Shown: piece by piece, positions 1 through 64,000 of the stretch | How positions within the stretch are numbered: the stretch's first letter is position 1 | Layout: every line of letters begins with the position of its first letter | NCBI GenBank assembly: GCA_030704615.1 | Contig: CM060731.1 | Location: 40,548,001-40,612,000, forward strand | Direction of reading: 5' to 3' | From: Takakia lepidozioides | Taxonomy: Eukaryota; Plantae; Bryophyta | DNA: 64,000 nucleotides | Notes under the pieces: generated by a model | Seen by the model: only the letters and a program-made list of their open reading frames with translations | Databases searched by the model: none | What the model was told of the DNA's origin: nothing | Translations under genes and position numbers: made by a program

Positions 1-3000
1 GGCAGTTGGAACGAAAGCTAAATGCTTCAGAACCTCACGGAATGTGCTGTCCCCAGCACACAGCTGCGGGAGCTCTCTCAAAACACACAACATCATACGA
101 TTACGAATCTCAGGAGAAAGCTCGCTCAATCGATTCAGAACTCTCGACTTGTAAAAGGCTGGCCGTTCCAACTGACTCACTCCAAGTGGTCCTGCCAACC
201 ATTGTGCTTCCCGCTGTGACAAGGCATATAGGAAGTCTCGACCTAGCAGAGTCTCCTCCACACCCACAGGGGCCAAAAATAATTTGGATCCTGCCAGGTG
301 AACAAATAATGTCTCACTGCCATTGGATCCAGTGTATACCTCAAAAATAGGGAGGGACTTCAATATATGCAATCGGGATTCATTCATCTGATCCCCAGCA
401 TACCACTTTGCATCGTACAGAAACTTGCGAAGATCACGCCTCTCAGCATCATTCACAGCCTCAAACAAAAGCTCAAGACCAGGTAGCTGATGTAAAGCTG
501 CTGCAAAAACTGCATCTAAAACACCTGATGCATTGGCATCATGCACATACATCGACAGCTGCGCATGCTCAACCCCCAAGTCCTTCCTTAGTATGTGGCA
601 ACCCAATTTTGCGAAAAGGCTCTCCAGGCTACTGCTCCAGGCCCCAGCCCTCAGTACTTTCGAATTCGTCTCAAGTTTACAAAGGTGCTCACTGGTCGTT
701 GGAAGCAAAGGCCAGTCTTTGAAAGTAGCCAGGTTCTTGCAGTTCTCTCGCAGGTATTGCCAACACAGAGTGAGCCACTCCTGCTTTGGATGTCTTGCCG
801 AAGACTCGGGTTTCCAAATCACCTCCTCAACACCCTTCCATTCAGCAGGCATTAGGTGATGCAAGAGCTGTGAAAGATGTCTTTCTGTAAAGACGTAGAC
901 ATTTGTGTTTGAAACACGTGCGATGTTATCAAGCCTTTCTAACAACCTTTTCGGTATACTCCGATCAACCACCTTGTCAGGCAGACCTTCCAGGAGTCGA
1001 TACCCTAGTTCATTGCAGACATAGTATACGCTAGCATTCCCCCTCTTTCCAAACACACCCAAGGCAGCACTAGCTAGAGGAACCAGTGGCAATCCCACAA
1101 GCAACCCTGCTGCTTCCTCATCTATCACATCCTCGAGACAATACTCCAGCAGTAGCAGGGCATTCCTTCTGTCAGCTAATCCTCCATGTGTCCCAGGCTT
1201 CCGTAATTGGGCCCTAATCACACTAGGCAATATCATATTTGGACTTGCCACGCACAAACTGAACAGCATATTTCTCAATGTGGTCGATAGGCGAACAAGG
1301 GGAACTTTTTCAGCAACTAGAGCACCAGCAAGTCCCTCCGCATCAACAAACTCTTCATCATGATATGCAGCTTGCTTGGGAGTCAACCATCTTCCACCTC
1401 CAGCAGCTGTATGCAGCAATGGAAGTTCAGCAGCATAGGTGTAGAACCGCTTGACCATGGTTAGCCAAGGCTCCACAGAACTTCTGCAAGGCCACAGCGA
1501 ATCATAGAGAGATATTGGTCCAAGCTGCTTGGAGGCTTCAACCAGTAACAGCGAGAATGCTGATGCCACCACATCCTCCAGAAGACACCGATTCCAATCA
1601 GATCGCAACTTACCCCCTCTATCCATGTCCGCACCATACCATATATCACGGCGATTTGAGGATAGTTCAAAATAACCATTCACATGCACCGGTAGCCCTG
1701 TCTTCACTGGAAGGGGTAGAAAGCAAAAGGCTTGCCCTTCCACGCTCACTCCCTCCTGTGCCTGCAGACAGACGAAGCAGCTCCTTGACTTCTCTACCCA
1801 TATCAATACAATTACGTTTGTGTAACAACCACACGCATACACACCAGCATATGTATATATCCTCCTCCTCACTTCCTTCCATTTCATCCAATCAAGACTC
1901 AAACAACAATGAACAAAACATAGAGAGAATGCAACTCCACCTTCTGACCAGTGCTTGAAATCTTTGCAGCAATGGAAGCCCAGGGCAGCAGGTGCAAGTC
2001 ATAATCTCTTGCATTTTTAGCCATTGCCCCAATCCTGCTTGCTGCTGCTCCCATTGACTGGGCGATCAAAAAGGAATCAGTTTGCTTTTCCCCCCTATGG
2101 ACCCCAGACAGAACCTCACTCACAAACTCCACCCTGTACACATCAGTGTTGTTGTCCACAGAGGAGATGCTATGTGGTACAGGCAGGGGTGCCCTTGATA
2201 ACCTTGAAAACATCTGACGATGCCAACGAGTCTCAGCACTGGGAGAACCAACTTGGACGGCATAGATCTGCTGGGGGCCGGCCACCCCCACCTGCCACTC
2301 ATAAATCTCTATCAACTCCACACTCTTAAGAAAGAGCATGGCAGAAACTCCTTCTACATAGAGTTCATGCAGCAACTTGCTCATATCCTCCTCAGAGTAC
2401 GACTGCCTTGAAAGCCGGCTAACTGCAGCTTGCTGCTCACTGCGGAGTGGAAATCGAAAGAGGGTACCTAAGTAGGGCCTTTCCATGTCGCAACCGAAGG
2501 CACAATAGGCCGCAAACTGGTCTCTGTAAAGCCTGAGTGCTTGAGAGCTTACAAAGTCAATTCGCTTGCCAGGATTGGCTGCAGAAACTCTTGGAAGGAA
2601 TTTGCAATGTGGATCAAACAAAACCACATACCTTCCACTCACAAAGGACGGCAAGTCTGAGAGGTGGTACACTGAATTAAATCCAACCCTGCAGAGAACC
2701 ACATAAATGAAGTCAAAGGCTGCACTGCAACCTAAAAGGGACTACCGGCAACTCTGCTAAACCCAAAACCCTGATTCTTGGAAATAGCTCTCTCCCTCAG
2801 GAACATAGTCCCTGCACCTCTTCTCACTAACTTTAAAAATTTCAAGGCTAAGCCTAAAGCTCTTGACCGGTTGCGGTCTTATTGCTTTGGCAGCTCACAC
2901 ACAGCAGGGTGATGCTTGTGTGAAGGGCTTTGTAGAGGAGATCTGGAAAGCCCGAACTAATCAGTAATACCAAGGAAAGTCCCACTACTGGAGTGAGCCC

Positions 3001-4069
3001 CTCAAGGTAGCATCTGTTCCCTCTTGTTCTGCCCAACTGTGCGCGGGCTCTATGGCCACAAGGCTACGGCAAACGTTGTCTTATGAGTACACTCTCTTCT
3101 GTTCCTAGACAAGGAATGACCGGCAGTGCAAAATTTGTGGCCAAATTGAGGTCTAAAGCCGCAGCAGCATTTTAATCAACATAACCTAACCGAATGATGT
3201 ACCAGCATACCCATCAGCTACTCACTTCACTGTAACCAGGTTGTTGTAGGCTCTGCTCAAGTGCTATGGCAAGTTTGGTCGAGTCCCAAATACTCTTACT
3301 GGCTCAAACCTCATAACATTCCCAATCTGTGGCCAATTGGGGCCTGAATAGCAGCAGTACAATCAACATTTATACTTCAAAACTATGTCTGTATCATGGG
3401 CATCAAACACACTCAATTCCTAGTTAACCGGATTGTCATTAGCTGTGCTCTAAGCCTACTGCACTTTGTTATGGCGTTTCGAGTGGTAACCCTCAAGCAG
3501 CTCCAGAGGGTTAGTATACTGCAAGAATCTCTAAGGGGTGTCATAACCAACAAAGGTGAAATTCAGACAGTACATGTCACTTAGCCTGATGCGTCCTTGG
3601 GCCCCCCCCCCCAGGGACATTATGAAGTTTCTTTCTTCTTTCTCTCTCTCTTCTTCATTATCTGTACATATGTCTTCTATGTCGAGGTAAATAATTGAGA
3701 CTCATACCCAAAGCGCCCAGTTTTCCAGGCCTGACCACGTTTCTTACTGTCTCCAATCCTAGAAATACTCTCAAAGTCCTCTTCGCCAAATTGTGCGTTG
3801 TTGGATGCCAGCAAGGCAGGCCCTTGCCACTCAGCCAAAGGTCCATAGGCAAGTGACTCTGTGCCATGTTGTCGGCGATCCAAACAGAAGCTCACGGATG
3901 TGGCCCCTGCATCATCCGCATTCTGAAGCAGCTCCTTCAGGATTGTAGTGCCTTCAGGATAGTTGGCTAAAACTTCACGAATTCGCTGGGTCAGATCCAC
4001 CTTCTGCCCAAAATCTTCTGCGAAATCAAGCCCCTCCTGCTCCACACCCGAGAGGTCTGACTTCTCCAT
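1..4069 (-). CDS. SACS: Sacsin-like protein, 5' part (exons 4069-3708, 2688-1941, 1761-<1; continues beyond window)
   Basis: Sacsin-repeat HSP90-like motifs FGQKVDLTQRIREVLANYPEG..ILKELLQNADDAGA, KTGRFG|VGFNSVYHLSDLPSFVSG, GTLFRFPLR, GQAFCFLPLPVKTGLPVHVNGYFELSSNRRDIW. GT-AG junctions at 3707/2689 and 1940/1762 keep the frame. Confidence 0.93.
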
Positions 4070-6942
4070 CTTTCACTGCTCACAGTTACCTCCCCTGGTC
4101 CCTATCCAGCCTCCTTCACCATCCTTCCTCCACACCCTCTTGCTTTGCTGGCAACTTGCCTGTTCATAAACGCAAGCATGGACTCCAGCAATGCTGGAGT
4201 TCTTTGATATGCTTTGGGTTTCTTCTTCCAGTTATCACCAATTACCTTTCTTATCTATCCATGGTTCCTCATTTGTTTGAAATGCAAAGTTTCAAAAATT
4301 GCATGCAATCTGATGACAGGATACACACTACCAATACCAGCTCCTCTTTTCCGTATCCCTTTCATAGTCATGCTTTCACAGCTGTCGCCCTGATGAGGTG
4401 CTTTGCATCTGAAGAAAGACCATGCCCCCCCACCACATAGGATTTTCTTCAAAACGATATAGAAACACCTAAGGATGGTTGTCCACAATTAGCATCCGCA
4501 CATACACTGGTGAGGCAGACAAACCAAAACCTAAGCATTAACTAGAATCCTCCATTGGCTAGTCACATTTGCACAAACCGCATAGTGAAGCTGCAAGTTC
4601 ACCTCCAGAGTAACCACCCCGCACATGAGAAAAACCTTGCTTCATTTCCAGTCCCATTCAACAACACATGCACATTGCTAAGTACATGCCCTGTGGTCTC
4701 AGTAGCCCAAACTAATCTACAGGTTGGAGTTTGTCATAACAAATGATAGAGTATATTTCTGCTGCTGGGGCAGAACACTCAGACTTGTCTCTTCCCCTTC
4801 CTCTGAATTGTCAATTCTTGCACTTGTGTAGCAGTCCCACTCCTTCTGCCTATCATAAGAACCCAGTAATCCCAATTGCCCTGAAACCAAAGGTGGTATG
4901 GCCACCTCCTCTATAGTAGAACTTATCATGTTTCTCCAGTCAACATAGTGGCTGTGCAGCCCACAGAAGGAGCGAGTTACCGGTCTTTCTATGATTTCAG
5001 CCATTATCTGTTCTCAGCCCACAGTCTACCCAAACCTAAGCTTTGGTATCAATCTTGTCTTCCAACCTCTTTGTATAAGCTTTCAATCATAATATGCTAT
5101 GACAAAATTGAATTCCAAGACGTCTTGAGCCCATCTCTGTGACTCTTATGACTTCTACAGAATCCCATCATTTCTAATGAACCAGCTCTCAATCCACATA
5201 CCATAACCGGGATATTTTGCATCCCCAATCAAGGAATCTGATCTGGTACAATAATTTGGCACCAATAGTAGGTGAAAATGCTGCAAGGATTTCCTTGGCA
5301 TGCAGCACATCCACTATTAATGCTGTGTCAGGCACCATGACAAAGGTCTCAATTATTATCCGGCTTGCTGGTTTGCTCAGCAAGCTGATCTGGTAAATAA
5401 TCACGACAGTAATGTCCTGAAAAACTGCTGGCAGGAATTCCTTGACATGGAAATGCTGAGAGTCATGCAAAGTATCAGACGTCCTACTCACTCATTAGCC
5501 TACAAGCCAGTGGATTGAAATACTCAATCCTGTGGGTTATACGAAAGCACTCAATCATACAGAGAGGCTCGGTGATCATCCACTTACACAAAAGGCTCCT
5601 GGTGAGTGCTCGTGTCAACGTCACTGAAGTCTTCCCAATTGTGCTTCACCGTATTGGGCACTCCTTCGCAACAGCGTCGTCCTCAGCTCAGACCATCCTC
5701 ACCATAATCCAAAAAAATCCATGCCATCGCCTACATCTGACTTGGAATGGAATACCATTGAGTAAAAGCAAACAGCAGGATAGCAAACAAAAGAAAGTTC
5801 ACGACCCATATGAAATCAACTTTTCCCAACACTAACGCATCACAGCAAACAGAGATTGGACACCATACAACAAAGAAAGCTTTCATACCTTCATCCGGAA
5901 GTCGATGACATAACGTTCAAAAGCGAGCTATCCCAAATTGGCATCAGAAGATCGCAAATGGAGGATTGCTATTCTCGTGCGGTGCACTGAGGCGGGCAGC
6001 TTCGCCTTTCTTGCCTCTCCTTATGACACTGCTGCTGCTATTGCCAGGTTTCTGCCAGGTTCCCATTCACATAGTACTGTTTTTCTGCCCTTTTTCCTCG
6101 AGGGAACGTGGGGAACAGACGCGTCAATATTCTTTCTTATTGGTTTTCTTTCCAGAGCCCTTTCTATCAGAACTTGTCAAAAGGAATGGCAACTGAGGAT
6201 CTCCCTCAGGATTGAATTTGTGACATACTGGAAATGAGAATGAATCTGAGTTCTTTCTGATCAAGGATCACATCAATGCTCCCTCTCCCACAGTATTTGT
6301 CGACCAGAAGCTCAAACTACTGTGTTTGCAATGGTCCATGCACAGTGATGCGGAGACTGGGGGACCATATCACATGAGGTTCAAGTCTTGTCTTCCAAAG
6401 AGGATCATCTTGGGCTCAAATGCTTGAAAGTGTCAATTTCATATGAATTGAATAGGAGGGAAGAAATGCTTTGCAGAAACTCCTTGCAATCTTCTTGTGG
6501 TTTCCCAGCAAGTAACAAAAGCCGACTACTTTTAAGTGTTGAAAAACTTCCAAGTACTAATTCAAGGAGCCATAACCTTTCAACATTCAGCATGCCTGAA
6601 CAGTGCATCCAAACAAAATTTAACCACGTCCAGTCAAGATGTCTTTCAGATCATGATCGATTTTTTGGACAGGAGATGCTCACAATGAATATTTTCCAGA
6701 GAAGACAAATATACACCAAGCATCCTCAGCGAACAAGCTCAGCTGCTACTCGATCTCCATCAAACCTTGTTTCAGCTACCTTGGCCATACTTGTTTGTAA
6801 GCACAGATGCTAGGTGATTCACTGCATCGGACTTTGGGAAACTGCTTACTAAATGGAGGACATCTGTTGGTGGATGCACAGAATAAACATGCTTATTACC
6901 TGTTTGAGGACAAATGAAGAGAGAACAGACAGCGAGACACAA

Positions 6943-9900
6943 TTAACAAGGAGGTAGGCGTGGCCCAATTATAGAATGTTTGGACGGTCTGGTAGAGAAA
7001 GAGGTGGGTGGTGCATCCTTGGAGATGGCTTCCTGTTCAGCCAAAGCTCGAGTAGCTTCAGCTCTCCATTCTGCCTGGCGCTGTGCTTCGGCTGTCGGCA
7101 AACCTAACTGCCATGCACACCCTCACCCCAACCACACTCCTCTGCCTTGATCAAGGGCAGTTCTTCTCCAAGAACTAGATTCTCTTTCCAGGATAAGATA
7201 GGAGATGGGTGGATCAAGGCTTCAAAGCTTGCTTAACCTAACACTCAATCCACAAGCAGGAGGGGAGAAACGGATCTACTACCAAATCATTTGGTAGAAA
7301 CAAGCTTGGTGGGGACTTACCGCAACACGAAAAGCGTCCATCCGGGCAACTTCACGCTCTTCTATGGTTGCAAGCTTATTTCCTGCCGCGATTGTCCTCT
7401 CCAATCTCTGTCATGAGAAACCAAAATCCTTCAGCCCCTACAAGACTCCCATCTCTGCCAGTAAGAGTAGGCTATTTCTTTGGAGCTCTACATTGGCACC
7501 AGGTCATAACACTCCCGTGTCCCACCAACTAACTACATATCATAACAGTTCAAACATAGTTGCTAAGGACTCTCTGCAGATAGAGTCTACTTAAGACCCT
7601 TGTCAACAATGGATGTGCAAAATTTTCTCCACCATCTGTCCAATAGTGTAACTCAATTTGCCTCACCTTTCTTGAACCCACCCAGTCTATGCTGAAGCAA
7701 TACTGCCTTCCCCAGCACATATCTCCTACTTTTATCATGTGGCCACCAGATACCCTCCCTTCATCCCACATCCCATTTGACAATTCTCAACCTAATCTAA
7801 CCAAGATTGCTGAGGTAGTACTTTAAAATGAAGACCTGCAAAATCTCCCCTCTGCATGGTAAGGACACGCATAACTCAACACATACTAAATACAGAACTG
7901 GCCTTAAAGAAGGAACATACCCTTTTTTCGCTCCGAAGTTTCTTCTTGGCTCTGTTTCATCAGATCATATACGCACGCTCAGAAAACCAGCAAGCGTTTC
8001 TCATTGTGTGTATGGAGATGCAAATATGTAAAAATACAATATGCAATTTAGTAGGTGTCTTGTAGGATATTCAACAGAGTTCTGGGACTTGGTGTAGGTT
8101 TAGCTGGCAATAACTGTTTATTATCCCTTAACATCCATCACCTATCATCTATTCTAACACTATTCCACCTTAGCCATGATGTCATTTTCTTCGATCCAAC
8201 TGAAGTAAAGAAACAAAGCAACCATGTCAAACCCGAGTGAAAAGAGTTAGAGAGGGGCATCCAGACTTATGTTGACGACACAAGTTAAACAAAGGCGTGA
8301 ACAACGATGTAAACAAATGAGGGCGACCATCCCAGGCCCTGAACCAGACAAGAGAATAGTAAACACACCTCCAATCCACAGCACCATAGAGGCGATGCAT
8401 TTCTGCTTGTTCATCGCGTGCTCTCTGTAGCTCCCCACTTGCCAACCTTGCCTGCATTCATTCCTTGAGACTTCAATTTAGATGCAGTGGCCAAGAGAAT
8501 GGACCCATGCACTCCTTATGCTTGACAAACTCTTTAACATCATCAATTTCAGGTGGGGATCACCCAGACTGAAGACCCAAGATAGCATTGTCTTATGCCT
8601 CTTTTAACTAATTGAAATGAGAAAGAAAGATGGCAAGGAACTTCAAGGAGAGAAATGAGGAGAAAGAGAGAGGTTCCTTTCAGCCTTTGGCCTCTTCTGT
8701 TGCCTTTCTTTGTTGAGGTGTCGTGGACACTGTGTTGTGAAAGCTTCTTTAAAACAAGAAAAGGAAGAAAAAAGAGAGGAATTTGTACAGGTGCAGAGAC
8801 AGAAAGGTGAGGGAGAGAAGGAGGCCTCCTGGTTTAGGATGGAGAGAGGACCTTGGCAAGCTCTGCGTTACGCCTAATAAGTGCCTTCTGCTGTTCCTGT
8901 GCATCCATTGTGACCTGCTTGCAGCCACAAGATAGCGCTTTCAGTATTACTGACATGAGTTGTGCTTCTCTGATGTGTATGTAACCTACATAGGCTCAAA
9001 GAGGCGAACAATTTACATGCATAAATGTTTGAAAACATAGAACACCAATTGGTGACCTCAGCTTGGAGAGATAGAGGACGAAGTAGACACCCCCACTTCT
9101 TTGCACTTGTGACATGTGAGAAAGCATACATGTTCACATAAGCCCATGACCGACTTCATACTCAAAGATCCCGATGCCACACCAACCGATGGTATAACTT
9201 GGATTGTGCCAGGGATTCTACCTAGAATGCTGCAAACGTGTTCACCCTTATACATATTGAGAGAGAAAAAGTCAGGACCGTGTAAGCTTCCATTGACGAG
9301 GCTCAAAATTCGAAGAAGAAGAAAAGAGTAGTGTACAGACAGGCTCAAGACAGCTAACCCAGATCAGGGTGCCACAGTTAAACCATTGGTGAAGAATTGT
9401 GGGATTTCTATGCTCAAATATACCTGTAGTTGTGTGCGGAGTGTTGGCTTCAATGAATTCTCATCTGGTGTAGCCATCACCTCCTCAGACTTTTCTTTCA
9501 ACCTTCTTTTACCTCCCCCTTTACTGTCTTGGCTTGTATGACGCTTGCTATGTCGCTCCTTCCTCTTATGCCTATCCCGATCCTTGTTTCTACTTTTGGT
9601 GGAGAGAAATTCTGGATCCCTGGCCTTTTCCCTGCTCCTTCGCCTTCCTCTCTTGTCTCTTGTCTTCATCTTCTTTTCCATCTTCAAATTCCGATCGATA
9701 ATTTTCCTATCTTGGCTTCCTTTTGATCTGTGCTTTCTACATTATATCAAAGAAAAAATTTCAGCTTTGCCTGTACTTAAGTTAAAATGATGACAGATAC
9801 ACAAACAAGTCTCATCCTCACTCTAAAGATTGAAGGAGACGGCTGGTGCTTCAATACCCATGAAAGCCACCTCATACACCTCGTTAAAGTGATGGCTACC

Positions 9901-10929
9901 TTCTCTGCACTCACTGCACAGGTCAACTCTCTCAAACACTCTCCACTCCTCTCTCGAAAGGCAGTGTAAAGGTGGATATTAATTTAGGGAGTCAGACAAC
10001 AATCTACTAGTCTTGCTGCCTATGCCCGTGTTCCGTGATGCTGAAATACTTGGATCTCTCTCTCTCTCTCTCCCTCCTGACATCGGCACAGAACGTTACA
10101 TTCGCTCTCACCCAAGATGATTTCAAGCAATATGAGTGATGACCCTGAAGTACACTGGGTGGTAGCAATGCCCACGGCAGCCCTCGCAATGACACACACA
10201 TTACATTGCAACCCATATTGTTGTTGAATATTGTGAATATGGCCATTGCAAAGTGAGAGAATACCCTGGCAGAATCTCATAATAAAATTTCTACTTTGGG
10301 CGAAATATCTGAAAAAAAACATATCTCATTGGACAACCCCTTTCTTCCCACTCGGATCATGCAAGTTCCCTAGATACTCGGTGCACATTTCTATCCATGA
10401 AGATACAGCAAGCAAAACGTATACACGCCCACAGACCATTGTTCTCTTGGCAGACAAGAACCAGTCTACATAATAAATACTAACGGAATCAAAGACGGGA
10501 TTGGAGAACTTAGACATGCCGGCTGATGTCTTCGTCCTGAGATGATGAAGAAACAGCGGAAGAGTCATCAGGGCTGCTGCAAGACCGGGGATGGGCAGAC
10601 CTCCGTCTCTTTCTTGACTTCCTGGCATCCACAGCATCAGAATCGGAGGAAGAAGAGGATGCAAAAGAAGAACTTCGTTCTCCATCCCTCTCACTCTCAG
10701 AACTCTCCGAACTTTCGCTCCTTTCTCGCTTCCTGCTGCCATTAGGTCTTAAACCCGACCCGTTTGAGCTTATCTTCGAGTGCCGACTGCTTCTAGAGGA
10801 CGATTTTCCATTTGTCTTCGCTACGTTTTTTACGGAAGAAATTCCAGTTTGGGAACACTCCACAAACAATTTCGCGTCCAGTTGAACCTTGGGGGAATCG
10901 TCCAACCGAGGTACAGATGAGGACTTCAT
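6943..10929 (-). CDS. Multi-exon uncharacterised protein with Ser/Arg/Lys-rich N-terminal half and coiled-coil-like C-terminus
   Basis: Low-complexity ORFs 10510-10965 and 9364-9687. Later GT-AG-bounded exons read e.g. RLERTIAAGNKLATIEEREVARMDAFRVA| (ends 7321) and |LGLPTAEAQRQAEW...GPRLPPC* (7107-6943). Start codon and middle exons are approximate. Confidence 0.5.
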
Positions 10930-11360
10930 TGCAGCAGTAGTATTGTCATCAGAGTGCTCATACAAGTTTTTGATTGCGCCTGACTGGAGCAGACTAGAGC
11001 AGCGAATCTGACTCGATCAGAGATTTTGAAACCTGTTACAAATATCTGCATACAGCGCACTACTTGAGCAGGAAAATTCCATACAGAACAAATCTACAGC
11101 CAGCAAACGGCTCTTGCTTCCACCACATGTGATCGTTTCAGTTGTTGTCGTTGTAGCAGTATAGGTATCCGAACACAGAATTGTAGCGGATTTTCAAACT
11201 TACAGTTTTCACCGAAATTTTTGGAACCCACAAACCCTCTCACACACTGATCACGCTCTACAAAGCTCAGAGCCCAATCCTCATCAGAACTCACAGACAA
11301 TTCTTAAGCCCATCTGGCTATGGAGCCCGGGAGGGCGCGAGTAGTTAACTGCGGTTGAAG

Positions 11361-11433
11361 AATGGTAAACCATGGCATGCCATGGCATGCCATGGTATAC
11401 CATGGTATTCCATCCCATCACCATGCATCATGC
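11361..11433. repeat. Tandem array of near-palindromic 10-mers (CATGGCATGC/CATGGTATAC)
   Basis: aatggtaaac catggcatgc catggcatgc catggtatac catggtattc cat..., lying between two divergently oriented genes. Confidence 0.75.
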
Positions 11434-11505
11434 TATCATCAGGGGTTAGGGTTTGGGAAGAGAGAGAGAGGGAGAAGAGGGGAGTTTTGTGGAGGGAGAA
11501 TTGCG

Positions 11506-11790
11506 ATGGCCGCAGTAGCGCCATCTGCAGCGGAGGTGCGGGCGCTGTTGAGAGGCTTTCTCAGAGAAGCGCGAAGATTTACGCACTATAATGTGCGGGA
11601 GTACGTGAAACGGCGAAGTCGGGAAGCGTTTAAGGACAATTCCGAGTTGTCGGATCTTTCCAGCGTTGTCTCTGCTTTCAATCAGGGGAAGCAGCAGCTG
11701 GAATTGACCAGGCGGCAATCGGTTGTGTATTCGTTGTATCAACCTCGAATGACGAGTATAATGGACTTGAAGATTCGCAAGGGTGCGTGA
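11506..11790 (+). CDS. ISD11: LYR-motif protein 4 (ISD11), mitochondrial Fe-S cluster assembly factor
   Basis: 94 aa: EVRALLRGFLREARRFTHYNVREYVKRRSREAFKDN...QLELTRRQSVVYSLY, matching the LYRM4/ISD11 pattern. ATG at 11506. Confidence 0.88.
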   Translation: MAAVAPSAAEVRALLRGFLREARRFTHYNVREYVKRRSREAFKDNSELSDLSSVVSAFNQGKQQLELTRRQSVVYSLYQPRMTSIMDLKIRKGA

Positions 11791-13064
11791 TTGGGTTGCC
11801 CGGCCGTTGGATTGGTTGTGACAGTAGGAGGCTGGTGCAATTGCAGTAAAGCATGGAAGGATTGGAAGATATAAGTAGACGGCCCTTAATAATGGTGTTG
11901 AGGCTGGGTAGTCCGTGATGGGCATGCTATGTACATGATTGTTACGTCACATACGGGTGGTGTTGTGAATTGTACAGGGGACTCGGACTCAAGGAGTCGA
12001 TTCTGCTGGGAAGAAAAGGATTTTGGTCTGCAGATTGGATAGTCCATTCCGATTGTACATTCCGCCCGTCAAACTTGCATAATAACGTGGAAAGTTTAGG
12101 TTTCAGGCTGTCATGTGTGCTTGATGTGAAATGGTTGAGTGGAATGGTAAAATCTCTGAGAATGTAACAGGCTCGAGACAAACTCGAGAGCTGGACCCTG
12201 CAAGTAGAGGGGGGAATTATGACTTCAACTTTCGCTTAGGTAGAGAGGCTGGGGACAAAGTCAAAAGCTGGACTCGGCAGGTGAAGGGGAGTTTTCTTCT
12301 GGTTTTCTTTCTGATCTCTTGTTGTGCCTGGTGGATACGTAGGATTTTTTTTGTGCGGATACTCTCTTATTGTTATTCATTCAATCTCCGACCCTTCTCT
12401 CTTCTCCCTGTTTGTGGTGTGATTACGGTCAGAACGGCAGAACCGCTCCCAATAGTCGGAGGTGAATACTCACTGTAAGTGGATGTCGTCTAAGTTCTTG
12501 CAGAAAATTCTGAAAGTGGCCAAAATCAATGGGAAATCCAATTCCCTTGAAAGCCATGATGATGCTATTTAATATGCCTGTTTGATTCATTGGTCAACAT
12601 CGTGTTTTTGAGCAGAGTAGGTGAAGTTGAAGTAGAGGGGGTTTGCAGGTATGGGGCCCAAGAGTGCCTCTCTCTTCAGACAAGGAAATCTACAGAGATT
12701 GTTTTTTCCTACATTTCAGACGTGTGTAGTCCATGTCACTCATTGTCTGTTTGATCAAAAAAATTCAGAGATGCTAAACAGACCCCTAGGGGTGGTCATT
12801 CAACCTGACATGAGGCCAGTAGTTGTCACAGATTTCTTTTACAAAAAGCATATCAATAATGAGGCAGCTGCTGCAAAGCTGTGTAGCCAGCCAAATCTGT
12901 TCTTGACCCATATTTCCGCTACCAGTTTCAGAGTTGATCTTGCTATGTTGAATAAGGGCATTCTAGGATAACTTTCTAAATTCTTCTGCTTGACATAGAG
13001 GCTTAGCATCTGACATGAGCTCTCTTGTGTTGACCAATATTCGATGTTGATTTTTCACCACTGT

Positions 13065-13755
13065 ACTCAGGAGATACCTGCCAGCATGCAGAAAGACAGC
13101 TCTATCAGGAAACCATCTGTTGAGTACTTCCCAAAAATCTGGTAGGAAGTACAGACCTGGAACACTGTACTGGTTGCTCCAAAAGATTAGCCAGGGTATG
13201 CGTCTGAGAAGCTTCTGCTCTGCTGGACAGAAGAAGCGAAGGTCTTGTTTTGGGCTGAGATTGGACAGTTTTGTAACTAAGTGCTTTGGTGTGTTGAAGA
13301 TTTTCCCACTATTTGTATCTTCTGTGGTTCCATTTTCTTTCACCAGGTTCAGAGCTCTGTCATAGAACAAGCCATGGTTCTCAGACTGCTTTCGCACAGC
13401 AGCTTCAGGAAAGCCTTGAGGCACCAACCATAAGGAGTCAGGAAATGGTTCACACAGCAGGTGCTGCGGGCTGGCCTCAGGAGTGATCAACATTGCTCGT
13501 CGGTTATCAAAGAATACACAAAAACCGACACCGAGCTGATTTTCCTTTCCATCAAGACTCTTCCATATCACGTACTGGCATCCATCTGGTGGCCTCCCTT
13601 CCAACAGCATCTTTGTCAGATCATGGCCATGCACGCATCTTTGGTGCAAGGCCTCATAGTCTCTCAGAGCAGATAGAAATGGAGTAGATGGGGTGTAGTT
13701 TGTGGCTCGCCAAAAGCAATGTTGCTCATACTTGCTTCTGCAGCTTGGATGGCTC
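13065..13755 (-). pseudogene. Truncated GT37 fucosyltransferase copy
   Basis: Near-identical to 39255-39954 of the intact FUT gene, but missing both ends and carrying small indels near 13500-13545. Confidence 0.9.
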
Positions 13756-13771
13756 AACTGGAAGCACTGGT

Positions 13772-13826
13772 CAACCGCTTTCACCACTTCCAACATGGGG
13801 TCTGTTCTTGTGGGGATTACTGGTGA
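13772..13826 (+). pseudogene. Isolated DYW-domain C-terminus (NRFHHFQHGVCSCGDYW*)
   Basis: Direct translation; near-identical to the last codons of the PPR-DYW gene at 49695-49749. Confidence 0.88.
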
Positions 13827-14289
13827 AGCACGCAGCATCATGCAAGATAAACCAATTCAAGTTCGGTGACCAAGCTGGAAGTTGTTTGAGTTCTCCAGAA
13901 ATACACAACTCAGATTTGGTGGCCAAACCTGATTCTTACAAAGATTATAATGAAAATAGTTGTTAGACTCGTGTTTTCAAAAGATGGAATGGACCCTTTA
14001 AAGAGCACAAGACACATACCGCCTACTACCATAAAGGTATCAAACTAGATTAGAACAAGCAGCAAACTGCAAAAGGCTGTGGCAATGCATACAAACATAT
14101 CCAAAATATACAAACATGACACACACACATACCTTTGTGTGGTTTTCAGAATTCTTCCAACGGAAGCCTAATCTCTTTGTATGGTGGTTTCCTAATGTGG
14201 TTCATATGACAGTGTACAACATGCCACTAGTGTTATAAGTATAACAATTTAAGGATAATAACTTTTGTTGCAAATTCTCAGTAACAACC

Positions 14290-14520
14290 AACAGTAGCTC
14301 AGTTGGCTAGGTGCACTGAGTGCCACCCAGACGATTTTGGGGTAAAATCTTGCTACTTGACGGGTGTGGTATTCTCTTCTCCCCCTTCCCTGGGCACTGT
14401 CCCACTTATACGCCTCCATGGCACTGTTACTGTGAAAGAGGTTATTTTCTCCTCTCACTATCAAGGGGCCTGATTTGTGAGCTGTGGCTCCCAGGTGTTT
14501 CCCTTCCCCAAAAAAAAACA
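14290..14520 (+). mobile_element. tRNA-derived SINE-like element
   Basis: A-box TAGCTCAGTTGG at about 14294, degenerate B-box near 14340, and an A-rich tail. Its 3' motif CCTGATTTGTGAGCTGTGGCTCCCAGG is shared with the element at 41201-41495. Confidence 0.55.
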
Positions 14521-15009
14521 TATAAACATCTTACAAATAATGCTCAAATCATATAAGCTCCTTGCTCTGATCAAATGTAATTGAATTGTGTATTCCCATG
14601 TGTCAAAAGACGCCTAAAACCCAACACGTTTTTAACTTTTGGGACCGGCCCTTGGACTGCACCACCCAGTGCTGCAAAAGGCAGGTGATATGTTTATCAC
14701 ACATGTTTATGGTTATGTCCTAACATATTTCTACATGTTTTGGTTGAGGATCAATTTCTAAGGTTGCAACCAATGTTGAGCAATCAATAGAAAGCTGTCT
14801 CTATGATATGGTTGGAGCTTATAGGGCCCACGCCCGAAAGGGGGCGTAAGGTGAAGTGGCTCTTAGTTACGTCGGCCTTGGCCGGAGTCTTCTCTCTCTC
14901 CGGTTGGAGCTTCAGGTAGGACTTATCCTTGATATCACATGCTACATTACATAGTTGCTACCATCTCATCAATGGGCATTAGTGTGAGCTCAAAACAATT
15001 ATCAAATCA

Positions 15010-15593
15010 GGCCAGGGCGAAGTCTGTCGATGAACATGTGCTGGAAAAGAATTCGAGAACAGCGTCTGGCAAGTACTCCTTCAGTACAACTATCCCACAT
15101 AGACCTAATCCTTAAAAGCATTCTTTACATGCTTCAAGGCTTTTTTTAAGTTATCGTAGTTATCGATTACAAGACATTGCTCAGGAAACGTTACTCTAAG
15201 ACTCGACTGGTCGGCAACAATCGCCTGACACACAACAATAGCCCTATCCAGCTCTTTCACAGTAGCAAAGTGGACGCTCTGATTCCGGGATTCAATCAAC
15301 CGTTGTCCCATCTCCTTGTATTGAACCTCAGTCATCGTCAATGCCTTAGTGCCAAGGCGAACTGATGGAATGGCACTATCAACAAATAGGTGGTTGGTTT
15401 TGTGAGTCGGGTCGTTAGGGACCTTTTCGAGAAGACCCTGACCGCAGCTCCACTTCATTATTTCGCCAGCAACGAGAGAGACATCCTGGCCCCCACGAAA
15501 CTCCTCAACAGGCTGCATTCACGACGCACGCTCCTTAAAAACTCTGACATCAGCTGCCAAGTCCTGCAATAATTTGAGCTCGGCTGGGGTCAT
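15010..15593 (-). pseudogene. Intronless ORF of unknown family with in-frame stops
   Basis: ATG at 15593 (MTPAELKLLQDLAADVRVFKERAS*) is in frame with the 137 aa ORF 15518-15105. A TATA-like CTATATAAG lies at about 15716-15708. No family recognised. Confidence 0.4.
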
Positions 15594-16900
15594 TCTGCTT
15601 TGTTAAAAACGTAGATCAAACAATAATGAGGATTGTATTGAAGATCTTCACCCAACCATAGAAGCACAAAGCAAGAACAATTGATTTGTGGCTTCACTCC
15701 CGAGCTTCTTATATAGTCTTAGCTAGGCTAAAAGCAATCACTAAAGTCTTGCCTTCTACTATATATGTTGAGCAGTCCATAATGGATTAGCTTTAACTTT
15801 AAGACAAAAGCCTCTCTAAATAGAGAGTTACTTTTATTGTCTCTAACTTTATCTACAAGTCAAGTTATAGATCGGTCACCCATATCAGTCGTAGCAAACT
15901 TTGAACTTAGTAGAGCTTTGGTTTTGACGTATATCTAGCTATGACCACAAATGAATCTCTCGTCTCATCCCATAAACATTTGAGTCTGCAACACTCCTTT
16001 CAAACTTTACTTTCACAAGATAAGCATCGATCCTTTGTGTAGAATCTATTTAGACGGAGAATCGAAGGTGAATCTGCTTCGAAATCAGTTCACGGAATCC
16101 ATTCCACTGTATATACACTAAAACAGTTGAAGGTCATGGATCTGTAGCAGCGATTGTGGGTCTCGGCAGACGAGATTCTTGCGTTTGGCCGGTTGGAAAT
16201 CTCCGACGCTGATCTGTAAGAGTGACCCGTTGAGTGCATGATATTTCTATGTGCACGATCTATGAATGTGAGATTCTTGGGGGATTCAAGTGTGGATACT
16301 CGATAGAGAAACGGCTGATCAGGTTTAGATTCAGCCCAAGTCACAACGGCAACCGAGCTCCACGGTCTCCCATATATGAAGGATGCTCCCCGAGCCCTGC
16401 TGTGTGTTTCTGTCTTTTGCCTTCTGAAGTCTCTCTTTGTCCTCAAGGCCGTCTGTTGTACCTCTCCCCTGGTCCGGCCTCTTCAGGAACTTCTAATGCT
16501 ACCGGCCATCATATTGCACTTACAGGGTTATGATCAAATCCCTTTCAACAGCTACGACAGTCCAGATTGCTGGATCCTTGAGTTGCTTGCGCGAGAAAGC
16601 ATATGTAATTAGATAGCTGGGACTCTTCCAAATGACACCTAAAATCGATATAATTGGATCAACGAAGTGCATTGGTGATTTAGCGTCTACTTCAACGAAG
16701 ATTGGAGTGCAGATTTGGCAGCTTGTTTGGCACACCTCCCTGGTTTTTGGTTTTATGGATTTGGTGGTTAATAGAGCAGTAAAGTGAAGCATATGTTGGA
16801 AAGTGTTGCTGATGCAGACTACACCAATGATGTATGTAGGCTGTGGTCTCGTACAAAAATATATATATATATGTAGGCTGTGGTCTTGTACACACTACAG

Positions 16901-19091
<2,191 letters not shown>

Positions 19092-19447
19092 TCATGTGGT
19101 CCTCAAGTGCAGTCACACTAAAGCTCAGATAATCCAACCTGGACTGCTGCTTCTGCTGTGGAAGCAGGACTGATTCAACTGAAAGATCTCTGCTCAAGAT
19201 GCTGTGATCATCAAGTCCATGGAGAGCAGGGTAACAAAACACACTGGCCCGGATTTTGGACTGAACGAGGTTAGGTTCATACCTTTCCATCACTGCACCT
19301 GCCTCCCTGATGTTGTCGTACTTGTACTGAAGATGTTTTTGGACACTGGCTGGAACATCCTGGTTGTGGAGAGACATGTGGAAGGAGATAGGGTTGAATG
19401 AACTAGAGTGGTTGAGAGGCCAGATGCTGGAAATGGTGTCTTCCACA

Positions 19448-19795
19448 ACCATCTACCCATGGAGGTTCCTTGTACCTATCCTTCCACTGTGTTCCACATG
19501 GAATCATAGCTAATCTGGAGCTTGAAATCCGGCCCTCTTGGATGAATCTGGACCCACACTCTATCCCTGCTCCTTCAGCTATCCATGCCTCTGCACAAAT
19601 CATGCATACATCCTTGCCTTGCTGCTAGCAGCTGACAATGACAGCCTAGAATTGTTCCAGCAAACATCCCAACCCTACTTATCAGACTAGTTCCTATGCT
19701 GACTGCGTCTGCTTCCATCAGGCATTCACCTTTTTGCCTCGATTGTTCTACCATTGACTGGGATCGGAAACATATTCATTCCAGAGCTTCTCCTC
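19448..19795 (-). pseudogene. Copy of the OSB-type PDF-motif exon-intron-exon module
   Basis: LWNEYVSDPSQW*NNRGKK|intron|IHPRGPDFKLQ; near-identical to 44640-44980. Confidence 0.7.
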
Positions 19796-20437
19796 TAGAA
19801 CAGATAGCAGAAAGCAAGAAGTCAATCCTGCAGCCGGAACTGCAGAGCCAGGGAACTGCAGATCCTAAATGCAAGAAACTGCTGGGTCTGAGAACTGCAA
19901 AGTCTAAGAACTGCAGAGACTAAGGTCATCCGAGCAGAGCTTCAGAAAACTAAAGCTGAACTCGCCCTGCATTTTGAATCCCTTGCACACTTGTGCCGCC
20001 AATTGAAGTCGGTCTCCTCCGCATCAGCCGGAGATTGTCCAAATGTTCTGGCATCTGGGTCTTCCTCTACTACTGCCGATTTGGATATTTTTTCTGCAAA
20101 GAAAAATTGGACCTAGAGAGAAAGGATCTTCGCCCCATAGCAGAACGGTAGAACCGCCAACGTGATGGCGCCAGCAATGAGGTCGGATCGAGCAGGAGTC
20201 GAGCAGCTTTCAAATTGCTTCCACGTGTTTATCTGTTCATAAATTTTTGACAAAGAATCAACTGGCTTGTGTATTTCAAAGCCGGGGATGTTGAAATAAT
20301 ATTGGGAGTAGCTCGCGGATGCAGCCTCATTGAACTAGGTTGGCATCAGGTTTAATAGTCCGAATGACATGGAGAACATCCCTAGCGTCAAGGTTGTCGC
20401 CTGTGACTGTGACTCCGTCTCTCTGAAAATCAAGCAT

Positions 20438-21015
20438 TACTAGGGTAGCCTGGGCCGTTGGCCCAAGTGTCCAATGTCATCTATGTGCAATCCTCCCTGT
20501 ATGCAAGTGCGTCTCCTATGTCGAGGCCAGAATGCGACCTCTAGGGTAGCATGTGCCCTGGCCCAAGTGTCAAGTGTCATCTAAGTCCAAGTGTAAAATC
20601 TTCTATGTATCCCAATGCGTCTCCTATGTCGCGGGCCAAGTGCAACCTCTAGGATAGCCTGCACCTTTGGCCCATGTGTGAAGAATTGAAAATCTAAGAC
20701 CAAGTGCAATTTCCTATATTGTATCCAATGCGTCTCCTATGAGCCCCATATAAGCCCAAGTACAATCTTCAATTTATGTATCTAAGTGCATCTCCCATGT
20801 AGAGGCCCAAGTGTCCAATGTCATGTAACTTGCCCAAGTGCAATCTCCTATGTATCGAAGTACGTCTCCCATGTCAAGGCCCAATTTATTTTTTCCATTA
20901 ATTTATTGAGTAGTAGTATATCCATTCATTATTGATATATCTCCTCTTATGTCGAGGCCCAAATTCGACCTCTAGGGTAGCCTCTGCCGTTGGTCCAATG
21001 TCATCTAAGTCCAAA
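20438..21015. repeat. Degenerate tandem/satellite-like repeat (about 60-120 bp modules)
   Basis: Recurring motifs GCCCAAGTGTC(C)AA, GCGTCTCCTATGTCG(A/C)GG(G)CC and CGACCTCTAGGGTAGC. Confidence 0.7.
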
Positions 21016-22074
21016 TGCATTTATTTTTCCACAGAGCCTAAGACCACATTACCTTTCCCTTGATATATCTCCCGTCAAGGCTCCAACCATTGTCCCAGAA
21101 ATGCCCACTTTGCCATTTTTGCTATTTTTCATGAAATTAATTTCCAACGACCAAAAGCACTTGGAATTCCACATCTCCCACACCGCAGGTCCAAAAATCA
21201 TGAGACCAAGCCCGTGCACCCCTCCTCGTCGAGGGCTTTCCAACGGTACCAAGCACCATCGCTGGGGCCTGCAGTTTGGGACATCTCAACGTGACAAAAC
21301 AAAACAAAACAAAACAAACAAATTACTAGCTTCCTTCATATATTGATTTTGTTACCCCACTTTCCTGCACAAAAGCAGCGCACATCAGGAAAATGTTAGG
21401 AAAGATTCAACATTTTACTTCGGACAATCTAGGAGAAAACTGCTTGTGAGCTTGCTCATCTTAAAGGCGACGTAACATAAAGTTCTGCCGCATCTGACTT
21501 GCTATATCTAGTCAACAATACGCTTCACAATATCCATGGCCACCAGTTTCAACAAGTATTCTCCAACTGGTTGGGGTTAGAGCCAAAATTTGAAACAAGG
21601 GATCAGACTGGCTACCACTTCAAACGACTGATGCCGCAAGCCCAGGTCGTCTAACTCGTCTAACAAGCACAGTTCAGGGCTTCGAGTACATGAATGACAA
21701 TTCCATACAGCACATTGCTTCAAATGAATGAGACACGAGAGAAGTATAATTTACCCTTGAGTTTCTTTTCGTCCTCCCTGCTAATCTGAACTCTGACAAC
21801 CACATCACACACATCAAAAGTGGGTGGCATAAGCTCATGAGTCTCTCCACCATGCAACAAATTGTAATTATTCTAGTCCCCGAGTGACGAGGAGCATCAT
21901 GATCAAGAGATTGCGGGCCGCCAGTCAACATCATCGGGGCCTAAGCTTCAACAGGTTCCATCTGCATGCAACTACTCTTTTGGGGGAATTTTCTTGCAGC
22001 AACATGTTTTCTAGATGTTGGGTCCACTGTTCCAAACATTCTGCTATGCTTCCAAGAGTTGATCACGTTTCGCA

Positions 22075-23665
22075 TGTCAAGTTATTTTACCACTAGTGTG
22101 AAACTAGCTAGGAAATAGCTAGCTTTTACATATTGACATTTGGGATTGGCCCAAGTGTCAATCCAGGGGTCAAGGCATATTTAGGCCCTGGAGTGGTTAT
22201 CTTCACGGCAAGCGCGGAAGGCTCATCTTTCTCGAGTTGAGCCTCACCGCGCCTAGCTATGGCGCCGTAGTGTGGATTCCCCATGGCGTGGGGTGCACTT
22301 GGCTTGACTTGTATTTGAGTGATGAGGTTATATATGCATGAGTTTATGCTTCAGCTTTGTGAGCTCGCATGAGCTTGTGCTTGTATTCTTCTTCTTTATC
22401 ACTCGAGAAAGATGAGCTCGTATCTGTGAGTGCCAGATATGAGTTAGTTGTAGCACTTGTGGTTTTTGCTTGAGAATGAGAGAAACCAAGTTGTTATGCA
22501 AGGAGCACCGTGGAGCTATTGGTTGTTAGAAGCGGAGGCGATGTGGGTTATGAGGTGGTAGACCTTGGCATTCGATCTTCAGCTTCAGAGATGAAAGCAC
22601 CATGCTGCAGGTAATTCCAGAGCACCTTGATGGTTTCAGATTGTGTACATGCATGAGCAAGCACGATTGGGAAGAGGACCAGTCAAGAGCAGGTTATAGT
22701 GGCTTTGGTGGCAAAGCTGAGAACTGGACTTGGGAATGCGAGCTTTCATTGTGTGAAGGATTGCAAGACCAAGCGAAAGGGCTGATTTGGCTTGGGGCAA
22801 ATCAGTGCACTTTGTGGAGTATGGTGAGATTGGGTTTCAATCTCGAGCTTCAGCATTGAGAGGGCTCTTGTCATGGCAAGAGCAGGGCTGGAACAGGAGC
22901 TAAGAGGTGCGGCAAGGCCATGGAATGTGCATCTAGGGTTTCAGAGCTTGGAAGAAGAGCTCTTGCACCACAAGAGAAGTGTCTTGTGGCTGGAAATGTA
23001 AGCCTTAGGGTTTCAGGAGCTTGGCAAAGGCTGTGGAGTGCTTAGTCTTGTCTTAGAGAGCATCAAGGAGCCAAGGAGCCAAGATAGGGGGCTGATATCT
23101 CTTGTGTGAAGAGGTTGCATGTGTGGAGCATGTATTCAACTCATTGAAGCTTCCATCTTCAAGCTTGGAGGGCAAGCAAGGAAGAGGGAAGGGCTGACTT
23201 CCCTTATGTGAGGGCAATGCATATGTGGAGCATGCTATCAGCCTGGTGAAGGCTTGCACTTTCAGATGTGGGAGTGCAAGAAAGGAAGGAAGGGGTTGGT
23301 TTCCCTGTAGGGCATGTGGAGCATGCTTTCAGCCTGCTGAAGCTTGTATTTTCAGGTTTGTGGGTGCAAGAAATGAAGCAAAGGAGCTGATTCTCTTATG
23401 GTGAGAGTGGGGCATGTGTGGAGCATGCCTTCAACCCATTGAGGCTCTTGTTTTCAAGCTTTAGAGAGCTAGAACGGAAGGTCTAGGGCTGGTTTCCACT
23501 TGGAGTGAAAGAAAAGCACTTGTAGGGCTTATGTGAGTTGGGGTTTCAACTTCAAGCTTGAAGGGAGCGCAACTCTTGAAGCAGCAGGTGTAGGGGGCTG
23601 GAATAGGCTCTAAGATAGATGCTATGGCCAAGGAGAGTGCTTGAATGAGTGCTCACAAGGGCTGG
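22075..23665 (+). repeat. Left long inverted terminal repeat (about 1.59 kb)
   Basis: Reverse complement of 31167-32651; the match ends at ...CACAAGGGCTGG (23665). About 5 mismatches in the outer 160 bp by eye, more divergent inward. Confidence 0.93.
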
Positions 23666-23934
23666 GAACCAGCAGGGCTTGGTTGTTTGCCATTGAGTTT
23701 GGTGGTGTGTTTGAGGAGGCTAAGTGAGAAAGAAGGTTTGGTTTGTGGCAACCACCTCATGGCTTAGGGCTACTATGGTGGTGTGTGGGAGCCAAAAGAG
23801 CAAGAATACCTTGCTGATTTCCTCACAGCCGCCATAGCTCGGTGGAAAGAAGCCTAGAGTCCAAGAGACACAAACCCTAGCTTGGCGTGGCTAAACCCCT
23901 TGGAGAAATGGCTAAACTGCCAGAGCGGCCATGG

Positions 23935-24486
23935 ATGGGGCTGTGACGGGCTGTGCCGGTGGCCTTTTGGGGCTGTGAGGGGCTGTGACAGGCCGTGCCT
24001 GAGGCCTTTGGGGCTGTGAGGGGCTGTGGCGAGCTGTGACGGGCTGTGCGGGGCTGTGACAGGCTGTGCCCAGTGGCCTGTGGGGCTGTGATGGGCTGTG
24101 AGGGGCTGTGCCCATGGCCTTTGGGGCTGTGATGGGCTGTGAGGGGCTGTGACAGGCCGTGCCTGAGGCCTTTGGGGTTGTGAGGGGCTGTGAGGGGCTG
24201 CGCCGGTGGCCTTTAGGGCTGTGCCGGGCTGTGCCGGTGGCCTTCGGGGTCGTGACAGGCTGTGAGGGCCTGTGACAGGCTACACCAGTGGCCTTGGGGG
24301 CTGTGAGGGGCTGTGAGGGGCTGTGTCGGTGGCCTTTTGGGGCCGTGACAGGCTGTGCCCATGGCCTTTAGGGCTGTGATGGGCTGTGAGGGGCTGTGAC
24401 GGGCTGTGAGGGGCTGTGTCAGGCCGTGCCTGAGGCCTGTGGGGCTGTGACGGGCTATGAGGGGCTGTGACAGGCCGTGCCTGAGG
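23935..24486 (+). repeat. G-rich minisatellite of GGGCTGTGA(G/C/T) decamers with higher-order spacers
   Basis: Dozens of GGGCTGTG units interleaved with CCGGTGGCCTTT, CAGGCCGTGCCTGAGGCC and CCCATGGCCTTT. Confidence 0.93.
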
Positions 24487-26065
24487 GCAGAGAGGACCTC
24501 AGATGCAGGGGTCTCTCCCTTCATTTGCTGGCCAACAACGGGCGGATGTGGTGTGCTGGACATGTGGAGGACCCCATGTCAAGAAGGATTGCCCAGAGGG
24601 AGGCAAAGGGCCGGCACATGCACAGCCTGCACAGTTGCAGTGTGGGCATTGTGGCAAGCATGGGCATGGAGAGGCCCAGTGTTATGGTTTGCATCCTAAG
24701 TTGCGCCCAGGCCAGTTCCAAGGGAACAATGGTGGCCGGGGGCGAGGTGGAGCAGCCCAGAGAGGACGAGGTGGCCAGCCACGAGGTGCAGGCCAAGGGC
24801 AAGCTCAACATGGCTAAGGACGCGGAGGTCAAGATATTGATCAAGGCATGGCCAACCGGCTTCAGCAGCTAGAGCAGAGGCTTGCTGCCATGGCTACAGC
24901 TCAGGTGGTACCGGCTCTAAGGCCGGATGGTCCACCTCCTGCTCCTGAGGGAGGAGATATGGGAGGCATGGGATTCATGTATGGAGCAGCACTACCACTA
25001 GTGCAGGTGGAGTCTGCTGCAGCCGTGACTCAAGGAGCAGCACGAGTTCCTGAGCCATGAGGTGCAGAGGTGGAGTTGAATCCACAGCGTGGGGAGGCAA
25101 GCCGTCAGGCTAGGCTTCCTCAGTTATTCACATTGGCGGAAACAGTGTCGACGCCATCCATGGCACCTAGTTCTCGCCCGACTGTTACCGAGGCGGAGGT
25201 TACTATGCCATTGGGGAGAGCTACACGGGTAGCACCACTACCTAGTGTCGCCAAGGCTACGACAGCTAGTGTGCTGCTAGGAGCGGCCACATCTGTGTGT
25301 CAGGCTCCATTGTTCTCAGCTACCATGATTGCGACGCCGGGGGTAAGACCAGCTGAGGTGTGCAGGCTGGCAGCTACACTCTGTGAGAAATGGGAGGTTA
25401 CTTCATCTTCTGCGGAGATACTAGGAGGTGTAGTGCCGGAGGGATCCTCGGATTTGAGGATCAAGACTGCCACGGCGGCGCCATGGCAAGCTGCAGCTGC
25501 CAGGTTGATGGAGCTGCCAGCTAGGCCAGCCATTGAGCGCGCCATGGTGACACCTGGAGTTGTCATGTTAGACAACCAGGATGGCATTTTCTGTTTGAGT
25601 GGACCGGCAGGGAAGAAGTACCGGCCACTGCGGGTCTTGTTGGACTCAGGAGCTCAGCCACTGATGCTGGGCAGAGCTGCTATTGCAGGCTTGGGTCTCA
25701 CGGAGGCGGATATGGAGCCTTGTCTTTTCCAGATACAGACGTGTCTGGGAGGATCGGAGCAACCTCGGGGCATGACACGGCATGAGTTGTCTATCAGACT
25801 ACGGCCGGATCACCCTACAGATGGCTCAGTGATGCGAGCCAAGGCCATTGTGACAGACGCGGTCTCATACGATGTCCTGGTTGGTGGGGCAGTGTTGTAC
25901 CCCATGGGCTTCACCCTGGATTTTTGGGAGGAGTCACCTTCCTATAGGCATGCATGGCAGTCAGGGGAGGGCCGGCATGTGCAGCTCCCTGTGACGTTCA
26001 TAGGAGGAGTTGCGGTTGCCCAGCGAGGCAAGATGCCGACACTAGCAGGCAGTGAGTTGGCCTAG
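24485..26065 (+). pseudogene. Retroelement Gag C-terminus (two zinc knuckles) and aspartic protease
   Basis: CWTCGGPHVKKDC and CGHCGKHGHGEAQC knuckles followed by an RGG-rich tract. Protease motif VLLDSGAQPLMLG and later YDVLVG. In-frame TGA at 25058; Gag N-terminus missing. Confidence 0.8.
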
Positions 26066-26329
26066 AGAGTTGCTTGAGGGCAACGCTCATTCAAAGGATG
26101 TACCACCTCCGGGAGAGCAGGATGATATGTATGGTATGGCGGAGTTGCCTACCATGGTTGCTCAGACTCCATTGTGGGGCACGAGCAAGGATTTGCAGCG
26201 GGATGCTGATCGACGGGTGCAACAAGCCTGGGTGGAGGCTTTTGTACCGTCAGGAGAGGAGGAGAGTGCGGGGATTGCACCAGGACCACCTCAATTGTCT
26301 CCATTGGACACCACACCTATTGTGTGGCA

Positions 26330-27300
26330 ATATCCGGATGAAGGCATTTGTCTTCTGGACTTGTTTGGCGGGATCAGCACCGTATTGGCTGCTGTGTTAC
26401 AGGCAGGTATACGAGTTTGGCGTTACCTGTATGTGGAGAGGGATGAGACTGCACGACGCGTTTCACTTCGTCATGTTGCTTAGTTGGTGCAGCGGTACCC
26501 TGAGTTGTTGTCGGTGTCTGCAATTCGTGGATATCAGCAGGCCTTGCCAGCAGACATTTCGTTGCTGGGGGCGCAGGATTTGGAGCGGGTTGGCTCCATT
26601 GATCTGGTAGTGGCAGGTTGGCCCTACCAAGGGCATTCATCAGCCGGGCATGGCAATGGATTGCGAGACTCGAGGTCGGGTCTGTTTTGGGAGATGGTGC
26701 GGGTTTTGCGCCACTTGCAGCTTCATCAAGTTGTATCTCCAGCATACATCTTGGAGAATGTGCCACTGAAGGGCGATTCTCGGGCCAGGGTGATGGCCAG
26801 TGTGCATCAAGTCCGGTCGTGGCTTGGGTCAGCAGTGTTGCTAGATGCAGCTACAGTGGGGTCACGGGCTCATCGTCCACGGCTATGGTGGACTAACTTG
26901 ATGCCACCCGCACTGCTCAAGCGTGCATTTGATGGGGTGCAGCGGCCAGCACATCTCACAGTGGATAACATTCTGGACACAGGGAGGCAGTCTCAGCGTG
27001 TGAGACACGATGACCGTTCGCCTTTGGCAGTGGTCAACAAGGTGGGTCAACCACGAGCAGCATTACCTACACTGCTCAGCTTCCCAGGATCGTATGCTTT
27101 CCGAGATAGTGGACCTGGCCTCCTATGGGATGCTCAGTTGCAGCAGTTAGTGGAGCCTAATGCTGAGGAGCGTGAGCGGGCAATGGATTTTACCATTGGT
27201 ACCACGGCGGTGTCGTCTCTTTCTGAGGCATCACGTCGTCAAGTGTTGGGGCAAGCAATGGATCTCAATTGCTTGACTTGGATTATCAGCTTGGCTCTGG
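26330..27300 (+). pseudogene. C5 DNA (cytosine-5) methyltransferase domain inside the retroelement polyprotein
   Basis: Motif I LDLFGGIS, II YVERD, IV VAGWP[Y]QGHS (catalytic Cys codon is TAC at 26625), VI YILENV, VIII AHRPRLWWTN, IX-X ERERAMDF...RRQVLGQAMD. In-frame TAG at 26481. Confidence 0.9.
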
Positions 27301-27753
27301 CTAAGCAACGCAGAGTGCGGAGTACACTTCCCTCAATGGTCTCTCTGCCTACCGAGACGGTATAGGCAGTGAGTGGGGGCGAGCATGTGAGGACCACGGG
27401 GTGCATGCATCCATGGCACACGTGGGAGGTGCTCGAGGTTCAGAGAGAGTTGGCAGCCAAGGCGGCTGTGATGGATGAGGTTGGGGATTCTTCTCGGGTT
27501 GAGGAGGTCCTCAAGGATGAGATGATGGGGCTAGGATGAGGCCTTGTCATTGACTGAGCAGGCAAGGAGTACTGCTCAAGAGGTTGCAACATAGCAACCA
27601 CTGGACGCGTCCTCTACCTCTAAGCCCACTGGACTTAAGGTTGCAGTTACGGAGGACAATTGGGAGCCTAACATTGGATCCATTTTCACCGGAGGAGAGA
27701 GACGACGTACACGGCGGTTCCTAAGGGTTTACAGGAATTGCTTTACCTTCAGT

Positions 27754-29343
27754 TTGAAGGACTTGGGAGCACTGAAGGGTCAAGAGATCCGTATTGAGTT
27801 GGCCACTGACACGCCAATCTTTCGGAGACCCTATAGATATAGTGACATGGAGAGGTCTTTGATTCAGATGAGGACTCAAGATCTCTGGGAGGCAGGTTTG
27901 GTGGAGCTCTCTGGTGGAGAGTATGCTTCAGCCACAGTGATGCCAGCCAAGAAGGATGTCTATGGCAATTGGACGGAGAGACGTATGTGCGGTGATTACC
28001 GGCCTGTAAATCGTCAGACCAAGTCCGATAAGTATGCCATGCCAACACCAGAGGAGATCTTTGATGCCATCGGGCATGCTAAGGCCTTTAGCACTTTGGA
28101 TTTACGATCCGGATATCACCAGTTGCCAATCAAGGAGGCGGACAAGCAGAAGACGACATTCTGGGGGATCAATGAGCACGACAAGGATTGCCTATATCAG
28201 TGGCGGTTCTTACCATTTGGGCTTAAGAATGCTCCTGCAAAGTTTCAGAGAGTCATGGATAGGATTCTAGCAGGGGTGGATTTTGCTCGGTGCTACATAG
28301 ATGACATCATCATCTTTAGTGTTACGATGGAGGAGCATGAGAGACACCTTCAGGTGGTATTGGAGCGCTTGAGAGCGCACGGATTGAAGTTGCATCCGGG
28401 GAAGTGCAAGTTTTTCCACAACCAGATTGAGTATCTGGGTCACATGATATATCCTGGAGGATTGGGGGTACAGCAGACTAAGGTAGAGGCCATTGCACAA
28501 ATTCCACGCCCCACGGATGTGAGCCGAGTTCGAGCTTTCATGGGGTTGGCAAACTATTATAGACGGTTTGTCAAGGGATTTAGTACCATTGCAAAGGCTC
28601 TAACCAAGCTGACCAAGGTGGACCAGGAGTGGCAGTGGGAAGATGAGCAGGAACGAACTTTTCAAGAGCTCAAGGCGAGGTTGACCTCGGCGCCTATCCT
28701 GAGACGACCTATTAGGGGGCGTCCCTTTCAGCTGCATACGGATTGGAGCATGCTGGGGCTTGGAGCGGTGCTCACACAGGTGGATGATGAGGGAAAAGAG
28801 TTCGTAGTGGCTTATGCTAGCCGCTCGAACAACGCTGCAGAGGCTAAGTACAGCTCATATGAGGGAGAGTGCTTAGCTGCAGTGTGGGCCGTGGCACACT
28901 TCAGGTGCTATCTATACGGCAATCTTTTCACCCTTGTCACGGATCACCAGCCACTCAAGTGGTTGATGGAGTCATACAAGCTTACGGGGAAGCTTGCACG
29001 GTGGGCACTCATACTCCAGGAGTATGACTTTCAGGTTGTGCATCGACCAGGTTTGGTCAATCGGGATGCGGATGGATTGAGTCGCAATCCATGCATGAGC
29101 CAGCAGGATGACACAGGAGCTCGGTGGCATGGTGAGACGGACGAGGAGATGGTGCCGGGATGGCACGCATTTGCATTTTTGTGTATCTTGGCATCGGGAG
29201 GTCAGGTTGGACCTACAACAGGGATGACTGTAGACGGAGTGTCTGAGGACCCTGAGGCTAGTGATGAGCCAGGTGGTGCCAGAGATATGAGGATTTTGCT
29301 GTGTTGGACTACCTCCGCACGGGAGATACGGCAGCCACTGTGA
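27754..29343 (+). pseudogene. Ty3/Gypsy reverse transcriptase and RNase H
   Basis: RMCGDYRPVN, FSTLDLRSGYHQ, LPFGLKNAP, YIDD (28294), YLGH, FMGLANYYRRFV. RNase H HTDWS..GLGAVL, YSSYEGECLAAVWA, TDHQPL, NRDADGLSR. Confidence 0.95.
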
Positions 29344-29414
29344 CTGCCAGGGAGAGGGATCGGATCCTGCAACGAGCCAAGAGGTTCAAGTGGGAGGGGA
29401 TACACCTACTTTGA

Positions 29415-30725
29415 GTGTGGGAGGATGGTCGGGTGAGGATTGTGCCTCACCCCACACAGCGTGCACGGTTAGTGCGGCATGCCCATGAGGAGTTGGGGCA
29501 TTTTGGAGTGCGACGCACTCACAGTTTACTGCAGGGGCAGTATTGGTGGCGTGGTATACATACAAAGGTGCAACAGTTCGTGGCTAGGTGCATGGTGTGT
29601 GACAGGGTGCGTGCTTCATTCAACGCCCCTACACCACAGTTGCATCATTTACCAATCATGGGATTGGGCTACAGGTGGAGTCTTGACTTCGCAGGACCGT
29701 TGCCACTGACTATGCGCCACCACAGATATGTGTTGGTGATGGTGGAGCACTTCTCCAAGTGGATTGAGTTGGTTCCATTGCCTGACAAGTCTAGTGAGGG
29801 GGCTGCGTATGCATTCTTGGATCTTGTGCTTAGCCGATTTGGTGCTCCAGCTGAGGTACTCACGGACCAAGGGAGAGAGTTCTTGGGGGAGTTTCAGGCT
29901 TTGTGTGATAAAGCCTTGATAGACCACCGCACCACTTCTCGGGATCATCCTGAGGCCGATGGCTTAGCAGAGAGAGTTGTTCAGACGGTGAAGAGGGGTT
30001 TGCGCAAGTATGGCTTGCAGAAGAGACACCTAGGAGATTGGGATCTTCAGGTTCCTTGGTTAGCCATGGGCTACAGGTTCAACAAACAAGCATCACTTGC
30101 CTCCTTCTCACCATATTTCTTTCTCTTTGGCCGAGAGCCGGATTTGCCTGCAGCCATTTGTAGGGACACTACTCAAGTCTTTAACCTTGACGATCCGGAT
30201 GTGTGGGTACGTGCATGTGATCAGCGTGCAGAGTTGTTCAAGAAAGTCATGCCCATGACTTTTGAGAACCTTGCCATTGCACAGCATCGTGATACGTTGA
30301 GGTATGCCACTATACGTGGTGGAGGATATCGTCCTGGGGTTCGGAGGGTTACCCCTGGTGACTATGTTTATTTGCAGCAGACTGCTCGTACGACTCTGGA
30401 TGTTACTGCAAGGCGTGTTATTCTGAGGGTTCGAGAGGTGTTGCCCTCAGGGGTCCTGATCTTAGAAGGTCGGGATGGCATGACTTGGAAGGACCATGTG
30501 CGTAATTGTGTGCCATGTCACCTTCCCAATGTCGATGGCAGAGTTGACCCAAACTTGGCAGTGGTACTTGCAGGTTTGAGGTGCATGCTCTGTGGGTCTG
30601 CCAAAGGGGCAGCCACCATGCTGGTGTGTGATCGATGCTCAAGGGGTTGGCATATGGGATGCTTGACACCACCTCTTGAGAAGGTTCCTGACGGAGATTG
30701 GTTGTGTCCACACTGCTTGGGATAG
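29415..30725 (+). pseudogene. DDE integrase with C-terminal PHD finger
   Basis: HHCC (HEELGHFG...CMVC), D (WSLDFAGP), D (LTDQGREF), E (GLAERVVQT). C4HC3 PHD CMLC...CDRC...HMGC...CPHC at 30582-30716. Confidence 0.93.
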
Positions 30726-31166
30726 TGGCAGTGGACATGACTGGAGGCAGCTAACAAGACATGGGAGGCCAAGCTCATATGAGTCAATACATGAGATCCC
30801 AAGCTCAAGTTCACAGGTTGCAAGACGGCGACTAACGATGGGGCAACTCTTGCACCCGGCCTCTTGATCTATCGAGTTTGAGTGTAGTAGGGATAGTGGT
30901 GGAGGACTTAGTGAGGCTATGGTCACTATCACATCTTGTGGCTACCTGGACTAGTGGACTAGTGACTGCCATAGTGGGCAGCATAGTGGCAGCCTAGTGA
31001 CTGACTAGTTGTAGCCTAGTGGTTGGACTAGTGGCTGGACTAGTGGTGGACTAGTGGTATACTAGTGTGTGGTGTGCACATGTGTTGTGTGGTTTTGGAC
31101 AGCGATGTAGTTGTGTAGCGATATGTATGCGCACGACACGCATCATGGAGAAGCGAAATAGGTCTA

Positions 31167-32651
31167 CCAGCCCTTGTGAGCACTCATTCAAGCGTTTCCC
31201 TTGGCCATAGCATCTGTCTTAAAGCATATTCCAGCCCCCTATACCTGCCACTTCAAGAGCCATGCTCTATCTAGACTTGAGGTTGAAACCCCAACTCAAA
31301 ACACGCTCTACAAGTGTTGGACTGTCACGTAAGAGCAGATCAGCCCCTTACCTTCTCTTCTAGTCCTCTAAAGCTTGAAAACAAAAGCCCAATGGACTGA
31401 AGGCATGCTCCACACATGCCCCACTCTCACCACCAGAGAATCAGCCCCTTTGCTTTCTTTCTTGCACCCACCAACCTGAAAATACACGCTTCAGCGGGCT
31501 GGAAGCATGCTCCACACATGCCCTACATGGAAACCAGCCCCTTCCTTCCTTTCTTGGTTGCCCTTCAAGCTTGAAGATGGAAGCTTCAATGAGCTGAATA
31601 CATGCTCCACACATGCAACCTCTTCACACAAGAGGTATCAGCCCCCTATCTTGGCTCCTTAGCTCCTTGATGCTCTCTAAGACAAGACTAAGCACTCCAC
31701 AACCCTTGCCAAGCTCTTGAAACCCTAAGGCTTACATTTCCAGCCACAAGACACTCCTCTTGTGGTGCAAGAGCTCTTCTTCCAAGCTCTGAAACCCTAG
31801 GTGCACATTCCATGGCCTTGCCGCACCTCTTAGCTCATGTTCCAGCCCTGCTCTTGCCATGACAAGAGCCCTCTCAATGCTGAAGCTCGAGATTGAAACC
31901 CAATCTCAGCATACTCCACAAAGTGCACTGATTTGCCCCAAGCCAAATCAGCCCTTTCGCTTGGTCTTGCAATCCTTCACACAATGAAAGCTCGCATTCC
32001 CAAGTCCAGTTCTCAGCTTTGCCACCAAAGCCACTATAACCTGCTCTTGACTGGTCCTCTTCCCAATCGTGCTTGCTCATGCATGTACACAATTTGAAAC
32101 CATCAAGGTGCTCTGGAATTACCTGCAGCATTGTGCTTGAAGCTGAAGATCGAATGCCAAGGTCTACCACCTCGTAATCCACATCGCCTCCGCTTCTAAC
32201 AACCAAGAGCTCCACGGTGCTCCTTGCATAACAACCTGGTTTCTCTCATTCTCAAGCAAAAACCACAAAGTGCTACAACTAACTCATATCTGGCACTCAT
32301 AGATACGAGCTCATCTTTCTCGAGTGATAAAGAAAAAGAATACAAGCACAAGCTCATGCGAGCTCACAAAGTTGAAGCATAAACTCATGCATATATAACC
32401 TCATCACTCAAATACAAGTCAAGCCAAGTGCACCCCACGCCATGGGGAATCCACACTACGGCGCCATAGCTAGGCGCGGTGAGGCTCAACTCGAGAAAGA
32501 TGAGCCTCCCGCGCTTGCCGTGAAGATAACCACTCCAGGGCCTAAATCTGCCTTGACCCCTGGATTGACACTTGGGCCAATCTCAAATGTCATTATGTAA
32601 AAGCTAGCTATTTTCTAGCTAGTTTCACACTAGTGGTAAAATAACTTGACA
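31167..32651 (-). repeat. Right long inverted terminal repeat (about 1.49 kb)
   Basis: Reverse complement of 22075-23665, lacking one of the internal roughly 95 bp modules. Confidence 0.93.
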
Positions 32652-33149
32652 CCAGCTACCACGCTTCCCGCACAACAAACTCTCAATAGCAGCTTTTACG
32701 CTTCCACGCAAAACATCTTCTCAAGTACAGCAGCTTCCACGCTTCCCTCTATGTTTGTATATTTTCGTTACCAGAATCTATCAAAAAGTTGATAGATCTC
32801 CTAAACTCACTTTGACTTCGACTCACTGCCACTCTTCCAAGAACAACCTTAGGCAACCACAGACGTTCGTCCCTGTCTGGAGAATCACAACATTTCGGCT
32901 TACTCATTGTATGGGCCAACCTTTTGTGCTTTGTTCTCTCCGGATGGTTTATTGGATAGATTAGATACAATGAAAGTTATCAATTTTTGAATATAAAGTC
33001 ACAAAGCAAAATCGAAATGCATCTCATCTTCAATTTCAGACAAATTCTTGCTTATATCGTTATAGATTCCATCCAATGTCTTAAAAATGCAAAATAAACC
33101 TAACACATAAAAACATAAACGAATATTGTTAAACAAGATATAACGCAAA

Positions 33150-34501
33150 AGCATTGGTGATGCAATTCCCCATATATCTTCTTATCATCGAAATGTTATA
33201 ACGGGAGCATTTGGGATTCTTTTGGTACGCAATGTCGGTGACATATGCGATAGTAAAACACCACATGAAGATGAGTAAGATCGTTGCATTGTGTTAGCAT
33301 AGGTGTAGTTTAGGTGTCACCTCGATGGCATCAACTTTTGTAAGTGATGAATAATGTCAAGAGGTAGAATATTTGAAATTGGTTTGTTGGAATCGTATAT
33401 AATGCATTGGTATTCAAAATCACGATGATGTGTAAGTGTCAATACCTAATGATGATTTCCATTGACAAATAAATGTTGTAGGCATTTACTAGTATAATTA
33501 GAGCGTCTATATAGACTTGCATAAGAACATTGTTGTTCATATTAACCTTGTACTTGGAGTTGGTTGTGATAAAGGATTTGCATGCCAGGCTACACCCATC
33601 TATTCATCGCTTAGCCATTGTGTTGGATCTAAGAGGATTATTTCGTGTTCTTGGGTGCAAAAAAACACTATTCCAATATATGAGATTTTGTAGAATATGA
33701 GTTTGAGGTTTGTAAGTAGGTTTTAATCATTCATTGTGGTGGATCCGTTTTATGGACCATTGGATTTGGTTGCAGCTTTTATGATAGGGGATTCCTTAGG
33801 TACACTATTATTTTTATTGGATGCTATTGGTTGGAATTCTTGTTCAAGGGGTGGTTTTGTTGTTGTATATTTGTTGCTTTCAGTGCTGAATTTGGAACTT
33901 TTAACATCTTCAACTTGAATGTTGCAAAGTATGATTAGCCGTTCTAACTTACGTAGGCGGGAAAGTGTAACATATATTATGTAGGCTAAGTGGTTTTCCA
34001 TCTGGTGGTTTTTGGAGGTCGATAATGAGGTGGTTGTATGTTTGGCCCTGGCCTTTATAGTCTGTTAGGCAAAATGTGGGTATTAATGGGAGTTGGCATC
34101 GACTGATTTTGAAGCTTTTGTTGTGTTTGAATTCATTGGTAGGGTGTACGTATAACATGATTCTCGTAGTCGGATGGACGGGCACCACATTTTTGGGTAG
34201 TCCTTCTAGATTGATTTTATTCAATAAAGGATGTGTCATGATGAATTCAGAAAAATCTATGAGAACTTGTGTGTATGGTGCATTTCTTTGCCATCCACAT
34301 TGTCAAGCAATAGTTCATGTATCTTTCATACGTCATGACAACTAGCATGTAGCCCAGTGGTAAATGGTCACATACCACATTGGATGAGGTTGTGGGTTCA
34401 AACCACGGTTTGGTATGTCATGAAGGTGTCCACCTTTCAGCTGGAAGGTAGTAGCCCTTGTGGTGAAGACGTGCCATAAGTTTCGCTCCCTTCCGGAGGC
34501 G

Positions 34502-34547
<46 letters not shown>

Positions 34548-35295
34548 TTTTTCCTACATCACTATTCACAAGTCCTAGGTGCATATATAGTAGTATACCG
34601 GTGTTTGTTGATTTAGGTAGTGTAGTAGTGTTGTTTAATTTGGGGGATATAGTTGTGTTTTTTGAACCGGGTAGTGGGGCCATGTTTGTTAATTTAGTTA
34701 GAGTATCTGGGTGTGTTATTTCGGGTACTATAACAGTGTTTATTTAAAATTTAGGTGGTGTTCGGCGGCGCAGGTAGCTAATTGTGGTTGGCAATTTAAG
34801 AGTAAGGGTGATGAAACAGCCCATATATACTAGGATTATCGGATAAGTGACAACTTGCCTCAGAAAATGGCCCCAGTCTAGGATAAGGGCTGCCTTGATG
34901 TGGGATCTAGGATAATTATAGGTATATTGATAATTAACTCTCCAAACTTTCCGTAGCCTTGGGTCCCAACGGCGTCAATAAGATGGTATTGGGGTAGTTC
35001 TTGTGACTGTTTTCTGGGGTGTATAAATTGTGTAATTTGGTTTGTCTTGATAGCATCGTAAAGCACCGTTCATATTTTTCCTTTGTTATTTGACGCCCCT
35101 CCACGCAGAAAATAGGCTGCAGCATCGGACGCATCTTACGAATCCGTAAGATCCTCCCAGCTTGGTCGGACACATCTTACACTTTGTAAGATGCATCCGA
35201 CAAGAAAAATCTGAACGGTGCTTCACGAAACGGAAGGCCCCAGCCCGCGGCAGCCAACCCTCAAATCGCGGAATGCCCTCGGGCTGGGGCCTTCC
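33150..35295 (-). mobile_element. Helitron-like relic: PIF1 helicase C-terminus followed by a Ulp1/C48-like protease, with hairpins at the far end
   Basis: RCQLPLIPTFCLTDYKGQGQT...(I)YVTLSRLRKLERLIIL (34239-33930, frameshifted). Downstream HLFVNGNHH*V, CIIYDS and SCGV(F)TIAYVTDIA (33500-33200, frameshifted). Perfect 16 bp stem at 35232-35295. Confidence 0.7.
34345..34545 (+). mobile_element. tRNA-derived SINE-like insertion with (TA)n tail
   Basis: A-box TAGCCCAGTGG (about 34350), B-box GGTTCAAACC (about 34395), ending in about (TA)20 at 34505-34545. It interrupts the Helitron relic. Confidence 0.6.
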
Positions 35296-35583
35296 CTATC
35301 ACATAATGATATTTAAAAATTAGCCTATTTGTTGCAAATGTTTTGATTTGTTGTGTGTTTATAGTGAATAATTATTTTCCCTACAAATATTCACTATTTG
35401 TTAATTTGCAAAATGTTATGTTATGTTATGTTATGTTATGTTTAAAAAACAAAAAAGAGAACAGGGGGTTTTTAGGTTTGCCTAGGTCCACTCCCATAAA
35501 TGCCTGATGGCCAAAAATACTGTCATCACCATTCATGGACTTTCCAAAGTGGAACTCTTGTCATCACAACGGGCTGCTGGCAC

Positions 35584-36690
35584 CTTCTACCATGTGACCA
35601 ACGCTGACAAGGTCCTCAATGTCATGAATCTCGTTGGAACCTCCCTTTTGAAGCGATGAATGTGTCTTCAGTTTGGTCACATTCCTGGAGAAAAGCTAAT
35701 GGATTCTGGTTCAGGGATTTGAGCAAGCGCAAATTCCAGAACCTCTTGCAAACACACCACTACTGGCATAAATACATGTGGGTAACTTGCCCAGAGTCAG
35801 CTAGTCATGGGGAGCAACACATTTTAAATCCAGAAGCTTGTAACTTATCAGACATACTCATGCTCCTATGCCAAAGTGCATAGTTGCACAGAAAACAATG
35901 ATGCTAAAGTCTGTGACAAGTACAACTCAAATGCTCACAACCTTGATTCTCAATCACAAAGAAGAAAAATTCAGACACGCATAGTTTCTTTTTACATTCT
36001 CTGGAGCCATATCAAGCAAACACACCCTAGATGTGGAAAAGAGAACTAAAAGATAGGCAAGTGATGCCAACCTGCTAATTACTAGGCTCACTTGAATTGG
36101 GGGCAACATCTCAGTGTCCTTCAGTAGAATTGTGCTGCAAAAAGATCAGCGTAGAGCCAGTCAACGCCCTATACCTGTATGCGTTGAAAGGCATGCAACT
36201 TGCCAAGCTTCTTCTATTGCAGTAACTCCGCACATAGGGAGCACATAGGGAGGAGCAAGTCCTCATCTACATTCTTCATCTCCAAAACCTGTCTGCTGGT
36301 GCAGTAATGCCTCCTTGCTGCCTGCACATGAAGTCATTCCAGCAAGCTCAAGCAGCTGAGAAGATCATGAGCTGAGGAGCTAGAGCAACAACTCAAGCAG
36401 CACACAGAGGATTCAGTTGGTCGAGTCAGACCACATGAAGTACACGAAATCATTTATCTATGGTTGCCACTCACCAGCACTGCCATGAGGACTCGGTACT
36501 TAGTCTTGCGAAATTCACGAATGACTTGAGTAATTTGTGAATGAGTCCTCCTGCAAAGATGTGTCAGTTAAAATTATAATGGACTCCCTGCTACCATAGT
36601 GCAAGTACTTCATTGTTTGGGACTTTTTTCTCTATTTTTTTTAAGGTGCAGAGACCTCATAATGACGTTGAAAAGCCAAGGAAGAGCATA
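35584..36690 (-). pseudogene. FANCJ: FANCJ/RAD3-family Fe-S helicase fragment
   Basis: Exons LCSSLAFQRHYE, RTHSQITQVIREFRKTKYRVLMAVL (about 36550-36475), AARRHYCTSRQVL..NVDE (contains a stop) and NVTKLKTHSSLQKGGSNEIHDIEDLVSVG (about 35685-35585). Remainder of the gene absent. Confidence 0.75.
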
Positions 36691-38546
36691 ATTTGCCAAA
36701 CGAAGCCCGACTTCTGACCCTCAGCAATCTACAAAGAACGAGGAATACAACCGCCTTGCAAGGCTCAATGGTCTATTGCCAAGGATGCAATAGCATCTGC
36801 ATTTCCACAGATGCAATCGAGTTAAAGCCCTAAGGGTGCACCAAATCCGGCAGTTAGAAGCCAAAGAGTTACTGTAATTGAGCAAAAGGGGCTACGAAAA
36901 TCCAGCTGTGGGACTTCGATTCCAGTACCTACAAACTGGGTAAGCAGTTTTGTAAATTGATCTCCTGTGCTGGATGAAAATGGAGAATGAATATCGATCA
37001 ATATGTCAATATCATACTGCAACTTTCACCAGAAAATCACGACCCCCAGTAAGCTTGCAGGGGCCCTTGTTCAACCTTTCTCAGATCTAAAACTTACTTT
37101 TATGCCTCCTTTTCACTGGCTTACTCTTGCTCTTAAATAGTCGCTTAGGTAGAGAGGCTCGGGACAAAGGCAAAAGCTGGACTCCGCAGGTGCCGGGGAG
37201 TTTTCTTCTCGTTTTCTTTCTGATTTCTTGTTGTGCCTGGTGGAAACTTTGGATTTTTTTTGTGCGGATACCCTCTTATTGTTATTCATTCAATCTCCGA
37301 CACTTCTCTCTTCTCCCTGTTTGTGGTGTGGTTACGGTCAGAACCGCTCCCAATGTTTGGAGGTGCATACTCACTATAAGTGGATGTTGTCTGAGTTCTT
37401 GCAGAAAATCCTGAAAGTGGCCAAAATCAATGGGAATCCAATTCCCTTGAAAGCCATGTTGATGCTATTTAGCATGCCTGTTTGATTCATTGGTCAACAT
37501 CGTGTGTTTGAGCAGAGTAGGTGAAGTTGAAGTAGAGGGGGTTTGCAGGTATGGGGCCCAAGAGTACCTCTCTCTTCAGACAAGGAAATCTACAGAGATT
37601 GTTTTTTCCTACATTTCAGACGTGTGTAGTCCATGTCACTCATTGTCTGTTTGATCAAAAAAATTCAGAGATGATAAACAGACGCCTAGGGGTGGTCATT
37701 CAACCTGACATGAGGCCAGTAGTTGTCACAGATTTCTTTTACAAAAAGCATATCAATAATGAGGCAGCTGCTGAAAAGCTGTTTAGCCAACCAAATCTGT
37801 TCTTGACCCATATTTCCGCTACCGGTTTCAGAGTTGATCTTGCTATGTTGAATAAGGGCATTCTAGGATAACTTTCTAAATGCTTCTGCTTGACATAGAG
37901 GCTTAGCATCTGACATGAGCTCTCTTGTATTGACCAATATTCGATGTTGATTTTTCACCACTGTACTTGGTGAAGTCTGGTTGTAACATTTCTCCTTGCA
38001 TGACATGCATTTGAAAATGATTTCTGTGTCTACTCTCCTCATTTATTGCTGGGGATATGAGAGGTTTGCTGAAGCACTGAGGTGCGTGATTTTTTATTCT
38101 AGTCTGTGGACAATTGGGAAACTTGCAATATAAGGGGTACTCTTGGACCACTTTGGGAGTTGCATGTCATCCATGCCGGAATGTATGTCTTTGTTCAGAT
38201 GACCGTTCACCACTCTTCGATCTGGAAATAGTCTGGAATTCAATTCGTCCAGCAATCATCAGATCACAGTGCAATGCACTGCTGGGTCCAAGACAAGGAA
38301 GAGATGATAGTACCATAAGCAAATTGCTGCACATCGGAAGAGGAAGCCATGTTGGGTGTGTGCAAGTGGTGCATTGCAACCTTCACACTCGATCCCAACA
38401 CTCCTAAATCTTCCCATGACTGACTAAGACATGCCACATCTCTATGGACTTGTGAACTACGGAGAGAATATGCAGGATCCGAATTAAGTTCATTGGATTC
38501 CATGCTCCAAGTTCGATGGGAGACCCTCAAGTACACCATTGATGTA

Positions 38547-40570
38547 CTAGTTCTCATACATGCCAATGCCCCATTGATGCAGACAATGCCTAACTTCAGG
38601 AACAGTGGTGTCAACATTGCCAACCCCTATACCAGGGGGGTCCATTGGGCAAGGCATCTCCTCTGGGTGGTCCATGAAGCAGGGCCCTGGCAGATTTGTG
38701 CGGCTGCACAAGGGGTCAGGCAGCTTCTCCTCATTGAGTCCATATTGCAGAAACACAGTGGGTGTGATGCCTGCCAGCCCATGTGCCACATGCCCAAATG
38801 TGGAACGAGGTGTAGAGATCACGTCATCCATAAAGCTGAGCAACCACATGTCTGCCAACACTTTCTTTTCATGATCTACCTTCCCAGTCTGCTGTTTCCC
38901 CTCAAAACTGGGGCTAACTACTTTGACCTGACTGCCTTCCACAGTCGGGTATTTGATATACATCTCTGTCAAATTTTCATGGTATTCCCGTCTAAGGGCA
39001 GTTACCAAGACAGCAACCTTGTCTGGAGGGAGGTCAGCTTTTTCCAAATCTTTTGTGGCTGGCAGTGCAAGGGATTCTGAAGTGGTAAGATTGGGAAGGA
39101 GGCCTTTAATTGTGGCACACTTGAATATGTGCATGCTAACCATGGGTAAGTAGTCGTTCCTCCATGTGCGCACTTGGATTCCCAGTCGTCTATCTGCCAC
39201 CGCCAGGTATGCATCATAAAAGCGAGTTATGCGCCCCCATATTTCATTGTTGGGACTCAGGAGATACCTGCCAGCATGCAGAAAGACAGCTCTATCTGGA
39301 AACAATCTGTTGAGTGCTTCCCGAAAATCTGGTAGGAAGTACAGACCTGGAACACTGTACTGGTTGCTCCAAAAGAGCAGCCAGGGTATGCGGCTGAGAA
39401 GCTTCTGCTCTGCTGGACAGAAGAAGCGAAGGTCTTGTTTTGGGCTGAGATTGGACAGTTTTGTAACCAGGTGCTTTGGTGTGTTGAAGATCTTCCCACC
39501 ATTTGTGTCTTCTGTGGTTCCATTTTCTTTCAACAGGTTCAGAGCTCTGTCATAGAACAAGCCATGGATCTCAGACTGCTCCCGCACAGCAGCTTCAGGA
39601 AAGCCTTGAGGCACCAACCATGAGGAGTCAGGAAATGGTTCACACAGCAGGTGCTGCAGGCTGGCCTCAGGAGTGATCAACAATGCTCGTTTGGTTATCA
39701 AAGAGTACACAAAAGCCGACACCAGAGAGATGAGCTGATTTCCCTTTCCATCAAGATTCTTCCATACCACATACTGGCATCCATCTGGTGCCCTCCCTTC
39801 CAACAGCATCTTTGTCAGATCATGGCCATGCACACATCTTTGGTGCAAGGCCTCATAGTCTCTCAGAGCAGCCAGAAATGGAGTAGATGGGGTGTAGTTT
39901 GAGGCTCGCCAAAAGCAATGTTGCTCATACTTGCTTCTGCAGCTTGGATGGCTCTTACTTGCGAGGGACTTGTCATGTGGGTGATACTGGTGCGGGGCTG
40001 TTATCACTTTGCCTGGGAATCCAACAGTCGAACAGTCTGCACAACCCAAGGCTACCGCAAAGTCAGATTGCTTCCTCAATTGCTCAAGGAGGAATTTGGC
40101 TAAATCTATACTCTCTCTGGGCGCGGGCTCTATGGCCACAAGGCTAAGGCAAACAACGTCTTGTGAGTACATTCTCTCCCTGTCACACACACACACACAC
40201 ATACACACACAATGTCACCCAACCGGTCTTCCTTGGAGTCTGGAGACGAGACACAGAATCAGCGACAACCATTTGTCCCATGCCATGCTCAGGATTCTTG
40301 AAGGTAGACTGCTTTGGATTTCTAAACAGTTGAATTCTGGGAATTCACATGAAACAGGAAAAGGTGAGATGGTCATCAACTACCAATGTCGTTGGGGCCG
40401 ATGAGGCGGCGTCTGTTAGGAGTGGCAAGGGGCACCGCCAGGCTCTGATGCATGACGTCAATCAGGCTAAGGAAGGCCACAAACAGGCCTAGCAGGCCGA
40501 GGAAGAAAAACCGTGCGCACCAACTGGTCGGTCTGCATTCGACTTCCTTCTTCACCCGCCCAGAAACCAT
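38547..40570 (-). CDS. FUT: GT37 xyloglucan/galactoside alpha-1,2-fucosyltransferase (exons 40570-40384, 40012-38547)
   Basis: Type II membrane anchor in exon 1. SCRSKY, LRDYEALHQRC, GKGNQLISLVSAFVYSLIT, LLCEPFPDSSW, FFCPAEQ, RLGIQVR, LADMWLLSFMD..STPRSTFGHVAHGLAG. Phase-consistent GT-AG intron. Confidence 0.92.
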
Positions 40571-40741
40571 ATTCTCTTATTCTACTGATCAACCGATCTA
40601 AAATGCGTGATTACAGAACTGGTCCGGTGTTTTATGATCACATGGCCGTCACAATCTGCAAGACACTCTGAAGAAGACCACCCCCATCTCCTGTGAAGCC
40701 CTCGACAAATTTTCACCATCAGAAATTCTATGGTAGCGCAG

Positions 40742-40745
<4 letters not shown>

Positions 40746-40778
<33 letters not shown>
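40746..40778. repeat. (TC)n microsatellite upstream of the FUT start codon
   Basis: About 16 TC units seen directly. Confidence 0.9.
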
Positions 40779-40782
<4 letters not shown>

Positions 40783-41200
40783 AAGCGTGATGAGACTGCG
40801 TTTGCAGCAGCTGCCAAGATTCAAACCGAACGCTCACTCACATGCCACCGTATTTCCCTTGTACAGGTGCTACCACCACGCTTCCTCCTTGGGGCGGCCT
40901 CATTGTAATTTTGACTTAATTTTATTGACCCTACTAGACCCTCTGACTTGTCACAATATATGTATACCGTACCTGCCTACGCTGTCCGACATTAATTAAA
41001 TAAAAAAAGGGGTTGTCAAAAAACAAATTTGTCCTTCCTATGCCGGAATTCCAGGATATTCGAGAACCCAAACCCAAGCACACTACCACTGTGCTACCCA
41101 TCCACTTGTGCTTAAAGACGACTTTTATTTCGAGAAAGACTGCCGGACCTCTTTTGCAAGAAAAAATAACTATTCCGCCAGACGCTTGACGAACTACATA

Positions 41201-41495
41201 GGCAAGTGCGGTATATATATAAAGGAAACCTGGGAGCGACAGCCCACAATTCAGGCAAGTGCGGCATATATGTAAAGGAAACCTGGGAGCGACAGCCCAC
41301 AATTCAGGCAAGTGCGGCATATATGTAAAGGAAACCTGGGAGCGACAGCCCACAATTCAGGCAAGTGCGGCATATATGTAAAGGAAACCTGGGAGCGACA
41401 GCCCACAATTCAGGGCAGGGCAGGGCAGCGGGTTTGAAACCCCAAACCACGAAGGCGACACAATGTGCACTTACCAGCTGAGCTACTAGCGGATG
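41201..41495 (-). mobile_element. tRNA-derived SINE-like head followed by four tandem 53 bp units
   Basis: Minus-strand A-box TAGCTCAGCTGG and B-box GGTTTCAAACCC. Units start at 41201, 41254, 41307 and 41360 on the + strand. Confidence 0.7.
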
Positions 41496-43707
41496 TGCCA
41501 CTATTTCCTTTTGCAAACATTCTTCTTAAAAATTTACTAGGGCTTCGTGTTGCTCCGAGCTACTTCTGAGAACAAGGATTCTTTTGATTGGAAAAATATA
41601 CTACATAGGTGTGAGAGAAACATTAGGAACTCCGAACAATGTAATAGTATGGTACATTTGCCTAGGCGATCTCTTGTCCTCCCTTGTTCTTTTTGGGTCT
41701 GCTCTCCCTTCGTTAAAAACAAATTAAAATAGAAACAAAGAACAATGTAAGAACTTACAGATTCCGCAGTGATAAGTTCAGTTTTTTTTTTTTTTTTTCC
41801 CCTCATAGATGAAACATGGGAGCCTTGAGGAGGGGGAAAAAATAACACCCTTTCATTTATGAGCCCTGAGACCTACACGATGAACACCGCATAGGGAACC
41901 CGCCCTTAGAAATGAATGACATTACCTTTATGGAGGTATTGTAAAGTGGCAGAACACTACATTGCTTAACTGCATGATTTCAAGCATCAATTCATGATAG
42001 TTTCAAATTAAGGGACTTACCATTAAACCAGATAACCACTTTTTCAGCAAGAGAGAGGAGAGAAACTTCACAGCTCCAATGGGACAAACCCCTCATATGA
42101 CCCCGTTTGCATGAGAGGGCACTTCACTAACCCAAAAGAACATCTGTAGGTGAAACTGTCATTTTCACCGATCTCAGTTCATGCCTCTATCGGTGCCATG
42201 TACTGCTAGTGGTGTAGTACAAGCAGTCACTTTTAAAGTGAAAAACACCCCGTCGCCTCAGGTTTCTTGAAGTTCTTCCAATTGCAAGCCCAGCTGAAAG
42301 AGTTGCCCAGCTGAGGATGGTCCAGAACTCTCCTTGTTGGCTGTGCACTTGCATGGTGTGGCTTCAAGGACCAATCTTAACAATCAGTTATTTTCTGCTA
42401 TTATAATCACTACTCAAACTAATGCTTGCAGTAGGCTTAAGGCCCATAGAGTGAAACCGAGATCCAAACAGGGGGCACGAAAGTGTTAGGAAAAGGTGAT
42501 ACATCCATGGTGAATAAAGCTCGGAAACAGGGCATTCCAACCATGTCGGACTTGTAGTATGCTCCACCAGCACCAAAAGTGCATATTTGAGAACACTGAC
42601 TTACAAGCCCAAAAGTACAGAGCTTCAGAGCATGTAGAATCCTAACTTTGCAACCGGCTTGGGTCCAATGTTGAAGCCCGCTTTGCACTAACCCATTCCA
42701 CTTTAAGTTAGCTCTTGAATCACAAAGACATCTGGATGAAATATCTGCCACGAAAAGCCCTGCACCCTGCTGAAGATGAACAAGAAAACATGGTGTTCAG
42801 ATAACTCTGTTCAACCATGGAAATGGCTACCCTGCAGCACACGGGTGCCTATCACAGTTCTTTCTCTATTGTTAGATCGTAGAACCTTCCTCTCCTGAGT
42901 CAAACTGATAGACCAACATGTATTGTGTGACTCTAAACAAACGAAATTGGGTGACTGCGAATAAATCACCCTCATGACAGCTGTACAACAAACACATCTT
43001 CCCCAATGTTTAGAGTTCTATTTTCTTTCAGATTTTTGGGCCCACCGAAATAGACAACCTTCCCATCATACTTCTGAGCTCTGAAGAGACCCACTCTGGG
43101 TGCATGAGGCTGATCTCCAACAAACAAAGCCAAAAGCTGACTGTTTCAACCATTAATGATTTGGAAGCCAGTTGATTTGTGTCTGAGTACTTGTAATACC
43201 GTAAGACAGTGATGGAACCAAAAGCAGCAGCTTGGAATGAAAATTGCTGTTTGGCAGACAGTATTTTCAGTGACATAGCAGTAAAAAATGTCTTTAACAC
43301 CTGAGATGTACAAAAGCAGCATCACAACGTTATAATTGGTGTTGTTGTGCAGCTCAGAGAAGTGACTATCTACATGAAGAGGAGACACAAGTGAGTATCA
43401 CCCTCTCTCATCTAAAACTAGGTTCTTTCAACCATAGTTTTGAACTACCAGTCAGAAATACCCAGAGGTGCTAGTTGGTGCTTAGTAGAACCCCATCAAG
43501 CCAGAAAGACTGAGTCGAAGTACAACAAATTAGTGCTATTATCTCATCCGGAACTATGGATGATAGAGACCCATTACTGGACAGCAGCATGCACATCAAA
43601 TTCCTAACATTCCATTCAATGTGAGCTCAATAACTTTCTTTTCAATTGCTAGTTACTTCAGATATGATATGTCGATAACTTAAGCAGAGAGGTATGTCCT
43701 GTTCAAC

Positions 43708-44150
43708 CTTGCAAAAATCAGGAGAGACAGGTCAGTCATTCTCACAGACAGCGAGTTCCTGCTTCACCTTCTTCAAGCCATTGCTTACAGCTTGCATATC
43801 TTCAGTTAACAACTTCAGCTGGATCTGCAACAAACAAAATAACACACACCAGTTAGGTTTGATCTACTTTCCCCAATGCAGGCATGGATATGTACATTAC
43901 TCACAATGCCTGTCTATCATTTGACTTGTCCCGTTCGCAACCTTGTTGATAGACTAGAGATGGAGAGGTCAGAAGCACCAGAAAAACAAACATAGCTTCA
44001 AAGATATTTGAAAATTTGGGGCATGTTTGTCAAACTACACATGGATAAGAAGCTGGGTGGAAGGAGACCCACCTTAGTTGCAGCTTCCAAGTGTGGCAGG
44101 TCTTTATGGAAGTCCAGCAAATTTGGCATCCTGTCAGCTACTACCTACAT
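43708..44150 (-). pseudogene. Class II formin FH2-domain fragment
   Basis: VVADRMPNLLDFHKDLPHLEAATK and IQLKLLTEDMQAVSNGLKKVKQELAVCEND*PVSPDFCK, resembling plant FH2 (LEAASK|IQLKSLAEEMQAISKGLEKV), with an in-frame stop. Confidence 0.78.
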
Positions 44151-44155
44151 GATCA

Positions 44156-45545
44156 CTGGACCCACACTCTATCCCTGCTCCTTCAGCTATCCATGCCTCT
44201 GCACAAATCATGCATTCATCCTTGCCTTGCTGCTAGTAGCTGACAATGACAGCCTAGATTTGTTCTAGGAAACACCCAATCACACGAGTTCCTATGCTGA
44301 ATTGCGTCTGCTACTCTCTGTAATCTAACAGGCATTCGACTTTGTGCCTCGGTTCTCCCACCATTGACTGGGGTCAGAAAAGTATTCATTCCACAGCTTC
44401 TCCTCATCTCTGTTACCTGTTTTGGGATACTTTCCTGTTGTCACATTGGCAGTATCATGTCAAAGTCACTCCAAACTATCAAAGATTCACTCAACCAGCT
44501 AACTTGCAGAATTCAACATGAAAATTTAGGGCTGATTCTGATAAGAGGGAAAAACAGGGTGAAATGTGTTGATGAAGGTGCCTTGATCAGCAGTGCCTGA
44601 TTTTATCAATTGTGCCGCCGCTGCTGCGGCTTCCAGTTGACCATCTACCCATGCGGGTTTCTTGTAGCTACCCTTCCACAGGGAATCGTAGGTAATCTGG
44701 AGCTTGAAATACGGCCCTCTTGGATGAATCTGGACCCACACTCTATCCCTGCTCCTTCAGCTATCCATGCCTCTGCACAAATCATGCATACATCCTTGCC
44801 TTGCTGCTAGCAGCTGACAATGACAGCCTAGAATTGTTCCCAGCAAACACCCCAACCCTACTTATCACACTAGTTCCTATGCTGACTTGCGTCTGCTTCC
44901 AACAGGCATTCACCTTTTTGCCTCGATTGTTCCACCATTGACTAGGGTCGGAAACGTATTCATTCCAGAGCTTCTCCTCGTCTCTGTTATCTGTTTTCCG
45001 ATACTTTCCTGTTGCCACATTGGCAGTAACATGTCAAAAACACTCCAAAACCACCATAGATCCACAAACGAGCTAACTTGCAGAATTCAACATGAAAATT
45101 TAGGGACAACTCTGATAACAAGGGAAAACAGGGTGAAATGTGTTGAAAAAGGTGCCTTCATTAGCAGTGCCTTGTTCTATCAATTGTGCGGCTGCCGCTG
45201 CTGTTCCTTGACCTTGTGTCATGACCCATGGAGGATTTGACCGACCATCAACCCAAAAGGACCTCTTGTGTGTGCTGGTTGTGTCTGTAGTAGGTAATGT
45301 CGGATTGACCACCACGGTGCAGCTGAGCAGGCTAAAACCAAGCTGACTCTCCCAAGAACCTTGTAAACATCAGGAAGAATACCAAATGATGGTACCAACA
45401 GGAGCCAAGAGCCCACATTTGCAGGATGGACATTCTTCACATCGTACATTAAGAAAAGCCACACCTTGCGATTGCGGTTGTCCCACCATCGTGCAAATAG
45501 CTGTGAGAGCTCCTGCGGTGTACTCATAATCTGCAAATGTCTCCA
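44156..45545 (-). pseudogene. Three tandem exon-intron modules encoding OSB-type PDF motifs
   Basis: [11 protein letters not shown]|..SFWVDGRSNPPWV, then EEKLWNEYVSDPSQWWNNRGKK|IHPRGPYFKLQITYDSLWKGSYKKPAWVDGQL. The third module is truncated at its acceptor site. Resembles the PDF motif of organellar ssDNA-binding proteins. Confidence 0.65.
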
Positions 45546-45744
45546 CCTGCGATCGGTGTGTGCTCAGGGTTTTTCTTTCGTTTGTTTCCTAACGCCGCGT
45601 GTACCAAACCAACTCACCGGGCCACAAGACCCCACCCAACAATTCACACGAGACAGAGAGACGGGGCTTTGGCAAGCTAAGTTCTGCTCTGTACGAGTTG
45701 TGAGGCAAAGTGAGCAGGTGGGAGACTTGCGGTCCTCCATACTG

Positions 45745-45973
45745 CCTGATGCTGCCCTGATGATGCAGCTTGGCTGTGATGGAGTATTCGTTGGTTCGGG
45801 AATTTTCAAAAATGGATATCCTGCAATGCGTGCTCGTGCGATTGTCCAGGCAATCTCGAATTTCAATGATGCTTATTATTTTAGCTGAGGTCAGTTCTGG
45901 GCTTGGAGAAGCTATGGTTGGCATCAATCTTGCGGATACGAAAGTGGAGCGGTTTGCTGAGAGATCTGAATAG
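45745..45973 (+). pseudogene. PDX1: PDX1 (PLP synthase subunit) C-terminal fragment
   Basis: [29 protein letters not shown], frameshift near 45875, then [27 protein letters not shown]. Confidence 0.88.
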
Positions 45974-46755
45974 ACTGTCATGTAAGTTGTCGCTTGGTAG
46001 CAGCTTCCCGAATTATGCTTCGTCGGACAATCTGTGGAGAGTAGCAGAATGTAGTCTCTGAGAAACGTCTCCAAAATTTTAGATTTTTTCCAGTGTCACT
46101 GCAGTAGTTTTAAGCTCTGGCCCATTGCCAGGGGGGGCTTGGAAGGCCTTACGGACGTTCGGAGGGGAGAATTGCAGTCTGGGTAGTGGGGTAATGCAGA
46201 CTTATAGTAGTCCTGCAACTCACCTAGTCTGCCTACAGGTCATTTGTTGTTTGTTGTGTGAAAGAGAACCCTCACAATCTTTAGTTGGCCTACTGTTAGG
46301 GTGCCTTGGACAACAGATTATAGGTGTTTTGTGGGTAGGAGACATTAATTTCACGAGGGATCTCAAGGTTGGATATTTTCTTTCAAGTCCTTTGGAGGGA
46401 GAGAATGTACTCCTATGATGTTGGCTGCCCTTTGGAGGGAGGGAGGGCGAGAGAGAAAGATCCAGTTGTGGATAAATGAACATTCATGTCTTGTTATTCT
46501 GAGAAGAAGAGAACTTAAATGAGTGGGATTTAGATCTATATCTGTGATTATTTTCTCCATTGAGCGTCCTTGTGGATTGAAATTGTCAAACTCTGCTTTG
46601 CTCACTCTGAGCTGAAATTCTGAGAAAACAAAGACAACAAGATGCATTGAAAAACTTTGTTGCAAATTGTCTTCCTTCCTTTCTCCTCAGCAAATCAGCA
46701 TATGAACTAGTGTGTGAGAAGTAGGGTTGTGGTGTTTGCTAGATAATTTTTTAGC

Positions 46756-49749
46756 TTGCCATTGCCAGCTACTAGCAGCAAGGGCAAGGATCTATGCATT
46801 CTTGTTATCGAGGCAGGGATGGAGTGTGGGTCCAGAACCCTTGGGGAGGGCCAAATTTCAAGCACAAGAGTACCAATGAGTCACTGCATGGCTACAAAGA
46901 AATGTCGAAGGGTAGATGGTCAACTTGAAGCAGCAGCAGCACAGTTGATGAAGTCAGGCACCTCCACCGTGAGCACAGCTTCTGAAAGAGGACCAAGACA
47001 GGGAGTCCACCAGGTCTTTTCTGACACTTGTGGGCATGTGAGGACATTATCTAAGGCAGGACAACTTGAAGAGGCACTGCAAATCTTTAACCAAGGAGGC
47101 ATTTTGGCCGACTCCAAAACTTATGTCTGCCTCTTGCAGGAGTGCATTAAAATGAAAGACCTAGAAATGGGTAAGCAAGTACATGCTCACATTCTCCAGA
47201 GTGGATGCAAGCCAAGCATCTTTCTGCGCAAAACCCTAGTCAACATGTATGCCAAGTGTGGGAGCGTGGAGGACGCGCGCCAAGTGTTTGACAAAATTCT
47301 CAAACCAGACATGTTTGCTTGGAATATGATGATTGCAGGATACACCAAGCATGGGTGTGGTAGGGAGGCTTTTGAGATGTATGAGCACATGCAAAGGGAA
47401 GGGGTGTCGCCTGACAGGGTCACGTTCATATGTGTTCTCAAGGCATGTGTGAGCCTTGGAGTCCTGGAAAAGGGCAAAGAGGTCCACACTAGTATCATCA
47501 AATCTGGAATTGCTTCACATGTCAATTTGGAGAATAGCCTTGTTAACATGTATGCCAAATGTGGAAGCATGAAGGATGCGCAGCAAGTATTTGACAATAT
47601 GGCTGAACGAGATGTGGTCTCATGGAGTGCGATGATCACAGGATATGCTCAACATGGGTGTGGGATGGAGGCTTTCAAGATGTATAAGCAAATGCAACAG
47701 GAGGGTGTTGTGTCTGACAGGGTTACATTCATTTGTGTTCTCAATGCATGTGCTAGCCTAGAAGATCTGGAAAAGGGCAAAGAGGTCCATGCTGACTTAA
47801 TCAAAGCTAGAATTGTGCCAGATCTCATTCTGGAGACTACCCTTACTGCCATGTATTCAAAATGTGGGAGCTTACTGGATGCACGCCAAGTGTTTGGTGC
47901 GATGGCGCAAAGAAATGTGGTCTCATGGAATGCGATGATTGCAGGATATGCCCAGCATGGGTGTGGTTTGGAGGCTTTTGACATGTATGAGCAAATGATA
48001 CGGGAAGGAGTGATGCCCAATAAGGTCACTTTCATTTGCATTCTCAATGCATGTGCACGCGTAGAAGCCCTGGATAAGGGCAAAGAGGTTCATGGTGCCA
48101 TTTTGAAAGCTGGAATTGAGTCAGATACTGCTCTGGATAATACACTTGTGGACATGTATGCCAAATCCGGGAGCATGAAGGATGCACATCAAGTGTTTGA
48201 CAAGATGGCTGAACGAGATGTGGTCTCATGGAACACAATGATTGCAGGATACGCACAGCACGGGAGTGGCTGGGAGGTGTTTGAGATATATGAGCAAATG
48301 ATTCAAGAAGGTGTGACACCCAGCAAGGTCACATTTGTTTGCCTTCTCACCGCATGTGCCACCCTGGCGGCCCTGGAAAAGGGCAAGGAGGTTCATGCTG
48401 ACATTATCAAAGCTGGAATTGCACGAGATATCATTCTGGAGACAACCCTCATTGACATGTATGCCAAATGCAGGAGAATGAAGGATGCACGTGAAGTGTT
48501 TGACAAAATGGTAGAACGGAATGTGGTCTCATGGAGTGCAATGATCGCAGGATATACTCAGCACGGGTGTGGTAGGGAGGCTTTCGAGAGCTATGAGCAG
48601 ATGATACGAGAAGGGGTGTTGCCTGATAAGGTGACCTTTATTTGTGTTCTGAAGGCGTGTGCCAGCTTGGCAGCCCTGGAAAAGGGCATAGAGGTCCACG
48701 CAGACATCATTAAAGCTGGAATAGTGACAGACAGGATTCTCGAGAATACCCTTGTCAACATGTATGCCAAGTGTGGGAGCTTGAAACATTCACGCCAAGT
48801 GTTTGACAACATGGTTGAACGGGATGTGGTCTCATGGAGTGCGATTATTGCAGGATATGCTCAGCATGGGTGTAGCGGAGAGGCTCTGCAACTGTTTGAA
48901 GAAATGCAACAAGAAGGTATGAAGCCGAGCAGTATCACCTTTACATGTGTTCTCTCTGCATGTAGTCATGTGGGCCTGGTGGATGAAGGCTGCCATTACT
49001 TTGATTCCATGAGTCGGGATCATGGGCTCATTCCCACAGTGGAGCATTTTGGCTGCGTGGTAGACCTCCTTGGCCGTGCGGGCCACCTGAATGAGGCAGA
49101 GGACTTAATTAAAAGAATGCCAATTGAACCAGATGCTGCAGTGTGGGGGGCCCTGCTTGGTGCCTGCAGAATTTTTGGTAATGTGGATGTAGCAGAACGC
49201 GTAGCACAAACCCTTCTCAAGTGGGATCCGCAGCACGCCGGAACTTATGTTCTGTTATCGAACATCTATGCTGCGGCTGGCAGGTGGGACGGCACAGCCC
49301 GAGTGAGAAAAATGATGCAGAAGAGAGGGGTCAGAAAGGAGCCAGGCCACAGCTCTATTGAGGTGGCCAAGCAGGTGCATACATTTGTTGTAAATGACAA
49401 ATTGCACCCCCAAATTGAGGATATCCATACAGAGCTGAAGAGGTTGTCTGCACAGATGAAGGAATCTGGGTACGTGCCTGATACACGCTTTGTATTGCAG
49501 GATATGGAGGAGGAGCAAAAGGAATTTTCTCTTTGCCTTCACAGTGAGAAGCTGGCCATTGCTTTTGGGCTCATCAGCACGGCCCCTGGAACACCCCTCC
49601 GTATCATCAAGAACCTTCGGGTGTGTGGTGACTGCCACACCGCCACCAAGTTTATCTCCAAGATTGTTGGGCGAGCGATTGTTGTACGGGATGCCAACCG
49701 CTTTCACCACTTCCAACATGGGGTTTGCTCTTGTGCGGATTACTGGTGA
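46756..49749 (+). CDS. PLS-class pentatricopeptide repeat protein with E1/E2/DYW domain (organellar C-to-U editing factor)
   Basis: Regular P-L-S triplets, PG box PGHSSIE, HSEKLA and CGDCH zinc ligands, terminal CSCADYW. True start codon uncertain. Confidence 0.95.
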   Translation: MPLPATSSKGKDLCILVIEAGMECGSRTLGEGQISSTRVPMSHCMATKKCRRVDGQLEAAAAQLMKSGTSTVSTASERGPRQGVHQVFSDTCGHVRTLSKAGQLEEALQIFNQGGILADSKTYVCLLQECIKMKDLEMGKQVHAHILQSGCKPSIFLRKTLVNMYAKCGSVEDARQVFDKILKPDMFAWNMMIAGYTKHGCGREAFEMYEHMQREGVSPDRVTFICVLKACVSLGVLEKGKEVHTSIIKSGIASHVNLENSLVNMYAKCGSMKDAQQVFDNMAERDVVSWSAMITGYAQHGCGMEAFKMYKQMQQEGVVSDRVTFICVLNACASLEDLEKGKEVHADLIKARIVPDLILETTLTAMYSKCGSLLDARQVFGAMAQRNVVSWNAMIAGYAQHGCGLEAFDMYEQMIREGVMPNKVTFICILNACARVEALDKGKEVHGAILKAGIESDTALDNTLVDMYAKSGSMKDAHQVFDKMAERDVVSWNTMIAGYAQHGSGWEVFEIYEQMIQEGVTPSKVTFVCLLTACATLAALEKGKEVHADIIKAGIARDIILETTLIDMYAKCRRMKDAREVFDKMVERNVVSWSAMIAGYTQHGCGREAFESYEQMIREGVLPDKVTFICVLKACASLAALEKGIEVHADIIKAGIVTDRILENTLVNMYAKCGSLKHSRQVFDNMVERDVVSWSAIIAGYAQHGCSGEALQLFEEMQQEGMKPSSITFTCVLSACSHVGLVDEGCHYFDSMSRDHGLIPTVEHFGCVVDLLGRAGHLNEAEDLIKRMPIEPDAAVWGALLGACRIFGNVDVAERVAQTLLKWDPQHAGTYVLLSNIYAAAGRWDGTARVRKMMQKRGVRKEPGHSSIEVAKQVHTFVVNDKLHPQIEDIHTELKRLSAQMKESGYVPDTRFVLQDMEEEQKEFSLCLHSEKLAIAFGLISTAPGTPLRIIKNLRVCGDCHTATKFISKIVGRAIVVRDANRFHHFQHGVCSCADYW

Positions 49750-50689
49750 AGCAAGACAAGACACATACCGCCTACTACCATAAGGGTATCAATTTAGATT
49801 AGAACAAGCAGCAAACTGCAAATGGCTGTGGCAATGCACACAAACAATATGAAACGTATCCAAAATATACACACACAACAATGCCTAAACTAGACTTGAT
49901 GATTTGGTCATGATTCAACAGATTTTGATCAAGCGCAGATCATTCTGTCCCTGCAAGTGAAGTGTGCACCTGAGCAGCTGCTGCAATTCGTCAACTCAAT
50001 TCCAGTTTCACAAAATCAGTGTGACAGTTTTCCCACTCTCTTGCAATTTCTGGCATGGGTCAGCTCGGCAGCTCTCTTGGTGCCCATAGTGTTATGACTC
50101 TCTAACTTAAGAGTGCTACCGAGACCCACATTCGGATTTCAGACTGTCCAAGATCTGAACCATTCTTGCTGTACAGAAACTGTTGCACACATGATGTCAA
50201 TGTAGACTGGATCTGGCTTCTTTCTTAAATGTTGTAAGTATGTGAGATAAATGATTGTGAATGAGGACTAAGGGCACTTCTTATAGTACACAACGTGTAC
50301 TAATGCACCATTGCTCCAGTTCTCAACATTCTCGAGATCCAACAGTTTGCCCTCAAGGAATATGTACACACGGCCACAGAACAACATGCTGGAGGTGCAA
50401 AGGAGAGAGGTTGAGGCAGTGTAACGTGGAACGGGCAAGGCACTGGCCCCTACGGGAGGTGCGGCTGCAGTTCAGCCTGGTCTCGCCAGACTTCACACTG
50501 GCAGCCTTACCCTCCGGGAGGGCCAGTGCCTTGGCGGTACTTTGCCGACCCAGGTTTAATTAAATTGCAGATCCTCACTACTACCAGCCACTAGATTGAC
50601 ATCGATTTAAGACATGCAGCTCATGTGAAGTAGCGCTCTAGTTGATCAGATGTGGGTGCACTGGTGCAGGAGATATGGAACCCTGCAAG

Positions 50690-51470
50690 TTGGCGAAGTA
50701 ATGCCGGGATCGACCCAAGGCCATGAGTGGGAAGTCGTGCCGGTACATGTGATACCGCATCATGAGTCCTCAGCTCAGCTCTTTGCCCTGCTGCACCTGC
50801 GAGCTGGACGATCGGAGGCCCACGTTACCACCTCCTGCATACTTACCCAGGAAATCCTGTGCCTGTGTAGTATTCCTCGCGCCAAAACCAAGACGGCGGC
50901 TGGGGTGAATCTTATGCCTCTTCCGTCGAAGATTTGGTCGACGTAAGAATCACAAGATTCAACCCAGCGGTCGTCTTCGTTTTGGTGGGCCACCACCCAG
51001 CTGCAAGCTTTCTGCACATACGGGGATTCCAACCACCTGCCTTCTTCCTCTTGCTTGGCACGAATGTACTTCACAGCACCAGCAACCGAGGGGTCTTTCA
51101 TGGTGCGTCCCAGACACCAAGAACTTCCACAACATGGAACGCAAGGGACATCACCTTGCATCATCCCAGGACCATTCTCCCATCAGAGCTAACCACACTT
51201 TCGTAAACACACGGGTCGCTGGAAGTCCACCATTCTCCAATATCCTTTTTCGAGCTGCTACCATGTGTGCTTCACTGGCTAGTGATCATAACACTCCACG
51301 GTGGCGTTCATGTCACCTGCAGGAGCTTCGTGATAAGCTTCCCAGGACCCATCAGCTCTCTGCATGCTCCGAATGCAGCGCACGGCTTCATCTTTCTTGG
51401 GGTCATCCGTGACGCCCAGGAAATGCATTGCCAGAATCCATCCGGGGCAGCATCCAAGCGGTCCCACAAG
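50690..51470 (-). pseudogene. SHC: Squalene-hopene cyclase relic with large internal deletions
   Basis: ILAMHFLG..IRSMQRADGSWEAYHEAPAGDMNATVECY; AVKYIRAKQEEEGRW; VQKACSWVVAHQNEDDRWVESCDSY; MRYHMYRHDFPLMALGR. QW repeats and C-terminus of SHC type. Confidence 0.8.
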
Positions 51471-52587
51471 TCGCGTGGAAAATGGGGTTCTAGAGAATCT
51501 AAGGACATTTAGTGAACGGCATCAATTTACTGCTCTTCCCACACTCCACTTGTTCATGTCTAATGAGCACTGACAATGAATGGTGTAAGCATTGTTTACT
51601 AGAGGTGCATTTACTGGTGGCAGTGGGATGTGTAGGAAGCGCAGGAGGGAGCAGTCCCCCATGAGTGAGAATCACCAAGTAAAGGACACTGAGAAGGCCC
51701 AGCAGAGGTGCCAAGGAGTGAAACTAAGGACTAGGGACATGTACCAAGTTGGTGTCACAGAGGAGCACTCAAAACTACCATACCGTAGAAGAACAAGAAC
51801 TGCAGTCTTGTTTTGAGCTTGGGGTCCCCAGAGACTGAATATGACCTCTTCAGTGCTAATTTTATCCAAGATGGAGGCTTCATGTGAATTTTGAAGAAAT
51901 TATGATGTACAATCCTAGGTTTAATTGTTAACTACCCCAGCCCGAATAATTATGTTTTGAAAAAAATCTCCAAAAGTTCGGGATCAGAATTTCAATGAAG
52001 TTCCATTTTTTTTATTTAGTAGTGGGCAAAATCCGCATAGACACCGAGGGTAGTAGAAATTGAATTCAGACCACCGTACCCAAACCACACTAAGAAAGCA
52101 CCCAAATATGAACACCAAAATGTTGCAAAACCAGCCTAGCTCTCTGCGAAAGCACTCTAATGTAGGCCACCACACAAAGAGAGAAAATTAAAAGTACTCT
52201 GCAAACCATAAAATGTACCACATGACATGGAACTTAGACATCCAAGTCATAGAGATCCTCAAAGTGTCTATATGTTGTTTTTGATGTGGTTTGTGCAGGC
52301 AGGGTTTGAGTCCAAAACTGCTCCACTGGGCCTACATTTCGGCTTTATGATCAATTTCTTCGGCCATTGTTCTGTTTAATTTGTATCAGAGTTTTGAGAT
52401 CTCAACAAAAAGCTGATGAGCAACGAAAAATATTGACTTTCAGAATCAATAGCAACCCTAACCAATAGGGAAGAAAACATACATCTCAAAGATTGATATT
52501 AAAAATATCCTTAGTACAGTTTGTTGGGTCACCAACCAAGCAAAGACTACATATGGAAGAGGAGAGAGAGTGAGAGAGGGAGAGGGA

Positions 52588-55190
52588 CTACCGGTCATAG
52601 AAACCATCCTGTCTATCCTGTTCCTCAGAAGCTTTGTTTGCTGATTGAATGGATTTATACCACAGGAAACCCTGTCCACATGAAAATTACCCGCCACCCT
52701 CCGTCTCAGTCAGTACAAGTGCAAAAAGGGTCAAGAAGCCTGGTGTACAAAAAACTGAATAATGTCACATGGGTAGACTATGCACTCTGTGGAATGTATA
52801 ATTCTTTGAGAGTGGTGAAGATCTTCAAATGCTTCTTGACAGTCAGGGGTCCACAGATAAGCTGATTCCTTCTTCAGAAGCTTATGCAATGGAGCTGCCT
52901 TCTATGATGTATCTCCGATAATAACTGGTCTGGCCCAGAAATCTTCTGAAAACCCCCTTACATCAACGGGTGGCGGTGAAGCTCTGATAGCTTCAACTTT
53001 GCTTGGGTTGACGAAATCCCTTCTGACACAGGTCTAAGGCCCTCCAAAGGCAGCAGAATTCACCTCCACCAGCCCATCACAGCATGGTGAGGCAGCCCAA
53101 GCTTCAATAGGGAATTTGAAGCAGATGCCAAATCCAGAGCCAAAATCCCGAACATGTCTACAATTAAAGAACATGACAAAGATGCTCTGACATGAAGCTG
53201 CTGGGATATAGCATGATAACCAGCAAGAGATTGTGACCTGACTTAAATATCTGCAGTTCTGACTGCCTTTGTGGCTTTTTGCCTCCCGGCGCTGCAGTCT
53301 GGTGGAGGTGGCTTAGGTTTTGAGGTTAGATCTCAAACCTTTTCCTGTATGCCTTCAACCTCCTTTGTTGCCTTTGTGGCTTTCCTGAGGTTTTGCATGA
53401 CAAGGTCTTGTAATAAATTTTGAAGGGCTCTTGACCCTTCCCTATCAAGAAAAGAAGAGAAGATAAGCACATTACACTTTGCTTGGCATACCTTTGCAGC
53501 CATAGTGCAACATAGATTTGGGCGTCCATTGAACTTGTCCATCCACCTTTGCTCCAGAAGCTCTTCACTAACAGCATCAAGTTGATGCAAATATTCAAAC
53601 CTAGAATTTAAACCGCAGTCACGCATTGTGAGAGCGGAGGGAGAGAGAGTAAAGGCAGGCAGGAAGAAAAATGGTGGGCAATGATACAGTAGCCACTTAC
53701 CGCTGTTGGCAGGCCTGTGATGGAAAAGAAACCCAGGATAGGAGCCCACAGAGGGCTGTCAGGTTGAACCACACCAAAAATGGCATTTCGATTAAAGTAC
53801 TCAAATACTGAACCAACCTGGCCACACCCAGACAGAGGAAACCTATTAGCATTGGCTGCAGAAATTGCAAACACAAAATGCATATGATTACCCCATTCCT
53901 GCTATGTGAGCCCTGAAAAATAGGAGTGTGTCAGAAGGAAGCACTAATAAGGTTACATTGGAGCCTCCTGCAGAAGACCCCATGCAGCTATTGAATAAGC
54001 CATAACCACCCAAACCCAAAGAAAAATCCCTAATAAGCGATTCCTCTGTGCAATTCAACCTCTTGATGAAGTCTTCATATGATTTTTGTTGTTGGCATTG
54101 AGGAAAAGGGAGAATTGGGTCAAAAAGCAATAACAGAAGATCAACCAGACCTGGAAGAGATTGGCCCGTGCAATAGAAGAACTACTGTGCAGACCATCTG
54201 AGGTACTTCAGTACTTTGTAACACCATCAATACAGTGCACCTTCTAAATTATCCTCTGGATAAATTATATTGTCATCATCAACTGCACAGGCTGTGGGCT
54301 GAAAACTGTCAGAGGAGCATTCAAATTTCACACTTTCGAGAGAGACGAAGAAACAAGATTGCTGATACAGGAGAGAGCAATTTTATCCTGCCTTCTCCTA
54401 GTGCTTGGCCATGGATGGACGTCACACAGCACCATTGGCTGAACCTCCTGTTCGGAATGTCCCAGTTTTGCAATCAATTTTTGCTAGTGGCTGGTCCTAG
54501 TGGCTGATTCCGCAATTTTTCACAGGACTCTCGTCACTGGACACACAACCACTGAATCAAACATGAAACAGTCTATCTGAATCGTCCAGAATAATTTACA
54601 ATTGTTCAGCTCAGATCAACTCAACAACACTCGTTCATACAATTTCCCGTGTTTACATCTTCGAAGCACGCCTGGACAAAGGAGGTCCCATAATGTGGGT
54701 TGGGGAGACGAGAGGCAATGCCATAGAGACAGACACCAAGAATCGTGTAAGGAAAGATGAAACTCACCGCAGCAATAGCCACTAAACAGGAGGAAATTAA
54801 ATAGACGAAAAAGGGGACTTCCAAAGGTTGGCCCGAAGCTTGTGCCGCCTCATTCTTAGCCCAAGGTGGAACTTCCTCAGCTCCTGGCTTGGCCCACGCG
54901 GGCACGGCCTCGGATTCAATCTTTTCTTCTGTATTCGGTGACCCTGTTGATCCTTCTTGGGTGGCATTTACCCTCCATAGCCGATGGTCTGTTTTCCCAC
55001 CTAAAAACAAAGGCCGCCCCAATCCTATCACACAAGTTTGTGTTCTTGCACTGGGCTTGATTTCAGAGTTGGAAGGAACGGTAAGGAAGGAGGGTGAAAC
55101 ACGACAGCTATATGCTCCTTGAGAGCAAGGAGCCGTAAGGACGAGGTGGGCGGAGGAGATGGAAACAGACCGAGTGCAGGAGTAGGCCAT
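52588..55190 (-). CDS. Conserved chloroplast-targeted membrane protein of unknown function (exons 55190-54768, 53817-53701, 52671-52588)
   Basis: Ser-rich transit-peptide-like N-terminus, then VPPWAKNE..EVPFFVYLISSCLVAIAA|VGSVFEYFNRNAIFGVVQPDSPLWAPILGFFSITGLPTA|GFLWYKSIQSANKASEEQDRQDGFY. All introns GT-AG, phase 0. Recalled as similar to Arabidopsis At1g50020 (unverified). Confidence 0.8.
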
Positions 55191-56320
55191 AGCTGGAAAC
55201 ACCTTGCCCCTCCTCAGCCGACCAAAACTCTCCCTTTCCTCACACCCTCAACAATGAATCCTTCTTGTGGTTCTACATTCGACGAGTGCCTCTGGACCAA
55301 TCCCTCTCCCTCTTCCTCCCCTGTCTCGCGTTCACTTGGGCGTGTTCACTCTCACGCCCCTCTCTCTCCCCCAAGTTTGCTTCCGAGATTTTCTAAACAT
55401 TCAGAACTACCCTCAGTGAATAAATACCGGACGCGTGTACATCCATATCCTGTCAGGTGGCTCACCTTCAGGAGCTTTGCCATCAGTACTACTCAGACGA
55501 TTCAAGTTGGTTACATTCATACTGGTGAAGTCCTACAATTTATCACTGCGGGGACGGAGGAAAGGAGTCAAAGAGCTTATACTTAGGAAAGAAAGGAAAG
55601 AAGACCAAGAGGAGATTCATCGGATTCACTTGGGGAGATTTGGTGATTATTTGCAGCTTTCTATAAGACCACTGTTTGATCTGTTGTGATGATTCAAACA
55701 TTCAAACATCTCATAACACAAAGTGGGCCGAGTGTAGATTCAAGTAAGTCTATTCCATCCTTTGGGAACCTTGTTCTCATCGTGAAGGAGCTCCAAGAAC
55801 AGAGGGTGGGGGGGTGGGATGAGGACCAAAGGATGGATGAGTCAAGGTGGAGTGCGTGGCAGAACAGCGAAGGTGGGTTGGTGGAACAAAACTGTGCCTC
55901 TTCACAATCGTCTTCTCTCGTGTGTCTTGGATTTGTGTGGCCCACTCCAGGCTTGCATTAGATCGCCACTTCGAGCATCCTCTTCTCCATAATCCTGCTT
56001 TGCAATCTGGTATTTAATCTGACTTACACCCACTTCTTGTTCTTGTTCCGCTGTGTTGCTGCAGGTCTGGGTTGCTCTTGCTTCCAAGAGGCCATTACCA
56101 GACCGTTCGAGGATACTTGTCTCCCACTCTGCTAATTTGGTGATGTGTGACATTCCGGTTGTAGATTCGGATGATTGGGTGCTTTCTCTCTGACTGTTTT
56201 AATTATCCTGTTGCGGATTTCAAGATCATTAATCTGGACAGCCTTGGAATTCTCTGTCCAGATTGCTTCTCTGCCCATGCACAGGCACATTCGCAAATTA
56301 CCCCTTGATCTGTCGCTGCC

Positions 56321-59300
56321 ATGGCGAGTTTGAAGGTAAGAGTAAGGGCCGCGGGCGGTGGTCCTACAATCAGAGTGCAGGTTCCGGCCCCATGGTCTTT
56401 GCAGGCGCTTAAGGATGCGTTAGCCCAACTGCTAGCGCAGCCCGCATCGTCCTTTCGACTCTCGCTCAACAAGAAGGATGAGATCGACGGTCCGGGCACT
56501 GCACTCCTCTCCTCCTTTGGTGTCATTAATGGGGACCTTCTTTTTTATCTCAATAGCACGGGAGATGGGGAGGCCCCAGATGTTCTGGTAAGAAGGTTTT
56601 TCATTATCTGGGATCTTCCTCTTCTTACCTCAATAGGCGGTAGTGTTCTGGTAAAAGTGTTTGCTTCTTGAGGGTTTGAAGAGGTTCATCACAACCTCCT
56701 CATCACGAGGACCAAGCCGAAGTGTTCGATTCCCAGAGGAGATTGTCACTCAAGAGATGTTCTGGAATTTCGATTTTCGCAGTAACGACGACGCTATTTT
56801 CATTTCTGCCAGGTATTAGATAGCGCAGCGAAATGATGGGTTGATGGTGCACTGGCGGAGACAGTGGATTTGTAGCTGATATTAGAGAAGGATGATAAAG
56901 TCTGCGCAGGGTTTTTTTTAAAAGATCTTACCATGTAGATACCACACAGAAGAGACACATGCATTGGTACAACCTTTCTTTTGTAATTGCAAGTTCCCAC
57001 AGCGGCTGAGCTAATGAACCAAACCTAGAAACTAGAAACCTCTCTTGCAGCTTGCAGAAGAGTAACCTAGACTCTAGATGAGTACACCCTTCTCTCTGTA
57101 GCTTGGTCCGGGTCCACCGAGCTGTACGGGCCCAGGCTAGCTATGTCTCGCATTTTTTCCCTTGCCACCAAAAGTGCACTTCTTACCCCCTTTCAACCTT
57201 CGGTACTGGCAGTCTTCTTTGCTAGTCCAATTTGGTGCCAAAAATTGCTAAAGTTTTACAGTGTTTTCCATGTGTTGTCTGAGTCGGCATTTTATGTTCG
57301 GGCTCTGGTGCTCCAAATGCAGGCCCGAAAGGAAGTGACGTCTTGAAAGGAAGTGTCCTCTACAGCTCAGAGCCAGGATACAGGAGAATTCCAGGGTGGC
57401 ACAGTTACAACAGCTGGAAGGGAAGATTCACAGTCACATACAGGGGGAGAAGAAACAGCCACAACAATAGTGAGAAGCATAGATCCAGCTACCTTGCGGA
57501 GGGAGCTTTGTGCATCAGCTGCATCAGAACGAGCATCTCTCACTCAAACCACAGACTCTTTGGTTACACGTCAGCCTTCTTCAAATGACATAGCCACTCT
57601 GGAACCCCCGGCAGCATCATTGAATCAGGAGGAGAACACACAGCAAAGCAGAAAGGAAACAAACATGGAGGTTTGTAACCTTGGAGGGACAGATGCCATG
57701 GAGATGGAGCGCGAGGAGATAGGGGGGTTTGAGGCCCCTGGAGAGGTTGAAATGTCTCACTATTCCATCCCTGATCTTCTTGGGCGGGTGCTGTTAGTTG
57801 AATATGGAAAGGTAAAGGAGCGGCAGGAGTATCTTGTTCTTGCGGTCCATGCAGTAATGCTCGAGACAGGGTTTATTCTTGCAGGGCCGGTGGATGTGGT
57901 GGGCCAATCAGGGGGCTGGGGTCTGCCAGTCGGGTGGAACGGGAAGGGGGGCCTCGTCAATCTCAAGTACACCCTTCCAGAGATTGCATCAGGGTCGCAG
58001 GCCTGTGTTGGAGAAGTGATCCTCCGCTGCCAGATAGTAGGAAATGCTCTGGTTGTGTATGGAGCCATAATGGGTGGAAGGGGTTCCGAAGTCTTCCGGG
58101 TCAGCCTGCCTGTGTCAAGGTTTCTCCATAAAGATTTGACTGTTGAAGATGTTGGCAATGCAGGCGATGCGCTTAAGGTTTGTATTTTCCTTTGTTACCG
58201 TTATAGTGACAATGTATGGCTGCAGATAGAGGCTTATGTTCATTGTTCTTGTTTTCAGGCAGTGATCATGCTTTTATGTTCCATCTAATCCTTGAAGGAC
58301 TCTGGCCAGTTATATTTCTGCTTGTTTTTTTAGTCCACCTACATGCAAAACTAGGCATTGGGGAACTAGTGTACAGTTTCTCATTTGGATGCTCATGCAG
58401 TTCCAGTCTGTTTTAGTAGAACTTCTACAAGGCCCAGACTGTATCGTAAGGCATCCCAATTTCTGATTTAGTTACTCCCCATCAATGTGAGGATGCAGAT
58501 AATGACTAACACCACCGAGGGTCGGAAGCACGAGACCACCACAATGGAGGGCCAGAATGCAGAGAAGCAAGCTATTGTTGAGAATGTGGTGAGCTTGTTT
58601 TGCAATGTATTTGAGCTATGGCAGGAGGTGAAAGACAATTTATCGCTGCCACTGCTGACTGTTATGTGTGAGAAAGCAGGGCTCCCACCTCCAGCTTCCC
58701 TCAAACTACTCCCCACTGAACTGAAGATAAAAATATTGGAGTGTCTTCCAGCAAGGGCACTCGCCACAATTGGCTGCATATGCTCAGAGTTCAAGTTTCT
58801 CGCTTGCTGTGACGATTTGTGGAAGGTTCGCTTCAAGGAGGAGTTTGGATGGCCAGAGGGGGACAAGGCCCCAGGAGGGCATGGCTGGAAAACAGCATTT
58901 GCCCGTGAGTGGTTACACAGGAAAAGACGGGAGGAGGAGAGGAGGCAGGCAGAGAGACAACTTCGAGAAGAGGTTTTTCCAGGGTTGTTAATGAGACCAC
59001 CTCCAATCCAACCTCACTTTCCAGGTCTCATAGGCGGGGACTATGATCGATTTCCTTATTTGGGAGGAGGTCTGGAGGGATTCCGCCCTAGGGGTCGGGG
59101 TGGATTCTGGGCTGGAGGATTTCCAGGGGTTTTGGGGGTTGACGATCGAGGAATCCCCGGGAATCCCACAGGCGGAAGGCTTTTCCTAAGGGAGATTGGC
59201 ATTAGACCTCCAAGGCAACAGATAGAAGCACCTGCTGGTTTGGTGCCCCCTCGCTTTGGAAGACGTTTGCAGAGTGACATTGGTGTAAGGCCTTCAGGAG

Positions 59301-59482
59301 ACCTGATGGATGGATCTGATGGTTTGCTTCCTGGCGCTGGGTCTCAATTTGGAAGAGATTTGAGGAGGGACATTGGCAGTACACTGCCAGGTGACCCGAT
59401 GGGAGGATCTGATCTTTCACTTCCAGGAACACGTCATCACTATGGAAGAGATCTGGGAACACACCCTCGAGACGATTTCTGA
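56321..59482 (+). CDS. SKIP22: F-box protein of SKIP22/FBXO7 type (Ubl - PI31/FP - F-box - Pro/Gly-rich tail); exons 56321-56587, about 57371-58177, 58499-59482
   Basis: Ubl LKVRVR..FRLSLNKKDEI..LSSFGVINGDLLF; FP domain LVLAVHAVMLETGF; LWQEVKDNLSLPLL; F-box LLPTELKIKILECLP; IGGDYDRFP. Confidence 0.85.
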
Positions 59483-60667
59483 GAAAGATTTGTTGTGAGG
59501 GGGACCCCTGGGCCTTCCCCAACGCGGTCGGTCCCAAGTGCGAATGAGAATTCGACATCTGTCTGCCGACACCTTCCACTGAGAGGTGCATGTTGTACTT
59601 GCAGTCTGTGATTCGCTGTTCAGATGAACCCTTTCAAGTGGAAAGTCATGTGCTACATCGGAAGGTCCATGTGAGCTACATGTCAGTCAGTCATATGTGA
59701 ACTGATGTGGGGATGCAATTCAAAGAGCGATTATGCCAGGGGAGGTGGCACTAAACAATGAGCACTTGGCATCATAAGCCCATGCAGGCCCAGTCTTGCA
59801 GATGGGTGGTCTTGTGTACTGAAGGGGTTCCATGGTTGTTTCTCAGTTGTGTAGGTGATGAAGGAGGGAAAGATGTACAGTAGTTCCTAATAAGTAGATC
59901 ATACTGTTATAATACATGCGGAGGCAGCAGACATGTCGATGTTTGGTAGGATTTTCACAGCTCAATTTGTACCTGAGACACAACGTTTCAATGTTGCTTG
60001 ATGCCTAGTTAACAGAGAAAACCTGACCACTACAAAGTACCGTGTCTTAGCATCCTGTCTTATGGGCGATGGATGAGTGTAGCCACAAGGATACACTCAA
60101 GTTGCTCTGTAAGATTACAAGGCTATGGGAGCATTGTAGTGAGAGTATAGTAGACTGGCTGAGTATAAAGATTATGAGTTCCAACTGTTATGAGTTGTCA
60201 CAGTGCCAACTCCCATTTCCAGATATTTCTTACCAGAGCATTCTACCAATTCCAGTACAAATGAAACAAACATTGGCTGGATAGTAGCATGAAACTGGCC
60301 ACAAATGTAGCGCTCTAACTGCTTTCCATAGCTTGATCTACCCTCTCTTTAAGGGTAGCTATGCAGCTACTCCAATAATATGACACATCCCTTTCTCTTT
60401 CAGCCTCTCCCAAACTTGTCTTTTGAGATTTGAATGCTTCATTGCCCTGGTAGATACACGCCCCAGCATCACCTTCCTCCCATCGGGCTCACATTCTCTG
60501 GGTCTGTAACTTTATGCACCATGAGAGTTCAATATATCAGTCTGCACTTGCCTTAGCCTCCTTCCCTTCCATCTACATCGACAGACACCCCAATCTACAA
60601 ATAAAGAGAGGGGACAGGTCCCATCGGTGGTACATCAGCTATTACTCTTCAATTCTTGTAGTGATTG

Positions 60668-63600
60668 TCAAACTCGTATACTCTTCGGTTGTTGAACAGT
60701 TGCATTGACGATCTCCAAGGTACTGTGGCAGAGAGGGCAATGGCAGCGTGGCCGAAGTTTGAAGGATATCAGAAAGTGCTTGCAGACGCTGCATTGCAAG
60801 CAGTCATCATCAACAATTAGGCCCCCACTTGCCATACAAATTGGATACTGGGCCTCACATGTCCTATTTGCACATTTGGTTTGCAATTCCTGCAATTGCA
60901 TCATCCAAAGTTTAGTAATTTGCTATGTAATCCCTGGCTGACAGTTCTGCTTCATGATTGTTAGTATCGTCGCCGTCAGTGTCTGGAGGGAAGAACCTCT
61001 TCCCCTTCCCCTACCCCAACCCTACTCCATTTCCTGCTGTCCAAACTGGGAGGCTTGCTCTCTTCAGACGACAGATACGTCAAGGAGAGCTGTACACAGG
61101 TGTACTATCTGGCTGTGGTTGCACTGCAAGTCACACTTTTGAGAAGAAAAGAAAGTAAGAGACAAATAACGGTACTTTACATGAAGAAAGTAGGATAGAG
61201 AGAAAGAAAGAAAGGAATTTAATTTGTCCAGAAGATTATCTACAGGCCCTATGAATAGTAGCTCAGACTGGATTTGCATTTGTATAGGTACCTGAACAGG
61301 AGCACCGCAACTCTGGCAATTCCGAGTTGGAGTTTTACAGGGGCTTACTGGGCTGAATTTGGTGAATATGGACAGTGCAAGCTGTGCATACTCTTTATGC
61401 CTTTTCTCTGGAATTTCGGTAAGGGACTCCAGCTTGATGAATGCCTTGCTGCATTGTGCATAGTGCTACACAGGGAGGCAGTACAACAAAAGAGACATTA
61501 CAACCTGATACGGCAAAGACAGTGCACCAATAAGTGTACTGCTTTACACTAAATGGATCCGCTTTACTCTTTCATTCCCAATGCTGTCCCATATTCTAGA
61601 GTAAGCTTTACTCAGCTATTCACCAACACAAAAATGACTTCGAATGCGTTGAATGCGAAGTGGAAGAATAATGCCACTTAATGATTGGTACTCCACATAG
61701 GAAAGAAGTTCAATATCTCAAATTGGTGTTAATACTTCCCCCACCACCAGTCCCACCATCAAGCATGCCAACAGCAGGAGAGAGAGAGTAGCACAGAAGA
61801 GAGAGGGAGGGGTTGTTAAAAGAAAAGGAAGAATTACAAAGGGAGTGGGGAGGAGTTGACATCAGCAGGCATGTCGACTCTAATACTGAAGAATCCACAG
61901 AAGTGGGGCCCCAAGCGCTTATCGAAGTGCTACCTTATTGTAAAAGGCTGTAAGAGCAATCAAGGAGTAGATGTCAACAACCTCCAACACATCTTCATAC
62001 TCCCTCAGCCACCAAGCAGCCTTCAACAATGACAGATCGAGCTTTGTCAGTATCTCGACCAAAACCGGTGCTAAGTGGCTGCATATCCCCTTCCAAGTCA
62101 CTTCTTTTGCAAAGAGATAAAGGCCAAACTTGAATGGATAAGCAAGCCCGGAACAAGGGCAGAATCAGTAGCACCAGTGACAAACTTCGCATAAGCTTTG
62201 TGGAATTTCCCAGGACGAAAATAAAAATTTGAAAGCTGAAGAACACTACTACCTTCATGGCCTGGTCAAAATGGCCTGTATAAAGCTCCCGATGAGCTAG
62301 AAGCCATAGATGGTAGGCCTCTGCCCCATGCCATGCATTCTCCATAGATCTCTCCAAAGTTGCTGCCACATCATGCTGGAGAATTGCGAAATGTAGCAAC
62401 AAACAGAACTGGAGGCTTAGAGCACAAGATGAACAAATATATTACGAAATAGACAGCTCTCTCCCTCCCTCCCTCCCTCCCTCCCTCCCTAATCTGGTTT
62501 TGACTTGTCCTCAGTTTTTCCGTTAATCGGATGAGTACATTCTCTCTCTCCGCAGGGAACGGCAAGCCCCACTATCAGAATGTACTCATAAACGTTGTTT
62601 GCCATAGCCTTGTGGCCCTTGACCCCGCGCCCAGTTTGAGCGGAATACAAACCACCGTGAACCACCGTTGTGGAGACTATGGCCAAGTATAGAGCAATGA
62701 TAGTTCAATGGAAAGTCTTACACCTAGTCTCTCCTGATCTCCCAGTGACTCTCTCGCTCTCTTGGTGGAGGTCATGTTTGAAAGGAACAGTATGCTGATC
62801 GAGGTTCTCACTCTTGTGTCAAATCAACATGTCACCTGCAAGAGGCCTTCAAGGGTTGTGGCAGCTACAGTCTTTCCTGCTCCATTTGACCAGGTCATTT
62901 GAGCCTGCTTCATCCCCTCCCCACCACAGTATTTGACCAAAGCTGACAGTGAGTCACATAGCACTTAAACCATCTCAAATTGATTATCTTTGCACTGTCA
63001 ATCTGTCTCTTCTATTGGCTTATCTGCCCACCCCCCAAGAAAAAATTTAGCGTATACAACTGATGCTTGTATGAAGTGAGATAGTACCTGCGAACTGAGA
63101 ATAGAAGCTCTATATGCCTCAACTTCCAACGCTGCTAGGACATAGAGCTTTTTCACATCCAAGGGAGTTGCCTGCCATGGTGTCACCTCCGTAGGTCAAT
63201 GTCCACATGCTCACACCCAACTTTTCCAGATTGGGCATTGGCATGGGCTGGATGTAAAGCAGGAGTCATCTGTTGCTTTCAGACCTTGTGGAAGATTTAC
63301 GATGTCATGACAAAGAGGAAGAAAGAGGTGTTCACAATATTGTGCTTGCCTTTCTCGGAAAAGGTATCATTCCCAGTTCCAAAATTGGAGGAGATCACAA
63401 AGTAGGGAAAGGAGGGAGGAATAATACTGGAGGGCTGCAACAGTGAAACATACCTTTTGTAACTACACTATTTCGTGGCAGGAGGGAGAGATATTGCAGA
63501 CAACAAAGCAAACTGGACTCAGGTTGAAAATCAAGACAGAAGTACAGAGATATTGGAAGAACTGTACCTTGGTGGCAGCCATTTGCCTTGCGAGCTCACT

Positions 63601-64000
63601 AAGAATTTTAGAAGCATTCAAATGCTGCCCTCCCTTGCGGTAAACATGGACAGCATGCAAGGGGTTTCCTGACTGCAACAGATACTTTGTGTATTTGGCA
63701 ATGGTGCTTCCTACCATTTTGACACAGTCGTGTTGTTTGGCAAGTTCAATAGCCTTGTCCCAGTGGTTCAGCTCCATGCAGCTGTCTATGGCTGCCTTTA
63801 TCTCCCCACCTCTCACAAAAGCAGTCACCTACACACCAACATAATCAACCAACCCTGAAGATGCACTGAACTCAAAATTATGCCTCATTTGATGCCTGAT
63901 TTTTGCCATTCTAACCATAATGAGGAAACAGTCAAGAAAGAATCTTACCGCATGCTCACAGATGCCAACACTCACAAACTTCTTGGCGATGGAGAGAAGG
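60668..64000 (-). CDS. IFT121: Intraflagellar transport protein 121 / WDR35, 3' exons
   Basis: KKFVSVGICEHA|VTAFVR..KAAIDSCMELNHWDKAIELA; KKLYVLAALEVE; NAWHGAEAYHLWLLAHRELY; LREYEDVL..IYSLIALTA; CSKAFIKLESL; C-terminal zinc fingers ending CPLCH. Confidence 0.9.

Follow-up and report, generated by a model that had tools for sequence, protein, structure and literature searches.

Opposed copies of a Gypsy-DNMT3-PHD retrotransposon family in Takakia lepidozioides and likely integration by cutting a palindrome inside the LTR

Introduction

KnitGypsy-Dnmt3 of the alga Klebsormidium nitens combines the domains of a Gypsy retrotransposon with a Dnmt3-like methyltransferase in Pol and with DIRS-like repeats, according to the available text of its description (PMC5890265). 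Tf1/Sushi elements and plant Tcn1 are self-priming Ty3/Gypsy elements that occur in non-seed plants, as set out in the accessible part of PMC6317226. A precedent for the integration route proposed below comes from foamy virus, whose integrase cleaves palindromic LTR-LTR junctions (available portion of PMC1180852).

Here we analyze a 64-kb window (the whole stretch of DNA studied) of Takakia lepidozioides, in which the original prediction described a Gypsy cassette enclosed by inverted termini of 1.5 kb. The window very probably contains two copies of a single high-copy Gypsy family in opposite orientations, each with its own 4-bp pair of target-site duplications (TSDs). This family is of the KnitGypsy-Dnmt3 type, known from Klebsormidium and found here in land plants. 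As an explanation of the whole, we favor with good confidence opposed Gypsy-DNMT3-PHD copies together with likely integration by cutting a palindrome inside the LTR. What sets the family apart is its DNA methyltransferase gene and its likely insertion through a cut inside the terminal repeat rather than at the ends; this mechanism, and not the inverted arms of the locus, is the lead.

Two neighboring insertions with separate target-site duplications

The inverted arms are real: 22075–23665 and 31167–32651 are reverse complements with the outer ends TGTCAAG and CTTGACA, as originally described. Identity is 95–100% in each 100-nt bin across 22075–23184 (25 substitutions), amounting to ~98% over the outer 1.1 kb, and 69–92% over the inner 390 nt, where the right arm has a 99-nt gap. 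However, the arms are not the ends of one element, since they belong to two copies with separate TSDs. Copy 1 (22075–31138, plus strand) is a degenerate Gypsy-DNMT3-PHD element with the ends TGTCA...GACA, organized as repeat A, core and repeat B (A-core-B), and bounded by CGCA on the left (22071–22074) and right (31139–31142). Copy 2 (31171–32651, minus strand), which corresponds to the right arm, is a 1.48-kb 5' fragment of a sibling copy, comprising repeat A (32651–32325), the primer site and the leader. It is bounded by CCAG at the outer end (32652–32655) and at the broken end (31167–31170), where the same 4-mer is present in the element.

At both independently defined copy boundaries, the duplications match at 4/4 positions, with a chance probability of ~1/256 each. 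The absence of a TSD reported originally is thereby overturned, these boundaries not having been tried. Between the two inner TSD halves lies a 24-nt spacer (31143–31166), probably host DNA. Copies 1 and 2 appear to be separate insertions 24 nt apart and not one fused element; the early suggestion of related copies lying back-to-back was therefore right in kind, but not in supposing a fusion. Everything past the leader of copy 2 may have been lost through a deletion from the internal 4-mer to the far TSD, or the insertion may have been one-ended. In run X1, 58 contigs have loose ends at 31138, with mixed flanks, and one contig of run X7 begins exactly at 22075 and covers 22075–23562. Runs X1 and X4 come from one sample, which may be the source of the assembly.

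Coding region and family assignment

Copy 1 has the PR-RT-RH-IN domain order and Ty3-like reverse transcriptase (RT) of Ty3/Gypsy elements (Metaviridae), as well as TG...CA termini and a TSD within the 4–6 bp range. All of its features lie on the plus strand. The 5' leader (22402–23928), to which the X7 contig extends and whose first 1.26 kb forms most of the left arm, is followed by a GGGCTGTGA-type tandem array (23929–24490), which is part of the family leader, abuts the Gag deletion and shows high contig depth with loose ends at 24484. Gag is truncated, in agreement with the original prediction: the remnant (24485–24814) retains two zinc knuckles and is missing its capsid part, contigs from other copies diverge before 24484, relatives have longer Gag frames, and a tblastx search of 22075–24479 for the Gag N-terminus found none. 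The protease frame (25061–26062) contains a DSG motif near 25643, identified by eye, and gave no Pfam match in copy 1; the relatives P0138–P0140 and P0146 have aspartic-protease Pfam matches.

Located between protease and RT is a DNMT3-like C5 cytosine methyltransferase (26046–27362; PF00145, E 1.5e-9), with DNMT3A as the best PDB match (E 6e-5). The frame is broken by a stop at 26481, and its catalytic motif reads PY. RT and RNase H (27595–29340, YIDD motif) have Ty3 RT as their best PDB match (E 1e-72). The integrase (29415–30722) comprises H2C2, a DDE core and a C-terminal PHD finger (PF00628, E 1.5e-10), and its 5' part is severed by a frameshift near 29288 and a stop at 29412. The methyltransferase and the PHD finger had both been overlooked originally. 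In the seven element frames scanned, no tyrosine recombinase family was detected, an rve integrase being found instead.

A Dnmt3-like domain lies within Pol in 31 of the 36 relative loci with enough upstream DNA, and fused DNMT-RT-IN-PHD proteins occur among the relatives. Protein relatives are found in Calypogeia, Marchantia, Riccia and Sphagnum, and those of Marchantia, Calypogeia and Sphagnum include proteins annotated as hypothetical or as methyltransferases. We infer that copies without an LTR pair escape LTR-pair finders, which would explain these annotations. The family also shows that land plants contain a DNMT3 carried by a retrotransposon, which could raise the number of methyltransferase genes counted in them. 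In sequence matches, integrase-PHD proteins of K. nitens are 53–54% identical to that of the window; no named K. nitens protein is among 51 DNMT matches of 514–2000 aa. At the DNA level, blastn of the arms against 80 relative loci returned 0 matches, so that the arm is not nameable from DNA similarity.

Two other assignments were rejected. Troyka has CG...CG LTR ends, a 3-bp TSD and animal hosts according to the accessible text of PMC12440569, in contrast to TG...CA ends, a 4-bp TSD and a plant host here. For Selgy/Phygy with a PHD finger, the available text of the REXdb paper contains neither the whole word “PHD” nor “methyltransferase”.

Split direct repeats and a predicted self-priming site

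A same-strand search confirmed the original observation that the locus has no direct LTR pair. Contig joints define the 5' copy of repeat A (22075–22401, plus strand; 327 nt, TG...CA) and, together with the TSD, repeat B (30954–31138, plus strand), which ends in GCACGACA and from which the purine tract and first bases have apparently been deleted. Host contigs join 31138 to 22075 via a 2-nt spacer, GC or AC (runs X1 and X4), and 22399–22401 to 30954 (runs X1, X4 and X5). From these joints it follows that other copies carry direct split repeats in the arrangement A-core-B or A-core-B-GC-A-B.

Relatives from metagenomes follow the same two plans, rather than having paired direct LTRs at both termini, and their repeat A of ~337 nt has the same ends as that of the window. 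The rows are not independent, since in many cases the same locus recurs among the metagenome loci; one-B and two-B ends number 22 and 13, respectively, and the 11 complete loci comprise seven one-B and four two-B copies. Perfect 4-bp TSDs flank 7 of 11 loci with both ends, and two more agree in 3/4 letters (the set was reduced from 12 rows by removing L044, which has no terminal B). The B|A spacer is 2 nt in all 20 rows (GC in 11, AC in 7 and AT in 2), and the junction forms the palindrome GACA-GC-TGTC, in which integrase-type ends meet inside the repeat unit. In 17 of 21 rows the A|B joint is flush, a pattern less ragged than end-joining often yields.

A primer binding site, said originally to be missing, is present directly after A as a self-complementary 17-nt site (22401–22417, plus strand) that pairs with 22221–22237 inside A, the predicted RNA 5' end for self-priming. 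All 17 positions pair, a result equalled by 0/200 shuffles. Pairing is also 17/17 in L006/L007 with letters that differ from those of the window, so the pairing is compensated. The window segment with the site has a fold z of -8.3. Of 18 relative rows, only 8 show exact pairing better than that of shuffles. No tRNA genes were found within the window. In 50 of 51 relative rows, B has a G-rich tract immediately in front of it. The family has the Ty3/Gypsy arrangement in which the 5' repeat is followed by a primer site and the 3' repeat is preceded by a purine tract, the latter seen in relatives and absent in copy 1. The original prediction named ordinary direct LTRs in other family members as evidence against itself. 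In spirit this is what those members show: their repeats are direct and accompanied by a primer site, a purine tract and TSDs of 4 bp, although the repeats are split and not ordinary paired LTRs.

Proposed route of replication and integration

Judging from sequence, we lean towards integration of the family through a cut at a palindrome within its LTR. On the same footing, we marginally favor a broader picture: a widespread bryophyte Gypsy lineage, equipped with its own DNMT3 and PHD finger, in which the integrase attachment site may have moved from the LTR ends to mid-LTR, and which would self-prime, make a B-GC-A cDNA and be cut at the internal palindrome, so that most inserted copies would lack an LTR pair. 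A two-B master copy would be transcribed from mid-A1 into A2, and the RNA 5' end would pair with the site just after A and prime the minus strand, as in Tf1. The plus strand would begin at the purine tract before B, which would make B-GC-A the real LTR of the cDNA. In each strand of GACA-GC-TGTC, integrase would then cut behind the CA, and insertion would create the 4-bp duplication. Cutting both junctions, or the sole junction of a 1-LTR circle, would yield A-core-B, a probable dead end because it lacks a 3' A, while cutting a single junction after joining of the cDNA ends would yield A-core-B-GC-A-B. One-B copies could alternatively arise by B1–B2 recombination. The cutting step requires an unexplained asymmetry, because the permuted form A-B-GC-A-core-B, expected from a symmetric cut of a 2-LTR circle, occurs at 0/14 true 5' ends of relatives (reduced from 17 by removing the L024 group, L027/L030 and L042, which are 3' copies of A).

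Some relatives carry short reversed repeats: 178 nt of A in L068/L070 and a 233-nt piece of B in L069. The L068/L070 structure resembles a primer-site fold-back halting exactly at the start of A, as a junction cut would leave. A possible but less probable alternative retains the two-copy layout and assumes PAT/Ngaro-like replication, in which the B|A junction is no more than a template from which strand transfers rebuild the ends, and one-B copies form later by B1–B2 recombination. It agrees with a repeat plan that fits DIRS-type split repeats, as noted for KnitGypsy-Dnmt3 in the available text of PMC5890265, and accounts for both the missing permuted copies and the mostly flush A|B joints. 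However, a primer site following A and a purine tract preceding B, which jointly define the copied LTR as B-GC-A, are left unexplained by it, as are the strict 2-nt palindromic spacer and the L068 fold-back ending at the start of A. Moreover, to produce the ratio of one-B to two-B ends, 115-nt repeats would have to recombine very often. If integrase does cut inside the LTR, the family would replicate by a route lying between that of LTR retrotransposons and that of DIRS elements with their split repeats.

Inverted ends as an accident of the locus

It is very improbable that the right arm arose during assembly through the collapse of a high-copy repeat. Summed contig depth in run X1, which is not a copy number, is 1.8e5–1.3e6 over the element and 50–98 on unique flanks, none of the listed contig pieces crosses the inner joint 31138–31171, and neither a contig nor a long read was seen to span 32651, all of which would suit a collapse. 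Yet 83 substitutions and several gaps distinguish the arms, and the 24-nt spacer bears TSD halves fitting both outer flanks, which a misjoin would not create.

Highly unlikely, too, is a new element with RT and DDE integrase inside 1.5-kb terminal inverted repeats (TIRs) that moves as a unit, as first proposed. The arms do end in TG...CA with high identity over 1.1 kb, and the family can make short inverted ends (L068/L070, L069). But the single TSD pair around inverted termini that marks TIR, foldback or Ginger elements is absent: CGCA and CCAG differ outside, and each matches an inner half. The arm begins with the ordinary 5' repeat A of the family, which directly follows B in host contigs. 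Among 13 relative loci extending at least 7 kb upstream and at least 1.5 kb downstream, 11 show no inverted repeat of at least 150 nt around the integrase, and the other two (L038 and L073) have only short pairs of 69–76% identity, that of L038 lying outside the element.

With their TGT...ACA ends and tandem subrepeats, the arms are similar to the ends of Ginger and foldback elements, but a foldback or Ginger-like DNA transposon that captured a retroelement core, the least credible reading, is already largely refuted by the B-GC-A joints, with A in direct orientation after B. It is also opposed by the absent outer TSD and by the composition of the arm, in which repeat A, the primer site and the leader all belong to the retroelement itself. 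At this locus, an architecture with inverted ends is refuted; its appearance is an accident of two neighboring insertions and matters little.

Comparison with known systems

KnitGypsy-Dnmt3 shares with the window family the Gypsy domain set, the Dnmt3-like methyltransferase in Pol and DIRS-like split direct repeats. The window family differs in its land plant host; a PHD finger, TSDs, one-B forms, self-priming and a junction palindrome do not appear in the available text on the algal element (PMC5890265), of which three supplementary files do not mention KnitGypsy, TSD, PHD or integrase. In the literature searched, we found no compensated self-priming site, purine tract before B or integrase-type ends meeting at an internal GACA-GC-TGTC, some of which Fig. 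4c of PMC5890265 may show. Tf1/Sushi and Tcn1 likewise lack a tRNA primer site and have predicted self-priming, a Ty3-like RT and non-seed plant hosts, but they carry paired direct LTRs and a chromodomain in place of split repeats, a PHD finger and a methyltransferase (available part of PMC6317226). Gypsy-7a_cRei of Chlamydomonas also has a PHD finger in Gag-Pol, but two near-complete LTRs, and a methyltransferase is not among the domains listed in the accessible text (10.1101/2022.06.16.496473).

DIRS, PAT and Ngaro elements resemble the family in having split direct repeats in the order A-coding-B-A-B, with a junction copy in the interior; they use a tyrosine recombinase and no integrase, whereas the window family combines a DDE integrase with TG...CA ends and TSDs of 4 bp. 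The DNA transposons Ginger and GingerRoot share the Gypsy-related integrase and TG-type ends, but have no RT and carry true TIRs with one TSD pair. HIV-1 integrase, too, reportedly cleaves palindromic 2-LTR junctions. Foamy virus shares the integrase cut of an internal palindromic CA...TG junction proposed for the window family (available portion of PMC1180852). In foamy virus and HIV-1, this junction arises between LTR ends, whereas in the window family it is a fixed part inside the LTR.

Two opposed insertions at the locus

In a self-comparison of the window, the two arms at 22075–23665 and 31167–32651 are reverse complements, as the original prediction held. It was also right that the locus lacks a direct LTR pair: no direct repeat longer than ~24 nt connects the 5′ region with the 3′ region, and the strongest short same-strand matches between them reflect inverted repeats within the arms. 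Arm identity per 100-nt bin is 95–100% across the outer 1.1 kb but 69–92% across the inner 390 nt, and the alignment contains a 99-nt gap. Copy 1, a plus-strand element at 22075–31138, supplies the left arm as its ordinary 5′ end (repeat A and leader); the right arm belongs to an oppositely oriented sibling (copy 2, 31171–32651, minus strand), again as its 5′ end. Taking 31138 as the end of repeat B, copy 1 carries CGCA at both flanks; to its right follow 24 nt, CCAG, copy 2 and CCAG again. These 4-bp pairs, each with a chance of matching of ~1/256, replace the earlier statement that target-site duplications (TSDs) are missing.

The locus therefore very probably comprises two opposed insertions of one family, each between its own 4-bp pair, and the inverted-terminus architecture proposed here is not that of a real element. 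A back-to-back fusion of two related copies had also been considered; the opposed, related copies are present, but apparently as separate insertions 24 nt apart with their own flanking 4-mers, not as one fused element. We argue against misassembly of the opposed arms, although no read was seen spanning the inner joint (31138–31171). The arm similarity ends exactly at a 4-mer identical to the outer flank of copy 2, so that its truncation fits a microhomology deletion reaching the far TSD or, alternatively, a one-ended insertion.

Domains and decay of copy 1

The region enclosed by the arms holds a Gag remnant that retains two zinc knuckles, then a protease frame, a C5 methyltransferase, RT–RNase H, and an integrase with a PHD finger. 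The truncated Gag and the Gypsy RT and integrase had been recognized before, but the methyltransferase and PHD finger had been overlooked. The closest PDB matches are DNMT3A for the methyltransferase (E 6e-5) and Ty3 for the RT (E 1e-72). Copy 1 is dead, owing to stops (24815, 25058, 26481, 27363 and 29412), frameshifts (near 26050, 27532 and 29288) and an altered methyltransferase catalytic motif, which reads PY in place of the Cys present in 34 of 37 relative rows.

Many hypothetical proteins of Marchantia (P0123–P0135, P0141, P0145, P0148 and P0152), some labelled DNA (cytosine-5)-methyltransferase, are 58–73% identical to the element's methyltransferase; these entries may therefore represent copies of the retrotransposon that have been taken for host genes.

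Split direct repeats in relatives

Metagenome loci were scanned by the integrase frame and the best 80 of 140 taken; many are the same locus in several data sets, and rows are thus not independent. Among these 80, A (~337 nt, TGTCA...TCA) opens the element and B (115 nt, ending ...GCACGACA) follows the PHD finger, with a second A and B behind it in some loci. The 11 loci with both ends read A-core-B (seven) or A-core-B-A-B (four), and their 4-bp flanks match at 4/4 positions in seven, 3/4 in two and worse in two; L044, which has no terminal B, was left out of this count. Distinct 3′ ends carry one B in 22 cases and two in 13 (n = 35). The B|A spacer is 2 nt in 20/20 rows, the palindrome GACA-GC-TGTC being the commonest outcome.

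No inverted repeat of at least 150 nt surrounds the integrase in 11 of the 13 loci with enough flank; the other two hold short diverged inverted pairs whose position as element ends is not established. Repeats around pol copies in these relatives are direct, with perfect 4-bp TSDs at seven of the 11 complete loci, but they are split and not ordinary paired LTRs. The methyltransferase was found in 31 of 36 relative loci with enough upstream DNA, and the closest named relatives come from liverworts and mosses. Genes for a PPR-DYW protein and xyloglucan fucosyltransferase in the window mark the host as a land plant, and the origin of the named relatives makes a bryophyte likely. Two more distant members (L034 and L036), with flanks too short for repeats to be read, share the DNMT-RT-IN-PHD order and have a Gag frame that is long and intact.

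The family in the host

Contigs from four of 16 listed sequencing runs were compared with 21000–34000; two of these runs (X1 and X4) are one sample, possibly the source of the assembly. Contigs cover the element thousands of times more deeply than the unique flanks; although not a copy number, this shows that the family is very abundant. By contig depth, another very high-copy repeat (21000–21330) ends ~750 nt left of copy 1. Among the joints listed, which are given without strand, contigs connect 31138 to 22075 through GC or AC, and 22399–22401 to 30954. These joints define A as 22075–22401 and B as 30954–31138, and indicate that other host copies end in direct B-GC-A-B. One contig from run X7 starts exactly at 22075 and tracks the left arm over 1488 nt.

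Candidate primer site and proposed replication

Directly 3′ of A, a 17-nt sequence is complementary to mid-A, with 17/17 pairs in both window copies; this self-complementary candidate primer site speaks against the view that no PBS exists. The L006/L007 site is also 17/17 paired to mid-A, with letters differing at most positions, and pairing is better than in shuffled sequence for 8 of 18 relative rows. The 200-nt segment at this place in the window has a folding z of −8.3. B has a short G-rich tract just before it in 50 of 51 relative rows; copy 1 has none, in agreement with the lack of a clear PPT noted previously.

Pairing of the site with mid-A would permit self-priming of the Tf1/Tcn1 type, and ordinary LTR reverse transcription from the primer site and G-rich tract would then yield cDNA with B-GC-A at both ends. 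Inserted copies, however, run from A to B, with their termini at the two halves of the internal palindrome. This would be explained most simply, and we lean slightly towards this account, if integrase cut the palindrome after CA on both strands. Against such a cut, permuted copies would be expected from symmetric cleavage of a 2-LTR circle, yet none of the 14 true 5′ ends has this form (after dropping three mis-sorted clusters); the flush A|B joints in 17 of 21 rows also count against it. One-B copies could instead be products of B1–B2 recombination. The family's integration route is likely unusual. Its methyltransferase might serve self-methylation, and its PHD finger might serve chromatin targeting.

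At one relative locus (L068:3244–3878, the same as L070), B-GC-A and the primer-site sequence are followed by a reversed 178-nt copy of the 5′ part of A ending exactly at A's start, which has the appearance of a plus-strand fold-back product cleaved at the junction. This is a real short inverted end within the family. Another rearranged end (L069:3185–3417) has a reversed 233-nt 3′-end piece, with purine tract and B, in place of nearly all of the 5′ A.

Other features of the window

An intact PPR-E-DYW frame (46747–49749, plus strand; 1000 codons, 303-nt repeats) is typical of an organelle RNA-editing factor. A xyloglucan fucosyltransferase region is duplicated (12232–13755 and 37141–39954, ~95% identical), the copy at 12966–13856 being shorter. 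A dispersed repeat family in both orientations (19448–19795, 44156–45213 and 46690–46961) includes a 574-nt tandem duplication and an inverted pair (44593–44890 and 46690–46961, 71%). The window further contains a 108-nt tandem array (20440–21017), a minus-strand sacsin-domain frame (1899–2741) and adjacent plus-strand PI31-like and F-box frames (57347–59482).

Comparison with known elements

We consider it somewhat probable that the family is a bryophyte Gypsy lineage with the integrase site moved into mid-LTR, self-priming, B-GC-A cDNA and its own DNMT3 and PHD finger. Searches of the accessible literature brought up no paper presented as describing this lineage in bryophytes, its TSDs, self-priming or junction palindrome; since they covered neither figures nor Repbase nor subscription journals, this result argues only weakly for a true absence. 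On comparison with the accessible part of its published description, Troyka was rejected as the identity of the family. In Tf1, self-priming has the same layout as the candidate site after A pairing with mid-A. The accessible text on Tcn1-type self-priming likewise gives the layout of the candidate site (PMC6317226), and that on foamy virus offers a precedent for integrase cleavage of palindromic LTR junctions (PMC1180852). The accessible part of a 2026 preprint contains a passing mention of “streptophytes (Gypsy-DNMT3)” (10.64898/2026.05.21.726589). KnitGypsy-Dnmt3 of Klebsormidium, as far as its accessible description goes, has Gypsy domains with Dnmt3 in Pol and repeats given as “the same as that of a DIRS retrotransposon” (PMC5890265), and resembles the window family in combining Gypsy domains, Dnmt3 and split repeats.

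Follow-up and report, generated by a model that had tools for sequence, protein, structure and literature searches.

A degenerate Gypsy-type retrotransposon of the bryophyte Takakia lepidozioides carries a DNMT3-like cytosine methyltransferase and belongs to a high-copy family

Introduction

Retrotransposons encoding DNMT3-type C5 cytosine methyltransferases (DNMT) constitute an element class known from algae, and the systems closest to the element described here are KnitGypsy-Dnmt3 of Klebsormidium nitens and the SymbioDIRS-Dnmt3 elements. According to the accessible text of PMC5890265, the SymbioDIRS-Dnmt3 domains methylate CG sites de novo, and KnitGypsy-Dnmt3, the Klebsormidium enzyme, gave no methylation in yeast, a result that its authors call inconclusive. 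Such elements are said, in the accessible part of PMC6338049, to be absent from land plants such as tracheophytes, and later papers, as far as their accessible text goes, speak of 'streptophytes' and cite the Klebsormidium work (PMC12344493; bioRxiv 10.64898/2026.05.21.726589). Further, the sequence UAG-CAR-YYA is the readthrough signal of tobamoviruses and is also effective after UAA, as stated in the accessible portions of PMC3542737 and PMC5382211.

In this work, we present a 64,000-nt stretch of the Takakia lepidozioides genome (assembly GCA_030704615.1, contig CM060731.1, positions 40,548,001 to 40,612,000, forward strand), hereafter the window, in which an original prediction had placed a retrotransposon polyprotein with an embedded C5 methyltransferase. 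Within it lies an inactivated member of an abundant bryophyte family of Gypsy-type retrotransposons, which carries a DNMT3-like C5 methyltransferase.

Results

Limits, class and parts of the element

The element spans 22075-31138 on the forward strand and is bounded by a 4-bp target duplication, CGCA, read directly from the sequence. Its domains follow the Gag-PR-RT-RH-INT order of Ty3/Gypsy elements with a DDE integrase, and its TG...CA ends and short target duplication are those of the same group; two complete direct LTRs are lacking, as the repeats are split, or A and B are unpaired. Strong Pfam matches were obtained for RT, RNase H, integrase and PHD, and a weak one for the protease; no tyrosine recombinase family was matched on the element ORFs scanned, where an rve integrase was found instead. 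The presence of Gag in the polyprotein, which had been predicted, was recovered for the C-terminal zinc-knuckle part only, with no match to a Gag N-terminus anywhere in the 64-kb window. The features are the following, in window coordinates:

22071..22074, no strand: left target-site duplication CGCA (direct reading; equals 31139-31142)
22075..22401, forward: repeat A, the 5' end, beginning TGTCA (depth increase; sister-contig joints; terminus common to other families)
22220..22237, forward: predicted self-primer within A, complementary to the stretch directly after A (17/18 Watson-Crick pairs)
22401..22418, forward: putative primer-binding site where A ends, lacking a TGG tRNA-type site (pairing and fold)
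22419..24486, forward: long leader with sub-repeats of ~100 nt (the Gag N-terminus, expected next, is absent in the window copy)
23937-24486, forward: GGGCTGTGAC tandem array inside the leader (repeat analysis)
24515..24901, forward: Gag remnant with two Cys/His zinc knuckles (tblastn with Marchantia P0124; translation)
25532..26002, forward: aspartic protease, LLDSGAQ at ~25640 (weak PF13650 match, E 0.022)
26310..27317, forward: DNMT3-like C5 cytosine methyltransferase, broken (PF00145, ordered motifs, profile, fold of a relative)
27318..27591, forward: linker, interrupted by a stop (27363) and shifted in frame near 27532 (both lesions missing from most sister contigs)
27592..27600, forward: predicted readthrough site, in-frame TAG then CAA CCA, CARYYA (stop conserved across the clade)
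27670..29034, forward: RT with YIDD, then RNase H, in an uninterrupted frame (PF00078, PF17917, PF17919)
29430..30314, forward: integrase, H2C2 and rve (PF17921, PF00665; in the window copy the frame shifts near 29286 and meets a stop at 29412, both upstream)
30555..30725, forward: C-terminal PHD finger and final stop (PF00628, E 1.5e-10)
30830..30862, forward: 3' UTR motif common to distant families (window, L064, L097 and L088; 4/11 sequences scanned)
30954..31138, forward: repeat B, with CACGACA as its last bases, closing the window copy on the 3' side (sister-contig loose ends at 30952 and 31138)
31139..31142, no strand: right target-site duplication CGCA (direct reading)
31167..32651, reverse: second, truncated family copy (A and leader) in opposite orientation (identity to 22075-23665 of 97% in the outer part and 80-91% in the inner part)

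Sister contigs have loose ends upstream of 24484. In the window copy, a frameshift near 26040-26052 parts the protease from the DNMT; furthermore, the purine tract found upstream of B in relatives is absent from this copy, and its B is not followed by a second A-B. The second, truncated copy lies outside the CGCA duplication and creates the false look of long terminal inverted repeats; these inverted arms of ~1.5 kb were rejected as such, given the CGCA duplication and the depth end at 31138. CCAG stands at both ends (31167-31170 and 32652-32655) of the inverted truncated copy, which is separated by 28 nt from where the main copy ends, and is possibly the target duplication of an aberrant one-ended insertion, or a chance occurrence; two insertions at one spot may reflect targeting. 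Regarding the 3' UTR motif, it is located at 30830-30862 in the window, 6818 in L064, 10111 in L097 and 8348 in L088, in UTRs that are otherwise unrelated, and it folds to a hairpin in all four. It is a possible packaging or dimer signal. An Rfam search gave no match.

A DNMT3-like methyltransferase domain

The motifs LDLFGG, VERD, GWPYQ, LENV, AHRPRLWWTN and ERERAM..RRQVLG are found in one forward-strand frame, and the whole C5 methyltransferase motif set lies where it had been predicted, between protease and RT on a single strand. Motifs I, IV, VI, VIII, IX and X are ordered, unlike the permuted order of DRM enzymes. The search with PF00145, proposed as a check, gave a significant match (38.2 bits, E 1.5e-9, cut-off 22). 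A profile built from 22 relatives placed DNMT3A first among PDB entries with 83 bits, DRM reaching 44 and M.HhaI 33, so that the ranking runs from DNMT3A/B/C to DRM, with the bacterial enzymes last. The fold comparison was made on the unbroken relative P0002, not on the broken window copy; the AlphaFold model of this protein (87-row alignment, pLDDT 93.6) had DNMT3A/B/C as its top structure matches. The methyltransferase domain is real and DNMT3-like, a character already suspected from the letters and now seen both by profile and by the fold of the relative. That the domain is element-borne and intronless also agrees with the related loci, in most of which protease and DNMT share one frame (55/66; DNMT-RT, 44/60; RH-INT, 32/35). 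The protein atlas yielded nothing beyond PF00145 clusters, and in viral contigs 51 loci gave short or distant methyltransferase matches, none of which resembles the element domain over its length.

Lesions of the window copy and abundance of the family

In the window, the DNMT is damaged by a stop at 26481-83, by Tyr in place of the catalytic Cys of motif IV (26625-27), and by Val for the last Gly of motif I. The existence of sister copies with an intact catalytic Cys, a check proposed with the original prediction, was confirmed in sister contigs picked without reference to the motif: in run X2 the Cys codon accounts for 187428 depth units out of 187813, and in X5, X6 and X8 for all depth; a count of 31/31 in metagenome loci is biased, as the fetch pattern itself contains Cys. 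In four further contig sets, 94-100% of the depth lacks the stops at 26481 and 27363, the Tyr in place of the catalytic Cys, and the frameshift near 27532. Most lesions are thus secondary, as had been proposed for all stops and frameshifts, with the exception of the TAG at 27592-94, which is conserved in the clade. A reading of 27532 as a +1 frameshift was considered and rejected, since most sister contigs lack the extra base; P0018, a 91% identical protein, stops at the same place as the shifted frame of the window copy, which points to a second lineage with a frameshift at that place.

In run X1, 119625 of 3038600 contigs (~4%) fall on the element, and the summed depth is 0.6-1.2 million over the coding part versus 49-168 in the flanks. 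We read this as a family of thousands of copies, the summed depth itself being no copy number. Among the private transitions of the window copy, 10/14 lie in CHG context against 135/665 of cytosines, with CG sites under-counted because of a 75% filter; the CHG excess is as expected from host CHG methylation.

Relatives and domain orders

Named protein relatives come from Marchantia polymorpha and M. paleacea, Riccia, Calypogeia, Sphagnum, Closterium, Klebsormidium and chlorophytes; vascular plants were not found among the named matches of the protein searches, most matches being without a name. A profile search gave 584 clusters (50% identity) at E <= 1e-30. The metagenome set consists of the best 80 of 302 loci, and these display the order Gag-knuckle-PR-DNMT-RT-RH-INT-PHD. 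A second order, RT-RH-DNMT-INT-PHD, is present in 54 proteins and is chlorophyte wherever named; under both orders the DNMT is kept inside the polyprotein. A one-off host-gene insertion, which the original prediction had set up as its own counter-case, does not fit the sister copies, the relatives in several bryophytes and the same position of the domain in dozens of loci.

Other members of the group display traits of their own. Family F2 (L102, L108-L128), from the same metagenomes, has a DNMT ~40% identical in which Glu replaces Pro before the catalytic Cys (WECQ); it mostly lacks the stop before RT, and its split-repeat ends are mostly long. In Marchantia, P0124, P0209, P0210, P0216 and P0217 are full Gag-PR-DNMT frames of ~1280 aa annotated as host genes, several of them on the V sex chromosome, and such frames could inflate DNMT counts in gene-family surveys. 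P0019, labelled Candidatus Obscuribacterales bacterium, is near-identical to the DNMT of element L088, and is likely a eukaryotic contamination of the genome bin.

Selection and phylogeny

Out of 81 sequences, the 32 free of frameshifts were used to obtain dN/dS ratios. When the window is compared with the Sphagnum-type family, the ratios are 0.12 for DNMT and 0.09 for RT (15 pairs, dS near saturation); for DNMT, they are 0.19-0.25 between other families with estimable dS, and 0.38-0.60 within families, where decay dominates. The ratio near 1 in all copies by which the original prediction could have failed was found neither between families (0.12-0.25) nor within them. By these comparisons, the DNMT domain is under purifying selection.

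RT and DNMT trees of 83 elements, the RT tree comprising DNMT-bearing elements only, are correlated (Mantel rho 0.67), with 24 of the 33 strong RT splits recovered and 1 strong conflict, and in both of them each domain order forms one side of a strongly supported branch. The DNMT co-diverges with the RT. The K. nitens protein GAQ93235.1 (P0385) shares the knuckle-PR-DNMT order and falls among the element DNMTs as a deep branch, as would fit a kinship with Klebsormidium elements; this tree has phage enzymes as sole outgroup and carries a long-branch warning, and the Klebsormidium DNMT is a distant branch in it, not the sister of the window's clade. We infer that P0385 is a KnitGypsy copy.

Possible function of the enzyme

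Judged by analogy, the best reading of the enzyme is that it would methylate newly made cDNA inside the particle or within the integration complex, a reading derived from the CG activity of SymbioDIRS-Dnmt3 and from the proposal of its authors in the accessible text of PMC5890265. Alternatively, the same element could use its DNMT elsewhere, on host chromatin near the insertion or on RNA of the element, or it could employ it in the particle as a protein that binds DNA or serves the structure; we hold this to be unlikely, although it deserves serious attention. Expression at the level of Gag would exceed the need for methylating one cDNA, and the CpG ratio of the element (0.52, versus 0.25-0.44 in the surroundings) reveals no depletion and therefore no footprint of self-methylation. 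The inactivity of the Klebsormidium enzyme in yeast (PMC5890265, accessible text) and the poor alignment of the target-recognition region with DNMT3A point the same way. However, the catalytic residues (Cys, ENV, RxR) are at least 90% conserved over 87 proteins, the related SymbioDIRS-Dnmt3 domains do methylate CG de novo in the same source, and the domain is retained in the polyprotein under both domain orders, all of which speaks against this alternative.

Split repeats, predicted primers and a proposed attachment site

In sister contigs, 31138 continues into 22075 after two bases, and 22401 continues into 30954, which yields the layout A-coding-B-A-B. This layout is complete in 5/35 sequences examined and partial in 4 more; of the five full loci, three have an exact 4-bp duplication, one a duplication with a mismatch, and one (L113) none. 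In the window, self-pairing after A comprises 17/18 Watson-Crick pairs (controls at most 9; fold z -7.05), and 11 or more self-complementary base pairs where A ends were found in 12/19 loci from three sequence-unrelated families, controls again reaching at most 9. In 7/19 loci no self-pairing above controls was found; L088 has an additional 16-nt self-match. A purine run lies upstream of B1 in 18/20 loci, and B1 and A2 are separated by a two-base spacer, GC, GT or AC, in 11/11 true junctions, a count that omits the spurious pattern hits L086, L087 and L102.

The spacer variants would fit the palindrome GACAGCTGTC plus deamination, and the internal palindromic CA-GC-TG site suggests integration of circular cDNA. 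Priming just past A and at a purine tract upstream of B would make B-GC-A the working LTR, with the attachment site inside it; consequently, the A|B joint would mark the joined cDNA ends, and the integrated form would be a circle opened internally. Circle-junction cleavage is a property of foamy-virus integrase and of IS3 transposases.

An origin of these ends with no circular intermediate, in which the unit would be A-coding-B, the extra A-B would be a mini-element or a tandem insertion, and integration would proceed from linear ends, appears unlikely to us. Short A-coding-B forms with duplications are common (window, L067, L076, L083), the paired repeats are only 92-94% identical, barely above the between-copy identity, and one of the two products predicted by the circle model is observed, as no locus has B directly before A1 in the manner of the second product, A-B-A-coding-B. 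These observations would suit linear integration, but a single duplication encloses the entire A-coding-B-A-B in L097, L108 and L120, and the A|B joint coincides with the borders of primer site and purine tract. In addition, the short form would be without terminal redundancy for reverse transcription, and the Klebsormidium element is described with the same layout in the accessible text of PMC5890265.

A conserved stop before the reverse transcriptase

All 35 loci of the window's clade (35/35) retain a stop 21-28 codons upstream of RT, and synonymous sites are saturated among these loci. In this survey, 61 loci were collapsed to 50, 11 being dropped as at least 99% identical, and 30/35 of the clade loci are one family, the independent evidence being five lineages with unalignable linkers. 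The clade stops are followed by CARYY in 33/35 loci, and by the full CARYYA in 5, whereas decay stops are followed by CARYY in 10/510. The contexts are TAG CAA CCA in the window and L053; TAG or TAA CAA CCC in the Sphagnum-type family, which mostly has CAA CCC, short of the full CARYYA, and TAA in 11/30 loci; TAG CAG TTA in L088 and L090; and TAG TAG CCA in L091. In L088, same-frame ORFs of 1369 and 1047 aa are parted by the single TAG CAG TTA. Within the window's own family, the TAG at 27592-94 is not among the listed sister differences, and the X6 change tallies leave no room for a change there, an indirect indication. The Marchantia and Calypogeia proteins stop 92-94 residues beyond motif X. 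Family F2 has no stop before RT in 12/15 loci, so that readthrough is not required by all members; the end of P0018 at the shifted frame likewise speaks against a general occurrence.

The single uninterrupted Gag-to-PHD ancestral ORF that the original prediction had assumed is contradicted by this stop, which in a readthrough context separates Gag-PR-DNMT from RT-RH-INT-PHD in the clade. RT-RH-INT-PHD is likely made only by readthrough of the TAG-CARYYA stop, and, given the conserved stop and its CARYY context, Gag-PR-DNMT is likely produced in excess over RT and integrase. For Ogre-like two-ORF elements, splicing or re-initiation has been proposed. A bypass of the conserved TAG in either of these ways is improbable here: the TAG could act as a 3' splice AG, and the Sphagnum-type family has a T-run before the stop and an ATG two codons after it, but the other four lineages contain 15-28% T, with no T-rich tract and no ATG there, making a splice acceptor less likely. 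Moreover, the linker is an open, in-frame coding stretch, and the conserved bases follow the stop and match CARYYA.

Other features of the window

At 46747-49749, the forward strand encodes a PLS-class PPR protein from a gene free of introns; it has E, E+ and DYW domains and contains 5-6 repeats of 303 nt. This PPR-DYW protein is an organellar RNA-editing factor. Xyloglucan fucosyltransferase is present in two reverse-strand copies (38547-40214 and 12963-13856) that share several blocks of 92-97% identity, and a further fragment of this sequence lies near 49695-49846; identity is 52-56% to proteins of Marchantia, Physcomitrium, Calypogeia and Riccia, and 35-40% to those of seed plants. These genes indicate a land plant as host, with a moss or liverwort as the most likely kind. 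Further ORFs include one with a Sacsin domain (1899-2741, reverse) and PI31-N and F-box ORFs (57347-59482, forward). The repeats comprise a 53-nt tandem array of 98% identity (41200-41414), a 108-nt array (20498-20741), and a dispersed repeat shared by 19492-19795 and 44100-45201, with some similarity to the PPR gene start.

Discussion

A proposed life cycle

Taken together, we favor, with a probability of about 0.6, a model in which the window holds a dead Gypsy copy whose living relatives would make a Gag-level DNMT that methylates their own new DNA, would produce RT-RH-INT-PHD by readthrough, and would have circle-opening ends. Transcription of the element RNA would begin inside A1 and terminate in A2, and most ribosomes would halt after the DNMT while a minority would read through. 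The protease would free the DNMT within the particle. The 5' end of the RNA would then pair just after A and prime the minus strand in the fashion of Tf1, and the purine tract before B would prime the plus strand, the true LTR of the cDNA being the permuted unit B-GC-A. Joining of the cDNA ends would create the A|B junction, and the integrase would open the circle at the internal CA-GC-TG to produce A-coding-B-A-B; the A-coding-B form of the window would stem either from a one-LTR circle or from subsequent recombination of B with B. Finally, the DNMT would methylate the cDNA before or at integration, so that the new copy arrives marked, and the PHD finger may read chromatin at the target.

A more demanding joint reading, which we put forward tentatively and consider rather doubtful as a whole, would see in these elements an old green-lineage class, plentiful in certain bryophyte genomes though overlooked when LTR pairs are sought, with the attachment site within a permuted LTR, a DDE integrase acting on circular cDNA, and a Gag-level DNMT3-type enzyme loaded in particles; newly made copies would be methylated by this enzyme, perhaps at the conserved CpG within the terminal CACGACA, a mark that would settle at which of two attachment sites the cut is made. 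A host DNMT3 retrocopy that landed once in an inactive retrotransposon, or a long-inverted-repeat DNA transposon that took up the region, has a vanishingly small probability despite the 1.5-kb inverted arms on either side of the region, being refuted by the sister copies, by the architecture of relatives with the same DNMT position in dozens of loci of several genera, by the purifying selection on the domain, and by the CGCA duplication and depth drop that set the element end at 31138.

The family is present in mosses and liverworts, including the tractable Marchantia polymorpha, for which genetics and methylomes are available; therefore, the question of why retrotransposons carry a silencing enzyme becomes testable there. 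The conserved leaky stop predicts the dosage of the enzyme, and from the split ends one would expect a DDE integrase that works by opening a circle. As a consequence of these ends, paired-LTR tools would overlook a family that fills ~4% of the contigs of one run.

Comparison with known systems

In the freely accessible literature that was searched, no bryophyte family, no readthrough after a DNMT and no Gypsy element with such ends was found described. Within this scope, the land-plant family, the readthrough-type stop and the proposed permuted self-priming LTR with its internal attachment site would be new; neither of the latter two had figured in the original prediction.

KnitGypsy-Dnmt3 of Klebsormidium nitens shares with the present family the Gypsy domains, an intronless DNMT3-like domain, purifying selection and DIRS-like repeats, as reported in the accessible text of de Mendoza et al. 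2018 (PMC5890265). Of the features of Gypsy-DNMT3 elements, the in-frame intronless domain, the DIRS-like layout and purifying selection are seen here, with the window copy lacking the second A-B. The host of KnitGypsy-Dnmt3 is an alga, whereas the window's family belongs to a land plant and has a far higher copy number; in the same accessible text, the DNMT is put in the Pol ORF, and a readthrough stop, self-priming, a PHD finger and an internal attachment site are not mentioned (PMC5890265). The chlorophyte relatives (Scenedesmus KAF8056149.1, Hariotina) also combine a related DNMT, an integrase and a PHD in one polyprotein, but differ in the order RT-RH-DNMT-INT-PHD and in a motif IV that is often WECQ; DNMT-domain matches were also found in Chromochloris and Cymbomonas.

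DIRS/PAT/Ngaro-type elements integrate as a circle. They employ a tyrosine recombinase, in contrast to the DDE integrase, TG...CA ends and 4-bp duplications of the window element. With this group, which includes SymbioDIRS-Dnmt3, our family shares the A-coding-B-A-B layout and a methyltransferase in the polyprotein, according to the accessible text of PMC5890265. The Ty3/gypsy elements Tf1/sushi and plant Tcn1 are likewise without a tRNA site and predicted to self-prime; they differ by their ordinary paired LTRs and chromodomains, and DNMT and PHD are not mentioned in the accessible part of the survey (PMC6317226).

The UAG followed by CARYYA is shared with Type I readthrough of tobamoviruses, as given in the accessible portions of PMC3542737 and PMC5382211, and, unlike in those viruses, the site here is placed after a methyltransferase, between PR-DNMT and RT. 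Among retrotransposons, stop suppression is also described for SIRE1. As to the EpiLTRs and DAM-LTRs, these are LTR elements with DNA methyltransferases as well; they carry adenine methyltransferases and DNMT4-like domains and are stated, in the accessible text of bioRxiv 10.64898/2026.05.21.726589, to be distinct from Gypsy-DNMT3. The window's family stands on the Gypsy-DNMT3 side of this distinction. The readthrough context CARYYA is also used by SIRE1 and rice RIRE2.
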